A stretch of 64,000 nt of DNA, from contig OZ243952.1 of NCBI GenBank assembly GCA_965214615.1, forward strand, positions 2,125,734 to 2,189,733. The letters run 5' to 3'. The first letter of the stretch is position 1, and every line of letters starts with the position of its first letter. Source of the stretch: Arenicellales bacterium (GTDB taxonomy: Bacteria > Pseudomonadota > Gammaproteobacteria > Arenicellales > JAJDZL01). A program made the translations under genes and the position numbers. Below are positions 1-64,000 of the stretch, in pieces. The notes under the pieces are model-generated. The model did no database searches, was not told the origin of the DNA, and saw only the letters and a list, made by a program, of their open reading frames with translations.

Positions 1-3000
1 GCCGAAATTGCCGGGCAAATCGGCTATACCCAGATTTCCGCTTCGTTTCAAGTCAGCCCTCTGATGAAATATGTGAGCCGGGGAGATACGACTGTTGTCG
101 ATGCCTATCTTTCGCCGGTGCTGCGCCGCTATGTCGATCAGGTTGCCGCCGACATCAGCGGCGTGCGTCTGATGTTCATGCAGTCCAACGGCGGCCTGAC
201 CGACGCGAACCGATTCCAGGGCAAGGACAGCATACTTTCAGGACCTGCCGGCGGCATTGTCGGCGCCGTAGAGACCAGCAGGCGCGCCGGGTTCGGCAAG
301 ATCATCGCTTTCGACATGGGCGGGACATCCACCGATGTCTCGCACTATGCCGGCGAGTATGAGCGCGCCTATGACACTCATGTCGCAGGTGTGCGGATTC
401 GTTCGCCGATCATGAGAATTCATACTGTTGCCGCCGGCGGCGGTTCGATCCTGCATTTTGACGGATTGAAATATCGCGTTGGACCGGACTCGGCCGGTGC
501 CAATCCAGGACCTGCCTGCTACCGCAACGGCGGCCCGCTCACCATCACCGACTGCAACCTGATGCTTGGAAAACTGCTTCCCGATCACTTTCCAAGCATA
601 TTCGGACCGCACGGCGACAAGCCATTGAGCCGTGAGTGCGTCGAAGACGAATTTGACAGTCTCGCGCGTTCGATTCACGAACGGGCCGGCGATGAGCGCT
701 CAGCGCTGGACGTAGCGGAGGGATTCTTGAGAATCGCTGTCGACAACATGGCCAATGCGATCAAGAAAATCTCGGTTCAACGCGGCTATGACATTACCGA
801 GTATGTTCTGTGCTGCTTTGGCGGAGCGGGTGGGCAGCATGCCTGCCTTGTTGCTGATGCGCTGGGAATCGATACAGTTTTCATCCACCCTTACGCAGGT
901 GTTCTATCCGCATATGGAATCGGACTTGCTGACGTGCGCGCAATGCGCGAGGAAGCGGTGGAATTCGCGCTGTCAGACGATTTGATCTCCAAGTTGGAGC
1001 AGCGATGCGCGAAACTAATAGACATGGTCATCAGCGAAGTCGTCAGTCAGAATGTGGAACGCGACAAGATCGCCATCGAACGTCGGCTGCATGTGCGCTA
1101 CGAGGGAACTGACTCTGCCATGGTTGTCGACTTCGCCGATGCCGACCGGGTGCGCAGCCAATTCGAGCAGCTTCACCGCAAGCGCTTCGGATTCACCATG
1201 CCCCGCAAGTCGGTCATTGTCGAGGCGGTAGCGATCGAGGCGATCGGAAAAACCGACGCTGAAATCAATCAGATCGAACCGGCGACTCCTCGTATCACGC
1301 CCGCTCAGCCGCACTCGGAAACGCCGATGTACTGCTCCGGCCGGATGCTGGATGCAAAGGTCTATCTGCGGGAACAGCTGATCGTTGCAGACAGGATCGA
1401 AGGTCCGGCAATTGTGGTTGAGGCGAACGCCACCACGATCGTCGAGCCAGGCTGGCAGCTCAAGGTGACTGCGCTGAATGACCTGGTACTGACTCGTGCC
1501 GCACCTAGGCCGAAAGGCAAGGCACTGGGAACAGACGCTGATCCTGTCATGCTGGAAGTGTTCAATAATCTTTTCATGTCAATTGCCGAGCAGATGGGCG
1601 CTGCGCTGGAAAACACAGCCTACTCTGTCAATATCAAGGAGCGCCTGGACTTCTCGTGCGCGGTTTTCGATTCGCGCGGAGACCTGGTAGCGAACGCGCC
1701 GCATATGCCGGTGCATCTGGGATCGATGAGCGAGTCCGTCAAAATTGTAATCCGCAACCGCAGCGGCACGATCAGGCAGGGAGACTCGTTTATTTTGAAC
1801 AATCCCTACAATGGGGGCACCCATCTGCCGGACATTACTGTGATTACCCCGGTTTTCGACCAGGGCGGGACAGCAATTCTGTTCTATGTCGCCTCGCGCG
1901 GACATCATGCGGATGTCGGAGGAATCACTCCCGGATCAATGCCGCCGGACAGCAGCGTCATTGAAGAGGAAGGGGTTCTGATTGACGATGTCCAGCTGAT
2001 TGATCAAGGAGTATTCCTGGAAGCTGAAATCACAGAATTGCTGACAGGCGCGGCCTACCCGGTGCGCAATGTCGAGCAAAATCTTGCCGACATCCGCGCA
2101 CAGGTCGCAGCGAACGAAAAAGGAGTTCAGGAGCTGCGCGCCATGGTCGAGCATTTCGGCCTTGACGTCGTTCACGCCTACATGCAGCATGTACAGGACA
2201 ATGCGGAGTACTCGGTCAGGAAAGTCCTTGGCGCGCTGCGCAACGGACATTTCCGGTACGAAATGGACGATGGAAGCGCAATTGAGGTCACTATCTCGAT
2301 AGACAATGAGGCGCAATCTGCGGTTGTCGATTTCACCGGCACTTCCAGGCAGCGGGAAACCAATTTCAATGCGCCTTCCTCAGTTGCAAGAGCCGCGGTG
2401 ATGTATGTATTTCGCACACTGGTCGACGATCAGATCCCGATGAACGAAGGCTGCTTGAAGCCTATTGAAATTATCATCCCGGACGGTTGCATGCTCAAGC
2501 CCGAATATCCGGCCGCAGTCGTAGCAGGCAACGTTGAAACATCGCAGTACATCACCGATGCGCTGTACGGCGCGCTCGGGGTAATGGCAGCCGCCCAAGG
2601 CACCATGAACAACTTCACGTTCGGCAACGACAAGTATCAGTATTATGAAACGATATGCGGCGGTTCGGGCGCGGGACCTGATTTTCCGGGATGCGACGCA
2701 GTTCATACGCATATGACGAATGCGAAGCTTACGGACCCTGAAGTGCTCGAATGGCGATTTCCAATCCGGCTTGAAAGTTTCGAAGTCCGTACCGGAAGCG
2801 GCGGCAAAGGCAAACACCGCGGCGGAGACGGGGTGATTCGAAAGCTGATGTTTCTCGAGCCGATGACAGCGGCCATACTGTCCGGCCACCGACGCATTGC
2901 GCCATACGGCGTCGACGGCGCCGAGCCCGGCGCAGTGGGCCGCAATACTGTCCTTCGCGCCAATGGCGAAGCCGAGGCAATGGGTTCGACAGATCGCACT

Positions 3001-3066
3001 GAAATGAATGCAGGCGACGTATTCGTAATTGAGACTCCGGGGGGCGGCGGATTCGGATCCGCCTAG
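1..3066 (+). CDS. 5-oxoprolinase / N-methylhydantoinase family protein (fused HyuA-HyuB type); 5' end lies upstream of the window
   Basis: Frame 1 is open from nt 1 ([21 protein letters not shown] precedes the listed Met at 64), so the gene is truncated by the window edge. It has the hydantoinase-A ATP-binding block [11 protein letters not shown] followed by the hydantoinase-B/oxoprolinase block [16 protein letters not shown]. Size and domain order fit the fused ATP-dependent enzyme. Confidence 0.85.
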
Positions 3067-3200
3067 GATTCGATCAAGCGTGTCTTTTGTCAAATCAGCG
3101 CCGTATTGTGCATTGCAACATGGGATCGTTATTTTTATAATACGTCCCGATGATGTGCGGCATGGATGAAGCCTGACGGGGCTGTGTTTTCGCATGCCTC

Positions 3201-4574
3201 ATGTCTGAATTGCAGCCGAATTATCAATACAAGAGGACTAATGAAATGACCTTTGCACCTGCCAACGGCCATCAATGGCCAACTGATCTGCAAGGCAAGC
3301 TGGACGCCTTCCCGGCACCCTCCTACGCTCCTGACCGATGGAATGACATTAAGCGCGATTACGACTGGACAGAGGTAGAACGGCTGAGAGGGTCGGTGCG
3401 CGTGCGTCATACGCTCGCCGAAATGGGTGCGGAAAAACTCTGGCACGGCCTGCAAAACGAGGACTACGTCGCATCGCTGGGAGCCTATTCGGGCTGTCAG
3501 GCAGTGCAACATGTTCGAGCCGGATTGAAATCCATCTATCTTTCCGGATGGCAAGTGGCCGCAGATGCAAACAACGCCGGACAAACCTATCCTGACCAGT
3601 CCCTTTATCCGGCAAATTCTGTTCCTCAGGTCATCGAGCGCATCAACAATGCGTTTATGCGGCAGGACCAGATTCAGACCATGGAGCGCCTCAGAGGCGA
3701 AGAAACCACCAGCATTGACTGGTTCGCACCTATCGTCGCCGACGCCGAAGCAGGATTCGGAGGTCCTTTGAACGTATTCGAAATTATGAAAGCGATGATC
3801 AGGGCCGGCGCTGCAGGGGTGCATTTTGAGGACCAGCTGTCTTCAGAAAAAAAATGCGGCCATCTTGGAGGAAAGGTACTGCTTCCGACGGCGCACGGCA
3901 TTCGCAACCTGTCCGCCGCGCGACTCGCCGCCGACGTCATGGGTGTCCCGACGGTCATTATCGCCCGCACGGATGCCGAAGCGGCGCGTTTGATCACGTC
4001 AGACATTGACGAGCGCGATCACCCGTTCATCACCGGCGAGCGGACTACTGAAGGGTTCTTCAGAATCACCGGCGAAATGGAAATGTGCATTGCCCGCGGA
4101 CTGGCGTATGCGCCGTATGCCGATTTGATCTGGATGGAGACTTCCACTCCGAATCTCGAACAGGCAAAAGTGTTCGCAGATGCGATTCACGAGCAGTTTC
4201 CAGGCAAGATGCTGGCCTACAACTGTTCGCCGTCGTTCAATTGGCGCAAGCACCTGGAAAGCGACGATCTAGAAGCCTATCAGCGTGAACTTGCGAAGCT
4301 CGGATACCGCTACCAGTTTATTACGCTTGCCAGTTTCCATAGCGTGAACTACTCCAGCTTCGACATTGCCCGCAAGTATCTCGAATTTGGAATGAAAGGG
4401 TATTCGGAACTGCAGGAGTCGGAATTTGCTGCTGAAGAGTTCGGATTTTCCGCAACGCGTCATCAGCACGAAGTTGGAGTAAGCTACTACGATGCGGTCG
4501 CCGAAGCCACAACCGGTTCGGGCGAGTCTTCGACCACGGCGATGGCAGAATCTACCGAAGTTGCCCAGTTCTAA
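3201..4574 (+). CDS. aceA: isocitrate lyase
   Basis: Carries the isocitrate lyase signature KKCGHLGGK, plus [12 protein letters not shown] and ARTDAEAA blocks. Length is 442-457 aa depending on start (ATG 3201 or ATG 3246). Confidence 0.93.
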
Positions 4575-4593
4575 CTCAAGCCAGACTTAACTC

Positions 4594-4663
4594 ATCGGGT
4601 AGGAGGCGAGATTACTCTCGCCGTCCTCCCACACCACCGTACGTACGGTTCCGTATACGGCGG
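4594..4663 (-). ncRNA. group II intron domains V and VI (catalytic hairpin and branch-point helix)
   Basis: DV lower helix CCGCCGUA/UACGGUGG pairs over 8 bp. DVI has GGCGAGA-GUAA-UCUCGCC plus an outer helix with a single bulged A on the 3' strand. The intron terminus is ...ACCCGAU. Confidence 0.7.
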
Positions 4664-4664
4664 T

Positions 4665-6068
4665 TCATGGCAAGCAACGCAGACGTACAACGGTATCCGT
4701 CAAAGACACCAGACCAAGCCGACAAAAGTAAGCAATCGGGAAGGCTTGGTTCATGTGAGAAGCACCGCTGTTCCACCAAGGACCGTAGCCATTGGTGGCG
4801 GATTTCCACGCCCGAACCTCATCCAATCCCAACCGCATCAAGTTGCGAGCGCGTGTGAAGACACGCTTCCATTGCCGCCAGATGATACAGCGCAATTTGT
4901 GCCGTATCCACATGTCGAGTCTTCTCAACAGCACCTTCGCTTCAGCTAGCTTGAAATAGGCTGCCCATCCGCGAAGCAGTCGGTTAAGATGCTCAATCGT
5001 GTAGGTGAGACTTCGTCCGCGCGCACCGCGCAGAACCTCTCGCACCCTGGCTTTGAAACGCCTGCGGCTCTTAAATGAGATGCGCACGGTCGCCCGCGCA
5101 CCGCCCACAATGGTGTAGCCCAGAAATTGCCGTTTCGAAGGCCGCGCGACCGCGCTTTTGTCCTTGTTGACTTTCAGCTTCAACCGCTCCGCCAGAAACA
5201 CTTCCAGACTTTCCATCAATTTCAGGCCCGCTTTCTCACTGCGCACATAGATGTTGCAGTCGTCCGCATAACGGCAGAAACGATGGCCTCGCCTTTCCAG
5301 TTCCTTGTCCAGCTCTGTAAGCAGTACGTTGGACAGAAGTGGGCTCAATGGGCTACCTTGTGGCGTCCCGGTCCGGCGGGGCGAAACCACCCCGTCTGTC
5401 ATCATGCCTGCCTTCAGATACCGGCGAATCAACTTCAAAACCCGCCTGTCGCTCACCTTGCGAGACAACTTGCCCATCAAAATATCGTGATTCACCAGAT
5501 CGAAAAACTTTTCCAAATCCAAATCAACCACCCAGTTGCAGCCCGACTCAACATGCCGTTGCGCCTGACGCACCGCCTGATGCGCATTGCGACCCGGCCG
5601 GAATCCGTAACTGCTGTCACTGAAGTCCGGCTCGAATATCCCGCTCAACACCTGATGCAACGCCTGCTGAATCATTCGGTCCAGCAGTGTCGGTATGCCG
5701 AGTGTGCGAACCCCGCCTTGCGGCTTGGGAATGTCCACCCGACGAACTGGCGCAGGAATATACTCCTGTGCCAGCAGCTTGGCCTTGACCGTTGGCCAAT
5801 GCCGCTTCAGATGTGCTTTGAACTCGGCTACGCCAATGCCATCGACACCGGCACCGCCTTTGTTCGCACACACCCTGTCATAGGCTTTCTTCATGTTGGC
5901 AGGCGAAAGCACCGCCTCCATCAAATCGGCCTTTTGTGGCTGCGCTTTCGTCCGCGTCGGGTTCGCCGTTTCCGCCTCGACACCCAGCGCGGCTGTTGAC
6001 GGCTTCTGTCCGTCGCCTTCCGTCCGGGCCTGACCTTGTCGACCAGCTTGTGTCTTGTTCGGTTTCAT
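4665..6068 (-). CDS. group II intron reverse transcriptase/maturase (no endonuclease domain)
   Basis: RT blocks [32 protein letters not shown] and [13 protein letters not shown], and the catalytic [12 protein letters not shown]. Maturase X-like region [12 protein letters not shown]. The ORF ends at domain V with no HNH tail. Confidence 0.93.
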
Positions 6069-6529
6069 CGGGATTGTCCCTCGCCTACTCGCATCTTGCC
6101 ATGTTCAGCCCTTCAACCGCCGGTGAGCGGCCTACTATGGCTTCTGCTGACTTCTGCTGCCCCATCCCGCATCCTTTCGAATCCGGTAGCCATTGGCAGA
6201 GCAGCAGACCTCCCAGGGTAATGCGCGCGACCTTCCCACTTATGCCTGCCGCATATACGTCCACGGTTTCCGTACAAGTACCGGGCTTTGAAAATATTTG
6301 CCTTCTCACCCACCGTGACCGCCTCGTATGCGATTCCTGTTCGTCAGGCCAGTGGTTTGCCTTCAGCTTCCTTCAGATTCCGCTTCGCAGCGGACACCCT
6401 TGCCGTTCGGCTAACCGTTCCCCTTGTCGGGCCGGTAGCGGACTTGCACCGCCAGGTCATCCGACCACCACCACGTGTGTCGGAATAGCGCCAGTCAAGG
6501 CGCTGCGCGCCATGCCTGGCGCACAAGCC

Positions 6530-6562
6530 AAAAAAGGAGCGCAAATTGCGCTCCTTTTTTTT
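6530..6562. terminator. bidirectional Rho-independent terminator (A6-GGAGCGC-AAATT-GCGCTCC-T8)
   Basis: Perfect 7-bp GC-rich stem (6536-6542 / 6548-6554) with a 5-nt loop, an A-run on one side and a T8 run on the other. It lies 55 nt downstream of the autotransporter stop (minus strand) and would also have served aceA (plus strand) before the intron insertion. Confidence 0.8.
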
Positions 6563-6616
6563 CGGTTCGCCAGGCAGGCGCTTCGCAACGAAGAACCGGC
6601 CTGGCATATTACGAAG

Positions 6617-9600
6617 CTAGAACTTCAACTGGTATCCGATCATGGCTGCATGATAGTCCTCGCCATCAGCCTCCAATCCCGTCATTGCGAGTTTCCACAT
6701 GCCCTGAGAAGATCCAGGAGACTTTATCGCAGCGCCGAAGCTCAACTGGCTTACCGTCTCTGGCATAGACCTTACGCCGGCTTTCGTGTTGAAACTCAAA
6801 ATTCCGTCCTTGTCAGACTGGCGAAGAGTCAGATCGTTCACATCCTGAGAATTCGTGCGCATTACATCGAATCGCATGTGCGGCCTCCACTGAATGCTGC
6901 TCGCCGAATTCAGCCATTGGGTGGCTGCTATCCCGAAACCCAGCTTCGCAGATGTGTAATCCTGCGAGTAGGCGGGAACACTGGCTGTCATGACTGCACC
7001 ATGAGCATCATGTGCATCCTGTTCGAACGTACCTGCTTGAAACGCAGCTGACGGGCCGAATCGCAGACCATTGCTTATCCATGAAGTGCCAGCGCTAAGC
7101 TGAATCTGAGAACTTCGGATTCGCGAATTGCTGATTAGCGCACTGTTTATGACAGGATTGTCTACGACAGATTTCGCTTCGAAGTTGCCCTGTGACACAC
7201 GCAGGTTTGCAAAATGACGGTCGTTGCGCAGTCCACCATTGATCGCGTATGAACTGCCTTCGGCAGCAAATTTGAGCGAATCGACGGATCCGGAAACGTT
7301 CGGCATCATCGATGCTTCGATGTAATATCCGTTGTTTCCCTGCAAAGACAGGCCGATTTCAGAACCGCCGACAGACGCGTCAGAGGTTTCTGAAAATTCT
7401 CCGGTGCTGTTTCGTACCCACAATCGATACGGCGCATCGGTTGCCGCTCCTGATTGCTGAATGCTGCGACTGTCAGCCGAGGCAAAATATGACGAAACCG
7501 GCGAAGCAAACGCATGTGAGGTAAAACTTGTACCAGTATCGTCACCGCCAAGGAAATTGGATAGCAAGACTGCTAGCAGTCCCAAGCCGATCGCAGCACC
7601 GGCACCGCTGCCGGATCCGCCGCCACCACCTCCGGACGCACTGCCCGAACCACCTGCGGCAGGTCCTGATCCACCGGCACCCGGTTCGGGATTTTCAGGA
7701 AGCACGGCAACTCCGATATTACCCGCCATTTCAGAGTCAAAAGTCGCCACTGCGCCACTTTCAACCGTACCGACCATGTGAACTTCGCCGCCAGATTCCG
7801 ACAGAATCTGCAATTCGGTAACAACTTGCGGGGTGTCTGACATGTCTCCGCTAGTGATGCTATCAACAAATAGGATTGGGAAGATTTGATCTTCAGTGGC
7901 AATTTTAGTCTGAACACCTTCCACCATGTCAGGCTCTATGTCAGAATTCAGCTGGGCATAAACAGCCGCATCGGCGCTATCAATTCCTTCGAAGTGCAAT
8001 GTTCCGGCAAACAATTGCCCGGTAAATTTACCTTCATCATCGATATCAAACACCAGTTTTCCCGCCCGATGCACCGTCATTGTTCCTTGGTTTAAATTAA
8101 GACTTCCGGATACCACCAGCACTCCATTTTCGAGGTTCAATGCACTGTTTTCAAAAAAGACGCCGCCACTGAAGTGCGTAGTACCAGGACCGGTTATAGT
8201 CATTGTTTCTAGGCCAAAAATGTCACCCGTCAGATTGAACAGCCGATTTTCTGCAATGTTGATATTCATCTCATCATCACCACCCAAACCGAAATCTATC
8301 TTTCCATCGATCGAGCCGGATTCGGTGACATTCAAAACATCATCGAATGAACCGTCTGCAAACTGAACATTTCCGACAAGCGTGCTTGCAATCAGATCCA
8401 AGGTGCCCTTGCCGCCAATGAACATGACCGCATGCCCCTTTTCGTCCTGACTGGATCCGAACGCTGAAACTTTCGCGCCGCCGCTGACAGTCACCTTGGC
8501 ATGCCCGGTGGTTGAAGATACGCCTTGGGAAGAAAGTGCGGCCAGTATGCCGATACCAATTGTCTCGTTAAAGTCATTAGTGCTCGTATCGTCGCTCTCA
8601 GCGCCAAACGCCGTTATGTTGGCAGTGGCGCCCTTCACCTGAACGTCAACATCGACATCGGCGTCTACATCGTCGCTACTGCTGCTTGTATAAGCATTGG
8701 CCCGGATGCCGATTCCGAATTTTCGCGCTACAGGGGGTGTTGCATCCGGGTCGCCTTCGTTTCCAGCGGTTACCGTGCCCGTATTGATGACAACTACATT
8801 TCCGGAACCGTGTGACTCAACTCCTAAGCCCTCTGTTCGATTGCCGGTCGCCTTGACTGTTCCAGAGTTTGTAACTCGGGCGTCGCCGCCGTTTAGTATC
8901 CTTCCGGAATTTCTTGGATTGTGAAAGAAACCCGCGAAAACACCGCCTGTCAGCCAATCCGCGTTCCCGTTGCCGTTGACTGTGATAGTGCCGCTATTTT
9001 CAGCGTGCGCCTCTCCCTTTGCGTCGTCGATGTTTTCGGCTTCGTCGTGCCAAAAAGTCGCTTCAATGCCTTCGGAGCTATCGCCGTTGGTAATGATTGT
9101 GCCTGAATTGGACACTTTGACCATTCTGCCGCTTTCGGAGCCCGCCGGCGCGATGATTGAAGCGCCATCGGATTCATCTCCGTGCGTAGTGATCTTGCCT
9201 TCATTTGTTCCTCGCGCAATCTGCGACACGGCCCAGGTAGACATTCCGTGAGAATTGCCACCGTGGGTGATGATTCTGCCTGCATTGGATACCATCGCTG
9301 TTCCCGCACCAACTTCATTAGTCACTGCACGCACCCCGTGTGCTCCAGCAACCGTGGAATCTCCCTCGACGCCAGTTGTAATCTCTGCGTCTGATTGGTT
9401 GATAGCCGTAGCGTCACCGCTTTGAGCACCAGCATAAATTCCGTCGGCTCGATGGAAGTTTTCAGTACGATGCTCGAACATTCCGCCCGTAGTTGTAACG
9501 GTGCCGAAGTTTTCGACTTGTACATTACCCGTACCTTCGGTGTAGCCCGTCATTCCGCGTGCGCCTGTACCGCTCGTAGTAATTTTACCGGCAGATTCAT

Positions 9601-10486
9601 TGCGCAGTGAAATGTTGCCCGGAGAATCGTTCATGTGAGCACTTATGCCGTGGGCATTATAAACACCCGTCTCACCACCAAAATCATGTCCGTCACCGCT
9701 TGTTGAAATCTGCTTTCGGTTGATGATGTTGATGTCTCCGCCACCTTTCGGGGTAAGCGGGTCATCATCATATTCGCCAATATCAGCAGTCATTCCCCTT
9801 GCCGCCGTTCCTTGAGCGTCAATCATGCCTTCATTAACCAAGGTAATCGTGCCTGCACCGTCACCGATCCACGCATAGAATCCGTTCGCTACTCGATTTG
9901 GAAAATTTTCGCCTTCACCGCGTTGATGCGTGTTGCCGGTAGTCGTAATCGTCCCCTTGTTAGTCGCCATTACGTTTGCACCAAAATAGCTGCCTACTAC
10001 AAGACCCATACGACCATTACCACTGGACTCGATAATTCCATGATTTTCGACATCAAGATCGTAAGCTGTTCCACCGTCGGGATCAACATCAGATATTGAA
10101 ATCACAATACGATCAACTTCCGTGTCGTTGTTTGCCAACGAACCCGTGATGAACAACGTGCCCACTTCGGTTGCCGTGTCAATACGAAAAACTTCATTGT
10201 TATCGGTGCCATCCATGTCGATAATGACTTTTGATTTTCCCGCAACAAAACCAGAAGTAAAGGCAAACAAATCGACCCACCAGTCACGGTTTGCGACACC
10301 TTCCAAATCACCGTTACATGTGATTTTGAAGTCGGATCCGGTGTTGCTTTGTGAAAAGGGATTATCAGGATTGGATTGGAAATTTACGGTCCCGCGCTCG
10401 ATAGTGCAAGGAGACGTTTGTGAATGAGCTTGCAGGGGAAGAAGAAGCGTACATGCAAAAGCCAGTGACAATATTGCACTGGCCAA
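6617..10486 (-). CDS. autotransporter (type Va) outer-membrane protein with repeat-rich passenger. The listed start is a TTG; the true start is probably ATG 10583, out of frame at the G9 tract.
   Basis: Hydrophobic signal-like N-terminus [19 protein letters not shown]. At least 12 degenerate N-x-G-x-I-T-T-x-G passenger repeats. Gly/Ser linker [28 protein letters not shown]. About 280-aa C-terminal beta-barrel-like region ending ...GYQLKF (terminal aromatic). Confidence 0.85.
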
Positions 10487-10514
10487 TCGATTGGTTTGTA
10501 AAAAACCTTTTATT

Positions 10515-10583
10515 TCATAGCGTTGTACCCCCCCCCTCGTCGCGAAATCTAGCGGGGTGCGCTAGCTTGGATTTCAATAGCAT
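10515..10583 (-). other. SD+ATG-initiated 22-codon leader frame that runs through the G9 tract and stops 4 codons later; candidate true 5' end of the autotransporter gene
   Basis: The minus strand reads AAGGTGaaacaaATG CTA TTG AAA TCC AAG ... GAG GGG GGG GGT ACA ACG CTA TGA. Removing one G (or adding two) joins this frame to the 6617..10486 ORF, whose frame is already open (no stop) from 10561 down to the TTG at 10486. Confidence 0.6.
10528..10536 (-). repeat. homopolymeric G9 tract (C9 on the plus strand)
   Basis: Counted directly: nine consecutive C at 10528-10536 on the plus strand. Confidence 0.95.
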
Positions 10584-11126
10584 TTGTTTCACCTTAAAAT
10601 AAATTCAATATGCTCAACTTTTTCGACGAATTGAAAACCTTAAATACAACGCAAAAGGTGCGTTCAAAGGCGCAATCAACTAATCATTGGCAAGCGATTA
10701 TAAACCTAAATTAATTGACTTGAAAAGATTTACGCGACGGCCAATGCGGAAACAGCCGCTTTCGATTCTCACTGTCCAGAAAGTTTGCACTTCAGATCGA
10801 CGAGTGATGTAATCGATATGCATAGAATTCAACCCTGCCTGCCAGGGCACGGATAAGGTGTCTGCTCGTTTCGATATGGCCGTTATTGGGAGGCGGTTCA
10901 CATCAGCACTCGCGAATGCAAAGGAAATAGAACTTTCCGCAAAGAATCACTATCATATTCCCCAATTCGGCAAAATCGGCAGTGCCCTGCTCGACCGGCA
11001 TGGACTTATGGATTTCAAGGCGATGTTCGCCTTGCAGCATGCGAACGGTTTCAAGCGCGGACGCTCTGCAGTCGGCTTACATCCGCGAAATTGTTCACTT
11101 TCATCTAGGCTCCGCCCAATCAAACT

Positions 11127-12071
11127 ATGGTTTACGACAACGAATCCGCATTTACCGGAAGCAATAAGAACTGCATGGGGTTTGCCTCCACCTACGCAGG
11201 CGCGCTCAGCCTGTTTCGCCGCCCCTACAGCAAATCCGTCACAGACTCGGATCTGATAATCAGCGGAGTCCCGTTCGACCTTGCCGTAACCAACCGGCCT
11301 GGCGCGCGGTTCGGTCCGAGAGGCCTTCGAGCTGCATCATCGCACCTGTCATGGGACGGCGCTACCTGGCCTTGGAATATGGATCCGTTCAAAAAGCTGA
11401 TTGCCACGGACTACGGCGATTGCCCGGTGGATCATGGCGTCCCGGACAAGATACCCGGACAAATCAAATCCCATGCCGCGCACTTGCTAAGCGGTGGAGC
11501 CCGACTGCTTACGATGGGCGGCGATCACTTCATCGCCTATCCGATTCTCGATGCGATCCACGACCGGCATGGCCCGGTATCCCTCGTCCATCTAGACGCG
11601 CATAGCGACACCTGGGAAGAAAAGTCTGGTTACATCGATCATGGAACAATGTTCTACCACGCGGCTCAGCGGGGCCTTGTAATTCCAGAGCGATCCGTCC
11701 AAATCGGCTTGCGCACATGGAACAACCGCACACTGGGATTCAACATTTTTGACGCTCAGTACGTACACGAAAAAGGAGTTCAAGCCGTTATCGAACAAAC
11801 CCTGTCCATTGTCGGCACGAATAATGCCTATCTAAGTTTCGATATCGACTGCCTCGACCCCTCGGTTGCACCGGGAACCGGTACACCGGTTTGCGGTGGA
11901 CTTTCAATGTGGCAGGCGCAAAGCATCATTCGAGGACTGAGCGATATCAACTTTCTCGGCATGGACCTTGTTGAAGTTGCTCCGGCCTACGACGTTTCGG
12001 ACATTACAAGTCTTGCCGGAGCGCACCTGATGCTTGACTTCATCTGTCTGCTCGCTTCAAGAATGGATTGA
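11127..12071 (+). CDS. agmatinase / guanidino-acid hydrolase (ureohydrolase family)
   Basis: Arginase-fold Mn-binding motifs MGGDHFIAYP, HLDAHSDTW, SFDIDCLDP and GMDLVEVAP. 314 aa. Confidence 0.85.
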   Translation: MVYDNESAFTGSNKNCMGFASTYAGALSLFRRPYSKSVTDSDLIISGVPFDLAVTNRPGARFGPRGLRAASSHLSWDGATWPWNMDPFKKLIATDYGDCPVDHGVPDKIPGQIKSHAAHLLSGGARLLTMGGDHFIAYPILDAIHDRHGPVSLVHLDAHSDTWEEKSGYIDHGTMFYHAAQRGLVIPERSVQIGLRTWNNRTLGFNIFDAQYVHEKGVQAVIEQTLSIVGTNNAYLSFDIDCLDPSVAPGTGTPVCGGLSMWQAQSIIRGLSDINFLGMDLVEVAPAYDVSDITSLAGAHLMLDFICLLASRMD

Positions 12072-12224
12072 TTGCCGAGACTAGGGCTGCGAAAAGCCGC
12101 ACCATCAACAAAGATGGCATGTTGCGGCACCACATCGTTCGCCCGGTCGCCGCAATCGGATCTGACAGCGATTCGGGCTTAACAGCAGAATCTTGCCGAA
12201 GCCGCGAAGAACCGGTTGATGTTC

Positions 12225-13313
12225 CTAGCGACCGTTAGCCAGCCATTCGGCGAATCGGCGCTGCCTGATATTCTCGGTTCGGCTGTACCACTGAGGCTGC
12301 GAACGAATTGATGTCTCAAGATTGTCGGCATAGGTGGGCATATGCTCAAGCATCGGAATATTTGCCGTCTTGTGCAATCCGATTCGACCAATCGCAGAGT
12401 GCCGCGTAGGCCCGTACGGCTGCAATCTGGCAAACGCCGCCATGCTCTGGGTTCGCGTGACAAAGCCGATAAATTGCTGCGCCAAGTCCCGACGCGGAGA
12501 GGTTCTGCCTATCGCCCAGACGCTTGAATCGAGAAATTGCCCGTCGCGGATAATTGAAACCGGAACGCTTTCCTCCACCCTTGCGCTGAACAGCCTCCCG
12601 TAATAGCCCGATGACATCGCGACTTCGCCGCTTTTCAGCAGTTCAGTCGCCTCAGAGCCGGTCTCCCACCAAACAATGTGATCTCGAATCTGATCCAGCT
12701 TGCGGAAAGCCAATTTCATTCCGCGGTCGGTGCTTAGAAGATCGTAGATTTGAATGATCGGAATGTCATAGGAATAAAGCGCCCACTCCAATATCGCAAT
12801 CGGCTGACGGCGCAGGCCGCGTTTTCCAGGAAACCGTTCAATATCGAAAAAATCCTTGACCGCAGTCGGCTTTTCGTCCGGAAATGCCTGATCGTTGTAC
12901 GCCAGGACCGTCGAAAAGATCAAATGTTCAACACCGCAATTCAACAGCGATCCATCGAGGAAATCCTCATCCGCCGCAGTGCCATCCGGCGCAGGCGCAA
13001 GCGCCAAATGATTTAGTCGGTGCACCAGCCCGAGCTTGCAGGCAACCAGCGCATCAGATTTAGTCATGTCAAGCACATCCCAGGATTCGGCCTTCGCGGC
13101 TTCGGCATCCTGCAGCGGCTTGACTCCGCCGTTGTATTTCTTTAGGACAATTCGCGTATCGAATTCTTCGGAAAACGGTCCAATATAGGCTTCCAGCTGG
13201 TCAGATTCATAAGCGCCTCCCCAGGTTGTGACGACAAGCGAATCCGCCTGGTCCGCAAACCCATGAACAGACCAAAGCGCTGCAGCCGCAAGAATCAGCC
13301 TAAATCGAATCAT
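12225..13313 (-). CDS. periplasmic ABC-type substrate-binding protein, PotD/PotF (polyamine-type) family; no permease or ATPase genes adjacent
   Basis: Signal peptide MIRFRLILAAAALWSVHGFA followed by LVVTTWGGAYE, typical of family-1 polyamine/opine-type SBPs. 362 aa. Confidence 0.72.
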   Translation of the reverse strand: MIRFRLILAAAALWSVHGFADQADSLVVTTWGGAYESDQLEAYIGPFSEEFDTRIVLKKYNGGVKPLQDAEAAKAESWDVLDMTKSDALVACKLGLVHRLNHLALAPAPDGTAADEDFLDGSLLNCGVEHLIFSTVLAYNDQAFPDEKPTAVKDFFDIERFPGKRGLRRQPIAILEWALYSYDIPIIQIYDLLSTDRGMKLAFRKLDQIRDHIVWWETGSEATELLKSGEVAMSSGYYGRLFSARVEESVPVSIIRDGQFLDSSVWAIGRTSPRRDLAQQFIGFVTRTQSMAAFARLQPYGPTRHSAIGRIGLHKTANIPMLEHMPTYADNLETSIRSQPQWYSRTENIRQRRFAEWLANGR

Positions 13314-15069
13314 TTTCCTCCCTTCTCAATCGCTCAGAGTCATTCAAATAGGCGTCAATGATATTGCCCTCGGACACCACTCCGAGCAATCGCCCGTCGT
13401 CAACAGAAATGATCGGCACGAATACCCCGACAAAGTCTGTCATCCACTCCATCGCCCAGCGAATGCTCAAGGTGTCGTCAAATGCAAGCACATCGCGTTG
13501 CGTAACGGATTCAACGGTCTGCGACGGGTCTGCTTCGGTACAGTTCCTGACATGCACAACGCCGACGTACATATTGTCATCCTTGACTACCACACCTGTA
13601 GGAAATCCTGCCGATCTCAGTCTCGCCAATGCGTCTTCGACCGTGTCATCCTGGTGAATCGAAATAAAGTTGTCATGCATCAATTCAGTGATGCGGGAGA
13701 TCGAAAGAATCGCCGACAAGCGCCCCGAAGACAAATCATACCCGCGCGCTCCGAGCTGCAGGTCGTACAGCGAACGGCCGAACAGGCGATGAGAGATCAA
13801 GTTTGAAAACACCACGGCAACCATGGCGGCAATCACCAGGTCATAGTTTCGCGTCAACTCAAGAACGATCAGGATTGTCGTCAGCGGCGCTCCGATGACC
13901 GCGCTGGTAACCGCCATCATGCCGCTGATCGCATACGGAACCACCCCTGAATGAGCGATGATGTCAATATCGCCAAGGATGCTTCCGAACAGTGCGCCAA
14001 AGACAATCCCAATGAGCAGCACAGGGCTGAATGTTCCTCCGGCGAATCCGAATCCGAGACAAATAATGGTCAGGCCGAACTTTGCAACCAGAATCAAAGC
14101 CAGTTCGCTCGATTGAAAGGCGCCGTCAATGGTGGCAAAACGCAGCGTCTCTCTGCCCACGCCTAGAATTTCCGGCAATTGCAAGGCAACAAGCCCAAGT
14201 AGAAATCCGGCCGCCATAGGTCTGAGGGCAAACGGAATCGGACTTCTTCGGGCAAAGCTGGAAACAGCGGTAAGCAAGCGAACGAACAGCGTAGCCACGA
14301 ACGCCGCCATTACTCCAATCAAGGCAAACAGCAAATACTCGTGCTGATGCTCGACACCGTCGAAATGAACCGTAAAAAGCGGCGGCCGCTCAAAGATGAC
14401 GCTGGCGATCACATAGCCGATCGCAGCGGCAAGCGCGGTCGGGGCGAACGCGCGTATCGCATAATGCCGCAAAACGACTTCATGGGCGAAAATCATTCCC
14501 GCAAGCGGCGCATTGAACGCCGTTGCAATGGCCGCTGCGATGCCCGCGGAAATTCCGATCGAACGGATTTCCGGGATATCCAGCTTCATTCGGTCAATAA
14601 ACGACCCGATGATGGTACCAAGATAGACAATCGGTCCATACTGACCGACCGACGCGCCGACACCGAGGGAGACAATCGATGCCAGAGTTGAAATCAGGCC
14701 GTCTTTGGCAGTTGCAGGCACCGTGCGAAATTGAACCGCATGAATTGAATCTGCCGGCCCAAGATTGCGCCTGCTTTCCGACCAGAATTTGAACAATAGT
14801 CCCACGATGAGCCCGCCCAAGGCCGGCACAAGAACCGTTGCAGCAGAGAGCAGAACCGGACTGTCTCCGTATTGAAATCGAATCTTCGACGATACAAGCA
14901 GCAAGTCGTTCAAAAAGAACACGCTCTCGACAAATCCAATCGTGCAGATTGACACAAGAACGCCGATGATTGCGCTCAATATCGTTAAGACAACAATTCT
15001 ATAGGCGACAGCGCCGAGTTCAGACAGTTGAATTGCGGAAAACTTCATCTCCGACTGTGTATACCACAT
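13300..15069 (-). CDS. ClC-family chloride channel / H+-Cl- exchanger with C-terminal CBS pair
   Basis: ClC filter-type motifs GVGASVGQYGP, GIAAAIATAFNAPLAGMIFAHEV and GGTFSPVL across a polytopic hydrophobic core, followed by about 140 aa of CBS-like repeats. Confidence 0.85.
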   Translation of the reverse strand: MWYTQSEMKFSAIQLSELGAVAYRIVVLTILSAIIGVLVSICTIGFVESVFFLNDLLLVSSKIRFQYGDSPVLLSAATVLVPALGGLIVGLLFKFWSESRRNLGPADSIHAVQFRTVPATAKDGLISTLASIVSLGVGASVGQYGPIVYLGTIIGSFIDRMKLDIPEIRSIGISAGIAAAIATAFNAPLAGMIFAHEVVLRHYAIRAFAPTALAAAIGYVIASVIFERPPLFTVHFDGVEHQHEYLLFALIGVMAAFVATLFVRLLTAVSSFARRSPIPFALRPMAAGFLLGLVALQLPEILGVGRETLRFATIDGAFQSSELALILVAKFGLTIICLGFGFAGGTFSPVLLIGIVFGALFGSILGDIDIIAHSGVVPYAISGMMAVTSAVIGAPLTTILIVLELTRNYDLVIAAMVAVVFSNLISHRLFGRSLYDLQLGARGYDLSSGRLSAILSISRITELMHDNFISIHQDDTVEDALARLRSAGFPTGVVVKDDNMYVGVVHVRNCTEADPSQTVESVTQRDVLAFDDTLSIRWAMEWMTDFVGVFVPIISVDDGRLLGVVSEGNIIDAYLNDSERLRREENDSI

Positions 15070-15141
15070 TCCCGTAACAGGTGTGATAAGCGGTCCGCAG
15101 TTGACCTCGAAGTGTCGTGCGATTCATTCATGGGACTATGC

Positions 15142-15188
15142 AAAAAAGCGATGCCGGACAGCATTCAGCTACCTGACATCGCTTTTTA
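15142..15188. terminator. possible bidirectional terminator after etfA (weak)
   Basis: A6-GCGATG...CATCGC-T5. The stem is only 6 bp with a 24-nt loop, so this is a weak call. Confidence 0.3.
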
Positions 15189-15235
15189 CTTGCAAGACGA
15201 GGCGAGGCGCAGCCGGAAGGCGCCTGCCGCAGGCA

Positions 15236-16171
15236 TCATTCGAGTGCGGCTTCCAGCTCTGGAACCGCGGTGAAAAGATCGGCAACCCAGCCGTAGTCGG
15301 CAACCTGAAATATCGGCGCGTCTTCGTCCTTGTTGATGGCGACGATCACCTTCGAATCCTTCATTCCAGCCAGATGCTGGATCGCTCCCGAGATTCCTAC
15401 AGCAATATACAGGTCGGGCGCAACAACCTTGCCGGTCTGACCGACCTGATAATCGTTCGGGACGTATCCGGCATCCACTGCGGCGCGGGACGCGCCGACA
15501 GCAGCGCCCAGCTTGTCGGCAATCTTCTCGAGCATGCTGAAGTTGTCTCCGCTTTGCATTCCGCGTCCGCCAGAAATTACGATGCCCGCGGTCGTTAATT
15601 CCGGCCGCTCGCTGCGCGTCAGGTCATGCTTGACAAATTTTGAAAGACCCTTGTCGCCGCCAATCGACAGTTGCTCGACTTCAGCGCTGCCGCCCTCATC
15701 CTGGGCAGGATCGAACGCCGTGGTCCGTACCGTGACAAACTTGACCGCATCGCAAGACCGCACTTTGGCAAATGCGTTGCCCGCATAAATCGGTCGCACG
15801 AATGTGTCTTCGCTCGCAATTTCGGTAATATCGGAAATCTGTTGCACATCAAGCAAAGCTGCGGCATGCGGCATGATGTTCTTGCCGTAGGTTGTTGCCG
15901 GAGCCAGAATGTGCGTATACGACTTTGCGACTTCAGCCAATGCCGGCGCCACGTTTTCAACCAGGCCGTACTCAAATTCTGCAGAATCGATCGCAAGTAC
16001 TTTGCGTATTCCCGAAATCCTGGCCGCGGCTTCGGCGACAGCCGAGCAGCCGGAGCCGATGACAATGCCGTCAGCATCGCCGCCGATACGCTGCGCAGCA
16101 GCGACGGTGTTCAAAGTTGACGCCTTGACAGTTTCGTTGTCGTGTTCGATTAGTACCAGAGTCTGCATCAC
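15236..16171 (-). CDS. etfA: electron transfer flavoprotein alpha subunit
   Basis: C-terminal FAD-binding block [37 protein letters not shown]. 311 aa. The start overlaps the etfB stop by 4 nt. Confidence 0.93.
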
Positions 16172-16917
16172 AGCACCTTTGCCTCTTCAGTCAGTTTTTC
16201 GATCAGTTCCGCTGCACTCGCAACTTTCACGCCGGCCGCCCGCGTTGGCGGGTCGACCACTTCCAGAACCGTAACCCGAGGCGTCACATCGACACCCAGG
16301 TCTTCCGGAGTGAACGTTTCAATCGGCTTGCGCCGCGCCTTCATGATGTTGGGCAGCGAAGCATAGCGCGGCTCATTCAAGCGCAAATCCACCGTCAATA
16401 TCGCCGGCCGTGTCAGCTCGACTGTCTCAAGTCCGCCGTCCACTTCACGCACTACGCCAACCGAATCATCCGAAATATCAATCTTCGAAACAAACGTGCC
16501 CAAAGACCACCCGAGCAATGCGGCAAGCATCTGCCCGGTCTGGTTGTTGTCGTTGTCAACCGCCTGCTTGCCCATAATCACCAGGCCCGGCTGCTCCTTT
16601 TCGATGATCGCCTGCAGCAGCTTGGCCACCGCAAGAGGCTCGGCCGATGCGTCTGCACTGATCAGCACGCCGCGGTCGGCGCCCATGGCCAGTCCGGTGC
16701 GAAGCGTTTCCTGGCTTTGCTGCGGGCCGACCGATACGACAATGATTTCCTCGACGCTTCCTGCCTCGCGCATGCGAATCGCCTCTTCGACAGCAATTTC
16801 GCAGAACGGGTTCATCGCCATCTTGACGTTGTTCAACTCAACGCCGCTTTGATCAGGTTTGACCCTGACCTTGATATTCGCGTCAATAACGCGTTTTACT
16901 GGAACGACAACTTTCAT
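16168..16917 (-). CDS. etfB: electron transfer flavoprotein beta subunit
   Basis: [21 protein letters not shown]-terminus and [24 protein letters not shown] block. 249 aa. Confidence 0.93.
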
Positions 16918-16959
16918 TCCGGGTCCTCAGAACAGTTAATTGGTTGGTTAAGTGACGGA

Positions 16960-19413
16960 TTAGGCTCTAATCCTTTCATTCGACGGATCATGCGGCGAGT
17001 TCTGTATCACAGTGCACGGATACAGATCACCGAGAATTTCGATTTCCAAGCGGGTTCCGACTGCGCCGCAGCCGGTTCGCACATAGCCGATCGCCAGGCT
17101 CTGTCCAAGATAATGGCCATAGGATCCGGCAGTCGCCCTGCCGACCATTTCCCCGTTCAGCCATAGCGGCTCGTTGCCAAGCGGGTCGGCATCGCCGATG
17201 TTTTCGACCGATACCGTTACAAACTCCTGAGGAACCCCTTCCTCCATCTGCCTACGCAACGCATCGCGGCCGATAAATTCACCCTTTTCCATGTGCACAA
17301 AGTGATTCAGGCCCGCTTCAAGAATCGTATACTCGCGCGTCAGATCCTGACCCCACATTCGATACGACTTCTCAATCCGAAGCGAATCCATCGCCCGCAT
17401 CCCGCACTGGCCGATATTGTACTCCTGCCCCGCATCCATGAGCCGATCAAAAATATGCCTTTGATACTCGATCGGATGGTGCAGCTCCCAGCCCAGTTCA
17501 CCCACAAAACTGACCCGCAATGCGGTCGCCTGCGCGCCCCCGACATTGATATTCCGGCCGGTCAGCCACTTGAAGCTGTCATTGGACAAATCCGTCCGGG
17601 TGACCTTCTGCAACACTTTGCGAGAATTCGGGCCAGCAATGACCAGCGTCCCGTACTGGGTTGTATCGTTCGAAAGAACAACCGATTTGTCATTCGGCAA
17701 GTGTCTTAGCAAGTAGCTGCAGTCAAAGCGTTCCGCCGCGCCTGAACTGACCAGGTAAAACGACCCGTCATCATTGAGCGTGATGGTGAATTCGCTACGA
17801 ACGCCGCCATACCGGGTCAGGGCGTGAGCCAGTTGAACCCTGCCGGGCGTTACAGGCAGCTTGCGCGCAACCAGGCGGTCCAGAAAGTCTCTGGCTCCTG
17901 ATCCGGAAACATGAACCTTGGTAAAGCTTGTGATATCAATCAGTCCGACGTTGTTGCGGATATTGTTATGCTCGTTGCCGACATGCTCGAAATACTTCGA
18001 CCTGCGGAAACTCCAGTCATCCACCGCATCAACTCCTTCGGGAGCGAACCAGTTCGGGCGCTCCCAGCCGTAGCGCTGACCCCATACTGCTCCCAGAGCA
18101 TTGAGCTTGTCATGAATCGGGCTGGTTTTCACCGGACGTGCGGCCGGACGCTCCTCGTCGGGATAGTGAATGGTGAATACGTTCTCGTACGCCTCCTCGT
18201 TCTTGTCAATCAGGTATTGCCCCTGCGCATAGTCGCCGTAGCGCCTCGGGTCTACTGCAAGCAAATCAATGCCGGGTTCGCCTTCGACGATCCACTCGGC
18301 CAACTGCCAGCCTGCTCCGCCCGCAGCTGTCACTCCGAAGCTGTGACCTTCATTAAGCCACACGTTCCGCAGTCCCCACGCCGGACCGATGAGCGGACTG
18401 CCGTCCGGGGTGTAGGCGATCGGTCCATTGACGATGTCCTTGATGCCGGAAGCTGCAAACGACGGCACGCGTTTCAAACAGGCTTCGACATGGGGCATCA
18501 ACCGGTCCAGATCACCGGGAAACAAATCCTTTTCAAATGTGTCCGGCACGCCGTCGGCAAACACTGCCGGCGCGCCTTTTTCGTACGGACCCAGGATCCA
18601 GCCGAGGCGCTCCTCGCGAAAATAGTAGGAAGCGTCGGATTCGCGCAGCACCGCAAGTTCCCTGCCCCCGGCTTCGCGGTACGCCTTCAATTCCTCGCAT
18701 ACGTCGGTAACGATGTACTGATGCTGAACCGGTATCGACGGTATTGAAATGCCGAGAAGATCGGCGGTCGCCTGGCTGTAGTTGCCCGTAGCGCACACTA
18801 CATGCTCGCACCGAATGGTGCCGTTGGTTGTCTCGATGATCCACTCGCCGGACTTCGACCTGGTCAGGCCGGTCGCTTCGGTATGCTGATGGATCGTCGC
18901 TCCGTTATCGCGCGCTCCCCGAGCGAGCGCATTGGTCAGATCTACCGGCGCGATGTGCCCGTCATCCGGGTGGTACAGCGCCCCGACCAGACCGTCGGTT
19001 TCGCAAAGCGGCCACAGTTCCTTGACCTGCGAAGGCGTGATCATCTCGAACGGCACGCCTATGGTGTTGGCGGTTCCGCAGTACTTGCGGTATTCGTCCA
19101 TCCGGTCGCGAGTGCAGGCGAGACGCAAATTGCCTGTCACATGAAAGCCGACATCCTGTCCGGTTTCGGCCTCAAGCGACTTGTACAAATCGACCGAATA
19201 CTTGTGCAATTGCCCCACTGCATAGCTCATGTTGAAAAGCGGGAGCAATCCGGCCGCATGCCATGTCGAGCCTGCAGTCAGCTCAGTACGCTCCAGCAGG
19301 ACCGAATCGCTCCAGCCCTTCTTGGCCAAATGATAAAGCGTGCTGACTCCGACGACTCCGCCGCCGATCACCACCGCCCTAGCGTAACTTTGCATATCCT
19401 GCCACCACGTCAA
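16960..19413 (-). CDS. dimethylglycine/sarcosine dehydrogenase family protein (FAD oxidoreductase fused to a GcvT-like folate-binding domain)
   Basis: N-terminal Rossmann motif VVIGGGVVGVSTLYHLAKKG (DAO family) plus about 400 aa of aminomethyltransferase-like C-terminus. 817 aa. Sits in an operon with etfBA. Confidence 0.87.
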   Translation of the reverse strand: MTWWQDMQSYARAVVIGGGVVGVSTLYHLAKKGWSDSVLLERTELTAGSTWHAAGLLPLFNMSYAVGQLHKYSVDLYKSLEAETGQDVGFHVTGNLRLACTRDRMDEYRKYCGTANTIGVPFEMITPSQVKELWPLCETDGLVGALYHPDDGHIAPVDLTNALARGARDNGATIHQHTEATGLTRSKSGEWIIETTNGTIRCEHVVCATGNYSQATADLLGISIPSIPVQHQYIVTDVCEELKAYREAGGRELAVLRESDASYYFREERLGWILGPYEKGAPAVFADGVPDTFEKDLFPGDLDRLMPHVEACLKRVPSFAASGIKDIVNGPIAYTPDGSPLIGPAWGLRNVWLNEGHSFGVTAAGGAGWQLAEWIVEGEPGIDLLAVDPRRYGDYAQGQYLIDKNEEAYENVFTIHYPDEERPAARPVKTSPIHDKLNALGAVWGQRYGWERPNWFAPEGVDAVDDWSFRRSKYFEHVGNEHNNIRNNVGLIDITSFTKVHVSGSGARDFLDRLVARKLPVTPGRVQLAHALTRYGGVRSEFTITLNDDGSFYLVSSGAAERFDCSYLLRHLPNDKSVVLSNDTTQYGTLVIAGPNSRKVLQKVTRTDLSNDSFKWLTGRNINVGGAQATALRVSFVGELGWELHHPIEYQRHIFDRLMDAGQEYNIGQCGMRAMDSLRIEKSYRMWGQDLTREYTILEAGLNHFVHMEKGEFIGRDALRRQMEEGVPQEFVTVSVENIGDADPLGNEPLWLNGEMVGRATAGSYGHYLGQSLAIGYVRTGCGAVGTRLEIEILGDLYPCTVIQNSPHDPSNERIRA

Positions 19414-19551
19414 TTCAAACTGTATCGGTCACGCCCGGCTCCGATTCAAACCGGTGCGAAAGAACTCTATTTTTGAGCAACGCGCCAGTTGCTCGCACAA
19501 AGAAACTGCATTGTAATTTAATTGCATATTCTATCAATTAACAATTTCATT

Positions 19552-20164
19552 TTAATGCAAGTCGCGCGACCTTTGCTCGCGCCGAAGCGACTTTTCAAGC
19601 ATGTGTTTCTTATTGCGGTGCGCCATAGTGTATTTACCGCCCTTGCGCGAGTATCCGGCACTGAACCCGACCGAGATCCACCCTGCAGCGTCGAACATGT
19701 GCCCTCGGTGGCGCAACGGATCGACAAAGGTCTCGGCAAGCACAAGCGGATGGCCGTACGCCTCGTGCCAGTCGGCGCTCAGGCGCGCGGCGATGCACTT
19801 GAGCACATGAGATTCCAGATTTGGATGAGCGCCCGGTTTGTCGAGCATTGCAAACCGCGTTTTGTTGGCAGTCAGATGCAGCGGGTTCCACTGCTGGTCG
19901 GACGTCCAGCGGACCCACTTGTGGCGCGGCGCACTTGAACGCGCCGGTCTGCCATCCGCTCAGGCACAGCCACTTGCCGTGACGCTCGGCAATGTAGTGC
20001 AGCCCGCGTCCGGCAAAGCGCTTGAGTCCAAGATCGTGGTGACGCACCATCAACTCGTCCCATTTGCCATACTCGTGCGGCTTTGCAAGACGCACGAGCA
20101 CCTCGCCGGCACGGATTCCGTGCGCGCGATATCGCTCCTGACTTAGACCATGTCCATGGCGCAC
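19552..20164 (-). pseudogene. DUF4338-like gene interrupted by a single frameshift
   Basis: Two overlapping minus-strand ORFs (19634..20164 and 19552..19848) together read like one DUF4338 protein: ...GKWDELMVRHHDLGLKRFAGRGLHYIAERHGKWLCLSGWQTGAFKCAA | (R)HKWVRWTSDQQWNPLHLTANKTRFAMLDKPGAHPNL...YGHPLVLAETFVDP. The frame changes near 19925-19932. Confidence 0.7.
19994..20110. repeat. direct repeat copy 1 (117 nt, DUF4338 5' region)
   Basis: Matches 21133-21249 at a constant offset of 1139 nt. I counted 7 mismatches in 117 nt. Confidence 0.9.
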
Positions 20165-20590
20165 AGATATGCATCATTGGAACGAAAAAAGCCGCCCCGG
20201 ATGCAAATGAATGTTTCCAAGCGACTATTTACGCATGTCAATTAGCGTGGGAAAGTTCTGTCGCTCCGGTCTTGCACGACAACCGAGAACCAATTGACAC
20301 CCTTTTTCCTCTTGTGGCGATCTGATCTGAACCGGAACACACGTTGAACAGTGTGCAGAACTAATGGAAGATGCTCTGCATGATCAACCGCAAGGCAGCC
20401 AGCGGCACGGAACAAGGATGCGCAATGCGAGACGTGAAGCAGGCAATCGAGCGGCAGATGAAGATTTCTTTGGTCGATGCGTCGATGCGTTGTAACTTGA
20501 CGGACGCATAATTCAGCATGAACGCAGCCCGCAAGCCCATCCGTGCGGCTGAAAATGGCGAAAATGGACACCGAAACTCGAGTTAATTAG

Positions 20591-20812
20591 TCATCTCTCA
20601 AATTTCGAGCGTGGAAGACCGGATTGCCGAATAATTGACATCAATGTACCGCGCCGTATTTCATTGTGATTGGGCACCGGAACAGTGGTTGTTTCCTCGC
20701 CATCAACTTTTTGCATCACGATATGGCTGCCCTTCTGCCTTACCTCTACAAATCCGTGAAACGCTAGTATACGACAGACATCACGACCCGAAAGTACTTT
20801 GAGCCTAGCCAA
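20591..20812 (-). CDS. hicA: HicA-family mRNA interferase toxin
   Basis: KVLSGRDVCRILAFHGFVEVRQKGSHIVMQK...TVPVPNHNEIRRGTLMSIIRQSGL is the HicA/YcfA pattern. The start is taken as TTG 20812, overlapping the hicB stop (TTGGCTAG). An in-frame ATG at 20845 is the alternative. Confidence 0.8.
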   Translation of the reverse strand: MARLKVLSGRDVCRILAFHGFVEVRQKGSHIVMQKVDGEETTTVPVPNHNEIRRGTLMSIIRQSGLPRSKFER

Positions 20813-21026
20813 CAGCGACTTCAATATTGTTGACGTACACCTCATCAGTCAGACGCTTGTTGATTTCCCCGGCAGAAGCAGTCTCAAAAAACAAGGTAAG
20901 CGCTTCAACTAGATTTTCTCGCGCTTCGGCAACAGTAGTGCCTTGGCTGGCAACGTTCAATTCTGGACATAAAGAAACATATCCATCGCCTTCGCGTTCG
21001 ACTATAGCCGTGAAACGTCTATTCAT
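20805..21026 (-). CDS. hicB: short HicB-like antitoxin (UPF0150-type, no DNA-binding domain)
   Basis: FTAIVEREGDGYVSLCPELNVASQGTTVAEARENLVEALTLFFE matches the HicB N-terminal fold pattern. 73 aa. Lies immediately upstream of hicA and overlaps it. Confidence 0.75.
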   Translation of the reverse strand: MNRRFTAIVEREGDGYVSLCPELNVASQGTTVAEARENLVEALTLFFETASAGEINKRLTDEVYVNNIEVAVG

Positions 21027-21132
21027 TCTGTTTATCCCTCAAAATATTTGCTCGCAAACGTGGTCAAAACATACCAGTTGATTTGTCACTTTCATTATGT
21101 ATATACGATATTGGCGGGAATTTTTGCAAAAA

Positions 21133-21249
21133 GTAGCGCAGCCCGCGTCCGGCAAAGCGCTTGAATCCAAAATCGTGGTGACGCACCATCAACTCGTTCC
21201 ATTTGCCACACTCGTGCGGCTTTGCAAGACGCACCACCACCTCGCCGGG
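21133..21249. repeat. direct repeat copy 2 (117 nt, DUF4338 5' region)
   Basis: See copy 1 (19994-20110). Confidence 0.9.
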
Positions 21250-21255
21250 TGTCAA
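21133..21255 (-). pseudogene. 5' fragment of a second DUF4338-like gene copy, truncated at the hicBA insert boundary
   Basis: MTPGEVVVRLAKPHECGKWNELMVRHHDFGFKRFAGRGLRY parallels residues 19-59 of the 19634..20164 ORF. Homology stops at 21133. Confidence 0.7.
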
Positions 21256-21459
21256 GGCGCGACCTTTGCAGCAAAGCCAGCCACCCTCTCACCCGAATAC
21301 TGACCGGCCTGATGCCGGTGGCGTCCGACGCAATGCTGTTCCGCAGATTCTATGCCGGATCAATCTTGCCATTCGCTCCTAGTATCATATGGAGTGAAAC
21401 CGCCGCCAGGCATCCTGCGGCATCAAAACGGGAGCACTGAGCCACCAGCTTGTATCAGC

Positions 21460-23319
21460 ATGCCAGAAACCACATCACGTTCACATCCGGATACCGTAGT
21501 ACACCTGTCTGCGGTAATCGAAAGCGCGGCTTCCCTGGCGCAGCAGAAAGAGCGCGCAATCGTCATCGCACGCACAATACTCGATGGCTTCGAGCGCCAC
21601 TTCTCGATTTTTCAGCAGATTACGTCAGGCGCACTTGAGCAATTCGAAAATGCAGACTGGACAGCGGCGCGCGAAGCCGCGCGAAAGCGCATTCACTTTT
21701 ATGACCAGCGCACTCAGGAAACCCTGGACACGCTTCGCAACGAGTTGAAAATTACAGCGCTCGACACCCCTCTTTGGGAAATCGTCAAGGAGCAATATGT
21801 CGATCTGCTGTTCCGGCATCAGCAGCCCGAACTTGCAGAAAGCTATTTCAACTCCGTTTTTTGCAAGTTCTTCCACAGACGCTATTACAACAACAACAAT
21901 ATTTTCGTCCGGCCATCGGTTTCTGTTGAATATCTTTCGCCGGCAGAGCCGACATACCGATCGTACTATCCCGCAGAATCGGGCTTGCGAAAAACAATTG
22001 AATCGATACTTGCAGACGCCGGGTTCACGCTGCCGTTTGAAGACTTGCGCCGCGATGTGCGCAGAATCATGAGCCAATTGAACGAAGTTCTGCCTAAGAG
22101 CAACCGTTCAACATCGCTGAACTATCACATCGACGTACTTGCGTCGCTGTTTTTTCGAAACAAGGCCGCGTATCTGATCGGCCGCGTCGTCAACGGCTAC
22201 GACATCGCGCCGTTCGTTGTTCCGATCATCAATAACGAAGCAGGCGCGGTCTACGTCGACGCTCTGCTTCTGGATGCACAGGATGTAAACACCGTATTCG
22301 GATTCTCCCATGCCTACTTCATGGTCGAGACCGAAGTGCCTTCGGCGACCGTGGCATTCCTGAAACAAGTTCTTCCGACCAAGAGTACGGCCGACCTTTA
22401 TTCGGCAATTGGTTTCCACAAACATGGAAAAACAGCATTTTATCGAGACTTTCTACATCATCTTCGACATTCATCCGACAAAATCATCGAAGCGCCCGGC
22501 ATACGCGGAATGGTGATGATGGTATTTACGCTGCCGTCCTATCCCTACGTATTCAAAATCATCAAGGATTCCTTTGATCCGCCGAAAAACATGGCCCGCT
22601 CCGAGGTCATCGAAAAGTACCGGCTGGTCAAGCAGCACGACCGCATCGGCCGTCTTGCAGACACATTGGAGTATTCCGAAGTCGCCATGCCGAAGGACCG
22701 ATTTGACCCCGGACTGCTCGCAGCGCTGCTTGACACCTGCAGACATACGGTTTCTATCGATGACGACGTAGTAGTCCTAAGGCATGTCTACATTGAGCAC
22801 CGGATGGTGCCGCTCAACCTACTGCTTGAGCAGATCACCGACGAGGACGAGCTTAGGTATTTCGCTCGAGGCTACGGCGATGCGATTCGGGAAATGGCAG
22901 CTGCAAATATATTCCCCGGAGACATGTTGCTGAAGAATTTTGGCGTCACCCGAAACCGTCGAGTGGTGTTCTACGACTACGACGAAATTCGCTATCTGAC
23001 CGACTGCAGGGTACGGAAACTGCCGCCCGCGGCGAATCCGGAAGACGATCTCGCCTGTGAACCGTGGTTCTCGGTCGGAGACGATGACATTTTCCCCGTC
23101 GAATTCCAAATGTACTTTCTCGCCAATCCGGCCATTGCCGATCATTTCGTCGAATATCACAGTGAATTGATGACTGTAGAGTTCTGGCGCGATATGCAGC
23201 AGACGATTCGTTCTGGCCAGCTTTGCGACGTTTTCCCATATCGGCGGTCCCAAAGTTTTTCGAGAGAGCAGATCGAAGACAATGGCGGTCGCGGCGAGTT
23301 CGGCCCGATGGATGCTTGA
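21460..23319 (+). CDS. aceK: isocitrate dehydrogenase kinase/phosphatase
   Basis: MLLKNFGVTRNRRVVFYDYDEIRYLTDCRVRKLPPAANPEDDLACEPWFSVGDDDIFPVEF is the diagnostic AceK C-terminal kinase block. The start is taken as ATG 21460 (619 aa). The track ORF begins at 21352. Confidence 0.9.
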   Translation: MPETTSRSHPDTVVHLSAVIESAASLAQQKERAIVIARTILDGFERHFSIFQQITSGALEQFENADWTAAREAARKRIHFYDQRTQETLDTLRNELKITALDTPLWEIVKEQYVDLLFRHQQPELAESYFNSVFCKFFHRRYYNNNNIFVRPSVSVEYLSPAEPTYRSYYPAESGLRKTIESILADAGFTLPFEDLRRDVRRIMSQLNEVLPKSNRSTSLNYHIDVLASLFFRNKAAYLIGRVVNGYDIAPFVVPIINNEAGAVYVDALLLDAQDVNTVFGFSHAYFMVETEVPSATVAFLKQVLPTKSTADLYSAIGFHKHGKTAFYRDFLHHLRHSSDKIIEAPGIRGMVMMVFTLPSYPYVFKIIKDSFDPPKNMARSEVIEKYRLVKQHDRIGRLADTLEYSEVAMPKDRFDPGLLAALLDTCRHTVSIDDDVVVLRHVYIEHRMVPLNLLLEQITDEDELRYFARGYGDAIREMAAANIFPGDMLLKNFGVTRNRRVVFYDYDEIRYLTDCRVRKLPPAANPEDDLACEPWFSVGDDDIFPVEFQMYFLANPAIADHFVEYHSELMTVEFWRDMQQTIRSGQLCDVFPYRRSQSFSREQIEDNGGRGEFGPMDA

Positions 23320-23425
23320 ACTGCAAGCGATGCACGCCCACTATCGAAATCACAATATTGAACAGGCTGAAACCACCAGCCGTACAGCGGATTTCACCAT
23401 TTCGCACTGAATCCTTAACCACAAA

Positions 23426-23908
23426 ATGAATTTGCGAGGCATTGCCGTGAAAAGATCAATTCAATTGCTATGCGCACTCACGGCGGCAATCGCCGTATGG
23501 GTGATGGTGCCGCAAACCGCATCGTCACATTGCCAAATCCCATGTGGAATCTATGACGATCATGCACGGGTCGCCGCCATGCTTGAAGACACGGCGACAA
23601 TCCGAAAGGCCGTATCGCAAATTGCAGATTTAGCCGGCAATTCTGATCCGCAATCTCAGAATCAACTGGTTCGCTGGGTGATGAACAAGGAGCAGCACGC
23701 TCAGAATATCATTGACACAATTGGCGACTACTTCCTGACGCAACGCGTCAAGGCTTCCCAGCAAGACTATGCGCAGCGCCTGCAGAACCATCACGCGGTC
23801 ATCGTCGCATCCATGCGCGCCAAGCAGAACTCCGATGTCGAAGCTGTCAATGAATTGCAGGCTGCCATCGAAAGTATCGCGCCCTATTATCCGAAGCATG
23901 AGCATTGA
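23426..23908 (+). CDS. sodN: nickel superoxide dismutase precursor
   Basis: Ni-hook motif HCQIPCGIYDD (canonical HCxxPCGxYD) at residues 35-45. A four-helix-bundle-length remainder includes a KEQHAQ block. It is preceded by a 34-aa leader if ATG 23426 is used, or 8 aa if ATG 23504 is used. Confidence 0.88.
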   Translation: MNLRGIAVKRSIQLLCALTAAIAVWVMVPQTASSHCQIPCGIYDDHARVAAMLEDTATIRKAVSQIADLAGNSDPQSQNQLVRWVMNKEQHAQNIIDTIGDYFLTQRVKASQQDYAQRLQNHHAVIVASMRAKQNSDVEAVNELQAAIESIAPYYPKHEH

Positions 23909-24185
23909 TGCCTTAAATTACGGCAGATTGATTGCAGAGCATGCCTCTGTCTTTGCGCACTGTCAGCTTCAGCAACTGTCCGGCTGAACGGATTGCTGCG
24001 CCGGCAGGTGACCGTGCGGCAACACCGAATTTACGCCGCCTATCCTGCAACCGCTCACAACAGTGCCCAATTGTGCGAGAATCGCTTAAAATGCCATCTC
24101 GGCGGCCGCATTTGCGACCGCCGCTTTGACATATCCTGTGCCGGCTGAATCGAAAGGATTTGCCTTGCCGGCGAATTATTCAACT

Positions 24186-25733
24186 ATGAATCGACGTATG
24201 GCCGGAAAAAGAACGCGATCGGGCGGGCGAACCGCGAGACGCGCAGAGCGCGAAAAACCTCAACTTCAGTCCACGCCGTATATTGAGCGCAAGGTGCCTG
24301 TATACGAAATTGCGCCTGAAGATACTCTGGAAATGATCGAGCGCAATGCCGATCTGGTTTTAAAGGAAATCGGAATCGAATTCCGCGACGATCCAGAAGC
24401 AATTGAGATTTGGCGCCTGGCCGGCGCCGACGTTCAAGGAGAGCTTGTCCGGTTCGAACTTGGAATGTGCCGGGAGATCATATCCCGCCACGCTCCGGCC
24501 AAGTTCGTACAGCATGCGCGAAACCCGGCCAACAATCTGCTGATTTCAAAGGATACCGCCGTATTCGTTCCCGCCTACGGCCCGCCATTCATCCGCAACG
24601 TCGATGAAGGCAGGCGCTATGCGACGATTGAAGATTTCAAGAACTTTGTGAAGCTCGCCTACATGTCCCCCTCGATCCATCACTCAGGCGGAACCGTATG
24701 CGAGCCTGTGGACTTGCCGGTAAACAAGCGCCACTTCGACATGGTCTACAGCCACATCAAGTATTCGGACAAGCCGTTCATGGGCTCGGTGACCAGCGGC
24801 GAACGCGCACAGGACACGGTCGACATGGCGAAGATCGTGTTTGGCGAGGAATTCGTCGATCGCAATACCTGCATCGTTTCGCTGATCAACGTCAATTCGC
24901 CGATGACCTATGACGACACGATGCTGGCGGCATTGAAAACCTATGCGCGAAACAATCAGGGAACAGTCATCTCGCCGTTCATTCTTTCCGGCGCAATGTC
25001 GCCCGTGACCGTAGTGGGCACCTGTACGCAAATTCTCGCCGAAGCCCTTGCCGGAATGGCTTTTGCACAGCTCGTCAGACCTGGCGCCCCTGTCATATTC
25101 GGCACTTTCAGCAGTTCGATTTCGATGCAGTCCGGAGCGCCCACGTTCGGTACGCCGGAACCGTCGCAGGTGCTATACCTGTGCGCGGCGCTGGCGCGCC
25201 GCATCGGAGTTCCGTTCCGCAGCGGCGGAGGGCTTTGCGCTTCAAAAATTTCCGATGCCCAGGCAGCATACGAATCCGCAAACACCTTGCAGACAGCGAT
25301 GCTCGCCGGCGTCAACTTCATGCTGCACACCGCCGGTTGGCTGGAAGGCGGGCTCACAATGGGCTACGAGAAGTTCATCATGGACGCAGACCAGGCTGGG
25401 ATCATGCAGACCTTCCTTGGCGGCATCGACACATCAGACAATGCCCAGGCGCTTGACGCCCTACGCGAAGTCGGACCGGGGAACCACTTTCTCGGATGCG
25501 ATCACACGCAAAGGAATTTCGAGACCGCATTCTATCGATCGCAGATCGCAGATAACAACAGCTTCGAGCAATGGCTCGCCGACGGTGCGCTCGACGCGAC
25601 GCAAAGGGCGAACGCAAGGTGGAAATCCATGCTCGAAGCCTATGAGGCGCCGCCTCTTGACTCTGCAACCGACGAGGCCTTGTGCCAATTCATGCGCACG
25701 CGCAAAGACTCGTTCGCCGACGCAATTACGTAG
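24186..25733 (+). CDS. MttB-superfamily (trimethylamine methyltransferase-like) protein, non-pyrrolysine type
   Basis: Arg-rich N-terminus GGRTARRAEREKP, then LINVNSPMTYDDTMLAALKTYARNNQ, ISPFILSGAMSPVT and SMQSGAPTFGTPEP blocks typical of the family. The ORF is continuous with no in-frame TAG. The start is taken at ATG 24186. Confidence 0.85.
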   Translation: MNRRMAGKRTRSGGRTARRAEREKPQLQSTPYIERKVPVYEIAPEDTLEMIERNADLVLKEIGIEFRDDPEAIEIWRLAGADVQGELVRFELGMCREIISRHAPAKFVQHARNPANNLLISKDTAVFVPAYGPPFIRNVDEGRRYATIEDFKNFVKLAYMSPSIHHSGGTVCEPVDLPVNKRHFDMVYSHIKYSDKPFMGSVTSGERAQDTVDMAKIVFGEEFVDRNTCIVSLINVNSPMTYDDTMLAALKTYARNNQGTVISPFILSGAMSPVTVVGTCTQILAEALAGMAFAQLVRPGAPVIFGTFSSSISMQSGAPTFGTPEPSQVLYLCAALARRIGVPFRSGGGLCASKISDAQAAYESANTLQTAMLAGVNFMLHTAGWLEGGLTMGYEKFIMDADQAGIMQTFLGGIDTSDNAQALDALREVGPGNHFLGCDHTQRNFETAFYRSQIADNNSFEQWLADGALDATQRANARWKSMLEAYEAPPLDSATDEALCQFMRTRKDSFADAIT

Positions 25734-25858
25734 ATGTCAGCCAGGCATTGTCCTGCCCGCTTGGCTGAATCACGAAGGTACAATTGCGCTCGAAACGCCT
25801 TGCGATACAATGATCAAAATTTATTCACCGCCCGATCTTAATCCGCACGAGGCATAAG

Positions 25859-27241
25859 ATGTCACAGCTTACGATACACGAAAGAGATATTCGCTCGAAT
25901 CTGCATCCATATACCAATCTTGCGGCGCACGAGCAGCAGGGGCCGTCGAAGACATATGTCAGCGGCGACGGAATCTATATTTGGGACGAAGCCGGAAACA
26001 AGTTTATCGAAGGGCTTGCCGGCCTGTGGTGCACATCGCTCGGGTTCAGCGAGCAGCGTCTTATCGATGCAGCGACACGACAACTGCAGGAATTGCCCTA
26101 TAACCACAGCTTTGCCGGCCGCACCGCTCCGGTGGTGACCGAGCTTGTGGATCGGCTGGTAGAACTCGCTCCGGAACCCATGTCCAAGGCGTACTTGACG
26201 ACATCCGGGTCCGAAGCGGTCGACACGGCGGTCAAGTTCGTCTGGTATTACAACAACGCACTCGGACGACCAAGAAAAAAGAAAATCATCTCACGCATCA
26301 ATGGCTACCACGGCGTCACCATTATCTGCACCAGCCTGACCGCGATACCGGTGATTCAAAAAGCCTTTGATGCGCCGCTCGAGCAATTCAAGCAAATTTC
26401 TACGCCCCATTACTACCGCTACGGAAAGGATGGAGAATCGGAAGAGCAGTTTTCGAGCCGGCTCGCCGATGAACTGGAGCAACTGATACTGGCGGAGGGA
26501 CCCGATACGGTCGCCGCGCTGATCGCCGAACCGCTGATGGGCGCTGGCGGGGTGATCCCGCCGCCGAAAGGCTATTTCGAAAAAATTCAGGTCGTCCTGA
26601 ATCGCCATGACGTATTGCTGATCGCCGACGAGGTTATCAACGGCTTCGGCAGAACAGGAAATTTCTGGGGCTGCGAAACTTTCAATGTGGTTCGGCCCGA
26701 CATCGTCACTTGTGCGAAGCAGCTTTCGTCCGCCTATATTCCAATCGCGGCAGTGATGATCTCAGACGAGATCTATCAGGCATTTGTCGAGCAGAGCAAT
26801 CAGGTCGGTGTGTTCGGCACCGGATTCACCTATGGCGGACACCCGGTCGGATGCGCGGTCGCACTTGAGACATTGAACATCTATGAGGAGCGGAACATCA
26901 TTGATCATGTTCGCACGGTTTCGGGTCCGTTCCAGGAACGGCTGAAACAATCAGGCGCCCACGCCCTGGTTGGCGAAGCACGCGGAGCAGGCTTGATCGG
27001 CGCGATCGAACTGGTTTCAAACAAGGATTCCAAAGCGCCGTTCGACCCGGGGCTTGGAGCCAGCAAGCAGGTCGCGGCCAAGTGCCTCGAGCATGGACTC
27101 ATAGTACGGGCACTGCCGTCCGGAGACACCGTGGGACTGTGTCCGCCGATGATTATCACCGAGCAGCAAATTCACGACATGTTCGACATATTGGACGCCG
27201 CCCTGAACGAAACAGCAGCGCAACTGCCCGTTCGCAGCTAG
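25859..27241 (+). CDS. class-III PLP aminotransferase (omega-transaminase, amine:pyruvate / beta-alanine:pyruvate type)
   Basis: Motifs INGYHG, LIADEVINGFGRTGNFWG and the Schiff-base Lys region VTCAKQLSSAYIPIAAV. 460 aa. Confidence 0.88.
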   Translation: MSQLTIHERDIRSNLHPYTNLAAHEQQGPSKTYVSGDGIYIWDEAGNKFIEGLAGLWCTSLGFSEQRLIDAATRQLQELPYNHSFAGRTAPVVTELVDRLVELAPEPMSKAYLTTSGSEAVDTAVKFVWYYNNALGRPRKKKIISRINGYHGVTIICTSLTAIPVIQKAFDAPLEQFKQISTPHYYRYGKDGESEEQFSSRLADELEQLILAEGPDTVAALIAEPLMGAGGVIPPPKGYFEKIQVVLNRHDVLLIADEVINGFGRTGNFWGCETFNVVRPDIVTCAKQLSSAYIPIAAVMISDEIYQAFVEQSNQVGVFGTGFTYGGHPVGCAVALETLNIYEERNIIDHVRTVSGPFQERLKQSGAHALVGEARGAGLIGAIELVSNKDSKAPFDPGLGASKQVAAKCLEHGLIVRALPSGDTVGLCPPMIITEQQIHDMFDILDAALNETAAQLPVRS

Positions 27242-27286
27242 GCATGCCTTGCTGCGGGATCGCAGCTCAATATTCTGTTCAGGCAG

Positions 27287-27889
27287 CTAGGGGGCCAGAA
27301 ATTCGGATCGCCAGACGTCGTCGGAACGTTCATAGCGCAAACGCTCGTGGAGACGGTCGGGCCGGCCCTGCCAGAATTCAATCCTGACCGGATCAATGCA
27401 GTAGCCGCCCCAGAAATCCGGGCGCGGCACCGGCTGGCTGCGAAATTCCTTCTCCAGACGTTCGACCTGATCGAGCATTTCGTCGCGTCCCGATATCGGG
27501 CGGCTCTGAGGAGAAGCCCAGGCACTGATCTGGCTGCCGCGGGGACGCGATGAAAAGTAATCGTCGGATATTTTTCCGCTTGCCTTCCTGACGCTTCCCT
27601 CCACTCTTACCTGGCGGTAGAGCTTGTCCCACCAAAGCACTCCGCATGCGAACGGATTGACAGCAATGTCCAGCGCCTTTCGGCTCTCGTAATTTGTAAA
27701 AAAGACAAATCCGCTGTGATCGTAGGATTTCAAAAGAACCTGCCGCGCTGCCGGCCTCCCGCTTGCATCTGCAGTTGCCAGGGTCATCGCCGACGGTTCG
27801 ATGAGCCCCGCCGACAAGGCATCATCCATCCATCGGGCGAAATGCTCTAACGGGTCCTGATGCGGCTTCAGAGATTGAATCTCGGACAT
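27287..27889 (-). CDS. pdxH: pyridoxamine 5'-phosphate oxidase
   Basis: C-terminal signature [18 protein letters not shown] and [11 protein letters not shown] block. 200 aa. Confidence 0.9.
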
Positions 27890-27914
27890 ATCAGCTGCCT
27901 GGCTGCGCAGTCAA

Positions 27915-29366
27915 TCAGATGCCTGCCATGCACAGGTACTTGACTTCGACAAACTCGTCGATGCCGTATTTGGATCCCTCTCTGCCGATACCGGATTCCT
28001 TGACACCGCCAAACGGCGCGACTTCTGATGATATGATGCCGGTATTGACACCGATAATGCCACTCTCGAGCGCTTCGGACACTCTCCATACCCTGCCAAG
28101 ATCACGGCTGTAGAAGTACGCTGCCAGGCCGAACTCGGTGTCATTGGCCATCTGCACAGCCTCCTGTTCGGTATGGAACCGGAAAATCGGCGCCAAAGGA
28201 CCGAAAGTCTCCTCGTTGGCAACAGCCATGCAGCTGCTGACGCCGGTCAGCACTGTCGGCTGAAAGAATGTTCCGCCCAATTCATGCCTTGATCCGCCCG
28301 CAACCACCTTCGCACCCTTTTCGACCGCCTCATGGATGTGCGCTTCGACCTTTTCGACAGCAGGCATGTCGATCAGGGGACCTATCTGAGAATTCGGTTG
28401 CAGGCCGTCGGCCACTTTCATTTCGGACACCGCTGCGCTGAACTTTTCTGCGAATTCGTCATATACGGCATCCTGCACCAAAAAGCGGTTTGCACAGACG
28501 CATGTCTGCCCCGAGTTGCGATACTTGCATAAAATCGCGCCGGCAACTGCGGCATCGATATCGGCATCGTCAAATACCAGGAAAGGCGCATTGCCGCCGA
28601 GTTCGAGTGAAACTTTCTTCACTGTTCCCGCGCATTGGCGCATCAGTGTCTTGCCGACTGCGGTTGAGCCGGTGAATGTCAGCTTTCGCACCTTGTCATT
28701 GGATGTCAACTCGCCTCCGATCGCAGAAGACTGCCCGGTGACTACGTTGAAGACACCTTTGGGTATGCCGGCCCGTTCAGCGATCTCGCAAAGCGCTAAC
28801 GCCGAATAAGGGGTCTGTGTCGCAGGCTTGATTACGATTGTGCACCCCGACGCCAGTGCCGGTCCGGCTTTCCGGGTGATCATCGCTGCGGGGAAATTCC
28901 ACGGCGTGATTGCAGCGCACACGCCCACAGGCTCCTTGATCACAACAATCCTCCGACCTGGCTGGTCGTGCGGAATGACGTCGCCATACATGCGTTTGCC
29001 CTCTTCGGCAAACCATTCCATGAACGAGGCCGCATAGGCAACCTCGCCTCTGGCCTCGGCAAGCGGCTTGCCCTGCTCGCTGGTCATAATCATAGCAAGG
29101 TCTTCGACATTGTCCATCATCAGGTCTGCGAACTTGCGCAGCAGCTTTGAACGATCTTTCGCGGTCAGCTTCCGCCATGACTGAAACGCGGCATGGGCCG
29201 CATCAATGGCTCCCTGTGTTTCCGAGGCGCCCATTCTGGGTATGGTGCCGATGATTTCCCGAGTAGACGGATTGTGCACGTCAATGGTTTCGCCGTTGCC
29301 GGCATCTGCCCAGACACCGTCTATGTAGCACTGTTGTCGAAACAGTGATGGATCGCTAAGTTGCAT
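27915..29366 (-). CDS. gabD: NAD(P)-dependent succinate-semialdehyde (or glutarate-semialdehyde) dehydrogenase
   Basis: Aldehyde dehydrogenase motifs LELGGNAPFLVF and catalytic Cys in NSGQTCVCANR. The start is taken at ATG 29366 (MQLSDPSLFRQQCYIDG). The track ORF starts 17 codons earlier. Confidence 0.87.
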   Translation of the reverse strand: MQLSDPSLFRQQCYIDGVWADAGNGETIDVHNPSTREIIGTIPRMGASETQGAIDAAHAAFQSWRKLTAKDRSKLLRKFADLMMDNVEDLAMIMTSEQGKPLAEARGEVAYAASFMEWFAEEGKRMYGDVIPHDQPGRRIVVIKEPVGVCAAITPWNFPAAMITRKAGPALASGCTIVIKPATQTPYSALALCEIAERAGIPKGVFNVVTGQSSAIGGELTSNDKVRKLTFTGSTAVGKTLMRQCAGTVKKVSLELGGNAPFLVFDDADIDAAVAGAILCKYRNSGQTCVCANRFLVQDAVYDEFAEKFSAAVSEMKVADGLQPNSQIGPLIDMPAVEKVEAHIHEAVEKGAKVVAGGSRHELGGTFFQPTVLTGVSSCMAVANEETFGPLAPIFRFHTEQEAVQMANDTEFGLAAYFYSRDLGRVWRVSEALESGIIGVNTGIISSEVAPFGGVKESGIGREGSKYGIDEFVEVKYLCMAGI

Positions 29367-29761
29367 TGCTAAATTTACTCCAGTTCGAAAGTGGGCCTTG
29401 GTACTACTTGACAGCATCCGGCATCTCGTATTGTTTGAGACACGCCGATAATATCAAACGGATGGCACCGGCATACGGACTAATGGCAATTGATCGAAGC
29501 AAAAGCCGGGTGCGATTTTCGATAAATTGCCTATCGTTCGTCAGTGCGAATCGTCCTTATCAACATACAAAATTTCCGTCATGCACCCGATTTGACCCAG
29601 ATTCGGATGCGTATTCCAATCGCAGCGACTTTGGTGCGGATGTCACAGTCTTCGCACGTCTTCACCAACCGCCTCCGGCTTTGGCTTTCATCAACCGCAC
29701 ATTTGGATTTGCTGCCGAGCCCGTGGCGCATTTGAATCGACACGACAACCGGTACCGAAAC

Positions 29762-30973
29762 TCAGCCGAATGCGGAAATTCCGGTCTGGGCCTTGCCCAG
29801 AATCAAGGCATGTATGTCGTGCGTGCCTTCATAGGTGTTCACGGCTTCAAGATTCATCGCATGGCGAATGACGTGGAATTCGTCGCACACCCCGTTGCCG
29901 CCGTGAATATCGCGGGCGTTCCTCGCTATCTCCAATGCCTTGCCCGCGTTGTTGCGCTTCATCAGGCTTGTCAACTCGTGAGGTGCTTCACCTGCTTCCA
30001 TCATTCTGCCAAGCCGCAGGCATCCCTGCAAGCCTAGGCTGATCTCGGTCTGCATGTCCGCCAACTTGCGTTGAACAAGTTGGTTCGCTGCGATCGGCCT
30101 TCCGAACTGGCGGCGATCCAGCGCGTACTGCCGCGCTGCGTGCCAGCAAAATTCTGCCGCACCGAGCGCACCCCAGCAAATTCCGTAGCGAGCTACCGTC
30201 AGGCACGAAAGCGCAGCGCCCAGACCCGCTGCACCCGGCAGCACCATTTCATCAGGTACAAATACCCGGTCCATCGCAATGCTTCCTGTTTGTGATGCGC
30301 GCAAAGAAAATTTTCCTTCAATCTTGGGCGTAGTCAGTCCCTTGGATTCCCTTTCAATCACAAAGCCCTGAACCGTTCCACCCTCATTCTTCGCCCAAAC
30401 CACCAGCACATCGGCAATCGGAGAATTTGTGATCCATGTTTTTTCGCCGCTGACGCTGTATCCGCCATCAACTCGCTCGGCCCTGGTCTCCATGCCGCTC
30501 GGATCAGATCCATGATTCGGTTCTGTCAGGCCGAAGCAGCCGATCAACTGCCCTGCAGCAAGCTTCGGCAGCAGCCGATCGCGCTGATCGTCGCTGCCGT
30601 ATCGCCAAATGGGGTACATCACCAGCGAAGACTGAACGCTCATGAACGATCGGTATCCGCTGTCGACCCGTTCAATTTCGCGGGCGGCCAGGCCATAGCT
30701 CACATAGCCTAGACCAGGACAGCCATAGCCATCGATGGTGGAGCCGAGCAGCCCAAGCTGTCCCATTTCGCCTGCGATATCTCGATCAAAGTGTTCGTTG
30801 CGGTTCGCTGCGACGACACGCGGCATCAGCGACTCTTGCGCATATCGTCTTGCAGTCGACTGCACCAGCCTCTCTTCCTCGCTCAGCTGCGAGTTCATCA
30901 GAAACGGGTCTTCCCAAACAAATTGCGGGCGCGACGTTGTCGCGGCTGCGGCATCCTTATTCAGCGTCTTCAT
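29762..30973 (-). CDS. gcdH: glutaryl-CoA dehydrogenase
   Basis: Acyl-CoA dehydrogenase fold with glutaryl-CoA-dehydrogenase-type ends: [17 protein letters not shown] at the N-terminus and [15 protein letters not shown] near the C-terminus. 403 aa. Confidence 0.85.
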
Positions 30974-30975
30974 CC

Positions 30976-33900
30976 TTATGCGGCCTGGGTGCGGAGATGC
31001 TCGCTGCCCATGGCTTCGAGCAAGGATTTGACAACAGGCTCTATCTGTTGCGCGTGCTGTTTCTTGATATGCCCAAAACCCCGGATCGATTCAGGATAGC
31101 AGGCCAATTCAACTGCAATCGCGTGATTGCCCGATGTCAGGCAAGAGATGGCGGTGTCAATTCTTGCCTCATATTCACGTATCAATTCACGATCGAATTT
31201 CCGATCCTCCGTATAGCCAAACGGATCGAATGGCGAATGGCGAAGAAACTTCAAACGTCCAAGCAACTTTAGAATCTTGCCGGTGCCCGGACCATATTCC
31301 TTTTTGCGAGGATGCCCTGTCATCTCATTCGTGCGCGAAAAAGCAGGAGGAGCCAGATGGTATCTCAGTTCATACCCGCCCTCGAACTGCCGCTCAATCC
31401 GCCCAATGAATTCGGGTCGCGTCAGCAGTCGCGCCACTTCGTACTCATCCTTGTACATCAGCAATTTATGATAGTATCGGGCAACTGCCAGCGCAAATCC
31501 GCTGGTTCCCGGTGCTGCGCCGGCTTCAGCGTTGCGCGCCCGTTCGACCAAATTTCGAAAACGTTGGGCGTACGCCTCGTCCTGATACTCGACAAGCAAC
31601 GACGAACGATGCCGAATCAGTTCATCGATATCTTCAAAGTCCGCCCCGTCACCGATGCCATCCCGGGTGTCGCAGTCGATCAGTTCATCGACGGCGGCGG
31701 GGTCCTGCACAAATTGACGGCCGCGCCGAAATGCCTGGACATTCCGCTCTGCCGAACGTCCGTTCAGTTCGATTGCCGACTCAATCGATTCCGCACTCAA
31801 TGGCAGCGCGCCCTTTTGAAACGCCACTCCGACAAGAAACATATTTGCGAACAGGGTGTCTCCGAACAATGATTGCGCATAGCGGTTCGCATCCAGAAAC
31901 GTCGCATCGCCTTTGGTGGATGCGCGAATTCTGGACCGCAATTCATCGCCTGGAAACAGCAAGTTCGAGTTCCGAGTAAAGTCGCCGGGCATCATCTCAT
32001 AGTCGTTCACAACCGCGCAAGTTCGGTCCGACGACGAAACCGCCAGCACTTTCTTGCTCGACGATACCGCTAAATCGCAGCCGATGATGAGATCAGCGCC
32101 GCCGTTGGCGACATGCATTGCCGATATGTCGCGCGGATTCGGCGCTATGATGACATGGCTGATCACCGCTCCGCCCTTTTGCGCCAGGCCGGTCATGTCC
32201 AGCACCGAGCAGCCGAGCTTTGATATGTGCGCGGCCATGCCGATTATGGCACCGACTGTGATCACGCCGGTTCCGCCAACTCCGGTGATCACTGCGCTGT
32301 ATTCGCCCGACAGCTTCGTTTTCGCTGGCGCCTTAAGCGCATCCGAATCGAGCGGAACCATAGCGCTCGATTGCCTTGGGCCTCGCAGTCTGCCGCCGTG
32401 CACCGTGACAAAGCTGGGACAGAAACCGTCTACGCACGAATAGTCCTTGTTGCATGCCGACTGGTCAATCTGCCGCTTTCGACCCAATTGAGTCTCTACA
32501 GGCAAAATCGCAACACAGTTGGACTGAATCCCGCAATCGCCGCAGCCTTCGCACACGTCTGTGTTGATCACGACCCGCTTTGCCGGATCCGGATATGTGC
32601 CGCGCTTGCGGCGGCGGCGCTTTTCAGCCGCGCAGGTCTGGTCGTAGATAATCGCGGTAGCACCGCTCACGGTGCGCAGATGCCTTTGAACGCTGTCGAG
32701 ATTTTCGCGCGGAACAACTTCTACATCCGAAGGAAACGCAGGCAATCCGCGATACTTGCCGATATCGTCTGAAACAACCACGACTTCGCGCACGCCCTCT
32801 GCAATGAGCTGACTCGCAATTCGCGGCACGCTCAGCGGGGCATCGAACGGCTGGCCGCCTGTCATGGCTACGGCGTCGTTGTAAAGAAGCTTGAATGTAA
32901 TGTTTGTCCCGGCCGCAACCGCCGCCCGTATTGCCATCACACCGGAGTGAATGTACGTACCGTCTCCAATGTTCTGGAACATGTGCTCGCGCTTGCTGAA
33001 CAGGCTCTCGCCGACCCAGCTGGCCCCTTCTGCGCCCATCTGGGTAAACCGCGCAGTCGAGCGGTCCATCCATTGCGCCATATAGTGACAGCCGATTCCC
33101 GCAAGCGCCGCACTGCCTTCGGGCACTTTCGTCGAAGTGTTGTGCGGACATCCTGCGCAAAAATACGGCACCCGCTCAAGCGGCGCCAGTTCGACTTCCT
33201 GGCCGATCAGACGGCGCACATGCCCGTAGCGCTGCCGCAAGGTTTCCGATTCGGCGTGAAGCAAGACATGCCGGGCGATGGCAGAAGCAATCTGCATGGC
33301 ATTGAGCCGGCCCTTCGAGGGCAGCAATGGCTTGCCTTGTTCGTCACATTTGCCGACTACGGCGGGAGCATTGGCGCTGCCGTAAAGTATCGACCGGATT
33401 TGATCTTCGATCAATCCGCGCTTTTCCTCGACGACAACGATGTGCTTCAGGCCGCGGGCAAACCGTCTCAGTCCCTCGCGCTCAAGCGGCCAGGTCAGCG
33501 CGACCTTGTACAGCCGTATGCCGAGACGTCGGGATTCGGATTCGTCTATGCCGAGCTCCTTGAGCGCGCGGCGCACATCCGAATAGGATTTTCCGGCAGT
33601 CACAATTCCGACACTGGCATCTGGGCAATCAAAAATCATCCGATCAATGCTGTTGGCCTGCCAGACATCCTGAACGATCCGAAGCTTATGCTCATGCAGC
33701 CGGGCCTCCTGCTCAAGGGGCGTATCCGGCCAGCGAATATTCAGCCCCCCGCCCGGCAATTCCAAGCCATCGGGAATGACAAGTCCTGCGCAATCGTCGG
33801 CTATTTCAACCGATGCGGTCGACTCCACCGTGTCGTGAACGCACTTCAGTCCGACCCAGCATCCGGAAATTCTCGACAGCGCCCACCCGGCCAGGCCAAA

Positions 33901-34479
33901 TTCGAGAATATCCTGAACTCCGGAGGGGTTGAGAATCGGCATCATCGCGTCGACAAGCGCAAACTCGCTCTGGTGGGCGGTGGTCGACGACTCGCAAACG
34001 TGATCGTCCCCCATCGCCGCCAGTACTCCTCCGAATTTGGAAGAACCTGCGAGATTCGCGTGCCGGAACGCATCACCTGAGCGATCTACGCCGGGGCCTT
34101 TGCCATACCATATGCAAAACACGCCGTCGTATTTTCCCTGGTCTTCAAGCACTGACTGCTGCGTGCCCCAGATCGAGGTAGCGGCCAAGTCTTCGTTGAC
34201 TCCCGGCTGAAAGACAATGTGATGCTCGTCAAGAAATTTCTGAGCCTGCCACAACTGAATATCCAGTCCGCCAAGCGGCGAGCCCCGATACCCCGAAATG
34301 AATCCCGCCGTATTCAGCCCGGCGGCGAGGTCGCGCCGGCGCTGCACCAGCGACAGCCGCACGAGCGCCTGTATGCCGGTCAAATAGATGCGACCGGTGT
34401 GCTTCGTGTACCTGTCGTTGAGCGCTACGTTGTCGATCATTTGCCGTGCCGGTCCAATTTCATCGCCCGCCTCGGTCAC
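30976..34479 (-). CDS. indolepyruvate:ferredoxin oxidoreductase family protein, fused alpha-beta form
   Basis: 1167 aa. N-terminal TPP/pyrimidine-binding region, central 4Fe-4S cluster motif [14 protein letters not shown]-terminal IorB-like region ([13 protein letters not shown]). Confidence 0.87.
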
Positions 34480-35678
34480 ACACCCCAGCGGAAGAAATCG
34501 TCCCCTTCCCTTACGTAGTATTTTGACAGTACCATCTTGTGAACTTCCGAAGCGCCGTCAACGAGCCGCGCCTGGCGCTGATAGCGATACATCCACTCCA
34601 GTATCGTGTCTTTCGAATACCCTTTGGCACCAAGTGTCTGGATCGCCGTGTCTACGACGTGATGCAAGGTGTCCGCCACGACAACCTTGGCGATCGATAC
34701 TTCCTTGCGGGCAAAATCCCCCTGCTCCAGCAGCCAGGCGGCATGCATGGTCAAAAGACGCCCCATGTGTATGCGCGATGCGGCATCTCCCAGCATCCAC
34801 TGAACGCCTTCATGATCGGTCAGCACCTGTCCGAATGCCATGCGCCTTGATGCGTAATCACGGGCAATTTCCATGGCTCTCCTGCACAGTCCGAGCCAAC
34901 GCATGCAGTGGGTCAGGCGCGCTGTTCCCAGACGGATCTGCACCACTTTCATTCCGTCGCCTTCTTCCATCAGGCGGTTTTCATCCGGAATCTCTAGTCC
35001 GTCGAACTTAAGCTCGCAGTGACCGCCATGCTCTTCGGGCCCCATGATCGGCACCCGGCGCACCAACTCCCAGCCCGGATCGTCGCGATGAAACATGAAC
35101 GCCGTCAATCCTTTGCGCGGGTCGTCCGATGTGCGTGCCAGCAGCATGAAGTGCTCGGCGACCCCGGCTCCGGTGATAAACCACTTGTGACCATGCACGA
35201 CCCATTTGTCGCGGACCTTCTCGGCCCGGGTCAGCATCATCCCCAGCGGATCGGAACCGGAACCTGGCGCCGGCTCTGTCATGGCCAGCGCCGAACGAAC
35301 CTTTCCATCGATGATCGGCTGAAGCCATCGCTCTTTCTGCGCCTCGCTCGCGACCTTGTTCAATACATACATGTTCCCGTCATCAGGCGCCGCGCTGTTG
35401 AATACGACGGGACCGAAGATTGAACGCCCCATTTCTTCGTAGCAGGCAGCCATGCCGACGGTGCCGAGCCCGCCGCCGCCCCGGTCGGTCGGCATCTGCA
35501 TCGCCCACAAACCTTCGCGTTTGGCTTTTTCCCGCAACGGACTCAGATAACTGCTCGCAATATTCTCGCCTTCGTCATACGCATCGGCGATCGATTCGAC
35601 GGGGATGATGTGCTCATTGACGAAACTGCGAATGCGTTTCTGACAATCCTTGATGTGTCCGTTCAGCTCAAATTCCAC
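34476..35678 (-). CDS. acyl-CoA dehydrogenase
   Basis: 400 aa with typical ACAD blocks (ALAMTEPAPGSGSD, WFITGAG, C-terminal QTLGAKGY). The stop overlaps the start of the downstream IOR gene by 4 nt. Confidence 0.87.
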   Translation of the reverse strand: MEFELNGHIKDCQKRIRSFVNEHIIPVESIADAYDEGENIASSYLSPLREKAKREGLWAMQMPTDRGGGGLGTVGMAACYEEMGRSIFGPVVFNSAAPDDGNMYVLNKVASEAQKERWLQPIIDGKVRSALAMTEPAPGSGSDPLGMMLTRAEKVRDKWVVHGHKWFITGAGVAEHFMLLARTSDDPRKGLTAFMFHRDDPGWELVRRVPIMGPEEHGGHCELKFDGLEIPDENRLMEEGDGMKVVQIRLGTARLTHCMRWLGLCRRAMEIARDYASRRMAFGQVLTDHEGVQWMLGDAASRIHMGRLLTMHAAWLLEQGDFARKEVSIAKVVVADTLHHVVDTAIQTLGAKGYSKDTILEWMYRYQRQARLVDGASEVHKMVLSKYYVREGDDFFRWGV

Positions 35679-35696
35679 CTGTCCGACTCCTGATGA

Positions 35697-36464
35697 CTAC
35701 ATTGATGATTGAAGATGACCGCCGTCGACAACGATAGTGCTGCCCGTCATATACGACGATGCGTTCGATGCCAGCAGCATCAGCGCTCCGTCAAGGTCGG
35801 ATACTTCGCCGAAGCGCTGCTGCGGTATTTTGCCAAGCGCCTTTTGCCCGCTTGGCGATTCCAAATAGGCGCGATTCATGTCGGTGACGATGTAGCCGGG
35901 AGCTATTGCATTGACCCTTACGTCGTAACGCGCCCATTCGTATGCGAGTACGTGCGTCAAATGTTCCAATGCCGCCTTGGCGGCGGCATAGTGCGCCACA
36001 TTGCCCATTACGCGCCGGCCCAGTATCGAGCACATGTTGACAATGCTGCCTCCGCTGCCATTGCCCGATAAGACGCGGCCCGCCTGCTGCGCTACCAGCC
36101 AGGCACCTTTGAGGTTGGTGTCCATGACATAGTCCCATGCATCCTCGCTCATATCAAGCGCCGGACTCGAATCGGCAACCCCGGCGTTGTTTACGACAAT
36201 GTCGATCTGGCCGAACTCCGAAACCGCCTGTGCAAATCCGTGCTGAACACTTGCGGCATCGGTAACGTCGATACGCACCATGGCCGCCCTGCCGCCCTCG
36301 GAGCGGATTGTGTCAACCATGGACGCAAGCCTGTCTTCGCGCCTTGCCGCTAGCACCACGCTGGCTCCGTACTGGTGCAGCAGGCGCGAGAAATGACTCC
36401 CGATTCCGCTGGACGCACCTGTAACCAAGGCCGTCTTGCCTGAAACATCAAACAGTGCATTCAT
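35697..36464 (-). CDS. short-chain dehydrogenase/reductase (SDR)
   Basis: TGASSGIG cofactor motif, NNAG, and catalytic YAAAKAAL. The start is taken at ATG 36464 (255 aa). The upstream extension in the track ORF looks non-coding. Confidence 0.85.
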   Translation of the reverse strand: MNALFDVSGKTALVTGASSGIGSHFSRLLHQYGASVVLAARREDRLASMVDTIRSEGGRAAMVRIDVTDAASVQHGFAQAVSEFGQIDIVVNNAGVADSSPALDMSEDAWDYVMDTNLKGAWLVAQQAGRVLSGNGSGGSIVNMCSILGRRVMGNVAHYAAAKAALEHLTHVLAYEWARYDVRVNAIAPGYIVTDMNRAYLESPSGQKALGKIPQQRFGEVSDLDGALMLLASNASSYMTGSTIVVDGGHLQSSM

Positions 36465-36917
36465 GGATCGCAAGCGGTATTTTGGGTTGAATTCGCAAAG
36501 GTGTGGAAGCGCATGGCATTCATGTCCCATTTTACCCCTGAATCGGCATGTCATCGGCCAAAATGAATCGCCAGGCATACTGCGAAATACGCAGTATTCA
36601 AAATTCAACAACCGATATGCTAACTTGGCAGCAATCCGCAATCCACATCATTCAGAACGGCAAATCGGCGGCATGCCGGAATTCAAAAAACAGGCAATTG
36701 CAATCATTGCTCCTGTGGGCTCAACTGCTGAATGACCTTGCATCGCCAGTGCGCCGAATTGAATCGTCTGCATTGCCGATTGAGCTTGCAAACTTACTGA
36801 TGTGCGCCTAAAAGGAATCGACACTGACGACGACGTGCTGATTCGCGCTCGCGATATCGGCGTGCGTCGGGCAAAGCGCTGGATCATCCGCCATGTCGAT
36901 GCCCAGATCCGGCGCAA

Positions 36918-38570
36918 TCACTCAGGCATCAGCGTTCGAATGTAGGCTTCCCTGTCGACCTGCATGTCTATCAGTGCAAGTCGTTCTTCGCTCTGAGCAG
37001 CTTCAAATGCCGCTACGAATTCCTCAAGCGTGCGCACCGTATAGCCGCCCGCCCCGAAACTTTGCGCATATGCTGCAAAATCAGGATTCAATAGATCTGT
37101 AGCGATGACCCGACCTGGAAACTTGTGCTCCTGATGCCGGCGAATCGTGCCAAGTACTCCGTTGTTCACGATGATGACCGTAATGTTCAATTCAAGCATG
37201 GCGGCAGTTGCCATCTCCTGGCCTGTCATCAAAAAGCAGCCGTCGCCCAGAATGCAGACAACCGGGCGATCCGGAGCACATAGCTTGGCAGCAATCGCCG
37301 CAGGCATTCCATATCCCATGGATCCGGCACGCGGTGCGATCTGCGTCCGGTATCTCGATCCGTAGTAGTAGTACCGGTGCAGCACCCCTGTGCTGATACC
37401 CGAGCCATTGACCACAATTGCATCAGGGCAAAGATTGTCGCGCAGCCAGACAACGGCCTGCTCGTTTGTGAACACTGGACCCGGTGCCGGCGCCTTCGAA
37501 TAAACAAGGTAGTCATTGCGCAGCCTTGCGGTCCATCCGACCCAGGCATCTCTGCCCGAAAGCTCGACGTTCTCAACCGCTTTGAGAAATGACCCGGACG
37601 ATGCGTTGATCGCAAAATCCGGCCGATAGACTCTTCCAAGTTCGTGAATGTCCGCGTGCACATGAAAAAACGCGCAGTCTGGCTTCGGTGCGCTGATCAG
37701 CGTATATTTGCGAGTCGTCAATTCGCCAAGCCGAGCTCCGATGCACAGAATTCGATCGCTGCCCTTAACGCTTTCGGCAAGGTTCTCGCCGGTGCTGATG
37801 CCCAGATCCCCGACAAAATTCGAATTGCGGTTGTCCATGTAGTCCTGGCATCGAAATTCAGCGGCAACGGGCAAGCCGTTGCGCTGCGCAAAGTCGGCGA
37901 TGATGCGATGGCTTTCGTCGCTCCAGCCTCCGCCGCCGACGATTACGAGCGGCCGGGATCCGCCCTGGAAAAATTGCCTGACGAGCTGTGGCGCATTGGC
38001 CGGCGCCTGAGGCTCGGGAATTGCGGCTGCAGGAATATTGTCTGCTTCAACCGAATCGAACAGCATGTCCTCGGGCAGCGATAGAACTACGGGGCCTGGA
38101 CGTCCGGATACCGCAATATTCCAGGCGCGACTGATATATTCCGGTATGCGCCTGGCATCGTCAATCTGCGCACTCCATTTCGCAAGCGGGCGAAACATCG
38201 CTTCGAAATCAACTTCCTGAAATCCCTCCCGGTCCAGATGTCCGCGCTCAACCTGTCCGATGAGCAAAATCATCGGCGAACTGTCCTGATAGGCGATGTG
38301 AACGCCAAGGGACGCATTCGTCGCCCCAGGTCCGCGGGTCACAATGCAAACAGCCGGCTTCGATGTCATCTTGCCCCACGCCTCAGCCATAATCGCTGCG
38401 CCGCTTTCGTGCCTGCAAGGCACTGTCAGTATGTCGGGATGATCATAGAGACCGTCCAGCACCGGCAGAAATGATTCGCCAGCCACGCAAAAGACCGCCT
38501 CGCAATGCTGCTCGGCGAGTTGGTCGGCAAGTATCTTGCCGCCATGACGGACTTTGGAGGTCAGAGACAC
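36918..38570 (-). CDS. thiamine-pyrophosphate enzyme of the acetolactate synthase / 2-oxoacid decarboxylase family
   Basis: TPP-binding motif GDGCFLMTGQEMATAAMLELNITVIIVNNG (GDG-x24-NN). 550 aa with three-domain length. Confidence 0.85.
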   Translation of the reverse strand: MSLTSKVRHGGKILADQLAEQHCEAVFCVAGESFLPVLDGLYDHPDILTVPCRHESGAAIMAEAWGKMTSKPAVCIVTRGPGATNASLGVHIAYQDSSPMILLIGQVERGHLDREGFQEVDFEAMFRPLAKWSAQIDDARRIPEYISRAWNIAVSGRPGPVVLSLPEDMLFDSVEADNIPAAAIPEPQAPANAPQLVRQFFQGGSRPLVIVGGGGWSDESHRIIADFAQRNGLPVAAEFRCQDYMDNRNSNFVGDLGISTGENLAESVKGSDRILCIGARLGELTTRKYTLISAPKPDCAFFHVHADIHELGRVYRPDFAINASSGSFLKAVENVELSGRDAWVGWTARLRNDYLVYSKAPAPGPVFTNEQAVVWLRDNLCPDAIVVNGSGISTGVLHRYYYYGSRYRTQIAPRAGSMGYGMPAAIAAKLCAPDRPVVCILGDGCFLMTGQEMATAAMLELNITVIIVNNGVLGTIRRHQEHKFPGRVIATDLLNPDFAAYAQSFGAGGYTVRTLEEFVAAFEAAQSEERLALIDMQVDREAYIRTLMPE

Positions 38571-38837
38571 TTAATCTCGAGATCAGTCGATAGGACAGAT
38601 TGGAATAATTCCGAACGAAGTTTGAACACGCTGCATTGTATCTGAATTCGGATGTCCACTTGCGCCGTTGTAGCGCCAACGCACGATGCCGATATCCATG
38701 CGGACGGGCGCCACTCTACTGATTAGAAATTGCTTGACAAAGCGACTATTTTTCTGCATGCTTGCACATAATTAGTGCATCCGTGCGCATGCAGCACGGT
38801 GATTGGCTGATATTGTGGCACAGATGAGGTTTGATCA

Positions 38838-39734
38838 GTGCGACACACAAAAAAGTGGATTTCCCATCCGGCTCTCACAGTGACAGTAGCAGCATTGTGC
38901 TACACCGCATGGATTGCACTCGTATTGTTCGGCGAGTCCATCCCGGTCTGGCTACTGTTCGTCCTAGGCGGCTACGTCGTCTGCCTGCACGGCAGCCTGC
39001 AGCATGAAGCGGTCCACGGCCATCCGTTTGCGTCAGCATGGGTGAATTCGATTTTGGTACTGCCTCCCCTGTCTCTCGGCTATCCGTACCACATATACCG
39101 CCAAGAGCACCTGAAGCACCACCGGTGCGAAACACTCACCGACGCTGAAGATGATCCCGAATCGCTCTACTTCATGAAACGTGAATGGGATAATAAATAT
39201 GTTTTATTTCAATATATTCACAGAATAAACTTCACGTTATTTGGAAGAGTAACAATCGGACCGGCAGTTTCCATTGCGACGCTGTGGCGCAATCAGTTGC
39301 GTATGATGCTAAAAGGCGATTCGATTCGAATTCGAATCTGGCTGGTTCATCTGGCCCTGTCAGCCGGAATCCTGGTTTTCGCCTATGTTGCAGGCGGAAT
39401 TCCGCCGTGGAAGTATGTGCTTTGCTTTGCGTATCCGGGCATCGCCCTGACACTGCTTCGTTCGTACACGGAGCACCGGTGGTCACCGCAGGCCGATGAG
39501 CGCAGCATCGTCATCGAGGGATCGCCGGTCAGCCAGTTGCTCTATCTGAACAACAACTTTCACTGGCTGCACCACGAAAATCCCAAGCAGCCGTGGTATG
39601 AACTGCGAGGCGAATTTTATAAGCGCAGGCACGAAGTCCTTCAGGTCAATGGCGACTTCTACCTGCGCAGCTATGCGCACCTTATTCCCCGGCTGTGGCG
39701 AGACCGTCCTGTTGCTCCGATTCATCCTTCGTAG
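38838..39734 (+). CDS. membrane fatty-acid desaturase family protein
   Basis: Three His boxes (HEAVHGH, HLKHH, HWLHH) and hydrophobic helices. GTG start. Confidence 0.8.
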   Translation: MRHTKKWISHPALTVTVAALCYTAWIALVLFGESIPVWLLFVLGGYVVCLHGSLQHEAVHGHPFASAWVNSILVLPPLSLGYPYHIYRQEHLKHHRCETLTDAEDDPESLYFMKREWDNKYVLFQYIHRINFTLFGRVTIGPAVSIATLWRNQLRMMLKGDSIRIRIWLVHLALSAGILVFAYVAGGIPPWKYVLCFAYPGIALTLLRSYTEHRWSPQADERSIVIEGSPVSQLLYLNNNFHWLHHENPKQPWYELRGEFYKRRHEVLQVNGDFYLRSYAHLIPRLWRDRPVAPIHPS

Positions 39735-39948
39735 CGCGCCAAGGCCTGATCAGAGCCGAGATCGATAGAACCCATCTCGTCGCCTGCCCGGCGCGGCGCA
39801 TCACACTTGGGCACAGCCCACGTCAATCCAGTGCAAACGCAATGCAAAGCGCGTTCGCGAATGCGGCTTCGACCCGAATGTTCGGCAGTTATAATTGCGG
39901 ATCGCGATTGATCGCAGATTCTCAATCAATTCAAAAAGGAAATACTCA

Positions 39949-40302
39949 ATGAGCGACATAAGACGAATCGAAATCGGAGCACGAATGAGCCAGGCCGTTA
40001 TCCACGGCAACACTGTCTATCTCGCAGGCCAAGTCGCGCTTGGCGCAGCCGGCGAAAGCGTCGAGAGCCAGACGCGGGACATTGTGAATCGAATTGACAC
40101 TCTTCTTGAACAGGCCGGCACAAGCAAGGAAAAATTGCTTTCCGCGACCATCTGGCTTGCAGACATCGACAATTTCGATGAAATGAACTCCGTGTGGGAT
40201 GCCTGGGTCGCACCCGGAAACACTCCGGCAAGGGCGTGTGTCGAGTCGAAGCTGGCCGCACCGCAGTTCACCGTTGAAATCGGAGTCGTTGTCGCACTCT
40301 GA
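39949..40302 (+). CDS. RidA/YjgF/L-PSP family enamine/imine deaminase
   Basis: 117 aa. AVIHGNTVYLAGQVA ... PARACVESKLAAPQFTVEIGVVVAL is the classic RidA-family pattern. The start is taken at ATG 39949. Confidence 0.85.
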   Translation: MSDIRRIEIGARMSQAVIHGNTVYLAGQVALGAAGESVESQTRDIVNRIDTLLEQAGTSKEKLLSATIWLADIDNFDEMNSVWDAWVAPGNTPARACVESKLAAPQFTVEIGVVVAL

Positions 40303-40329
40303 TTGCCCTCTCTGTAACGATAGACGACG

Positions 40330-41580
40330 ATGCGCGTTGCGATTCTAGGTGCCGGCGTAATCGGTGTCACGACCGCCTACGAACTGGCATTAGACGACCC
40401 ATCGCACGACATCTGCGTCTATGATGTCGGCGCCGAGGCAGCGTCCGAAGCAAGCGCAGTCAATGCCTCGATGATTGCGCCGGGCCACTCCTACGCCTGG
40501 GCGTCACCCAAGGTTCCACTGATCCTGCTTAAATCCTTCTACCGAAACGATCAGGCGTTCCGCATTCGACTGCGATTCGATCGCAAATTCTGGCAATGGA
40601 CTGCGCTTTTCCTGAAGCAGTGCAACGATCAGGACGCAAAGGACAATACGCGGCGCAAGCATGCGCTATGCGCCTACTCTCAGCAACGGCTTGGCGAAAT
40701 CGTCGATTTCCACCAGATCGATTACGACCGCGTCACCCGGGGGCTGCTGTATCTTTACCGCAATCGAAAATCGTTTGAAACCGGATGCGCACGTTCCGAC
40801 CTGCTCACCTCGCTAGGTCAGCAGATCGAAGTGCTGAGCGCAAATCAGGTGGCACAACTGGACAGCGCATATGAAGGGGCGGTTCCCAAACTAGCCGGCG
40901 CACTTTATTCCCCGACAGATGAAACCGGAAGCTGCAAGAGATTCACCGAAGCCCTGGTTCGGCTGTGCGAATCGCGCGGAGTCCAATTTCAGTTCGACTG
41001 CAAAATTCAATCGCTTCGGCGACAAGGCGGACAGATTGCGGGCGTCGAGACGACAAACGGTGAAATTGATGCCGATTTGTACATCATCTGCCTAGGCGCT
41101 CACACGCCCTTGCTGCTCAAACCAGTCGGTATCGACCTGCCAATCTACCCGGTAAAGGGATACTCGGTCACGTTTCCGACCAGGCAGTCGAACAACCCTC
41201 CGGCAATCGGCGCAATCGATGAAGACAATCTCGTTGCGATTGCTCCGGTGGGCGAGATGATGCGCGTTACTGCGACTGCTGAATTTTCCGGCTATGACCT
41301 GAGCCATAGCCCGAAGCATTTCAATCCGATGATGTCTGCAGCCAGGAATCTGCTGCCCGATGCAGCCGACTACGGCCGACCGAACTATCGTGCGTGCTTT
41401 CGGCCGATGACGCCGCAAGGGACCCCGTTTATCGGATTTACGCGGCTGGAAAATCTTTTCATCAATTGCGGGCAAGGACATATGGGCTGGACCATGGCTT
41501 GCGGGTCCGCGCGCATTGCCGCAGATCTGATCGCTGGAAAGCCGGGAGCAATTGACACAGCCGCTTTTAGCCCGAACTGA
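40330..41580 (+). CDS. FAD-dependent D-amino-acid dehydrogenase-like oxidoreductase
   Basis: MRVAILGAGVIGVTTAYELA Rossmann start and a 416-aa DAO-family length. The C-terminal GQGHMGWTMACGSARIAADLI resembles DadA. Confidence 0.8.
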   Translation: MRVAILGAGVIGVTTAYELALDDPSHDICVYDVGAEAASEASAVNASMIAPGHSYAWASPKVPLILLKSFYRNDQAFRIRLRFDRKFWQWTALFLKQCNDQDAKDNTRRKHALCAYSQQRLGEIVDFHQIDYDRVTRGLLYLYRNRKSFETGCARSDLLTSLGQQIEVLSANQVAQLDSAYEGAVPKLAGALYSPTDETGSCKRFTEALVRLCESRGVQFQFDCKIQSLRRQGGQIAGVETTNGEIDADLYIICLGAHTPLLLKPVGIDLPIYPVKGYSVTFPTRQSNNPPAIGAIDEDNLVAIAPVGEMMRVTATAEFSGYDLSHSPKHFNPMMSAARNLLPDAADYGRPNYRACFRPMTPQGTPFIGFTRLENLFINCGQGHMGWTMACGSARIAADLIAGKPGAIDTAAFSPN

Positions 41581-41675
41581 CGATGTCGGCAAGCCCGCTC
41601 GGGGCAACGCCGATTTTCATTCGAAGCCGTAATTTGGTAAATTGGCTAAAACAATCTAATTCATTGACGTCACAG

Positions 41676-42467
41676 ATGGCTACAGCAGAACAATTGACTC
41701 CACCGTCATCGCGCTACAATCGCACCCATATCCCTTTCGAACTTGATGGAGGGCTCGCAGAACGGGCTGCAATCGGACTCATCGTGCTCGGGTCGGACCA
41801 GACGATCGAGTACGAATTTCGCAAGATGATGGATATCGAAGGCGTTGCGCTCTACCAAAGCCGAATCGAAAATTCCACCACGATTACTCCCGAGACCCTG
41901 CGTCAAATGGAGGAGCGCATTCCAAAGTGCGCCGATGTCATTCTCGAAGGCATCCAATTGGATGTGGTGGCGTACGGCTGCACATCGGCATCCATGGTGA
42001 TCGGAGAGCGGCGTGTCTTCGAGCAAATCAACAGCGTTCGTCCGCTGGCAAAATGTACCACACCGATCACAGCCGCATTTGCTGCATTTGATGCATTCGG
42101 CGCACACAATCTGGCAGTGCTGACGCCGTACAGGCAAGACGTGAATGATGCTGCAGCAAGCTATATGGAAGGCAGAGGCTACCGAGTCAGCGCGTTCGGG
42201 TCATTCAACGAGGAAGACGACAGCAGGGCCGCGCGCATTTCAACCGAATCCATCAAGGAAGCGGCGATCGAACTCGGCAGCCGCGACGATGTGGACGCGG
42301 TGTTTGTCTCGTGCACCAACCTGAGAGTCGCATCGATCGTAGAGGAAATCGAAGCCCGCACGGGCAAGCCGGCTACATCCAGCAATCATGCAATGGCATG
42401 GCACTGCCTGCGTCTTGCCGGGATTGCGGACAAGGCGCCGGAACACGGACGACTGTTCGAACTCTAG
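41676..42467 (+). CDS. Asp/Glu-racemase-superfamily protein (maleate isomerase / EutA / arylmalonate decarboxylase group) with both catalytic Cys
   Basis: IGLIVLGSDQTIEYEF N-terminal block and two Cys motifs, AYGCTSASM and FVSCTNLRV. The start is taken at ATG 41676. Confidence 0.7.
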   Translation: MATAEQLTPPSSRYNRTHIPFELDGGLAERAAIGLIVLGSDQTIEYEFRKMMDIEGVALYQSRIENSTTITPETLRQMEERIPKCADVILEGIQLDVVAYGCTSASMVIGERRVFEQINSVRPLAKCTTPITAAFAAFDAFGAHNLAVLTPYRQDVNDAAASYMEGRGYRVSAFGSFNEEDDSRAARISTESIKEAAIELGSRDDVDAVFVSCTNLRVASIVEEIEARTGKPATSSNHAMAWHCLRLAGIADKAPEHGRLFEL

Positions 42468-42539
42468 CGCTTCAAAGCCTGAAAAGGCGGCAAATCCGGA
42501 TGCCCCGCGATTTTGCTCCGACCTGGTAGCGCATGCATC

Positions 42540-43376
42540 CTATTCATCGTGGGCCACGGTGCTGAATACGTCTCTTGCGAGACCGACGATGTGCGGGTCC
42601 GGAGAAACTGCAACTTCCGGATTCTTGTCCGGGTAGTCCATGTTGCTCAGAAAGTGGCGCATGCAATTCAGTCTCGCTGCGCGCTTGTTGTCCGAACGCA
42701 CAACAGTCCACGGCGCATCACGGGTATCGGTGTAAAAGAACATCGTCTCCTTGGCTTCCGTATACTCTGCCCACAGATTAAGCGATTCCTTGTCTATCGG
42801 ACTCAGCTTCCAGCGCTTCAGCGGACTTTCCGCCCGGGACGTGAACCGCATCCTTTGCTCCTCCCTGCTCACTGAGAACCAGTATTTGAGCAGTATGATT
42901 CCGCTGTCAACAAGCATGCGCTCCAGTGCCGGCGTCTGACGCATGAATTCCAGATATTCAAGCCGGCTGCAAAAGCCCATGACCTTTTCGACGCCGGCGC
43001 GGTTGTACCAGGAACGATCGAATAGCACCATCTCTCCGCGGGTCGGCAATTGCTCGATATAGCGCTGAAAAAACCATTGACCTCGCTCGCGCTCGCCTGG
43101 CTTAGGCAGCGCTACGACTCGTGCAACACGAGGATTGAGATGCTCCATGAACCGCTTGATCGTGCCGCCCTTTCCCGCCGCATCGCGACCTTCAAACAGC
43201 AACACAACCTTGAGCCCTTCATCCTTGATCCAATTCTGAGTCTTTACCAGTTCGACCTGCAATTCCGCCTTGCACGCTTCGTACTCCTTGCGCGATATCC
43301 TGGGAGGTCTTCCCAGATCGGTATCCAAAGCATCCAATTGCCCGGTATCCGCAGTTGCATTAGCCGCGTCCGCCAT
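42540..43376 (-). CDS. ppk2: polyphosphate kinase 2 (single-domain)
   Basis: Walker A motif FEGRDAAGKGGTIKR, plus FDRSWYNRAGVE and lid blocks. 278 aa. Confidence 0.9.
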   Translation of the reverse strand: MADAANATADTGQLDALDTDLGRPPRISRKEYEACKAELQVELVKTQNWIKDEGLKVVLLFEGRDAAGKGGTIKRFMEHLNPRVARVVALPKPGERERGQWFFQRYIEQLPTRGEMVLFDRSWYNRAGVEKVMGFCSRLEYLEFMRQTPALERMLVDSGIILLKYWFSVSREEQRMRFTSRAESPLKRWKLSPIDKESLNLWAEYTEAKETMFFYTDTRDAPWTVVRSDNKRAARLNCMRHFLSNMDYPDKNPEVAVSPDPHIVGLARDVFSTVAHDE

Positions 43377-43634
43377 TACTTCACCTCTTCAAAACATGCT
43401 TCAGCTACAAATTTTGTCAATTGTAATTCGATTGCCGCCCAGTTCGCAAAACAGATTGCTGCAAATTTCATATTTTGCGTATTATTATCGCCTTAAGTCT
43501 GAACCGCTTCGAGGTGCCTGCCTGCAAATAATGCCACGCTGTCGCGATTCAGGCGGTTCGCAGCAGCGAATTTGCAATCATCAATTGACTCAACCTTGCG
43601 ACAGGGCATTTCGAACTATGGAGCGACTGTGCAT

Positions 43635-44675
43635 ATGAGCCTGGATCATACGAAAATCGAACTTGACGGCGCACGCATCAACGTCGAAGCCCAGGAAGCG
43701 ACAGACTTAATCCTCAGAATCTTTTCCAGGCTTGGATGTACAGCAGAAAGCGCCAGCCAGATCGCGAATCATCTGGTCAGCACAAGCCTGTGCGGAATTG
43801 AAAGCCACGGCATAGTCCGAGTTCTGCAATATGCCGAACAAGTTGAAACCGGCTATGTCATTGCAGATGCGCAGCCGCGTCTAATTGCCGAAAAAAGCGG
43901 CCCCGGGTTTGTCGACGGCGGCGGCGGCTTCGGCATACCGGCAATGGCGCTCGCCTATTCGCACTCGATGAAACAGGCATCCGAAGCCGGAACATCAACA
44001 ATTGCGATACGAAACGTCGGGCACACCGGAAGACACGGCGCCTATGCCGACCACGCGGCTGAACAAGGCTACCTGACAATCTGCTTCGGCGGCGGCAACC
44101 GCCAGACGTGGCGGCAAGTTGCACCGCATGGCGGCTCCCGGGGCGTACTGCCTACGAACCCGTGGTGCATCGGAGTCCCCGGCGGCAGACACGGGCCTGT
44201 CGTGGTCGACTTTGCGACTTCGAAAATCGCCGGAGGATGGGTCTATGCAGCAAAGTCCGCCGGTGCAAGACTGCCTGCGCAATGCGTGATCGACCGCCAT
44301 GGCCGGCCGACGCAAGATCCTGAGGACTACTTCGACGGAGGAGCCATTCTTCCGGCCGGAGGTCATAAGGGCTACGGCCTTGGCCTAGTCGGAGAACTCG
44401 TCGCAGAAGCTGTGCTCGGACCCGCGACGACAGAGTTGAACTGGCTGCTGATCACAATCGACACGGAAAAATTCCGCAGGCCGTCAGAAATCCAGCAAAT
44501 CGCCGAAGAAATTCTGTCCGAACTTCGAACCTGCCCGCCCGCAGAAGGATTCGATCAGGTCGAAATACCAGGAGAACTGGAGCGAAGACGCCTGGCCGAC
44601 AGCGGCGGAGTTATCGCTGTGCCCGAGAAAACATGGCAGCAGATTCTCAGCCTGGCCGACAGCATCCCGGCCTGA
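43635..44675 (+). CDS. Ldh_2-family oxidoreductase (malate/L-lactate dehydrogenase type 2; includes ketimine reductases such as DpkA)
   Basis: Conserved motifs NVGHTGRHGAY and GGHKGYGLGLVGELV. The start is taken at ATG 43635. Confidence 0.8.
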   Translation: MSLDHTKIELDGARINVEAQEATDLILRIFSRLGCTAESASQIANHLVSTSLCGIESHGIVRVLQYAEQVETGYVIADAQPRLIAEKSGPGFVDGGGGFGIPAMALAYSHSMKQASEAGTSTIAIRNVGHTGRHGAYADHAAEQGYLTICFGGGNRQTWRQVAPHGGSRGVLPTNPWCIGVPGGRHGPVVVDFATSKIAGGWVYAAKSAGARLPAQCVIDRHGRPTQDPEDYFDGGAILPAGGHKGYGLGLVGELVAEAVLGPATTELNWLLITIDTEKFRRPSEIQQIAEEILSELRTCPPAEGFDQVEIPGELERRRLADSGGVIAVPEKTWQQILSLADSIPA

Positions 44676-44689
44676 ATCGGCTCTGTACC

Positions 44690-45475
44690 CTACCGTCCCT
44701 TCCAGTTCGCGTCCCGCTTTTCGGCAAACGACTGCGGCCCTTCCAATGCATCCTGAGACTCAAGCATCCGCTGATAGCCTTCAAACTTCCCGCTTTTCAT
44801 CATCCGATAGCACTCCTCAACACTGACATCCTGCGTCTTGCGCAGGATCTCCTTGATCGCCGTGACCACCAACGGAGCGCCCTCGGCGATGACGGTCGCC
44901 AGTTCGCGCGCCGAATCCATCAGTTCGCTCCCGGACACGACACGATTGACCAACCCCCAGCGATACGCCTCTTTAGCCGGCATTCTGCGCCCTGTCAACA
45001 GCATTTCCAGAGCGATTGCCCTGGGAATCCAGCGAGGAAGCCTGAAGGTAGCGGCATCCGCCACAACACCGACCGAAATCTCAGGAAGAAACAATTCGGC
45101 ATGGTCTGCGCAAACGATCATGTCACACGACAAAGCCAATTCGAAACCGCCTCCCACAGCCATCCCGTTAACCGCTGCAATCACCGGCTTATAAAGATCA
45201 TGGAGCTCGGTCAGACCGGCAAATCCGCCCGGACCGTAGTCGTCGTCGAAACCAGCGTCTCCCGAAGCAACTTCCTTAAGATCCCAGCCTGCAGAAAAGA
45301 ACCGGTCTCCGCCACCGGTCACGATCGCAACACGAAGATCGGGATTGTCCCTGAACTCGCAAAACACTTCGCCCAAAGCACGGCTTGTGGCTGCGTTGAT
45401 CGCATTCGCCTTTGGACGATCAAGCGTCACTTCCAGCAAAGAACCTTCTTGCTTTACTTTAACATATTCACTCAT
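44690..45475 (-). CDS. enoyl-CoA hydratase / carnitinyl-CoA dehydratase-like (crotonase family)
   Basis: [24 protein letters not shown] oxyanion-hole block. 261 aa. Confidence 0.87.
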
Positions 45476-47546
45476 AGTTTTGTTTTTCCTTAATTATTCT
45501 AAATAATGCGTCAACTGCCATCACGCCGTTTCCAAATTCATACACATGAAGCGGGTTGACTTCCAGTTCAATCAGCGTCTCCTTGCGATCCATTGCAAAA
45601 TCGGCGATTGCAACAAGCGTGCGCCGAAGCGATTGTACGTCTCCTGACTTGCCTCGATAATGATTCAGCAATTTACCCACTTTCAATCGTGCCAGCGCCT
45701 GGTCGATCGCCAATTCATCGATGGGAAATAAAAGCACCTCGAAGTCTGCGAACAATTCGGCTAGCGTGCCTCCTGCGCCAATCACCATCAAAAGACCGAA
45801 TCGCTCATCGCAGCGAACCGAAACCAGCATGTCCAGATACGGGGCAGGCGCCATTTTCTCAACTAGGATTTCGCCGCTTATGGCCAAAATCGCCGCTGCT
45901 GCATCGTGCACATCCTGCTCGGTCTTCAGATTCAGCCGAACCGCTCCGAGTTCCGTCTTGTGAACGATTTCAGACGATGACGCCTTTACCGCAACAGGGA
46001 ACCCCAGTCGAACTGCGGCATCGACCGCGTCGTGAATCGAATGGACTGCGACACCTTCAGGCACCGCGATCCCGTATCGACTCAGCTCCCGCTTGGCTGC
46101 GTACTCGGTCAAGGACTCTTCGTCCCCGACCGTCCGGGCGAGCTTTGCAATCGGAACAATCCCGTGCAGTTCGGCGCGGCGCCGGGCAAATAGCTCGGCG
46201 TTTAAAATCGCCTTGAAGCATTCATCCAGACCCAGCATGGGCGCAATGCCGTTTTGCGCCAGCCAATCTTGCACCCGCTGCGGCAAATTCTCGTGCAGCG
46301 AAGCCATGACGACGACATTGGCCTGGGTCTCGCATTGCGCCGTGATGACGGCTTTAATTGCATCATCCCACTCTGTGCAATCGCACAAGCCTTCGCTAGG
46401 ATAGTCAATCGCCATGACAGTTACTGCCTGATGCCCTTCGAACACCGCTTGAAAGCATTCGGCTTGCTTGTCCGGCATGCCCCAGATGTAGGTATGGTAG
46501 TCCAAGGGGTTTGAGACGACCACGCGGTCGCCCAGAAGATGTTTCAGTTTTTGCGCCTGATCGTCGGTGAATTCGCTAAATTCCAGGCCCGAACTTTCAG
46601 CATGATCGGCCATCATCGCCGCTTCTCCGCCGGAGCAACTGACGGTTGCGATGGTCTTGCTCTTGATCGGCCCGTTGACCGAAAGAAACTTCAGTGTTTC
46701 TAGAAATTCCGGAATCGTGCGCACCTGGACAATGCCGTAGCGGTCGTAGAACGCACGATTGACGTGTTCCTGTCCGGTCATTGAACTGGAGTGGCTCATG
46801 GTCACCATTGATCCTACTTTGGAATATCCGGATTCCAGCACGACAATGGGCTTGCCCATATCGAGCGCGGCGATTGCCGCTTGCGACAATGCGAACGCGT
46901 CGGGAATGCCTTCAAGATACAGGCCTATCGCGGTCACCCGATCATCGTCTAGCATGCAGCGAATAAAATCGTGGGTCTTGATTCCGGCCATGTTGCCTGC
47001 TGAAATCACATAGGCAAGCGGCGTCGCGCGGCGCTGCATCGTCAGATTGATTGAGATGTTGCCGCTTTGGGAAATGACCGCCGCCCCGCGGTCGCAGCGT
47101 CGGCCGCCATGCTCGTCAGGCCAAAGCGCAACCCCGTCAAGATAGTTGAGCATGCCGTAGCAATTGGGACCGATTAGCGCCATGGAGCCGATCGCGCGCT
47201 CCAGGCGTTTTTGCAGCCTCGCTCCGTGTTCGCCGACTTCGGCAAAACCCGAAGCATAGCAAACTGCCCCGCTTGTGCCGATCAAGGCCAGATGCTCGAT
47301 GGCTGCGACAGTGGCTTCGCCGGGTATGGCGACAAATGCCGCATCCGGAACTCCGGGCAAGCTCTCCAGATCCGGGAAGCACTCGCGTCCCTCGATTTCA
47401 GTACGGGTCGGATGCACCGGCCAGATTGTTCCTGCAAAGCCGATGCGGTCGCACTGGACAATGGAACGCGCGACTTCCCTGCCGCCGACCATTGCGATGG
47501 TCTTCGGGCAAAGCAGGCGCCGAAGCGAACTGACCCGGTCAGGCAT
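45468..47546 (-). CDS. ADP-forming acyl-CoA synthetase (CoA-binding, ligase and ATP-grasp domains)
   Basis: 692 aa. N-terminal CoA-binding PKTIAMVGG, a central succinyl-CoA-synthetase-like region and a C-terminal ATP-grasp ([21 protein letters not shown]). Overlaps the downstream hydratase gene by 8 nt. Confidence 0.82.
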
Positions 47547-47619
47547 GCGTCATACCGCTGGAAGGACTGATGCGGATTGCGGCGCAGCCCATCGGCCACT
47601 CACACTGCCTGGATGGCGC

Positions 47620-48585
47620 TCAAGTGCCGGACGAATCAAACGATGTCAGCCCTGCGCCGCTGCCGTGCCTGCGAAGCACCTGCAAGATTTCGATCAAGCA
47701 GTCATCGCGAAGATTTTCCAGTTCCCTAACCGACTTGCCTGTCGTCTGGCGTTTCGTTCCGTCGACCATTCGGCTGACCAGGTCATCTGTCAGCTCCGGC
47801 GCCTTTAGGTGCGTCCACGGAAGCTCAAGCGCCGGACCGAATTGCTCAAGCATATGCTTCATTCCGCCTTCCCCGCCGGCCAGATGGAAAGTCAGGCAGA
47901 TTCCCATGATCGCCCACCTCAGACCGGGGCCGTAGACAATTGCGTCATCAATGTCCTGCGTCGAAGCCACTCCGTCAGCCACCATGTGCAGCGACTCGCG
48001 CCAAATCGCCTCCTGAAGCCGGTCGGATATATAGCCGTCAATCTCCTTTTGCACCATCAGCGCATGCATGTCGATCGAACGGTAGAATGCGGCCGCCCTG
48101 TCTGCCGTTTTCTGCGAGGTCTGCCCGCCCCGGACAATTTCTACAAGAGGCAGAATGTAAACAGGGTTGAACGGGTGCCCGACCACAATGCGCTCCGGTC
48201 GACTCGCCAGGGCCTGTATTTCGCTCGGCAAGAGGCCGGACGAGCTTGAAGCAATGATCGTGTCGCTTCGCGCATATGAGTCGATCTCGGCATGCAGTTT
48301 CTGCTTCAGTTCAATAGATTCAGGCGCACTTTCCTGAATGTAGTCGCTCAATGCGCACAACTGTTCAAGGTCCGAGGTGAATATTGAAGTTCCGGACTTC
48401 GCGCGGTCAAACCCCAGCTTTTCCAGCGCTCGCCAGGCGTTGTCGACATGTCCTTGAAAGGTGCTTTCGCCACCCGCACCGGGGTCATAGGCGATTACGT
48501 TGATACCGCGTGCGAGACACCGGGAAGCCCAGCCGCAGCCGATCAGGCCGGACCCGACAATCCCGACCGACTTGATTTCGGTCAT
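47620..48585 (-). CDS. 3-hydroxyacyl-CoA-dehydrogenase-family enzyme, L-carnitine dehydrogenase-like
   Basis: VGIVGSGLIGCGWASRCLARGINVIAYDP NAD-binding start. 321 aa, the length typical of carnitine dehydrogenases. Its context with BKACE supports the call. Confidence 0.78.
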   Translation of the reverse strand: MTEIKSVGIVGSGLIGCGWASRCLARGINVIAYDPGAGGESTFQGHVDNAWRALEKLGFDRAKSGTSIFTSDLEQLCALSDYIQESAPESIELKQKLHAEIDSYARSDTIIASSSSGLLPSEIQALASRPERIVVGHPFNPVYILPLVEIVRGGQTSQKTADRAAAFYRSIDMHALMVQKEIDGYISDRLQEAIWRESLHMVADGVASTQDIDDAIVYGPGLRWAIMGICLTFHLAGGEGGMKHMLEQFGPALELPWTHLKAPELTDDLVSRMVDGTKRQTTGKSVRELENLRDDCLIEILQVLRRHGSGAGLTSFDSSGT

Positions 48586-49730
48586 TTAAGAAATTCCTTC
48601 AATTCAGCGTTAAACTCTCCGAGCTTGGGAACCGCGGGATATTCGACATCGTCGCTTCGCAGAGCGGGTATTATCGGCAACGGCAAAGAATTAAGCAAGG
48701 ACCCCTGTTCTCCGATAATTTGCTGATTGAACAACCCTCGCGCTCGATAATGCTCGTCTTCGACCGCCTCCTGCAAAGAGTTCACAACCACCGCGCATAC
48801 GTCCAATCCTTGAAACCTTTTGCGCCAGTGGGTCGCAGTGCGCCCGCGGATAATCGCAGCAATCGCACTGCGTATGGCAGACGTTTCGACTTGCTCGTCC
48901 AGGATAGCCGCATCAAGTCCAATCGCCTCGCAAAAGCCATCCCAGAACCGTTGCTCGATCGCGGCGACAGCAATATGCCTTGCATCCGCGGTTTCGTAGA
49001 TCTGATAGCGGGGCGAACCGCCTGAGAGCAACTCTCTTCCGGGCCCTGGGCCGGTGCCTGATCCCCAGCTGAGTCCAAGGGCCCAGAACATCAGGGGAAA
49101 CAGATTATCAGTCATGGAGATATCGATAAAAACGCCCTTGCCTGACGCCTCGCGCTTCGAAAGTGCGAGCAAAATATTGATCAGTGCCGGATACGATCCT
49201 GCCGCCAGGTCAGCGGCGAGCAGCGGCGGCACAGTAGGCTTGCCGTTAGGACACTCGCCAAGCGACAGCATCCCGGCATCAGCCACATAGTTCAAATCGT
49301 GTGCAGCAATCTGCGACTTCGGGCCGTACTGGCCGAATCCGGTGATCGCGCAATAGATCAAGCGCGGATTGTCCTTCGCCAGCGTAGCGTAGTCCAAGCC
49401 GAACTTGGACATCACTCCGGGCCTGAACTGTTCCATCAGCACATCCGCTTTCATCAATAAAGATTTGATATTGCTTAAATCATTCTCGTTTTTTAAATCT
49501 GCTTCCAAGCTTCGCTTTCCCGCGTTGAGCATGGAGAAAGTCATGCCTCTGTCGCCGAATGCCTCTCCATATTGGCGCATCTCGTCACCCGTCCCCGGTC
49601 GCTCGACCTTGATCACTGTGGCCCCGGCTCTCGCCAATGCCAAAGAGGCGAACGGACCGGGCGCCAAGGTGGTGAAATCCACCACCGTAAGTCCCTTCAA
49701 CGGTGCAATATCGATCGTCTTGTCGTCCAT
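48582..49730 (-). CDS. CaiB/BaiF family (class III) CoA-transferase
   Basis: LKGLTVVDFTTLAPGPFASLALARAGATVIKVERP start motif. The start is taken at ATG 49730. The 528-aa track ORF is an artefactual upstream extension across the GST gene. Confidence 0.85.
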   Translation of the reverse strand: MDDKTIDIAPLKGLTVVDFTTLAPGPFASLALARAGATVIKVERPGTGDEMRQYGEAFGDRGMTFSMLNAGKRSLEADLKNENDLSNIKSLLMKADVLMEQFRPGVMSKFGLDYATLAKDNPRLIYCAITGFGQYGPKSQIAAHDLNYVADAGMLSLGECPNGKPTVPPLLAADLAAGSYPALINILLALSKREASGKGVFIDISMTDNLFPLMFWALGLSWGSGTGPGPGRELLSGGSPRYQIYETADARHIAVAAIEQRFWDGFCEAIGLDAAILDEQVETSAIRSAIAAIIRGRTATHWRKRFQGLDVCAVVVNSLQEAVEDEHYRARGLFNQQIIGEQGSLLNSLPLPIIPALRSDDVEYPAVPKLGEFNAELKEFLK

Positions 49731-49750
49731 GACCAGTTCCTCGTTCTTGA

Positions 49751-50470
49751 TTAATTCGACAGTTGGCGCAGCGTGTCGGCATCCTGGCCGAACAGCACTT
49801 TCTTTTCTTGTTCGCTCATGCCCTTTCCGACATTCGGGTTGACAGTTTTTGCCAAGTCGTAGGCGCGAACCGTCGCTGGCCGGCTGCGTATTTGCTCGAA
49901 CCAGCGATACAGATTGGAGAATTCTTGAATTTTCTGCTTTTGGCGCTTGTGCGGCACGACCCATGGATAGCACGCCATGTCTGCGATGGAATAGTCGCCG
50001 CAAATGAATTCGGTCTCCTGCAGTTGCCTGTCCATGACCGCATAGAGTCTCGACACTTCGTTCACATAGCGATTGACGGCATACGGAATTTGTTCGTTGC
50101 TGTAGACGATGAAATGATGATTCTGACCACCCATCGGACCCAGATTGGCCATCTGCCAGAAAAGCCATTGCAGCACATTTGCCCGGCCATGTGTATCGGA
50201 TGGAATAAATTGTCCGTGCTTTTCGGCCAGATACAGGAGCATCGCGCCAGATTCGAACAAGGAGATCGAATCGCCGCCCTGCGCCGGCGCATGATCGACG
50301 AGCGCGGGAATTCGGTTGTTCGGTGATATTTGAAGGAATTCGGGTTCAAATTGCTCGCCCTTGCCGATATGCACAGGGACGATCTGATAATCGGCGCCGA
50401 CTTCCTCCAGGAACATGGTCAGCTTGTGACCGTTCGGGGTCGTCCAATAATAAAGATCATACATGGCCAT
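49751..50470 (-). CDS. yfcG: Nu-class glutathione S-transferase-like disulfide reductase (YfcG-like)
   Basis: Collinear similarity to E. coli YfcG as I recall it: TPNGHKLTMFLEE, QISPNNRIPALVDH, SLFESGAMLLYLAEK, QWLFWQM..LGPM.GQNHHF, YSIADMACYPW, IRSRPAT. Confidence 0.85.
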   Translation of the reverse strand: MAMYDLYYWTTPNGHKLTMFLEEVGADYQIVPVHIGKGEQFEPEFLQISPNNRIPALVDHAPAQGGDSISLFESGAMLLYLAEKHGQFIPSDTHGRANVLQWLFWQMANLGPMGGQNHHFIVYSNEQIPYAVNRYVNEVSRLYAVMDRQLQETEFICGDYSIADMACYPWVVPHKRQKQKIQEFSNLYRWFEQIRSRPATVRAYDLAKTVNPNVGKGMSEQEKKVLFGQDADTLRQLSN

Positions 50471-50569
50471 GGCTTTGAGCTCCTTAGATTAGAGAATTCC
50501 TCGCTGCCGCAACAGAGTCGACTTTCTCAATGAATTGACCGGTTGATGCGCCTCGGCGGCCTGTCGGGA

Positions 50570-51403
50570 TCAGGCTGCTGCGCGCAAGTTCAAAATTCGC
50601 CTTGCTTGCGCGGGGGTCGCTGGCTGGCGATCATACCTGTCGGCCGCATCGACGACCCTGCCCACCAGCTCTGCGTTGCTCGCCGCCAGCCGGGTCCTGT
50701 CGAATTTCAAATTGTCCTCGAGCCCTGTGCGGCAGTGTCCGCCGAGTTCGAGGCACCACTGGTTGACTTCGTACTGATGACGTCCGATGCCTGCTGCGGT
50801 CCAAGTTGAGCCCGGGAGCAGCTCCCGGGATTCGGCAATCATGAATTCAAGCAGGCGCCGCCTTGCCGGAAGCGCATTGGGAATTCCAAGAACAAACTGG
50901 ACATGCACCGGGGGCGTCAGCAACTGACGCTTCACAAGCGCCGCGGCGTTGTACAGCATTGCCATATCGAAAATTTCGATTTCCGGCTTGATCTCGTAGT
51001 CGAGCATGGCCTGTGCAAGCTGTTCGACAAATTGCGGATGGTTTTCATATATCGAAGTCGGAAAGTTGACTGAACCGGTCGCAAGCGACGCCATATCCGG
51101 CTTAAGGTAAAGCATCGCACCTCTTTCGCCCGCTTCGCGTCCGCGACCTCCGGTGGAAAATTGCACAATCATGCCTGGACAGTGCTTATGAACCCCTTGC
51201 TGGATTTGATCGAATTTTTCCGGATCGGAGCCGGACGACTGATCGGAGTTTCGAACATGAATATGTACAAGCGATGCTCCTGCCTCGTATGCTTCGTGCG
51301 TCGATTCGATTTGCTCGGACGGGGTAATCGGCACGGCAGGATTATCTTCCTTCCTAGGCACCGCTCCGGTAATCGCCACAGTAATAATGCACGGTTCGCT
51401 CAT
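50570..51403 (-). CDS. beta-keto acid cleavage enzyme (BKACE, DUF849 family)
   Basis: IITVAITGAVP N-terminal strand and SLVHIHVRN metal-site block. 277 aa with TIM-barrel length. Confidence 0.85.
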   Translation of the reverse strand: MSEPCIITVAITGAVPRKEDNPAVPITPSEQIESTHEAYEAGASLVHIHVRNSDQSSGSDPEKFDQIQQGVHKHCPGMIVQFSTGGRGREAGERGAMLYLKPDMASLATGSVNFPTSIYENHPQFVEQLAQAMLDYEIKPEIEIFDMAMLYNAAALVKRQLLTPPVHVQFVLGIPNALPARRRLLEFMIAESRELLPGSTWTAAGIGRHQYEVNQWCLELGGHCRTGLEDNLKFDRTRLAASNAELVGRVVDAADRYDRQPATPAQARRILNLRAAA

Positions 51404-52081
51404 AGTTGTTCTCAGTTCGATTAATCAGCAATTCACATTTTGAGTTCTACGCGAATCATTCTCATGCGTGCGCTATGTACTCATTGACGGCCGCATGCCA
51501 CCGTCCTCACAGGCAGGCGCGGCTATCCGCATGCAGCGACCGTATTCGCCACATGCGCTCCAGCCAAGTCGCAAGTACTGACTGCGGCAGACTGTTTGCA
51601 AAATACGCAATTCGCCGACGCTGCTGCGCAGGAACGCACATGCCCTGGGAAACTGTATGCGGCGCTGCAACTGATTTCACGGTAGGCGGCTCTGCGAACG
51701 CATACTATATCAAAAAGGTTATGGCTAAACAAATATCATAATAATATATAGTTATGAGCTTTTTATTAACGTTAATTGATTAATCGGGAGATGGTTTGAA
51801 AACAACCTCAGAACTGCCGGTGCACCATTTGCAAACCGCCGTCGCGCCTTGAAAAATGTCGCGGAATTCCATTGACTCATCTTCTGGCATTGCCTAAATA
51901 TCGGCACAGACTTGAAATTCGCAGTGACGTGCTGCCGTGATTCACCGACAGCATGGTCGGCTCACTAAATTTTCCACGAAATCGCGGACGAACCTGTAAA
52001 ATCCCGATACTGCCGCGGCGTCTCTTTGGACGCTGTGCTCACCCGTTGCATTCTTGCGAACTCATCAATTCAATTGTCGCC

Positions 52082-53800
52082 ATGAAGAAAATCATTTTGA
52101 ACATCGGCGCATTCCTGGCACTTGGCATCGTCACCGGCGGCGACAGCGACCTTGCCAGCGCCGACGACGGATCTGAATCCCGATACATGGTAGCCGCAGC
52201 ACATCCCGACGCCGCCAAGGCCGGGCTGGAGATGCTGCGTCAAGGCGGAAGCGCGTTCGATGCAGCGATTGCTGTTCAGGCGGTGCTGGGACTGGTCGAG
52301 CCGCAAAGTTCCGGAATCGGAGGCGGCGCTTTCGCGGTCTACTACGATGCAGCGACGCGGCAGACGGTTACGTTTGACGGTCGTGAAACAGCCCCATTTC
52401 GCGCCATGCCCGATTTGTTTATGGACAGCGACGGAAATCCAATGGATTTTTTCGAAGCCGTCCTAAGCGGCCGCGCAGTCGGCACGCCCGGAGTCCTGGC
52501 AATGCTTGAGATGGCGCACTCGCAATACGGCACCCTTCCCTGGAACACGCTGTTCAAGCCTGCGATCAGTCTCGCACAAAGCGGGTTTGTTGTCGCAGAC
52601 CGATTGGCCCAATTGGTTTCCGGTCGCAGTGGCGAGCGGTTGAAGATGTTTCCGGAATCGGCAAATTACTTCTTTCCGGACGGCGAGCCGCTTGCCGCCG
52701 GGAGCGTCAAGCGAAATCCCGCCTATGCGGATACGCTGAATGAAATTGCAAATTCCGGTGCACAGGCTTTCTATGACGGGCAGATTGCTCAGGACATGGT
52801 TCATGCCGTAAGTTCGCTGCAAGGACGAAGCGGCCTGCTGACCCGGGTCGACCTGCACGAATATCGGGCGCTGAGACGACCGCCGATATGCCACCGGTAT
52901 CGCAGTTATCAGGTATGCGGAATGGGGCCGCCGAGTTCGGGCGCGCTGACGGTTGGACAAATTCTTGGAATCTTGGAAAATTTCGACCTTCAGTCTCTAG
53001 GTCCCCGGAATCCGGCAAGCTGGCATTTGATCGCCGAGGCATCGAAACTCGGTTTCGCCGATCGAAATTATTACATCGCCGATACCGATTTTCTCAATGT
53101 GCCGTTAGGGGGTCTGCTGGATTCGGAGTACTTAAGGCAGCGCGCTTCCTTGATTGCACGTGATTCGGCGATAAATGTTCCGGCACCCTATGGCGCGGCG
53201 CCGGACTCAGAACTGTCCGGGTTCTCTGGCGATACGCATTCCGGGCGCAGCGGCACGACACATTATTCAATCGTCGATGCCAAGGGCAATGCCCTGTCGC
53301 TGACTTCGAGCATAGAAGGGCCTTTCGGCTCCCACCAGATGGTTCGGGGGTTTATGCTCAACAATCAGCTCACCGACTTTTCGTTTATTCCCGAAAGGGA
53401 TGGCAACCTCGTAGCAAACCGTGTGGAACCTGGAAAAAGGCCTCGAAGCTCGATGTCTCCGACCATAGTATTCGACACAGATGGGAACTTGCGGCTTATC
53501 GTAGGCTCACCGGGCGGCAGTCGAATTATCGGCTACGTGGCAAAGACACTCGTCGCGGTGCTCGATTGGGGCTTGCCGCTTCAATCAGCCATCGATTTGC
53601 CGAATCTTGTCAATCGAAACGGCGCAACCGAATTGGAACGCGGGACCGGCACAGGGAAACTTCAATCGCAACTCGAAAGCCTTGGCCATCAAGTCAGCCT
53701 GCGCGCGATGGCGAGCGGGATATACGGCATTGAACTGATACGCGGAATGTTGCATGGCGGCGCCGACCGGCGGCGCGAAGGTGTGGCAATCGGGAAATAG
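52082..53800 (+). CDS. ggt: gamma-glutamyltransferase precursor
   Basis: Signal peptide MKKIILNIGAFLALGIV. Autoprocessing/catalytic Thr region GRSGTTHYSIVD. Small-subunit blocks MSPTIVF and VGSPGGSRIIGYV. The start is taken at ATG 52082. Confidence 0.9.
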   Translation: MKKIILNIGAFLALGIVTGGDSDLASADDGSESRYMVAAAHPDAAKAGLEMLRQGGSAFDAAIAVQAVLGLVEPQSSGIGGGAFAVYYDAATRQTVTFDGRETAPFRAMPDLFMDSDGNPMDFFEAVLSGRAVGTPGVLAMLEMAHSQYGTLPWNTLFKPAISLAQSGFVVADRLAQLVSGRSGERLKMFPESANYFFPDGEPLAAGSVKRNPAYADTLNEIANSGAQAFYDGQIAQDMVHAVSSLQGRSGLLTRVDLHEYRALRRPPICHRYRSYQVCGMGPPSSGALTVGQILGILENFDLQSLGPRNPASWHLIAEASKLGFADRNYYIADTDFLNVPLGGLLDSEYLRQRASLIARDSAINVPAPYGAAPDSELSGFSGDTHSGRSGTTHYSIVDAKGNALSLTSSIEGPFGSHQMVRGFMLNNQLTDFSFIPERDGNLVANRVEPGKRPRSSMSPTIVFDTDGNLRLIVGSPGGSRIIGYVAKTLVAVLDWGLPLQSAIDLPNLVNRNGATELERGTGTGKLQSQLESLGHQVSLRAMASGIYGIELIRGMLHGGADRRREGVAIGK

Positions 53801-53867
53801 CAAAGACAAAAGTTCCAGCACAGCGAGGATGCGCGACCCTTGCATAATCCCACCAGAACCTGCGCAC
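53228..53867. repeat. direct repeat copy 1 (ggt 3' end plus about 70 nt downstream)
   Basis: 53228-53766 matches 55694-56232 at a constant offset of 2466 nt with scattered substitutions. Similarity continues with indels to about 53867/56310. Confidence 0.9.
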
Positions 53868-53896
53868 TTGAAGAGGGTTCTGTGGCGTAAGAAACA

Positions 53897-54910
53897 CTAG
53901 TCGGTGTTCACTTTTTCTTGAAACTTCTGAACTACTTTCACAATTTGTTCAAATGTCGGAACAACGCCATAGAACATCTCTTGCTGCATGCTTTCGTAGT
54001 CGGATTTCCAAGTTGTCCAATCAGTTTCTACAGGTGTCAACTGTAATTGCCCGTGGTCCATTGCTGAATAGTCGACCCACGTATAGTGAAAATAAACTTG
54101 ACGGTGAGCAACAATCTGACTGCGCAAATCCATATCCTTGTATGCCTGATCACCCACCCCTGCCCGAATCAGACGGTAAAGATCATAGTAATGACGCGCC
54201 ATACCTTTGCGGTTTCTTCTATTTGATTGCGGTCGCATGGATTCTTCATGCAGGAGCATAGCCTTTTCCCAAAAGGTGCGTTTTGGCATCACCGCTCTGA
54301 CATTGGTGCCGGGTTCGTGCAACAATCTCGGAAAGGCATCGCTGATATAAGGCTTGATCTCAATAAACTCAGCAGGTTCCGTATCCGAACGAGCACCCAT
54401 TTCTATCTTTACGGCACGACGAAGATAATCAGCCTGCTCCAAAAAGGCTGACGGATAAAGCAGCGACAAAGTCTGTTCATCGGGGTCGTCAGGATCAAAT
54501 TCAAGTACGAGCCCGATATCCAGTGAAATTGCCTCATTCAGTGCCGGAAAAATATCGTCCCTGATGCATTGCTGGCACGACGCTTTCAATTTCTTGAGAC
54601 GTTTACCCAACTGTTTCCTGCTCGGTGCCTGATCCGGTGAATGGTCTCCACCAAACCCCAGCACAGTCCGGTCAATCACAATATCTATATCTTCGGAAAA
54701 ACGCTCGATTAGTTTCCAGCACTTGGATAATGATGTACCTCCCTTGAATGTGAATTGCTCACCCCAATTAGGCAGTCCAAACAGCTTGCGCAACGTCCAG
54801 CAAACCCAAAAGTCCTTTTCAACCGCAACCGCGGAAAGATTCAGCTTTGCACTGGCCTCTTCGCAGATCAGTTGGCGCTGTTCTTTCGGTAATGCTACAA
54901 ACTCCTTCAT
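53897..54910 (-). CDS. abiEii: AbiEii/AbiGii-family nucleotidyltransferase toxin (type IV TA / abortive infection)
   Basis: NTase motif [24 protein letters not shown]. 337 aa. 4-nt overlap with the upstream abiEi-like gene. Confidence 0.85.
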
Positions 54911-55530
54911 GCTGCACTTTCCGAAAGAGCAAGCTTGCGGATGATATCGGCAATCCAGGCAGGTGCATACCGGATATCCTTCATCAAGTGTTGGAGGGTG
55001 TCACTGCTTAGGCGGCGAGCAAGCTGTTCAATGACTCGCTGATCAACGTTTTCCCGACCCAGATAACGTAGTGCCTGGATTACCAGTCCACTACTTCTCC
55101 CTGCAGTGGCCATGTTACGGGAAGATGTGTGCTTCAGCATGATCTGACGCGAACCAATTTGGACTGTCCGCGAGCAACCGTCTGTCAGATAAACAACCCT
55201 GGTGGGCACTTGCGTAGAAAGCCCCAGCAGGTTCGCCGCATAGGCCCCGGAAGGTTGCAAGCGCGTGGCGTCTCGACTTGCCAAGGCATTTGCGATGTCA
55301 TCGGTCGATGGTTGCAGAATACCAAACTGAGGATCCGTTTTCGGATAGTCATAAAGCCCTCGGGACAGTTGTCGGATAAAACCGTTTTTGCGATGCCGCA
55401 TCAGCGCGATATCTATTGCTCGGCGGGTCCCAAGATCCGCAAAACTGTCAGGCGTAAAAACCCAGCCTCGACCACGGGAACGAATCCGACGAAGGATCTT
55501 GTGATCGGCACTATTCGCGTGCTTACCCAT
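54907..55530 (-). CDS. abiEi: AbiEi-family antitoxin-like protein (winged-helix N-terminus)
   Basis: [54 protein letters not shown] is the typical AbiEi/DUF6088 N-terminus. 207 aa. Confidence 0.8.
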
Positions 55531-55693
55531 AATGGAACTCTAATTTATGAAAGATAATCAGTTATATTTTTCTTTCATTATTTTAGCATGTTTCAATCAA
55601 CTATTAATATCTTAATGAGAAAATTCTATGGCTGTGAACAATAGTTTTGACCCGCACGTCCGTCTTGCGACAAAGCGGTTTGATCGTTGAATT

Positions 55694-56242
55694 GGCGATG
55701 TCCATTCCAGGCGCAGCGGCACGACCCATTTTTCAATCGTCGATGCCAAGGGCAATGCCCTGTCGCTGACTTCGAGCATAGAAGGGCCTTTCGGCTCCCA
55801 CCAGATGGTTCGGGGGTTTATGCTCAACAATCAGCTCACCGACTTTTCGTTTATTCCCGAAAGGGATGGCAACCTCGTAGCAAACCGTGTGGAACCTGGA
55901 AAAAGGCCTCGAAGCTCGATGTCTCCGACCATAGTATTCGACACAGATGGGAACTTGCGGCTTATCGTAGGCTCACCGGGCGGCAGTCGAATTATCGGCT
56001 ACGTGGCAAAGACACTCGTCGCGGTGCTCGATTGGGGCTTGCCGCTTCAATCAGCCATCGATTTGCCGAATCTTGTCAATCGAAACGGCGCAACCGAATT
56101 GGAACGAGAGACCGGCACAGGGAAGCTTCAATCGCAACTCGAGAGCCTTGGCCATGAAGTCAGCCTACGCGCGATGACGAGCGGAATATACGGCATTGAA
56201 CTGATACGCGGAGTGCTGCATGGCGGCGGCGCGAAGGTGTAA
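55694..56242 (+). pseudogene. duplicated 3' fragment of ggt (small-subunit region), lacking a start and with a deleted C-terminus
   Basis: In-frame reading GDVHSRRSGTTHFSIVDAKGNA...GSPGGSRIIGYV...IRGVLHGGGAKV*. A TGA lies 2 codons upstream of the homology. There are 7 aa differences from the intact copy, and the conserved tail ADRRREGVAIGK is lost. Confidence 0.88.
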
Positions 56243-56310
56243 CGGAAGACAAAAGCGCTTGCACAGCGAAGAAGCACGACCCTTCCAAAATCGCACCAGA
56301 ACCTGCACAC
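55694..56310. repeat. direct repeat copy 2 (ggt 3' end plus downstream)
   Basis: See copy 1 (53228-53867). Confidence 0.9.
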
Positions 56311-56447
56311 ATGCCGAAAAACTAAAGACTCTAGAAACGCCTGCAGCTAAGGTTTCTGGTTCATTTTGCAAATCAATTCCGCGATATGCAATAGTGAATG
56401 TCAAAATTAGGTATTTTCGAAATGAATCGTGTATTATCGTCTTTTCT

Positions 56448-56612
56448 GTTTGAGGTGTTTGCCACCCATTGATCCGAATAACGGTGGCAATTTAAACGGG
56501 AAGTTTGGTGAGCGAAGCCATTGACTAGGATCGGCTTCGCAATTCCAACGCTGCCCCCGCAACGGTAATCAGCTTCATTGCTGCGAGTCCGGAACCGCCC
56601 TCTGACAGGCCA
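56448..56612 (+). promoter_or_regulatory. cobalamin (B12) riboswitch aptamer
   Basis: Conserved core strings in the correct order: AACGGGAAGTTTGGTGAG, then an inserted hairpin CGAAGCC...GGCTTCG, then CAATTCCAACGCTGCCCCCGCAACGGTAA, then a B12-box-like GAGTCCGGAACCGCCC. It lies about 110 nt upstream of the cobN-like ATG. Not verified with a covariance model. Confidence 0.75.
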
Positions 56613-56718
56613 TGAAATACTGTTTTAGCGGAGGGCTTTAACGTGGCAGTCAAGATTACCGCCTCCAAATCCCTCTTGCGCAGTTCTCGCTCGCTTTCTC
56701 TAGAGGGGTCAGACTCCG

Positions 56719-59700
56719 ATGTGCTCACCTGCAAGAGCTTCCGAAGTGATACATTCGGCCGCATCGCCTTGGTCTGCCTTGCATTCGGCTTGCTCGGATT
56801 TTCTCAGGAATAACAGCATTGCCGTTTCAACGCACGCGACTTTGTCGTCAGGTGCAAATTCCGCGTGCTTGCTCGCGCTCCTGATTCTAATGCCGAACAT
56901 CGCTTCGGCGGCAACCATCTCAGCGGTTGTCTCTGCGCGCAACGCTGCCGCTGTCGCAACTGGCAGCCATAAGTTTTTGCAAGACCATGCGGAGCATCAT
57001 CTGAAACTCAAGACAACTGATCAATTTGTCGAAATGTCCCAGACGCAGCAGAAACAATGGCTTGAATCGGCGGACCTGGTTTTCGCAGGAGGAGTGTTCG
57101 GAGCCGCCGGAGAAAACCTGCTCGCAACACTGCGCCAAAACCTGCTGCGCAACTTCATCGCAGTTCACTCTGATCGTCGGCTGGTCAATTCATCCGTGCT
57201 GCACGGGCAACGTATTCTTTCGGATGCAAAACTCGACCAACTGATGCAGGATCCTGCTGTCGATGAGGACACGCAAGCCTGGATTTCGGACATGCTGCAA
57301 CAGCATAGCGCACATAAGTCCTGGCTCCTCGCCCGATTGTTCTGGAGCGGGCGAGGCACAGAAAACATGGCAGGACTGTTTGCTCACCTGGCGTCATTGG
57401 CCGGCGATAGCATCTTCGTTCCATCTCCAACCCCGTCCGCTCCATTGCGCACCTACTATCGCCAAACAACCGGTCATGCATCCAGGTTCGCCGAGTTGGC
57501 AAGCCAAAGCGCAAAGCGCTGGGTCGTAATACTCGACTACGAAACTGGCGACAAACTGGGATCGTCGGAATTGCTTGATGACCTTTGCGACCAAATTAGG
57601 ACGGATGGCACGGAATGCATCTCTCTGCTGGCGACCTGGGGAGATGCCAGCGTGGCGGCAATACGGATGCTTGACCAGAACATATCCAAGATTGCCCTTA
57701 TTGTTTCGCTGCAGAACTTTGTCATAGGCGGCGGCGAAGGTCGGGCTGAAGTCAATGCTGCACTCAGCGAACTGGACGTGCCAGTACTGAAAGGCATCCG
57801 ACTCAGCGATCGTACCGAACAGGTCTGGCGGCTATCAGAGGACGGAGTCCCATGGGACAGCGTGCACTATCGAATTGCCATGTCAGAGATTCAAGGAGTT
57901 GCAGAGCCAACGATACTGTCCGTCAGTACCGCTCCAAAAATTGATGAGCTGACCGGAATCCGAATCACACAGCAAAAACCAGTCGTCGATCAAGTCGAAA
58001 GGCTTGCTCGAAGAGTAAAAAACTGGATTGCATTGCAAGAACTGCCCAATGCGGACAAAAAGATCGCAGTAATCTACTACAACCACCCTCCCGGCCGGCA
58101 TAACATCGGCGCAGACAACCTGAACGTGCCATCAACTGTTTTTCATCTATTGAACTCATTGAAAGACGAAGGATATGACGTTGGCCAATTGCCGGATACC
58201 GAAGAGCAGTTGCTGGATATCCTGCAGGATCGCGCAGTCAATCTTCCGGAAGACGGCGAAGCCTTGTCCGACATGTCCCGGCGGGTGGTGGGCATTTCGC
58301 CTGGCAAGTATCAGCGCTGGTATGAGTCGATGCCGGCCGCGCTGCGTCAAGAGCTGGAAAACGGCCCGCTCGGCTACCTCAATGCGGTCTTGCGGCAAAC
58401 AAGCGGCGCTGCATGGGACGATAGCGGTCAAGCCGCGGAATCGCTTCGCACGCGGGTCATCGAGGACTTGCGTCACATTGTGGACGGCGCCGACCATCCT
58501 GCACGACTTCGGGTACTCAATCTATTGGATCAACTCGAACAAGCATACGCATCGCAAGATATTGACTGGGAGTTGTCGCAAAGTCTGATTGAAGCGATCG
58601 CAGGGAGCGGAATTGAAGGTCTGCGCGGCTGGGGGCCTGCACCGGGACAAGTTATGGTTCATGACGGTTCGCTGGTCATTCCCGGTGTGCAGTTCGGTAA
58701 CGTATTTGTCGGCCCGCAACCGCCTCGCGGATGGGAGCTGAACGAAGAACTGCTGCATGCCAATCTTTCGTTTCCGCCACCGCATCAGTATCTGGCTTTC
58801 TATCTGTGGCTGCAAAACGAGTTTGAAGCCGACGCGCTGGTGCACTTGGGACGCCATTCGACTTACGAGTTCTTGCCGCGGCACAGGGCGGGCCTTGGCG
58901 CGCAAGACTATCCCACAGCGGTACTGGGAGATTTGCCGAGCATCTACCCCTACATCGTTGACGGCGTCGGAGAAGGCATTCAGGCAAAGCGACGCGGTTT
59001 CGCCGTCATGGTCGACCACCTCACACCGCCGCTGGACAGCACGGACTTGTACGATCGGCTCCTGGAACTAAGGCAACTGGTCGAAAGCTACGAGTCAGCC
59101 TCGCACGGCAACAGCGCATTGCGATCGCGAACCGTAGGCGAGATCAAGAAATTGGTTGAAGAATTGAATTTAGCCGAAGAGATGCTCGAAGCCATGGCCG
59201 GAGAATTGTCGGTCCGAGGCATCACGCAGTTCGATCAGATCGATGACGAGCTGCTGGTTCATGAGGTCGGGCACTATCTGACCAAATTACAGGAACAGTT
59301 CATGCCACTGGGTCTGCATACATTCGGCAGCAACTGGTCTGATGAGGCGGTGGAGGTCATGATCCGATCCATGACAAAAAGCTCAAATCCTCATGACATG
59401 GACCAAGCGACAAACATCTCGCCTGACGATGCCGCAGATTGGCGCGAGCTTCTGCGAATTTCGCCAGCATCCGAAATCAGCGCCCTGCTGGCCGGACTTA
59501 GGGGGAGCTACGTCAAGCCTGGCAAAGGCAACGATCCCATAAGAACCCCGGAAGTGCTGCCGACCGGGCGCAATTTCTTTGCGCTCGACGGAAGCTTGAT
59601 ACCCTCGCCTGTCGGCTACCAGCTCGGAGTTGAAATGGCTGCGTCTGCCAGACTTATGAGAGCTGAAGACACTCAGGCGAACGCCCTGGTTCTTTGGGCA

Positions 59701-61233
59701 TCCGACACGGTACGTGACGAAGGCGCAATGATCGCTTTCGGCTTCGACATGCTAGGGGTCAAGCCAATTTGGAACAGCCGAGGCATATTCAAGGGACTCG
59801 AACGCTTGAATTTGGACGGAGCACTGGACGCAGATCGTCCGCGCGCACGGCACGACATGGTGTTTACCACTTCCGGGTTGTTTCGCGATCTGTATGGCGC
59901 GCAGCTTGTCTGGTTGCAGCGCGCTGTATTGATGGCACTGGATGCATCTGCAATCCTAATTCAGCAGAACTATCCGGCATTGACAGCCGCATTGAATCAT
60001 GCGCTTGCGCCTCTTGGCGAGTTGCGCAATCCGGGCTCAGAGTCGCTCTTGCACAATCACGTCGCCGCGCGGTGGGTGGACGATGCGCGTGAAGCGCTTG
60101 CAGGGGGCGCAGCGCCGTTGATGGCTGGAAAGGAGTCTGCGTACCGGGTTTTCGGCGCTCCTCCGGGAGCCTACGGCGCAGGTGTCAATCGTGTGATTGA
60201 GCGCTCGGGAAGCTGGGAGCAGCGCCAGGAAGTCGCGCAAGTGTATTTGAACCGGATGGGACACGTTTACGGCGAAAGCCAATCAGGCGAACCGCGGCAG
60301 GAAATTTTCCGGCAACGCCTCAAAAGCGTATCAAATGCCTATCTTGGCAGATCAAGCAACTTATACGGGGTACTGGATAACAATGATTCATTCGACTATC
60401 TTGGCGGCTTGAGTCTGGCTATTGAAACACAGCGCGGCGAAGCCCCGCACAGTCATATCGTTTCGCATGCTGGCGGAAGCAATTATGCCATCGAGCCCTT
60501 GCGCCTTGCCATACTGCGCGAGTTGCGCGGCCAACACTTAAATCCTCAATGGCTTGAGCCTTTAATGGATGAAGGCTATGCCGGGGCCCGCACCATGGGC
60601 AGCGAGTTTCTGGAATACCTATGGGGATGGCAGGTAACCAATCCGGGCATAGTCAAATCCTGGGTCTGGGATGAAGTGAAAAGCGTATACATCGACGACC
60701 GTCTGGAACTGGGACTTGACGAATTTCTGGAAGACAGACATAACGCCCACGTTCTCGCCAACATGCTGGCAATCATGCTGGTATCGGCTCAGAAGGAGTT
60801 CTGGGAAGCAAGCGCGGAAACGATCGCCGAGCTTGCGGACAAGTTTGCAGATTTAATTCTCGCCAACGGCTTGCCGGGCAGCGGCCACACCACCCCGTCG
60901 CATCCGCTCTACGACTGGCTTGAAGACTATGTTTCAGACGAAAAGTACCTGCAATTACGCGAAAAAGTGACTGCCGCCCAGATCGTCTATCAGGTTGACA
61001 AGGGGCCGCAAGAAATATCTGAAGTCGTACTGCAAAACGAGCAAGTCGATACATCTGTGCCGCAACAGCAATCAGCGCAACCCGAACCCGAAAACGCAAG
61101 TGAACCGACGCAATTGCAACTGCCAACGCTTCCCATCCTGCTTGCCGCCTGCATAGTGCTGATCTGCATCGGCTGGTTCATCGGCACTGTAAGTGTGAGG
61201 CGCAGGCATTCTCGGAAGGTGATCAATGTTTAG
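56719..61233 (+). CDS. CobN/ChlH-family (class I chelatase large subunit-like) protein with N-terminal export-like segment and C-terminal membrane anchor
   Basis: CobN blocks VIYYNHPPGRHNIG, GRHSTYEFLPRHRAGL, GEGIQAKRRGFAVMVDHLTPPL and EVLPTGRNFFALD. N-terminal ACLLALLILMPNIASA. C-terminal LPILLAACIVLICIGWFIGTV followed by RRRHSRK. SD AGAGGGG lies 10 nt before ATG 56719. Confidence 0.85.
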   Translation: MCSPARASEVIHSAASPWSALHSACSDFLRNNSIAVSTHATLSSGANSACLLALLILMPNIASAATISAVVSARNAAAVATGSHKFLQDHAEHHLKLKTTDQFVEMSQTQQKQWLESADLVFAGGVFGAAGENLLATLRQNLLRNFIAVHSDRRLVNSSVLHGQRILSDAKLDQLMQDPAVDEDTQAWISDMLQQHSAHKSWLLARLFWSGRGTENMAGLFAHLASLAGDSIFVPSPTPSAPLRTYYRQTTGHASRFAELASQSAKRWVVILDYETGDKLGSSELLDDLCDQIRTDGTECISLLATWGDASVAAIRMLDQNISKIALIVSLQNFVIGGGEGRAEVNAALSELDVPVLKGIRLSDRTEQVWRLSEDGVPWDSVHYRIAMSEIQGVAEPTILSVSTAPKIDELTGIRITQQKPVVDQVERLARRVKNWIALQELPNADKKIAVIYYNHPPGRHNIGADNLNVPSTVFHLLNSLKDEGYDVGQLPDTEEQLLDILQDRAVNLPEDGEALSDMSRRVVGISPGKYQRWYESMPAALRQELENGPLGYLNAVLRQTSGAAWDDSGQAAESLRTRVIEDLRHIVDGADHPARLRVLNLLDQLEQAYASQDIDWELSQSLIEAIAGSGIEGLRGWGPAPGQVMVHDGSLVIPGVQFGNVFVGPQPPRGWELNEELLHANLSFPPPHQYLAFYLWLQNEFEADALVHLGRHSTYEFLPRHRAGLGAQDYPTAVLGDLPSIYPYIVDGVGEGIQAKRRGFAVMVDHLTPPLDSTDLYDRLLELRQLVESYESASHGNSALRSRTVGEIKKLVEELNLAEEMLEAMAGELSVRGITQFDQIDDELLVHEVGHYLTKLQEQFMPLGLHTFGSNWSDEAVEVMIRSMTKSSNPHDMDQATNISPDDAADWRELLRISPASEISALLAGLRGSYVKPGKGNDPIRTPEVLPTGRNFFALDGSLIPSPVGYQLGVEMAASARLMRAEDTQANALVLWASDTVRDEGAMIAFGFDMLGVKPIWNSRGIFKGLERLNLDGALDADRPRARHDMVFTTSGLFRDLYGAQLVWLQRAVLMALDASAILIQQNYPALTAALNHALAPLGELRNPGSESLLHNHVAARWVDDAREALAGGAAPLMAGKESAYRVFGAPPGAYGAGVNRVIERSGSWEQRQEVAQVYLNRMGHVYGESQSGEPRQEIFRQRLKSVSNAYLGRSSNLYGVLDNNDSFDYLGGLSLAIETQRGEAPHSHIVSHAGGSNYAIEPLRLAILRELRGQHLNPQWLEPLMDEGYAGARTMGSEFLEYLWGWQVTNPGIVKSWVWDEVKSVYIDDRLELGLDEFLEDRHNAHVLANMLAIMLVSAQKEFWEASAETIAELADKFADLILANGLPGSGHTTPSHPLYDWLEDYVSDEKYLQLREKVTAAQIVYQVDKGPQEISEVVLQNEQVDTSVPQQQSAQPEPENASEPTQLQLPTLPILLAACIVLICIGWFIGTVSVRRRHSRKVINV

Positions 61234-61684
61234 CGGCTACACAATCGGATTTCTTCACTTTGTTGTCGGCTGGCTGCTTCAGCCGGTTATTTGGGCGCTT
61301 ATGGCGGTCACGGTCTGGGCACTTGTAGAACTCGGGATACTTCTTGCAGAATATTTTCGGACGCTGAAAGTGCTGCGCTTGGACGCAGATCACGCATTTG
61401 TCGAGCATCTGGCTAAGCGCCGAATTGACCACTGCGACTTTCTGGCGAGAATCGCGCCAATGCTGGGCCTGATGGGAACCCTGATCCCTCTCGGCCCCGG
61501 CCTGGCCGCATTGGGCGAGGGAGAGCTTACGATTCTTTCAACCGCAGTCAGCGTCGCATTCGACACAACTGTACTGGGGTTGCTTGTGGGAATTAGCGGA
61601 TTCGTCATGGGCAGACTTCGGCGGCGGTGGTACGACGAACTGCTCACCGAACTGGAAGCTGGGCAAAGCGAGCGCAAGACATGA
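61226..61684 (+). CDS. small MotA/TolQ/ExbB-family proton-channel protein
   Basis: 152 aa with 3 hydrophobic helices. Family signature region APMLGLMGTLIPLGPGLAAL ... VAFDTTVLGLLVGI. The start overlaps the cobN-like stop (ATGTTTAG). Confidence 0.72.
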   Translation: MFSGYTIGFLHFVVGWLLQPVIWALMAVTVWALVELGILLAEYFRTLKVLRLDADHAFVEHLAKRRIDHCDFLARIAPMLGLMGTLIPLGPGLAALGEGELTILSTAVSVAFDTTVLGLLVGISGFVMGRLRRRWYDELLTELEAGQSERKT

Positions 61685-61974
61685 ATCGGCGCTGGGACCG
61701 CGGGCGTTTTTCTGGAGCAGATGATGAATCTCACGGCCCGCTGGCCAATCTGCTCGACCTTATGCTGGTCTTCGCATGCGGACTGATTGTGGCACTGGTG
61801 GCGATGAGTTCTCAGTTGCAAGATTATTTTACTGTCGCACCGCAAGAAATTCACAGAGGTCAGGAACTGCCTGAATTGCCGCAAAGCGGCGAGCGCGGAG
61901 GCGCAGGAATGGTTCCTGTCGGACAAGTCTATCAGGATCCTGAAACCGGAAAGCTAATTCTATTGCGAGAATGA
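61681..61974 (+). CDS. DUF2149-like single-TM protein with ExbD/TolR-like acidic transmembrane helix
   Basis: 97 aa, reading MNRRWDRGRF...GPLANLLDLMLVFACGLIVALV (Asp inside the TM helix, as in ExbD/TolR). The start is taken at the ATGA overlap with the preceding stop. The track ORF starts earlier, at 61627, inside the previous gene. Confidence 0.6.
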   Translation: MNRRWDRGRFSGADDESHGPLANLLDLMLVFACGLIVALVAMSSQLQDYFTVAPQEIHRGQELPELPQSGERGGAGMVPVGQVYQDPETGKLILLRE

Positions 61975-62124
61975 TATGCAACAAGCGTATTCGATCATTC
62001 ATTCGACAGGGCTAGGTTTTTTAGGCAGTCGATACCTGCGAAGTTCTCCCAGTCTCATTCAAAACTGCAAACTCAAAACTGAATCTATGGCACCAGTCTG
62101 TCTTACATCTAAATTGGAGGAAAT

Positions 62125-64000
62125 ATGAACAAATTCATTCTATGTCTCGTTGCTTTTGCACTTTCGCTTCCCGCAGCGCTAGCGCAGCAAGTAGAAAATG
62201 AAAGCGATCAACCGGAAGTCGTCGTCACTGCTACGCGCATAGCGACTCCGCTTCGCGATACCATAGCAACAACTGAAGTCATCACTGCGCAAGAAATTGA
62301 ACGAACCAAGCCCCGAGATCTCGGGACTCTGCTGTCAAGAAAAAGCGGCTTGAGCTTCCGCGATAGCGGTGGCAAAGGCTCGAGAGGAGGAATTTTTGTA
62401 CGCGGAACAGACGAGAAGCATCTTCTTGTTTTAATCGATGGCATGCGGACCGCGAGCGCCACACTTGGCCTAACAGCAATTGAGCGAATTCCGCTCGAAA
62501 TCATCGAACGCATCGAAATCGTCAAAGGCCCAATGTCCAGTGTCTATGGCGCTGACGCCGTTGGCGGAGTGATTCAGATATTCACCAAGAAGCCGCATCA
62601 GGCTGGCACCTACGGCTCCGTCAAAACCTCGGTCGGTTCGAATCGTGAACGCAAGTACACCGCTCAAGCCGGATTCGGGGAAGATCAAGTCAGTATGTTT
62701 GTTTCTGCAACTAAAGAGTCGACTGATGGAATTGATCGAACAAAATACAAAGGCGGAGGAAACGAGGACAAGGACGGATTCAAGCGCAGTTCTGGAAATC
62801 TTTCGCTGACCACTTTCTTACAGGACGATCTAGAATTGAATCTGACTCACTTTCGTAGCGTTTCAGTGCTGGACTACGACAACATCTCAACGAGTTCATC
62901 GGAAAGCCGTGGACGTGAGCACAAGGGCAGAAATTGGCACCAACGCTTCGAATTGAGTACTACATCGGCTAGGATAGACTACGATCATTCATCAGACTTG
63001 AACTTTTCGGCGATCATCGGAACCGCCACAGACAACCGCCAGGATTTGAAACCTGATCATCCTACGAATGATTCCCGCCGCACCCACTTCAAGACTCGCA
63101 AATCGGACTACTCGCTTCAAGCAAACTGGATTGCGTCTTCGAGAGATCAGGTGTCAGTCGGCGCCGAATATCAGCAGGACAAAGTTGATTCAACTGACAC
63201 CTACGCAAATGATGAACGTACGAATAAAGGATACTTCGCACTCTGGCAACACCAACGAGAACGGTCTGCAACAGTAGCCAATGTGCGGCACGAAAGAAAC
63301 GACACCTACGCATCGGAGACGAATTACAACATTCAGCAATCCTTCGATATTTCCGATACCTACCAAATTGCGGCAAATTACGGCACAGCTTTCCAAGCCC
63401 CGAGCCTCAATGAATTGTTCTATGAGGAAGATTTCTTTCGCGGCGATCCGGACTTGAAGCCGGAAGAAAGCAAGTCAACTGAGGTTTCGTTGCGATCACA
63501 GCACGACGATTTGCACTGGAAATTAAGCCTATATCACACGACAATAGAAAATTTGATCGTCTGGAAAGGGTTTCCGTCCTCGCCCGTCAATGTCGACGAG
63601 GTAACTTTGAAGGGCGTAGAAATCGAATTGACTAAGGAGTGGAATGATAATATCTTCAACTTCAGCGGAGACTATCTCGAAGCATACGACGACAAAACCG
63701 GTAATTTCCTTGACGATCGGGCACGCGGTTCGGCTTCGATTGAACTTGGCAGGCAGATCGGAAAAATCTTTGTTGGCGCTAATGCATTCTACGAGCATTC
63801 TCGATTTGACCGTGGGAGCAATTTAGGAAATTATGCGATCTACGGGATAAACGCGGAATACAAATTTTCAGATAACTTGATCATCTCAGGGCATATCGAT
63901 AACTTATTCGACAAGGACTACACGACAAATCTCGCCAGCGACGACAATCCCTATAAAAATGAAGGAAGGACGTTCGAGATTTCAATGGAATACAGATTTT
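62125..64000 (+). CDS. btuB: TonB-dependent outer-membrane receptor, BtuB-like; stop codon lies just beyond the window
   Basis: Not in the ORF track because no stop is reached. GGAGG SD lies 4 nt before ATG 62125. Signal peptide MNKFILCLVAFALSLPAALA, TonB box PEVVVTATR, plug block GIFVRGTDEKHLLVLIDGMR ... IEIVKGPMSSVYGADAVGGVIQIF. The last codons read ...FEISMEYRF (terminal aromatic), giving 625 codons in-window. Confidence 0.85.
   Translation, partial: MNKFILCLVAFALSLPAALAQQVENESDQPEVVVTATRIATPLRDTIATTEVITAQEIERTKPRDLGTLLSRKSGLSFRDSGGKGSRGGIFVRGTDEKHLLVLIDGMRTASATLGLTAIERIPLEIIERIEIVKGPMSSVYGADAVGGVIQIFTKKPHQAGTYGSVKTSVGSNRERKYTAQAGFGEDQVSMFVSATKESTDGIDRTKYKGGGNEDKDGFKRSSGNLSLTTFLQDDLELNLTHFRSVSVLDYDNISTSSSESRGREHKGRNWHQRFELSTTSARIDYDHSSDLNFSAIIGTATDNRQDLKPDHPTNDSRRTHFKTRKSDYSLQANWIASSRDQVSVGAEYQQDKVDSTDTYANDERTNKGYFALWQHQRERSATVANVRHERNDTYASETNYNIQQSFDISDTYQIAANYGTAFQAPSLNELFYEEDFFRGDPDLKPEESKSTEVSLRSQHDDLHWKLSLYHTTIENLIVWKGFPSSPVNVDEVTLKGVEIELTKEWNDNIFNFSGDYLEAYDDKTGNFLDDRARGSASIELGRQIGKIFVGANAFYEHSRFDRGSNLGNYAIYGINAEYKFSDNLIISGHIDNLFDKDYTTNLASDDNPYKNEGRTFEISMEYRF

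Follow-up and report, generated by a model that had tools for sequence, protein, structure and literature searches.

A frame-setting G9 tract in the leader of a predicted BigA-like autotransporter gene from an Arenicellales bacterium: a candidate contingency locus recorded out of phase

On the minus strand of the 64-kb stretch of Arenicellales DNA analyzed here, which we refer to as the window and which has a GC content of 55%, a long open frame for a predicted autotransporter can be opened only at TTG codons, and an upstream leader frame that begins at an ATG misses it by a single base in a run of nine G's. This arrangement raises the question of whether the run is a genuine contingency tract that was recorded out of phase, or whether the interruption reflects a sequencing error, a fixed loss of the leader, or a shift that is corrected at the level of RNA or the ribosome.

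The features that make up the locus are listed in Table 1. When opened at TTG 10486, the earliest ATG, GTG, or TTG in the long frame, the ORF (6617..10486) encodes 1289 aa, and the publicly available gene call for it, P0001 (1284 aa), begins at TTG 10471. Both TTGs lack a Shine-Dalgarno (SD) sequence, and a peptide initiated at either one would open straight into the hydrophobic core, with no charged n-region. The tract lies 47 nt past the SD-preceded ATG, and the TGA that ends the leader is 29 nt upstream of TTG 10486. Deleting one G in silico (G8) produced a single ORF of 1321 aa, and a G11 tract produced one of 1322 aa; the G9 and G10 variants both ran into stops. The 3.9 kb of the window's ORF contained no second lesion, and promoter and terminator scans near the leader returned nothing above shuffled expectation. 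The preliminary description of this DNA had placed the leader (AAGGTG-N6-ATG at 10583), the tract (10536-10528), and the TGA (10517-10515) correctly, as it had the opening of the long frame at 10561 and its first start, the SD-less TTG 10486. Its figure of 1321 aa for either G8 or G11 holds for G8 and has to be amended to 1322 aa for G11.

Table 1. Features of the leader, the tract, and the autotransporter frame (positions in the window)
Feature	Position	Strand	Remarks
Promoter-like TTTTCA-18-TATAAT	10697..10726	-	~114 nt upstream of leader ATG; 10/12 positions; weak, 1 site versus 1.2 expected in shuffles
Shine-Dalgarno-like AAGGTG	10590..10595	-	6 nt 5' of leader ATG 10583-10581
Leader ORF, G9 phase	10515..10583	-	ATG 10583 to TGA 10517-10515; 22 codons; MLLKSKLAHPARFRDEGGGTTL, then stop
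G9 homopolymer (C9 on plus strand)	10528..10536	-	Frame setting; G8/G11 join leader to long ORF
Autotransporter open frame, stop to stop	6617..10561	-	Passenger with G-rich beta-helix-type repeats
Signal-peptide h- and c-regions	10421..10486	-	Contains TTG 10486 and TTG 10471
C-terminal 343 aa	6620..7648	-	Gly/Ser linker, hydrophobic helix (~7550-7600), beta-barrel translocator, end ...GYQLKF
Intrinsic terminator	6530..6562	-	By eye: A8-GGAGCGC-AATTT-GCGCTCC-T6; unflagged by automatic scan

Scans of Pfam and NCBIfam with the whole protein returned no families, and only the isolated C terminus passed a domain threshold: its 343 aa matched the autotransporter beta-domain, Pfam PF03797, with 32.4 bits (E = 1e-7; cut-off, 26). 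The chain ends in an aromatic residue (...GYQLKF). In an AF2 model of the C-terminal part (pLDDT, 72; pTM, 0.68), helices were followed by continuous antiparallel strands, and the top PDB matches of this model were AaaA, EstA, EspP, NalP (1uyn), and BrkA, with E values of 7.5e-9 to 2e-6 and TM scores of just 0.36 to 0.46. For the passenger, the precomputed annotation gives PF27417 (BigA_3rd), and the family profile matched the passenger of 9qe7_A, an "autotransporter barrel domain protein," weakly (E = 7e-4). On these domain and model matches, the window's protein appears to be a type Va (classical) autotransporter with a BigA-like passenger. The earlier statement that the gene encodes an autotransporter is upheld by the PF03797 score, which lies above the cut-off, and by autotransporter barrels being the best structural matches.

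By inspection and homologue alignment, the signal peptide consists of an h-region of 17 residues followed by AHS↓Q, and a charged n-region is present only in the fused G8/G11 reading. Since the residues after the h-region align with PKTALS↓Q and PEKSFS↓Q of relatives, signal peptidase likely cleaves the window's protein at ...LQAHS↓QTSPC (A-x-S) rather than at LQA↓HSQ. A charged N-terminal extension of 30 to 45 residues precedes the h-region in 9 of 11 family members (MNKLFKILGSEKRRPNG..., MNNIFKIIAPEIRMKIGGG..., and MNTYKYSDKGSGKR... are examples), and these family leaders align with the leader of the window. Each extension opens at an upstream ATG that is preceded by a purine-rich, SD-like stretch, which is weak in L001, and the spacing between this stretch and the leader ATG is 5 to 9 nt in most homologues. 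The proteins P0006 and P0007 have short signal peptides without an extension, yet they carry K/R before the h-region. The fused reading is thus the normal architecture of the family. The preliminary description had held that orthologues starting at the position of the TTG would speak against its reading; none of the ten relatives starts at an equivalent position, and on this count the reading is not refuted.

The extended leaders recall ESPR-type signal peptides (PF13018), in which an extension of about 30 to 45 residues likewise lies ahead of an ordinary signal peptide with n-, h-, and c-regions. The leaders of several relatives open with MNKLFKIL or MNNIFKII, which by eye are similar to the ESPR start MNKIYR..., whereas the window's leader (MLLKSKL...) has diverged further. 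No leader fits the ESPR model, as PF13018 gave no match in six reconstructed leaders at E values up to 10. The earlier likening to the extended signal peptides of autotransporters is therefore borne out for an extended signal peptide but not for a classical ESPR.

The G9 tract is the longest homopolymer of the window and the sole G/C run of at least 7 in it. Counts of G/C runs of lengths 4 to 9 were 155, 19, 2, 0, 0, and 1, a drop of ~6- to 10-fold per extra base (n = 4 to 8), and extrapolating this decay gives an expectation of ~0.003 G/C runs of at least 9; the only other runs of 8 in the window are one A8 and one T8. The G9 tract is more than chance and is kept against the genomic background, standing out as an extreme run-length outlier in a genome that strongly avoids G/C runs. 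Codon usage bears on what is being kept. GGG is the least used Gly codon (12.8% across 36 ORFs; 8 of 182 in the autotransporter gene), and the other Gly runs of the same gene use mixed codons (GGTGGCGGA and GGAGGTGGTGGCGGCGGA). With this codon used three times in a row in the tract, and with no homopolymer in the gene's other Gly runs, the target of selection appears to be the DNA tract rather than Gly-Gly-Gly.

For the ten relatives retrieved, which have 37 to 46% identity, the 5' ends were also read at the DNA level. A long G tract occupies the same leader alignment columns in four further lineages, two of which were traced to Arenicellales metagenome-assembled genomes (MAGs); among the genomes of the species collection, relatives occurred only in the two Arenicellales MAG chromosomes OZ243975.1 and OY761535.1, which probably places the window, too, in this marine order of gammaproteobacteria. 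Homologous tracts are present in L001, L002, L003, L009, and L012-14, and across 96 kb of homologue loci, G/C runs of at least 7 were confined to these leader tracts. In relatives that lack the tract, the position holds G4/G5 remnants, unrelated residues, or nothing. The flanks align as well: the window's leader ...KLAHPARFRDEGG aligns to ...KIIAPEIRMKIGGG of L002, and 3' of the tract, the window's 24-residue stretch matches the 25-residue stretch of L001. Taken together, these comparisons show that the tract has been either inherited with the leader or selected there repeatedly.

The frame that the tract sets differs among the five lineages, the window included: two lineages are in frame, and the other three are not. 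L002 and L003 each carry G9 in frame with the upstream ATG. L001 (on a contig shared with L008; MAG OZ243975.1) also carries G9 but is out of frame and would require G10 or G7, and L009 (MAG OY761535.1) carries G10 out of frame with its SD-ATG and would require G9 or G12, so that the correction needed is -1 in the window and L009 and +1 in L001. The upstream ATG is conserved in both out-of-frame relatives (SD preceded in L009), and there is clear homology between the out-of-frame leader of L009, MNTKSYKCKYSNESGDRRVVVSTTKLLRR, and the leader of P0009, MNTYKYSDKGSGKRLVISTSKLLRR, which is in frame. Both the in-frame and the out-of-frame states, then, occur in nature. Seven of the eight tracts are G9, irrespective of frame.

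Searches of genome and metagenome contigs turned up nothing closely related to the window's own gene, and hence no independent, short-read copy of it. An exact 34-mer adjoining the tract had no matches in genome contigs, a degenerate 28-mer of the signal-peptide region had none in metagenome contigs, and the family profile gave 600 pattern matches and no relatives in JGI metagenome contigs; the N-terminal alignment, used as a protein-search query, returned no matches.

The L001 lineage is represented by four haplotypes from one sample, which share 97.1 to 98.4% identity and have coverages of 306x, 21x, 62x, and 44x. All four carry G9, and their 190-nt leader regions are identical. Indels between these haplotypes inside the gene measure 3, 9, 3, 3, and 9 nt, all multiples of 3. 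The dN/dS ratio is ~0.03 to 0.04 in the barrel and ~0.8 in the passenger, where differences form mosaic blocks. As far as can be judged, this is the pattern of a surface protein that is exposed, diversifying, and still maintained, and not of a dead gene. Decay to a pseudogene is accordingly unlikely, given the purifying selection on the barrel of the L001 lineage and the uninterrupted state, apart from the tract, of all three out-of-frame genes over ~3.8 to 4 kb (1250 to 1330 codons).

We lean toward reading the G9 as a genuine slipped-strand-mispairing (contingency) tract and the gene as recorded out of phase. Under this reading, translation would begin at the SD-preceded ATG 10583. With G8 or G11, the ribosome would pass the tract and produce a 1321- or 1322-aa precursor with an extended, net-positive leader, an h-region, and cleavage at AHS↓Q. 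With G9, it would terminate after 22 codons, leaving the 3.9-kb ORF with SD-less TTG starts only, and the gene would be OFF or at most leaky, since weak reinitiation at TTG 10486 could yield at best a precursor without a charged n-region. Replication slippage on the tract would flip the state back, heritably, as expected from the general behavior of G/C tracts of at least 9. That the tract changes length at a useful frequency, and that expression follows its length, we infer.

The preliminary description had inferred that the gene is phase variable and captured in the OFF phase, with a homopolymer sequencing error as the alternative, and it had proposed comparing tract lengths in related strains. 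The leader anatomy, the autotransporter identity, and a conserved tract found in both frame states all agree with that account, but length heterogeneity did not appear among the four L001-lineage haplotypes, and P0003 and its cluster mate P0027 both have GGG. The comparison thus yielded G9 and G10 tracts and both frame states between lineages, but a uniform G9 within one. Because seven of the eight tracts are G9 in either frame, the frame differences could stem from flanking indels rather than from tract slippage.

An assembly miscall could also account for the window: the true majority tract would be G8 (or G11), the gene would be intact and ON, and the tract would perhaps still be slippery. 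A one-base error explains the window fully, and the fused ORF that it implies fits the architecture of the family. The homologue contigs from ERZ25070917 and ERZ24894577 bear names of the form ctgN_NNx_c/l, which suggest long-read metagenome assembly, and the genomes are MAG chromosomes, which would also point to long-read assembly. In such data, the errors that metaMDBG polishing fixes are "mostly homopolymers" (PMC11392814). However, ~35 other long ORFs of the window are unbroken, and the isocitrate-lyase gene reads in frame through an internal A8. The four independently assembled L001-lineage haplotypes show no 1-nt indels within the gene and have the same G9 at coverages from 21x to 306x. 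In addition, the leader is out of frame in three of the five lineages, and in opposite directions, a poor fit for an error that is rare or systematically biased. We regard a miscall as unlikely.

Slightly less likely still is a frameshift that is real but fixed, such that no switch operates. In that case, either the leader would be dispensable and initiation would take place farther downstream, at TTG 10486 or 10471 and perhaps through reinitiation, or the gene would have been inactivated recently and be in early decay. The public gene call does use TTG 10471, and in P0006 and P0007 a short signal peptide without an extension suffices. The L001 lineage offers a precedent of a kind. There, the last G of the tract and the TG that follows it make up a GTG codon, which shares the frame of the main ORF whatever the tract length, and a start at this codon gives a normal signal peptide (MERYFSLKQLL...). 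The lineage may thus be expressed regardless of tract length, and "out of frame" there need not mean OFF. Since all four of its haplotypes carry G9, this GTG lies at the end of the tract, and the barrel is under strong purifying selection, a tract-bearing gene can persist stably even when its upstream ATG is in another frame. The window, however, does not have this escape, because the corresponding codon after its tract is GTA, not GTG. Its TTGs are SD-less and supply no charged n-region, and even the short-leader relatives keep K/R before the h-region. Early decay is at odds with the intact remainder of the ORF, and a neutral G9 is not expected to persist at a homologous position in five lineages that are otherwise without G/C runs of at least 7.

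Recoding, in which RNA polymerase slippage on G9 or a programmed +1 frameshift on GGG GGG G would yield a fixed fraction of full-length protein, is very improbable: a homopolymer of 9 is in principle sufficient for polymerase slippage and tRNA-Gly can re-pair without mismatch on a G run whatever the frame, but efficient slippage is established and documented mainly for A/T runs, the family members would need different shifts (+1 for the window and L009, -1 for L001, none for L002 and L003), and no stimulatory element was found, the slip site having no hungry or stop codon. An Rfam scan of 4000-11300 found nothing in the leader, its sole match being a group II intron, and with the direction of the shift varying among relatives and no RNA element found, programmed frameshifting in particular is unlikely. 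A switch by an invertible promoter was rejected, as only short, imperfect inverted repeats occur within 10000-11300.

If the contingency tract is real, the locus would clearly exemplify simple-sequence contingency switching, here acting on an adhesin-like surface protein, in the Arenicellales, a marine lineage that is uncultured and has been little studied. Switching of this kind implies that selection on the exposed protein fluctuates, for instance through a host, phage, or grazers. It is a more doubtful proposition that a poly-G switch is family-wide and evolutionarily retained in the signal-peptide extension of BigA-like autotransporters of uncultured marine, possibly animal-associated Arenicellales; were this true, marine symbionts or free-living bacteria would join the classical pathogens in showing contingency-locus surface variation. 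The switch may even have more than two outputs, namely, an extended-leader protein, a short-leader protein from a start made by the tract, and OFF, and candidate short-leader starts may be the GTG of the L001 lineage or a second in-frame ATG in L009.

The locus also bears on how such genes are recorded. Automated annotation of MAGs cuts them back to arbitrary TTG, GTG, or ATG starts, and the autotransporter domain escapes whole-protein Pfam and NCBIfam scans. Long-read homopolymer calls at these tracts determine whether the gene is annotated as intact.

Switches in leader regions are familiar from the CTCTT repeats of Neisseria Opa and the CT repeats of Helicobacter pylori HopZ, SabA, and OipA, all of which lie in signal-peptide coding regions. 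As in the window, the switch sits in the leader or signal-peptide coding region, so that the OFF state costs a short peptide only, and the genes belong to multigene surface-protein families in which some members are switchable. Those systems, however, use penta- or dinucleotide repeats and encode outer-membrane proteins that are not autotransporters, whereas the tract of the window is mononucleotide and lies in an autotransporter gene, within the N-terminal extension that precedes the h-region.

Closer in protein class is the NalP autotransporter of Neisseria, which has a genic poly-C tract of 9 to 13 (PMC5953494). NalP of Neisseria meningitidis (and MspA) shares with the window's gene a type Va autotransporter and a G/C homopolymer of at least 9 in the 5' coding region at which a frameshift means ON or OFF, and the structural comparison of the window's C-terminal domain ranked the NalP barrel (1uyn) among its top matches. 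In contrast, the NalP passenger is a subtilisin-type protease of a human-restricted pathogen, and its switching has been documented experimentally, whereas the window's passenger is BigA-like and its host is an uncultured, probably marine Arenicellales bacterium. The window's tract also differs in lying inside an N-terminal extension, upstream of the h-region.

In Campylobacter, one study describes a poly-G tract in the capC promoter for which G9 is the commonest length (PMC7168839). The same study places poly-G tracts in the autotransporter coding sequences capD (and capA) of Campylobacter jejuni/coli, in only some family members and with intact and inactive copies coexisting (PMC7168839), much as in the family described here. 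The differences are that Campylobacter has an AT-rich genome and a phasome with many poly-G tracts, that its length variation is documented in thousands of genomes, compared with eight sequences, seven of them G9, in our case, and that outside the barrel the two protein families share no relationship. The locus in the window shares the logic of these known switches and their autotransporter class and differs from them in passenger family, host, and tract position.

In the lineage of the family protein P0002, the final G of the G9 tract and the TG after it make up a GTG start, which keeps the frame of the main ORF whatever the length of the tract. Both the G9 tract and the 190-nt 5' region are the same in all four haplotypes of this lineage (L001, L012, L013, and L014, from one sample), and its tract might act as a Shine-Dalgarno (SD)-like element or as a spacer instead of as a frame switch. 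The window's leader coding sequence contains a perfect 6-bp hairpin, CTAGCG-CACCC-CGCTAG, whose C-rich loop could pair with the G tract; the hairpin lies upstream of the tract at a distance of 12 nt. Neither the L002 leader nor the L003 leader, from two homologous loci with an in-frame G9 tract, shows this hairpin.

At another homologous locus, L009, a G10 tract is entered from two ATGs, each in a different frame. Since the second ATG is in frame at G10, a gene caller would give an intact gene with the spurious leader MKVETDEWLFPPPNYSDGGG. For the window's 1289-aa protein, whole-protein Pfam and NCBIfam scans returned no match; its C-terminal fragment, scanned alone, passes PF03797, the autotransporter beta-domain. 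MAG annotations likely leave proteins of this autotransporter family unannotated or with the wrong start.

Divergence between the four P0002-lineage haplotypes is mosaic across the gene bodies, with dN/dS values of ~0.76 to 0.92 in the passenger and ~0.03 to 0.04 in the barrel. Differences in the passenger fall in blocks, such as codons 200 to 300, where 32 codons differ. The segments in common vary by haplotype pair, and this suggests recombination along with diversifying or relaxed selection on the exposed domain of the protein.

Directly upstream of the autotransporter gene, six homologous loci (L002, L003, L004, L007, L009, and L010) carry a gene on the same strand. Where these loci have a hairpin, it is conserved and GC rich, and a T-run comes after it (AACGGGGTGTTGCAAC...CCCGTTTTTTT in L002, L003, and L007). 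The window's gene lacks the upstream same-strand neighbor of the six loci, and opposite it lies a divergently transcribed arginase-family gene. The immediate downstream neighbor of the window's autotransporter gene is a complete group II intron, which adjoins the terminator hairpin of that gene; a GTGCG motif lies ~8 nt past the T-run of that hairpin. Bacterial class C introns typically insert right behind an intrinsic terminator.

Coordinates of features in the window and at homologous loci
Feature	Sequence	Position	Strand	Details
Tract and GTG region	L001	2993-3003		
Tract and GTG region	L012, L013, L014	1493-1503		
Tract and two ATGs	L009	5355-5449		
First ATG	L009	5355		SD GGGAGAA; family-like leader; out of frame at G10
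Second ATG	L009	5389		No SD
Upstream gene	L003	1590-2894	Same as autotransporter	Porin (Pfam Porin_1/Porin_4)
Upstream gene	L004	1221-2873	Same	Porin (Porin_1/Porin_4)
Upstream gene	L010	1157-2677	Same	Porin (Porin_1/Porin_4)
Upstream gene	L009	3340-5172	Same	Unannotated
Upstream gene	L002	208-1326	Same	Unannotated
Upstream gene	L007	3-1367	Same	Unannotated
Arginase-family gene	Window	11127-12071		
Leader hairpin	Window	10549-10565		
1289-aa protein	Window	6617-10486	-	
Linker and helix	Window	7550-7600	-	
Terminator hairpin	Window	6530-6562		A8-GGAGCGC-AATTT-GCGCTCC-T6
GTGCG motif	Window	~6522-6518		
Group II intron	Window	4590-6522	-	
Intron D1-D4	Window	6223-6394 and 6108-6189	-	Rfam matches
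Intron domain V/VI	Window	4594-4665	-	Rfam match
Reverse transcriptase/maturase ORF	Window	4665-6068	-	RVT_1 and GIIM domains

Just ahead of the barrel, the window's protein and all relatives have, at homologous positions, a low-complexity linker rich in Gly and Ser and, after it, a strongly hydrophobic helix (..GLGLLAVLL..) that is nearly invariant. In classical autotransporters, the linker helix that spans the pore is less hydrophobic than this one.

Follow-up and report, generated by a model that had tools for sequence, protein, structure and literature searches.

The operon at the end of the window (the whole stretch of 64,000 nt of DNA analysed here) encodes a CobN-like protein of the BtuS/HmuS branch, and the obligate partners of this protein are two small membrane proteins, one ExbB-like and one of the DUF2149 family. 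We tentatively read the operon as a proteobacterial equivalent, linked to corrinoids, of the hmu haem system of Bacteroidota, that is, a riboswitch-controlled trio beside a BtuB-type receptor that may form a proton-driven chelatase. Clusters of this kind are real, widespread, and already described as cousins of the HmuS system; a function in B12 metabolism is predicted only. The operon and its leader comprise:

56436..56617, + strand, cobalamin (AdoCbl-type) riboswitch aptamer (Rfam RF00174)
56618..56718, + strand, expression platform/leader (read from sequence)
56719..61233, + strand, CobN-like (BtuS/HmuS-branch) class I chelatase homologue, 1504 aa as called (PF02514)
56863..56910, + strand, signal-peptide-like hydrophobic core and ASA/A site, residues 49-64 (alignment with homologues)
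61135..61191, + strand, C-terminal transmembrane (TM) helix, residues 1473-1491, then the basic tail RRRHSRK (Kyte-Doolittle)
61226..61684, + strand, ExbB/TolQ/MotA-family small membrane protein (HmuU-type), 152 aa, about three TM helices (PF01618)
61681..61974, + strand, DUF2149 protein (HmuV-type), 97 aa, one TM helix (PF09919)
62125..64000, + strand, BtuB-like TonB-dependent receptor, 625 codons, stop beyond the window (Plug and TonB_dep_Rec_b-barrel)

A cobalamin riboswitch leads the operon and a BtuB-like receptor closes it

The Rfam cobalamin model showed that the riboswitch-like leader of the original prediction is real: RF00174 matches 56436-56617 with 55.1 bits (gathering score 31.5, E=6e-11) and spans model positions 1-189 of 189. 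The adjoining leader carries a Shine-Dalgarno-like AGAGGGG at 56702-56708, and a search of 56618..56718 for an intrinsic terminator found none, which makes translational control likelier than termination. An upstream CCCUCU stretch could pair with the Shine-Dalgarno sequence; because the leader folds no better than shuffled sequence, we only infer this pairing. A profile census placed a riboswitch immediately 5' of the CobN-like gene in 53 of 81 loci, and 19 further loci have one at another position. Three of the six weakest direct matches passed an Rfam recheck; roughly 50 of the 81 loci have a riboswitch before the trio.

The receptor gene, whose product reads ...MEYRF where the window ends, is BtuB-like as had been proposed, both by its domains and by its best NCBIfam model (TIGR01779 TonB-B12), which aligns over its full length with 397 bits, short of the 599.7 cutoff; among models for other kinds of TonB-dependent receptor, the best, for haem/haemoglobin, reaches 183 bits. 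Its ATG is preceded by the Shine-Dalgarno sequence GGAGG, Rfam found no riboswitch in the 150-nt spacer before the gene, and its GC content is 0.46-0.49 versus 0.54-0.56 in the trio.

The CobN-like protein is predicted to be exported and anchored

The first gene product bears a CobN-Mg_chel domain (PF02514, E=5e-245), has more than 500 homologues, and scores below every NCBIfam CobN/BchH equivalog cutoff (e.g., 611 vs 1619 and 512 vs 822). The start of the gene is uncertain: ATG 56719, 10 nt 3' of AGAGGGG, gives an unconserved 48-residue N-terminal extension, and TTG 56842 is an alternative start codon. The export-like segment and the C-terminal anchor followed by RRRHSRK, both noticed in the original prediction, were borne out. 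The N-terminal segment ACLLALLILMPNIASA (residues 49-64) lines up with Sec-type signal peptides whose ends fall right before a conserved ATLxAIVSxRN (15/15 aligned homologues), and 104 of 113 homologues have a signal-peptide-like h-region. The anchor, with a Kyte-Doolittle value of 2.7 over 19 residues, contains the invariant residues L1481, G1485, and G1489, and homologues share both the C-terminal TM helix (108/115) and a net positive tail (111/115). Judged by these hydropathy heuristics, the bulk of the protein should face the periplasm, since export-type N-terminus, C-terminal TM helix, and basic tail occur in about 90% of 115 homologues; the proposed envelope location is thus supported across the family. 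A Q/E/S/A/D/P-rich stretch precedes the TM helix, the distance from the GLPGSGHT motif to the helix being a median of 73 residues, and this TonB-like extended linker and the L..G...G motif of the helix suggest a specific helix partner.

The best PDB match is the haem de-chelatase HmuS (9d26), with which the protein shares the catalytic His/Glu dyad of the superfamily. H713 corresponds to HmuS H538, a residue that turnover requires (PMC12583661), and the motif with H713 occurs in 115/115 homologues; E752 (HmuS E577) is invariant. The haem ligand His-254, the Met-rich insertion, the Asp-His dyad, and the electron-relay haem site of HmuS are, however, missing from the window protein, whose second active-site dyad is D-N-N-D, as in CobN.

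Two small membrane proteins accompany the CobN-like gene

The second gene encodes a MotA/TolQ/ExbB-like protein, in agreement with the original prediction (PF01618 MotA_ExbB, 41.4 bits vs a cutoff of 22.9). Its profile matches MotA in the PDB (E=0.0025), and ExbB and TolQ at about 0.5-0.7, all across TM2-TM3, and the motifs PxxGLMGTLIPLGPG and AFxxTVxGL are invariant. The third gene product, a DUF2149 protein (PF09919, 36.1 bits vs a cutoff of 27.1), had been likened to ExbD/TolR; it does have one TM helix with an Asp (Asp26), but homology is no more than putative, as the common part is a 15-residue Asp-bearing TM motif only and the periplasmic domain of ExbD is missing. A basic N-terminus precedes this helix, and a periplasmic tail of about 50 aa with a terminal conserved beta-hairpin follows it; N23, D26, L29-V30-F31, and G34 are invariant. 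An AlphaFold2 model of low confidence (pLDDT 59.6) places the helix at 21-42 and the hairpin at 83-94. Both start/stop overlaps were verified in the sequence: ATGTTTAG at 61226-61233 combines the ATG of gene 2 with the TAG of gene 1 (8-nt overlap), and ATGA at 61681-61684 joins genes 2 and 3. Translational coupling, which had been proposed from them, fits the window, but the gene 1/gene 2 overlap is specific to it; in relatives, the matches to the CobN-like and ExbB-like genes lie about 10-300 nt apart.

The trio is intact in 77 of 80 loci, whereas only 38 of 80 include a TonB-dependent receptor gene (TBDT), or 25 of 49 when the count is limited to loci flanked by 8 kb or more on each side. 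In the closest relatives, the TBDT is led by a second riboswitch of its own and can be transcribed separately from the trio. It is thus the CobN-like gene that the small proteins accompany, rather than the receptor. Neighbours of the trio are BtuFCD, BtuR, CobU/T/C/S, CbiB, CobD, BluB, CobB, and CobQ, and BtuB and exported CbiZ-like and CN_hydrolase genes also lie near it; the conserved riboswitch and these uptake, salvage, and remodelling neighbours support the corrinoid link drawn earlier. The lack of AAA+ chelatase genes likewise holds, both in the window, where no ORF of at least 150 aa has an AAA+-type Walker A motif and a ChlI seed search gave no match, and, in relatives, beyond the window end: none of 80 related loci has a CobS/CobT/ChlI/ChlD partner within 10 kb, and P-loop/AAA+ genes are no recurrent neighbour of the trio there.

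Proposed mechanism

Proton-driven (de)metalation by the CobN-like/ExbB-like/DUF2149 module is plausible. When adenosylcobalamin is scarce, the leader would permit translation, and the chelatase body of about 155 kDa would be exported to the periplasm, hanging from an acidic/Pro/Gln-rich linker of about 70 residues and the one C-terminal helix. This helix may dock on a complex, similar to a stator, that the ExbB-like and Asp-bearing DUF2149 proteins would form, and proton flow through the complex would supply the conformational work that cytoplasmic AAA+ subunits (CobST, ChlID) provide in classical class I chelatases. A corrinoid imported by BtuB-type receptors would be the substrate of the body, with its metal centre as the site of action.

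As to the direction of the reaction, we lean, with little confidence, to CobN-like loading or exchange of cobalt, because the D-N-N-D dyad is CobN-like, the haem site for electron relay in HmuS is absent, and in many loci the trio sits in a salvage operon, where destroying corrinoids would not help; HmuS-like metal removal ranks below it and appears improbable. To our knowledge, free metal-free corrinoids are rarely reported as substrates, and we know of no precedent for cobalt removal from a corrin; both points count against the proton-driven chelatase.

Alternative explanations

It is possible, though rather doubtful, that the small pair and TonB power the BtuB-like receptor and that the CobN-like protein is a self-sufficient periplasmic corrinoid enzyme or binder. 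In the window receptor, a Plug domain is present, and we take the N-terminal stretch EVVVTATR to resemble the TonB box of BtuB. The same model was drawn for HmuU/HmuV and HmuR, HmuU/V being assigned by the HmuS authors to powering the receptor, and in vitro, the soluble body of HmuS can turn over haem when supplied with NADH, in the absence of partner proteins (PMC12583661); chemistry in the CobN-like/HmuS family can therefore do without a motor. The Geobacter lovleyi cluster contains tonB (PMC3403914), and the closest relatives have a TonB_C gene (811 aa), led by a riboswitch, immediately 5' of the trio. These points about HmuS and TonB, and the fact that DUF2149 is not demonstrably an ExbD homologue, count against the proton-driven chelatase. 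On the other hand, a TonB_C gene adjoins the trio only in these closest relatives (L002/L020, L003), L021, and L051, the DUF2149 protein has no ExbD periplasmic domain, and the pair stays with the CobN-like gene even though a receptor, separately switched in the closest relatives, is within reach in only about half of the loci.

The CobN-like body is unlikely to be a non-catalytic, very large periplasmic corrinoid receiver that hands over to BtuF, with proton-driven cycling for release only; such a receiver might take its ligand from BtuB, or hold it for the exported CbiZ-like and amidase enzymes. Class I chelatase head and neck domains do resemble periplasmic binding proteins (PMC12583661), the trio lies among BtuF, BtuCD, and exported CbiZ-like/CN_hydrolase genes, and expression only at low B12 fits scavenging, yet the invariant catalytic-type dyad and many invariant body residues favour chemistry over simple binding, and BtuF already fills the binding role in the same loci.

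Less likely again is metal acquisition, in which cobalt (or zinc) would be stripped from an imported non-corrinoid chelate for B12 synthesis or metal-starved enzymes. The homologous Pseudomonas aeruginosa cluster PA1922-PA1925 is Zur-regulated and induced 45-147-fold at zinc depletion, and this induction was put forward as the reason for a rise in cellular cobalt (PMC4542158; PMC9431628); cobalt importers are often under B12 riboswitch control (PMC7689651), and in L029 and L005 the trio with its riboswitch directly adjoins Zur-like, ZnuA, and COG0523 genes. However, the window receptor resembles BtuB most, by a wide margin, corrinoid salvage operons surround the trio in many loci, and cobalt permease genes are not among its recurrent neighbours. 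An ordinary cytoplasmic cobaltochelatase subunit of aerobic B12 synthesis is very improbable, even though every named homologue is annotated "cobaltochelatase subunit CobN" and the Pfam domain is present, given scores far below all equivalog cutoffs, the signal peptide, TM helix, and positive tail, the membrane proteins as obligate partners, and no chelatase ATPase gene nearby.

Comparison with known systems

The proton-driven chelatase proposed here has a parallel in the HmuS loci with similar small membrane proteins, which the original prediction had correctly pointed out. The operon hmuYRSTUV codes for a CobN-like protein, a MotA/ExbB protein, and a DUF2149 protein (PMC10434189); HmuU and HmuV belong to the same two families as window genes 2 and 3, and N- and C-terminal TM helices are likewise predicted for HmuS (PMC12583661). 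BtuS was described by Rodionov in 2003, according to a citing paper, which predicts a periplasmic location for Bacteroides fragilis BtuS1/2 (PMC6460266). A Geobacter lovleyi cluster was described in 2012 as cobN-exbB-exbD-tonB (PMC3403914), and Hmu-like operons with B12 riboswitches were noted in 2023 (PMC10100974).

A cobalamin riboswitch precedes a four-gene operon

The original prediction placed a cobalamin-riboswitch-like leader upstream of genes for a 1504-aa CobN/ChlH-family protein, a 152-aa MotA/TolQ/ExbB-like protein, a small protein with a single transmembrane (TM) helix, and a BtuB-like TonB-dependent receptor. Searches against Rfam and Pfam bear out the leader and the families of the first two genes, and the fourth gene encodes Plug and barrel domains with TonB-B12 as the best NCBIfam model.

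Features of the operon (window positions)
56436-56617, plus strand: cobalamin riboswitch aptamer (Rfam RF00174, 55.1 bits against a gathering threshold of 31.5, model positions 1-189 of 189)
56719-61233, plus strand: gene 1, CobN-like protein, 1504 aa (Pfam PF02514 CobN-Mg_chel, E=5e-245, 816.5 bits against a gathering threshold of 24.5)
61226-61684, plus strand: gene 2, ExbB-like protein, 152 aa (Pfam MotA_ExbB, 41.4 bits against a cutoff of 22.9)
61681-61974, plus strand: gene 3, DUF2149 protein, 97 aa (Pfam DUF2149, 36.1 bits against a cutoff of 27.1)
62125-64000, plus strand: gene 4, TonB-dependent receptor, 625 codons, Plug and barrel domains

The overlaps of genes 1 and 2 (ATGTTTAG) and of genes 2 and 3 (ATGA) are exactly those quoted in the original prediction. 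The reading frame of gene 4 stays open up to the final base of the window, where the product reads ...MEYRF, so that just the stop codon is missing. The ATG of gene 1 at 56719 sits after an AGAGGGG box and gives an unconserved 48-residue extension before the hydrophobic segment; the true start may be further in, for example at TTG 56842. Searches around the riboswitch leader found no terminator or promoter consensus, and the fold of the expression platform was not better than that of shuffled sequence. Across the 64-kb window, no ORF carries an AAA+-type Walker A motif, in keeping with the predicted absence of AAA+ chelatase subunits.

Upstream of the riboswitch (51953-56242), an AbiEii/AbiEi (DUF6088) toxin-antitoxin pair on the minus strand (53897-55530) lies between a full-length gamma-glutamyltranspeptidase (GGT) gene (51953-53800) and a 145-aa GGT C-terminal fragment (55805-56242), which ends about 200 nt ahead of the riboswitch. 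This arrangement looks like an insertion or rearrangement scar, and in the closest relatives a TonB_C gene occupies this position. Elsewhere in the window, a complete group II intron on the minus strand (4594-6394; Rfam RF02001, RF01998, and RF00029) adjoins an isocitrate lyase gene and contains a reverse-transcriptase/maturase ORF (4665-6068, minus strand; RVT_1 plus GIIM). Right beside it is an ORF of 1289 aa (6617-10486, minus strand) that matched no Pfam family at E<=1e-5.

The CobN-like protein is most similar to HmuS

The best solved-structure match of the CobN-like protein is HmuS (PDB 9d26), an NADH-dependent haem de-chelatase whose cryo-EM structure was reported in 2025 (PMC12583661). 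HmuS scored 365 bits with the single sequence and 495 bits with the family profile, and ChlH and CobN structures came second (330-338 bits with the single sequence and 427-437 bits with the profile). The protein falls far under all curated equivalog thresholds for CobN and BchH/ChlH; its best NCBIfam CobN scores were 611 for NF004645 (cutoff 1619) and 512 for TIGR02257 (cutoff 822).

More than 500 homologues were found, the best 120 of which are 49-99% identical and about 1450 aa long; the named organisms among these 120 are marine Gammaproteobacteria, and all of their proteins are labelled "cobaltochelatase subunit CobN". Among species-representative genomes, relatives with the shared motifs YYNHPPG and PQPPRGWE occur in 544 or more matched stretches. 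The closest genomic relatives of the window locus are Arenicellales MAGs (70-71% identity), and its clade comprises proteins of about 50-70% identity within Proteobacteria, Nitrospirota, and Nitrospinota. The 80 best loci come mainly from marine Gammaproteobacteria and also from Nitrospirota, Nitrospinota, Binatia, and Campylobacterota.

Turnover by HmuS needs a His-538/Glu-577 dyad, and the H538A variant is dead (PMC12583661). These residues align with H713 and E752 of the window protein; the motif GRHSTYEF around H713 was found in all 115 homologues, and across 15 aligned sequences E752 does not vary. The classical class I chelatases share this dyad as well. Other features set the window protein apart from HmuS. 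The haem ligand His-254 of HmuS (in HGR) is replaced by Glu (in GGGEGR) in the window protein; of the 74 homologues in which the motif was found, 65 have Glu and 4 have Asp at this place. The head region of HmuS around Met-79 has no alignment with the window protein, the methionine-rich insertion of about 120 residues is absent (at most 4 Met in any 60 residues), and the stretch aligned between the body domains of HmuS is shorter by about 100 residues. The second dyad of HmuS, Asp-1208/His-1209, corresponds to N1222-D1223 within a D-N-N-D motif found in 115 of 115 homologues, where CobN has D-S-D-D. With His-254, the Met-79 region, the Met-rich insertion, and Asp-1208/His-1209 all missing, the CobN-like protein is, as judged from its sequence, a sister of HmuS and not HmuS itself.

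Just past the chelatase domain is a near-invariant family motif, GLPGSGHTxPxHP (residues 1384-1396; nt 60868-60906), which is a possible metal hand-off site; at the aligned place, HmuS has CSGFVC where this family has GSGHTxP, and CobN lacks the extension.

The chelatase body is predicted to be periplasmic

The original prediction put the CobN-like body in the envelope, and features consistent with this location recur throughout the family, on evidence that is heuristic. All 15 diverse homologues that were aligned have a short Sec-type signal peptide with a small-x-small end directly before the mature N-terminus ATLxAIVSxRN, and the window protein (...LILMPNIASA|ATISAVV) aligns with them. An N-terminal hydrophobic segment is present in 104 of 113 full-length homologues, and the exceptions mostly look like mis-called starts. 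At the other end, 108 of 115 homologues have a C-terminal TM helix with invariant Leu/Gly/Gly positions, the tail after the helix is net positive in 111 of 115, and a tether rich in Q, E, S, A, D, and P spans a median of 73 residues from the last conserved motif to the helix. The signal-peptide-like N-terminus, together with the C-terminal helix and positive tail, places the chelatase body in the periplasm by prediction. HmuS is also described with N- and C-terminal TM helices (PMC12583661), and the BtuS proteins of B. fragilis were predicted to be periplasmic (PMC6460266).

The small membrane proteins and the receptor

The ExbB-like protein is short, with invariant TM2 and TM3 motifs. It matches positions 34-126 of the 127-position Pfam MotA_ExbB profile and stays below the ExbB and MotA equivalog cutoffs; a profile of the family gave weak matches to MotA, ExbB, and TolQ structures over TM2-TM3 only, and an exact-sequence look-up returned no match.

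In the DUF2149 protein, a basic N-terminus is followed by a single TM helix, and the short periplasmic tail ends in a conserved hairpin. Its TM helix carries the Asp noted from the sequence, D26, which is invariant within NLxDxMLVFA in sets of 22 and of 40 sequences. The likeness to ExbD/TolR claimed for this protein stands for the Asp-bearing TM motif and does not extend to homology over the TM and periplasmic domains. Comparison with ExbD/TolR by hhalign aligned 15 TM columns only (P=0.008, probability 5%, with seeds that were partly approximate), the DUF2149 profile matched no ExbD/TolR structure in the PDB at E<=10, and no ExbD match was found in Pfam or NCBIfam at E<=0.01. Among the matches listed in the profile search were close relatives only, and a single-chain AF2 model reached a pLDDT of 59.6. 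Since the resemblance is confined to those TM columns and no ExbD/TolR structure was matched, "ExbD-like" is, at the level of sequence comparison, a functional analogy and not demonstrated homology.

The receptor matched TIGR01779 (TonB-B12) end to end with 397 bits, below the cutoff of 599.7, and the next-best kind, haem/haemoglobin receptors, scored 183 bits. Its EVVVTATR stretch resembles the TonB box of E. coli BtuB. The receptor seems to be an exchangeable module: the GC content of its gene is 0.46-0.49 compared with 0.54-0.56 for the trio (the CobN-like, ExbB-like, and DUF2149 genes), and it is about 50% identical to the receptor of the related loci L003/L020, compared with 70-84% for the trio proteins. 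In a 99% identical contig (L001), the receptor gene was called as a 449-aa product plus a separate fragment of 52 aa.

The trio is conserved in corrinoid-related gene neighbourhoods

We surveyed the 80 best related loci with up to 10 kb on either side of each relative. By tblastn, 77 of 80 loci keep the order CobN-like, ExbB-like, DUF2149, and two of the exceptions are contig ends or divergent arrangements. A TonB-dependent receptor was found in 38 of the 80 loci; among the 49 loci that extend 8 kb or more in both directions, 25 have one. The receptor gene of the closest relatives is preceded by its own, second riboswitch. TonB_C genes are near the trio only in L002/L020, L003, L021, and L051. 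No Walker-A protein family recurs within 10 kb of the trio in the 80 loci, and a search near the trio with a ChlI seed, which was approximate, gave no match. The expectation that co-conserved AAA+ chelatase genes would also be absent beyond the window thus holds within 10 kb of the trio in these loci.

Riboswitches precede many of the trios. In 53 of 81 loci, an iterated nhmmer profile, used because a MAFFT alignment was too ragged for a covariance model, found a riboswitch immediately ahead of the CobN-like gene; another 19 loci have one at a different position, and 9 have none. Of the six weakest direct matches, three passed and three failed a recheck against Rfam, so that 53/81 should be read as a maximum, with about 47-50 loci the safer figure. 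In the 12 loci checked with Rfam, six of which were chosen as the weakest direct profile matches, the riboswitch was directly upstream of the CobN-like gene in seven and elsewhere, mostly before the receptor gene, in two more.

Pfam matches, or similarity to genes with a Pfam label, identified the recurrent neighbours of the trio as BtuF, BtuC, BtuD, BtuR/CobO, CobU, CobT, CobC, CobS, CbiB, CobD, a BluB-like nitroreductase, CobB/CbiA, CobQ, and a PduO-type adenosyltransferase. Relatives with 70% identity continue the order of the window with BtuB, BtuR, BtuC, BtuD, CobU, CobT, CobC, CobS, CbiB, and BtuF; the content downstream of the window is read from these relatives, as the 99% identical contig stops within the window span. 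Together, the riboswitches in many loci and the neighbours for corrinoid uptake, salvage, and remodelling sustain the corrinoid link originally proposed for the operon.

In nine loci (L011, L012, L013, L016, L017, L046, L048, L061, and L062) and in L018, the trio is followed, directly downstream of DUF2149, by two genes: one for a CbiZ-like amidohydrolase (about 410-445 aa, against 191 positions in the Pfam CbiZ profile) and one for a carbon-nitrogen hydrolase (about 290-325 aa). The signal-peptide-like N-termini of both proteins hint at periplasmic corrinoid remodelling.

In Arenicellales relatives, as many as three cobalamin riboswitches lie in a span of 9 kb. Those of L002/L020 (6811-15532) precede an 811-aa TonB_C-domain protein, the CobN-like trio, and a BtuB-salvage operon; a giant TonB-like protein under B12 control, here with TonB_C at its C-terminus, is unusual. 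In L003 (9661-15484), Rfam matches precede the trio and the BtuB-salvage operon, and none was detected before its TonB_C gene. Genes for a Zur-like FUR-family regulator and a COG0523/CobW-type GTPase adjoin the riboswitch-led trio in L029 (6983-9584) and L005 (19953-22453), with ZnuA in L029. These neighbours suggest a link between zinc, cobalt, and B12, and they echo the Zur control of PA1922-PA1925 in Pseudomonas aeruginosa.

Candidate functions of the trio

Our observations favour a module that sits in the periplasm, is induced by B12 starvation, and has its three proteins working jointly on corrinoids. In the mechanism that we prefer, which comes close to the original prediction and is plausible if still somewhat doubtful, a proton stator would drive the periplasmic CobN-like body on the corrinoid metal. 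The ExbB-like/DUF2149 pair would form the proton-conducting stator, this putative stator would engage the C-terminal helix of the CobN-like protein and give the mechanical work that AAA+ subunits supply in cytoplasmic class I chelatases, and the chelatase body would do the chemistry at the corrinoid metal centre. Synteny is the strongest argument that such a stator serves the CobN-like protein, as the pair follows the CobN-like gene (77/80 loci) and not the receptor gene; this view also agrees with the conserved anchor helix and with the TonB-like linker.

As to the direction of the reaction, we lean slightly to cobalt loading or exchange, given that the second dyad is CobN-like, the haem relay site of HmuS is absent, and many loci have a salvage context. 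Forward class I chelation is also the reaction that is known to need an external energy source. Cobalt removal is possible by analogy with the Fur-controlled hmu genes and the Zur-controlled genes PA1922-25; cobalt in corrins is inert. We judge it rather unlikely that the full picture holds, namely that a proton-driven stator replaces the AAA+ motor and that periplasmic cobalt chemistry on corrinoids follows, be it the loading of metal-free corrinoids scavenged from the sea or removal. Cobalt removal from a corrin would be the first known enzymatic case, and some lineages may add a remodelling line of exported CbiZ-like protein and carbon-nitrogen hydrolase.

The main alternative is that the ExbB-like/DUF2149 pair, with a TonB, would simply power the receptor. 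The same arrangement has been drawn for Hmu, TonB genes are found beside the trio both in its closest relatives and in Geobacter, and the in vitro activity of HmuS is independent of partners; with the pair keeping to the CobN-like gene and not to the receptor, we hold this reading to be doubtful. That the CobN-like body is a non-catalytic corrinoid receiver is improbable; the residues aligned with the essential HmuS dyad are retained throughout the homologues compared. It is quite improbable that the module serves to acquire cobalt or zinc by acting on other chelates; Zur-like genes adjoin the trio in two loci, and corrinoid genes recur around it. That the protein is the canonical CobN cobaltochelatase subunit of its database label is very improbable, as the equivalog cutoffs are not reached, AAA+ partners are absent nearby, and the export and TM features are family-wide. 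The "CobN" label on these homologues inflates genome-based counts of aerobic-route B12 makers.

Our analysis shows how strictly the trio is kept relative to the receptor and how far riboswitch control reaches in the clade, and it adds residue-level differences from HmuS and the exported CbiZ-like and amidase neighbours. Now that HmuS has been established as a true de-chelatase (2025), the B12-linked branch can be tested directly. Should the small partners drive the CobN-like protein, this would be a novel power source for a class I chelatase; the stator mechanism, if true, would also give ExbB/ExbD-type motors a new client and revise the view of corrinoid and cobalt sharing in cobalt-poor seawater.

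Comparison with known systems

The parallel with HmuS, drawn in the original prediction, holds at the level of the gene cluster: hmuYRSTUV encodes HmuU of the MotA/ExbB family and the DUF2149 protein HmuV (PMC10434189) together with a TonB-dependent receptor, and HmuS is likewise a CobN-family protein of about 1450 aa with terminal TM helices and a C-terminal extension past the canonical chelatase domain. The window operon has equivalents of R, S, U, and V and lacks HmuY and HmuT, with no gene between the CobN-like and ExbB-like genes at the place of HmuT. Its receptor is BtuB-like where that of hmu is of the haem type, and it is under a B12 riboswitch where hmu is under iron control. Hmu-like operons with cobalamin riboswitches ahead were described by Mesle et al. 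(2023), who suggested a role in cobalamin metabolism (PMC10100974).

Likened by gene types, PA1922-PA1925 of P. aeruginosa encode a TonB-dependent receptor, a CobN-like protein, a MotA/ExbB-type protein ("ExbD"), and a DUF2149 protein in one Zur/zinc-regulated operon (PMC4542158, PMC9431628), whereas the window operon is under B12 control; Pseudomonas and Azotobacter members of our survey (L047, L050, L053, and L064) have riboswitch matches. Geobacter lovleyi pSZ77 carries a cobN-exbB-exbD-tonB cluster between cobalamin gene clusters and flanked by TonB-dependent receptors, with no CobS/CobT anywhere, and its authors proposed a distinct function that is unknown but cobalamin-related (PMC3403914). 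Set side by side by description, that cluster includes tonB and the window operon does not.

The classical CobNST and ChlHID chelatases (PDB 9uk9, 7c6o, and 4zhj) share the PF02514 body (330-338 bits). They are cytoplasmic, driven by AAA+ CobS/ChlI with the adaptor CobT/ChlD (bioRxiv 10.64898/2026.07.21.739949), and have no signal peptide, TM helix, or C-terminal extension. TonB-ExbB-ExbD, TolQRA, and MotAB resemble the trio in combining a MotA/ExbB-family channel protein, a single-pass protein with an essential-looking TM Asp, and a third protein whose tether consists of a single TM helix and a long, extended linker. The window differs in that its ExbB-like protein has only 152 aa and a short cytoplasmic loop, DUF2149 lacks the periplasmic domain of ExbD, and the tethered protein is anchored C-terminally, with a chelatase body in place of the TonB_C domain.

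A search of the literature available to us for experiments on a B12-linked member found no such report. The published experiments on the BtuS type concern haem iron in Bacteroides only, and the window clade lacks HmuT. As cited in PMC6460266, Rodionov et al. (2003) proposed BtuS as a third CobN-like type for metalloporphyrin salvage, distinct from CobN and ChlH and found in B12-regulated, btuB-type clusters. The window protein fits this description by its riboswitch, its BtuB-like receptor, and its scores below the CobN and BchH cutoffs. BtuS proteins, including BtuS1 of B. fragilis, belong to TonB-receptor clusters, some with a cobalamin riboswitch ahead, are predicted to be periplasmic and membrane-anchored, and have a proposed role in salvage. 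The window cluster is an instance of an already named kind.
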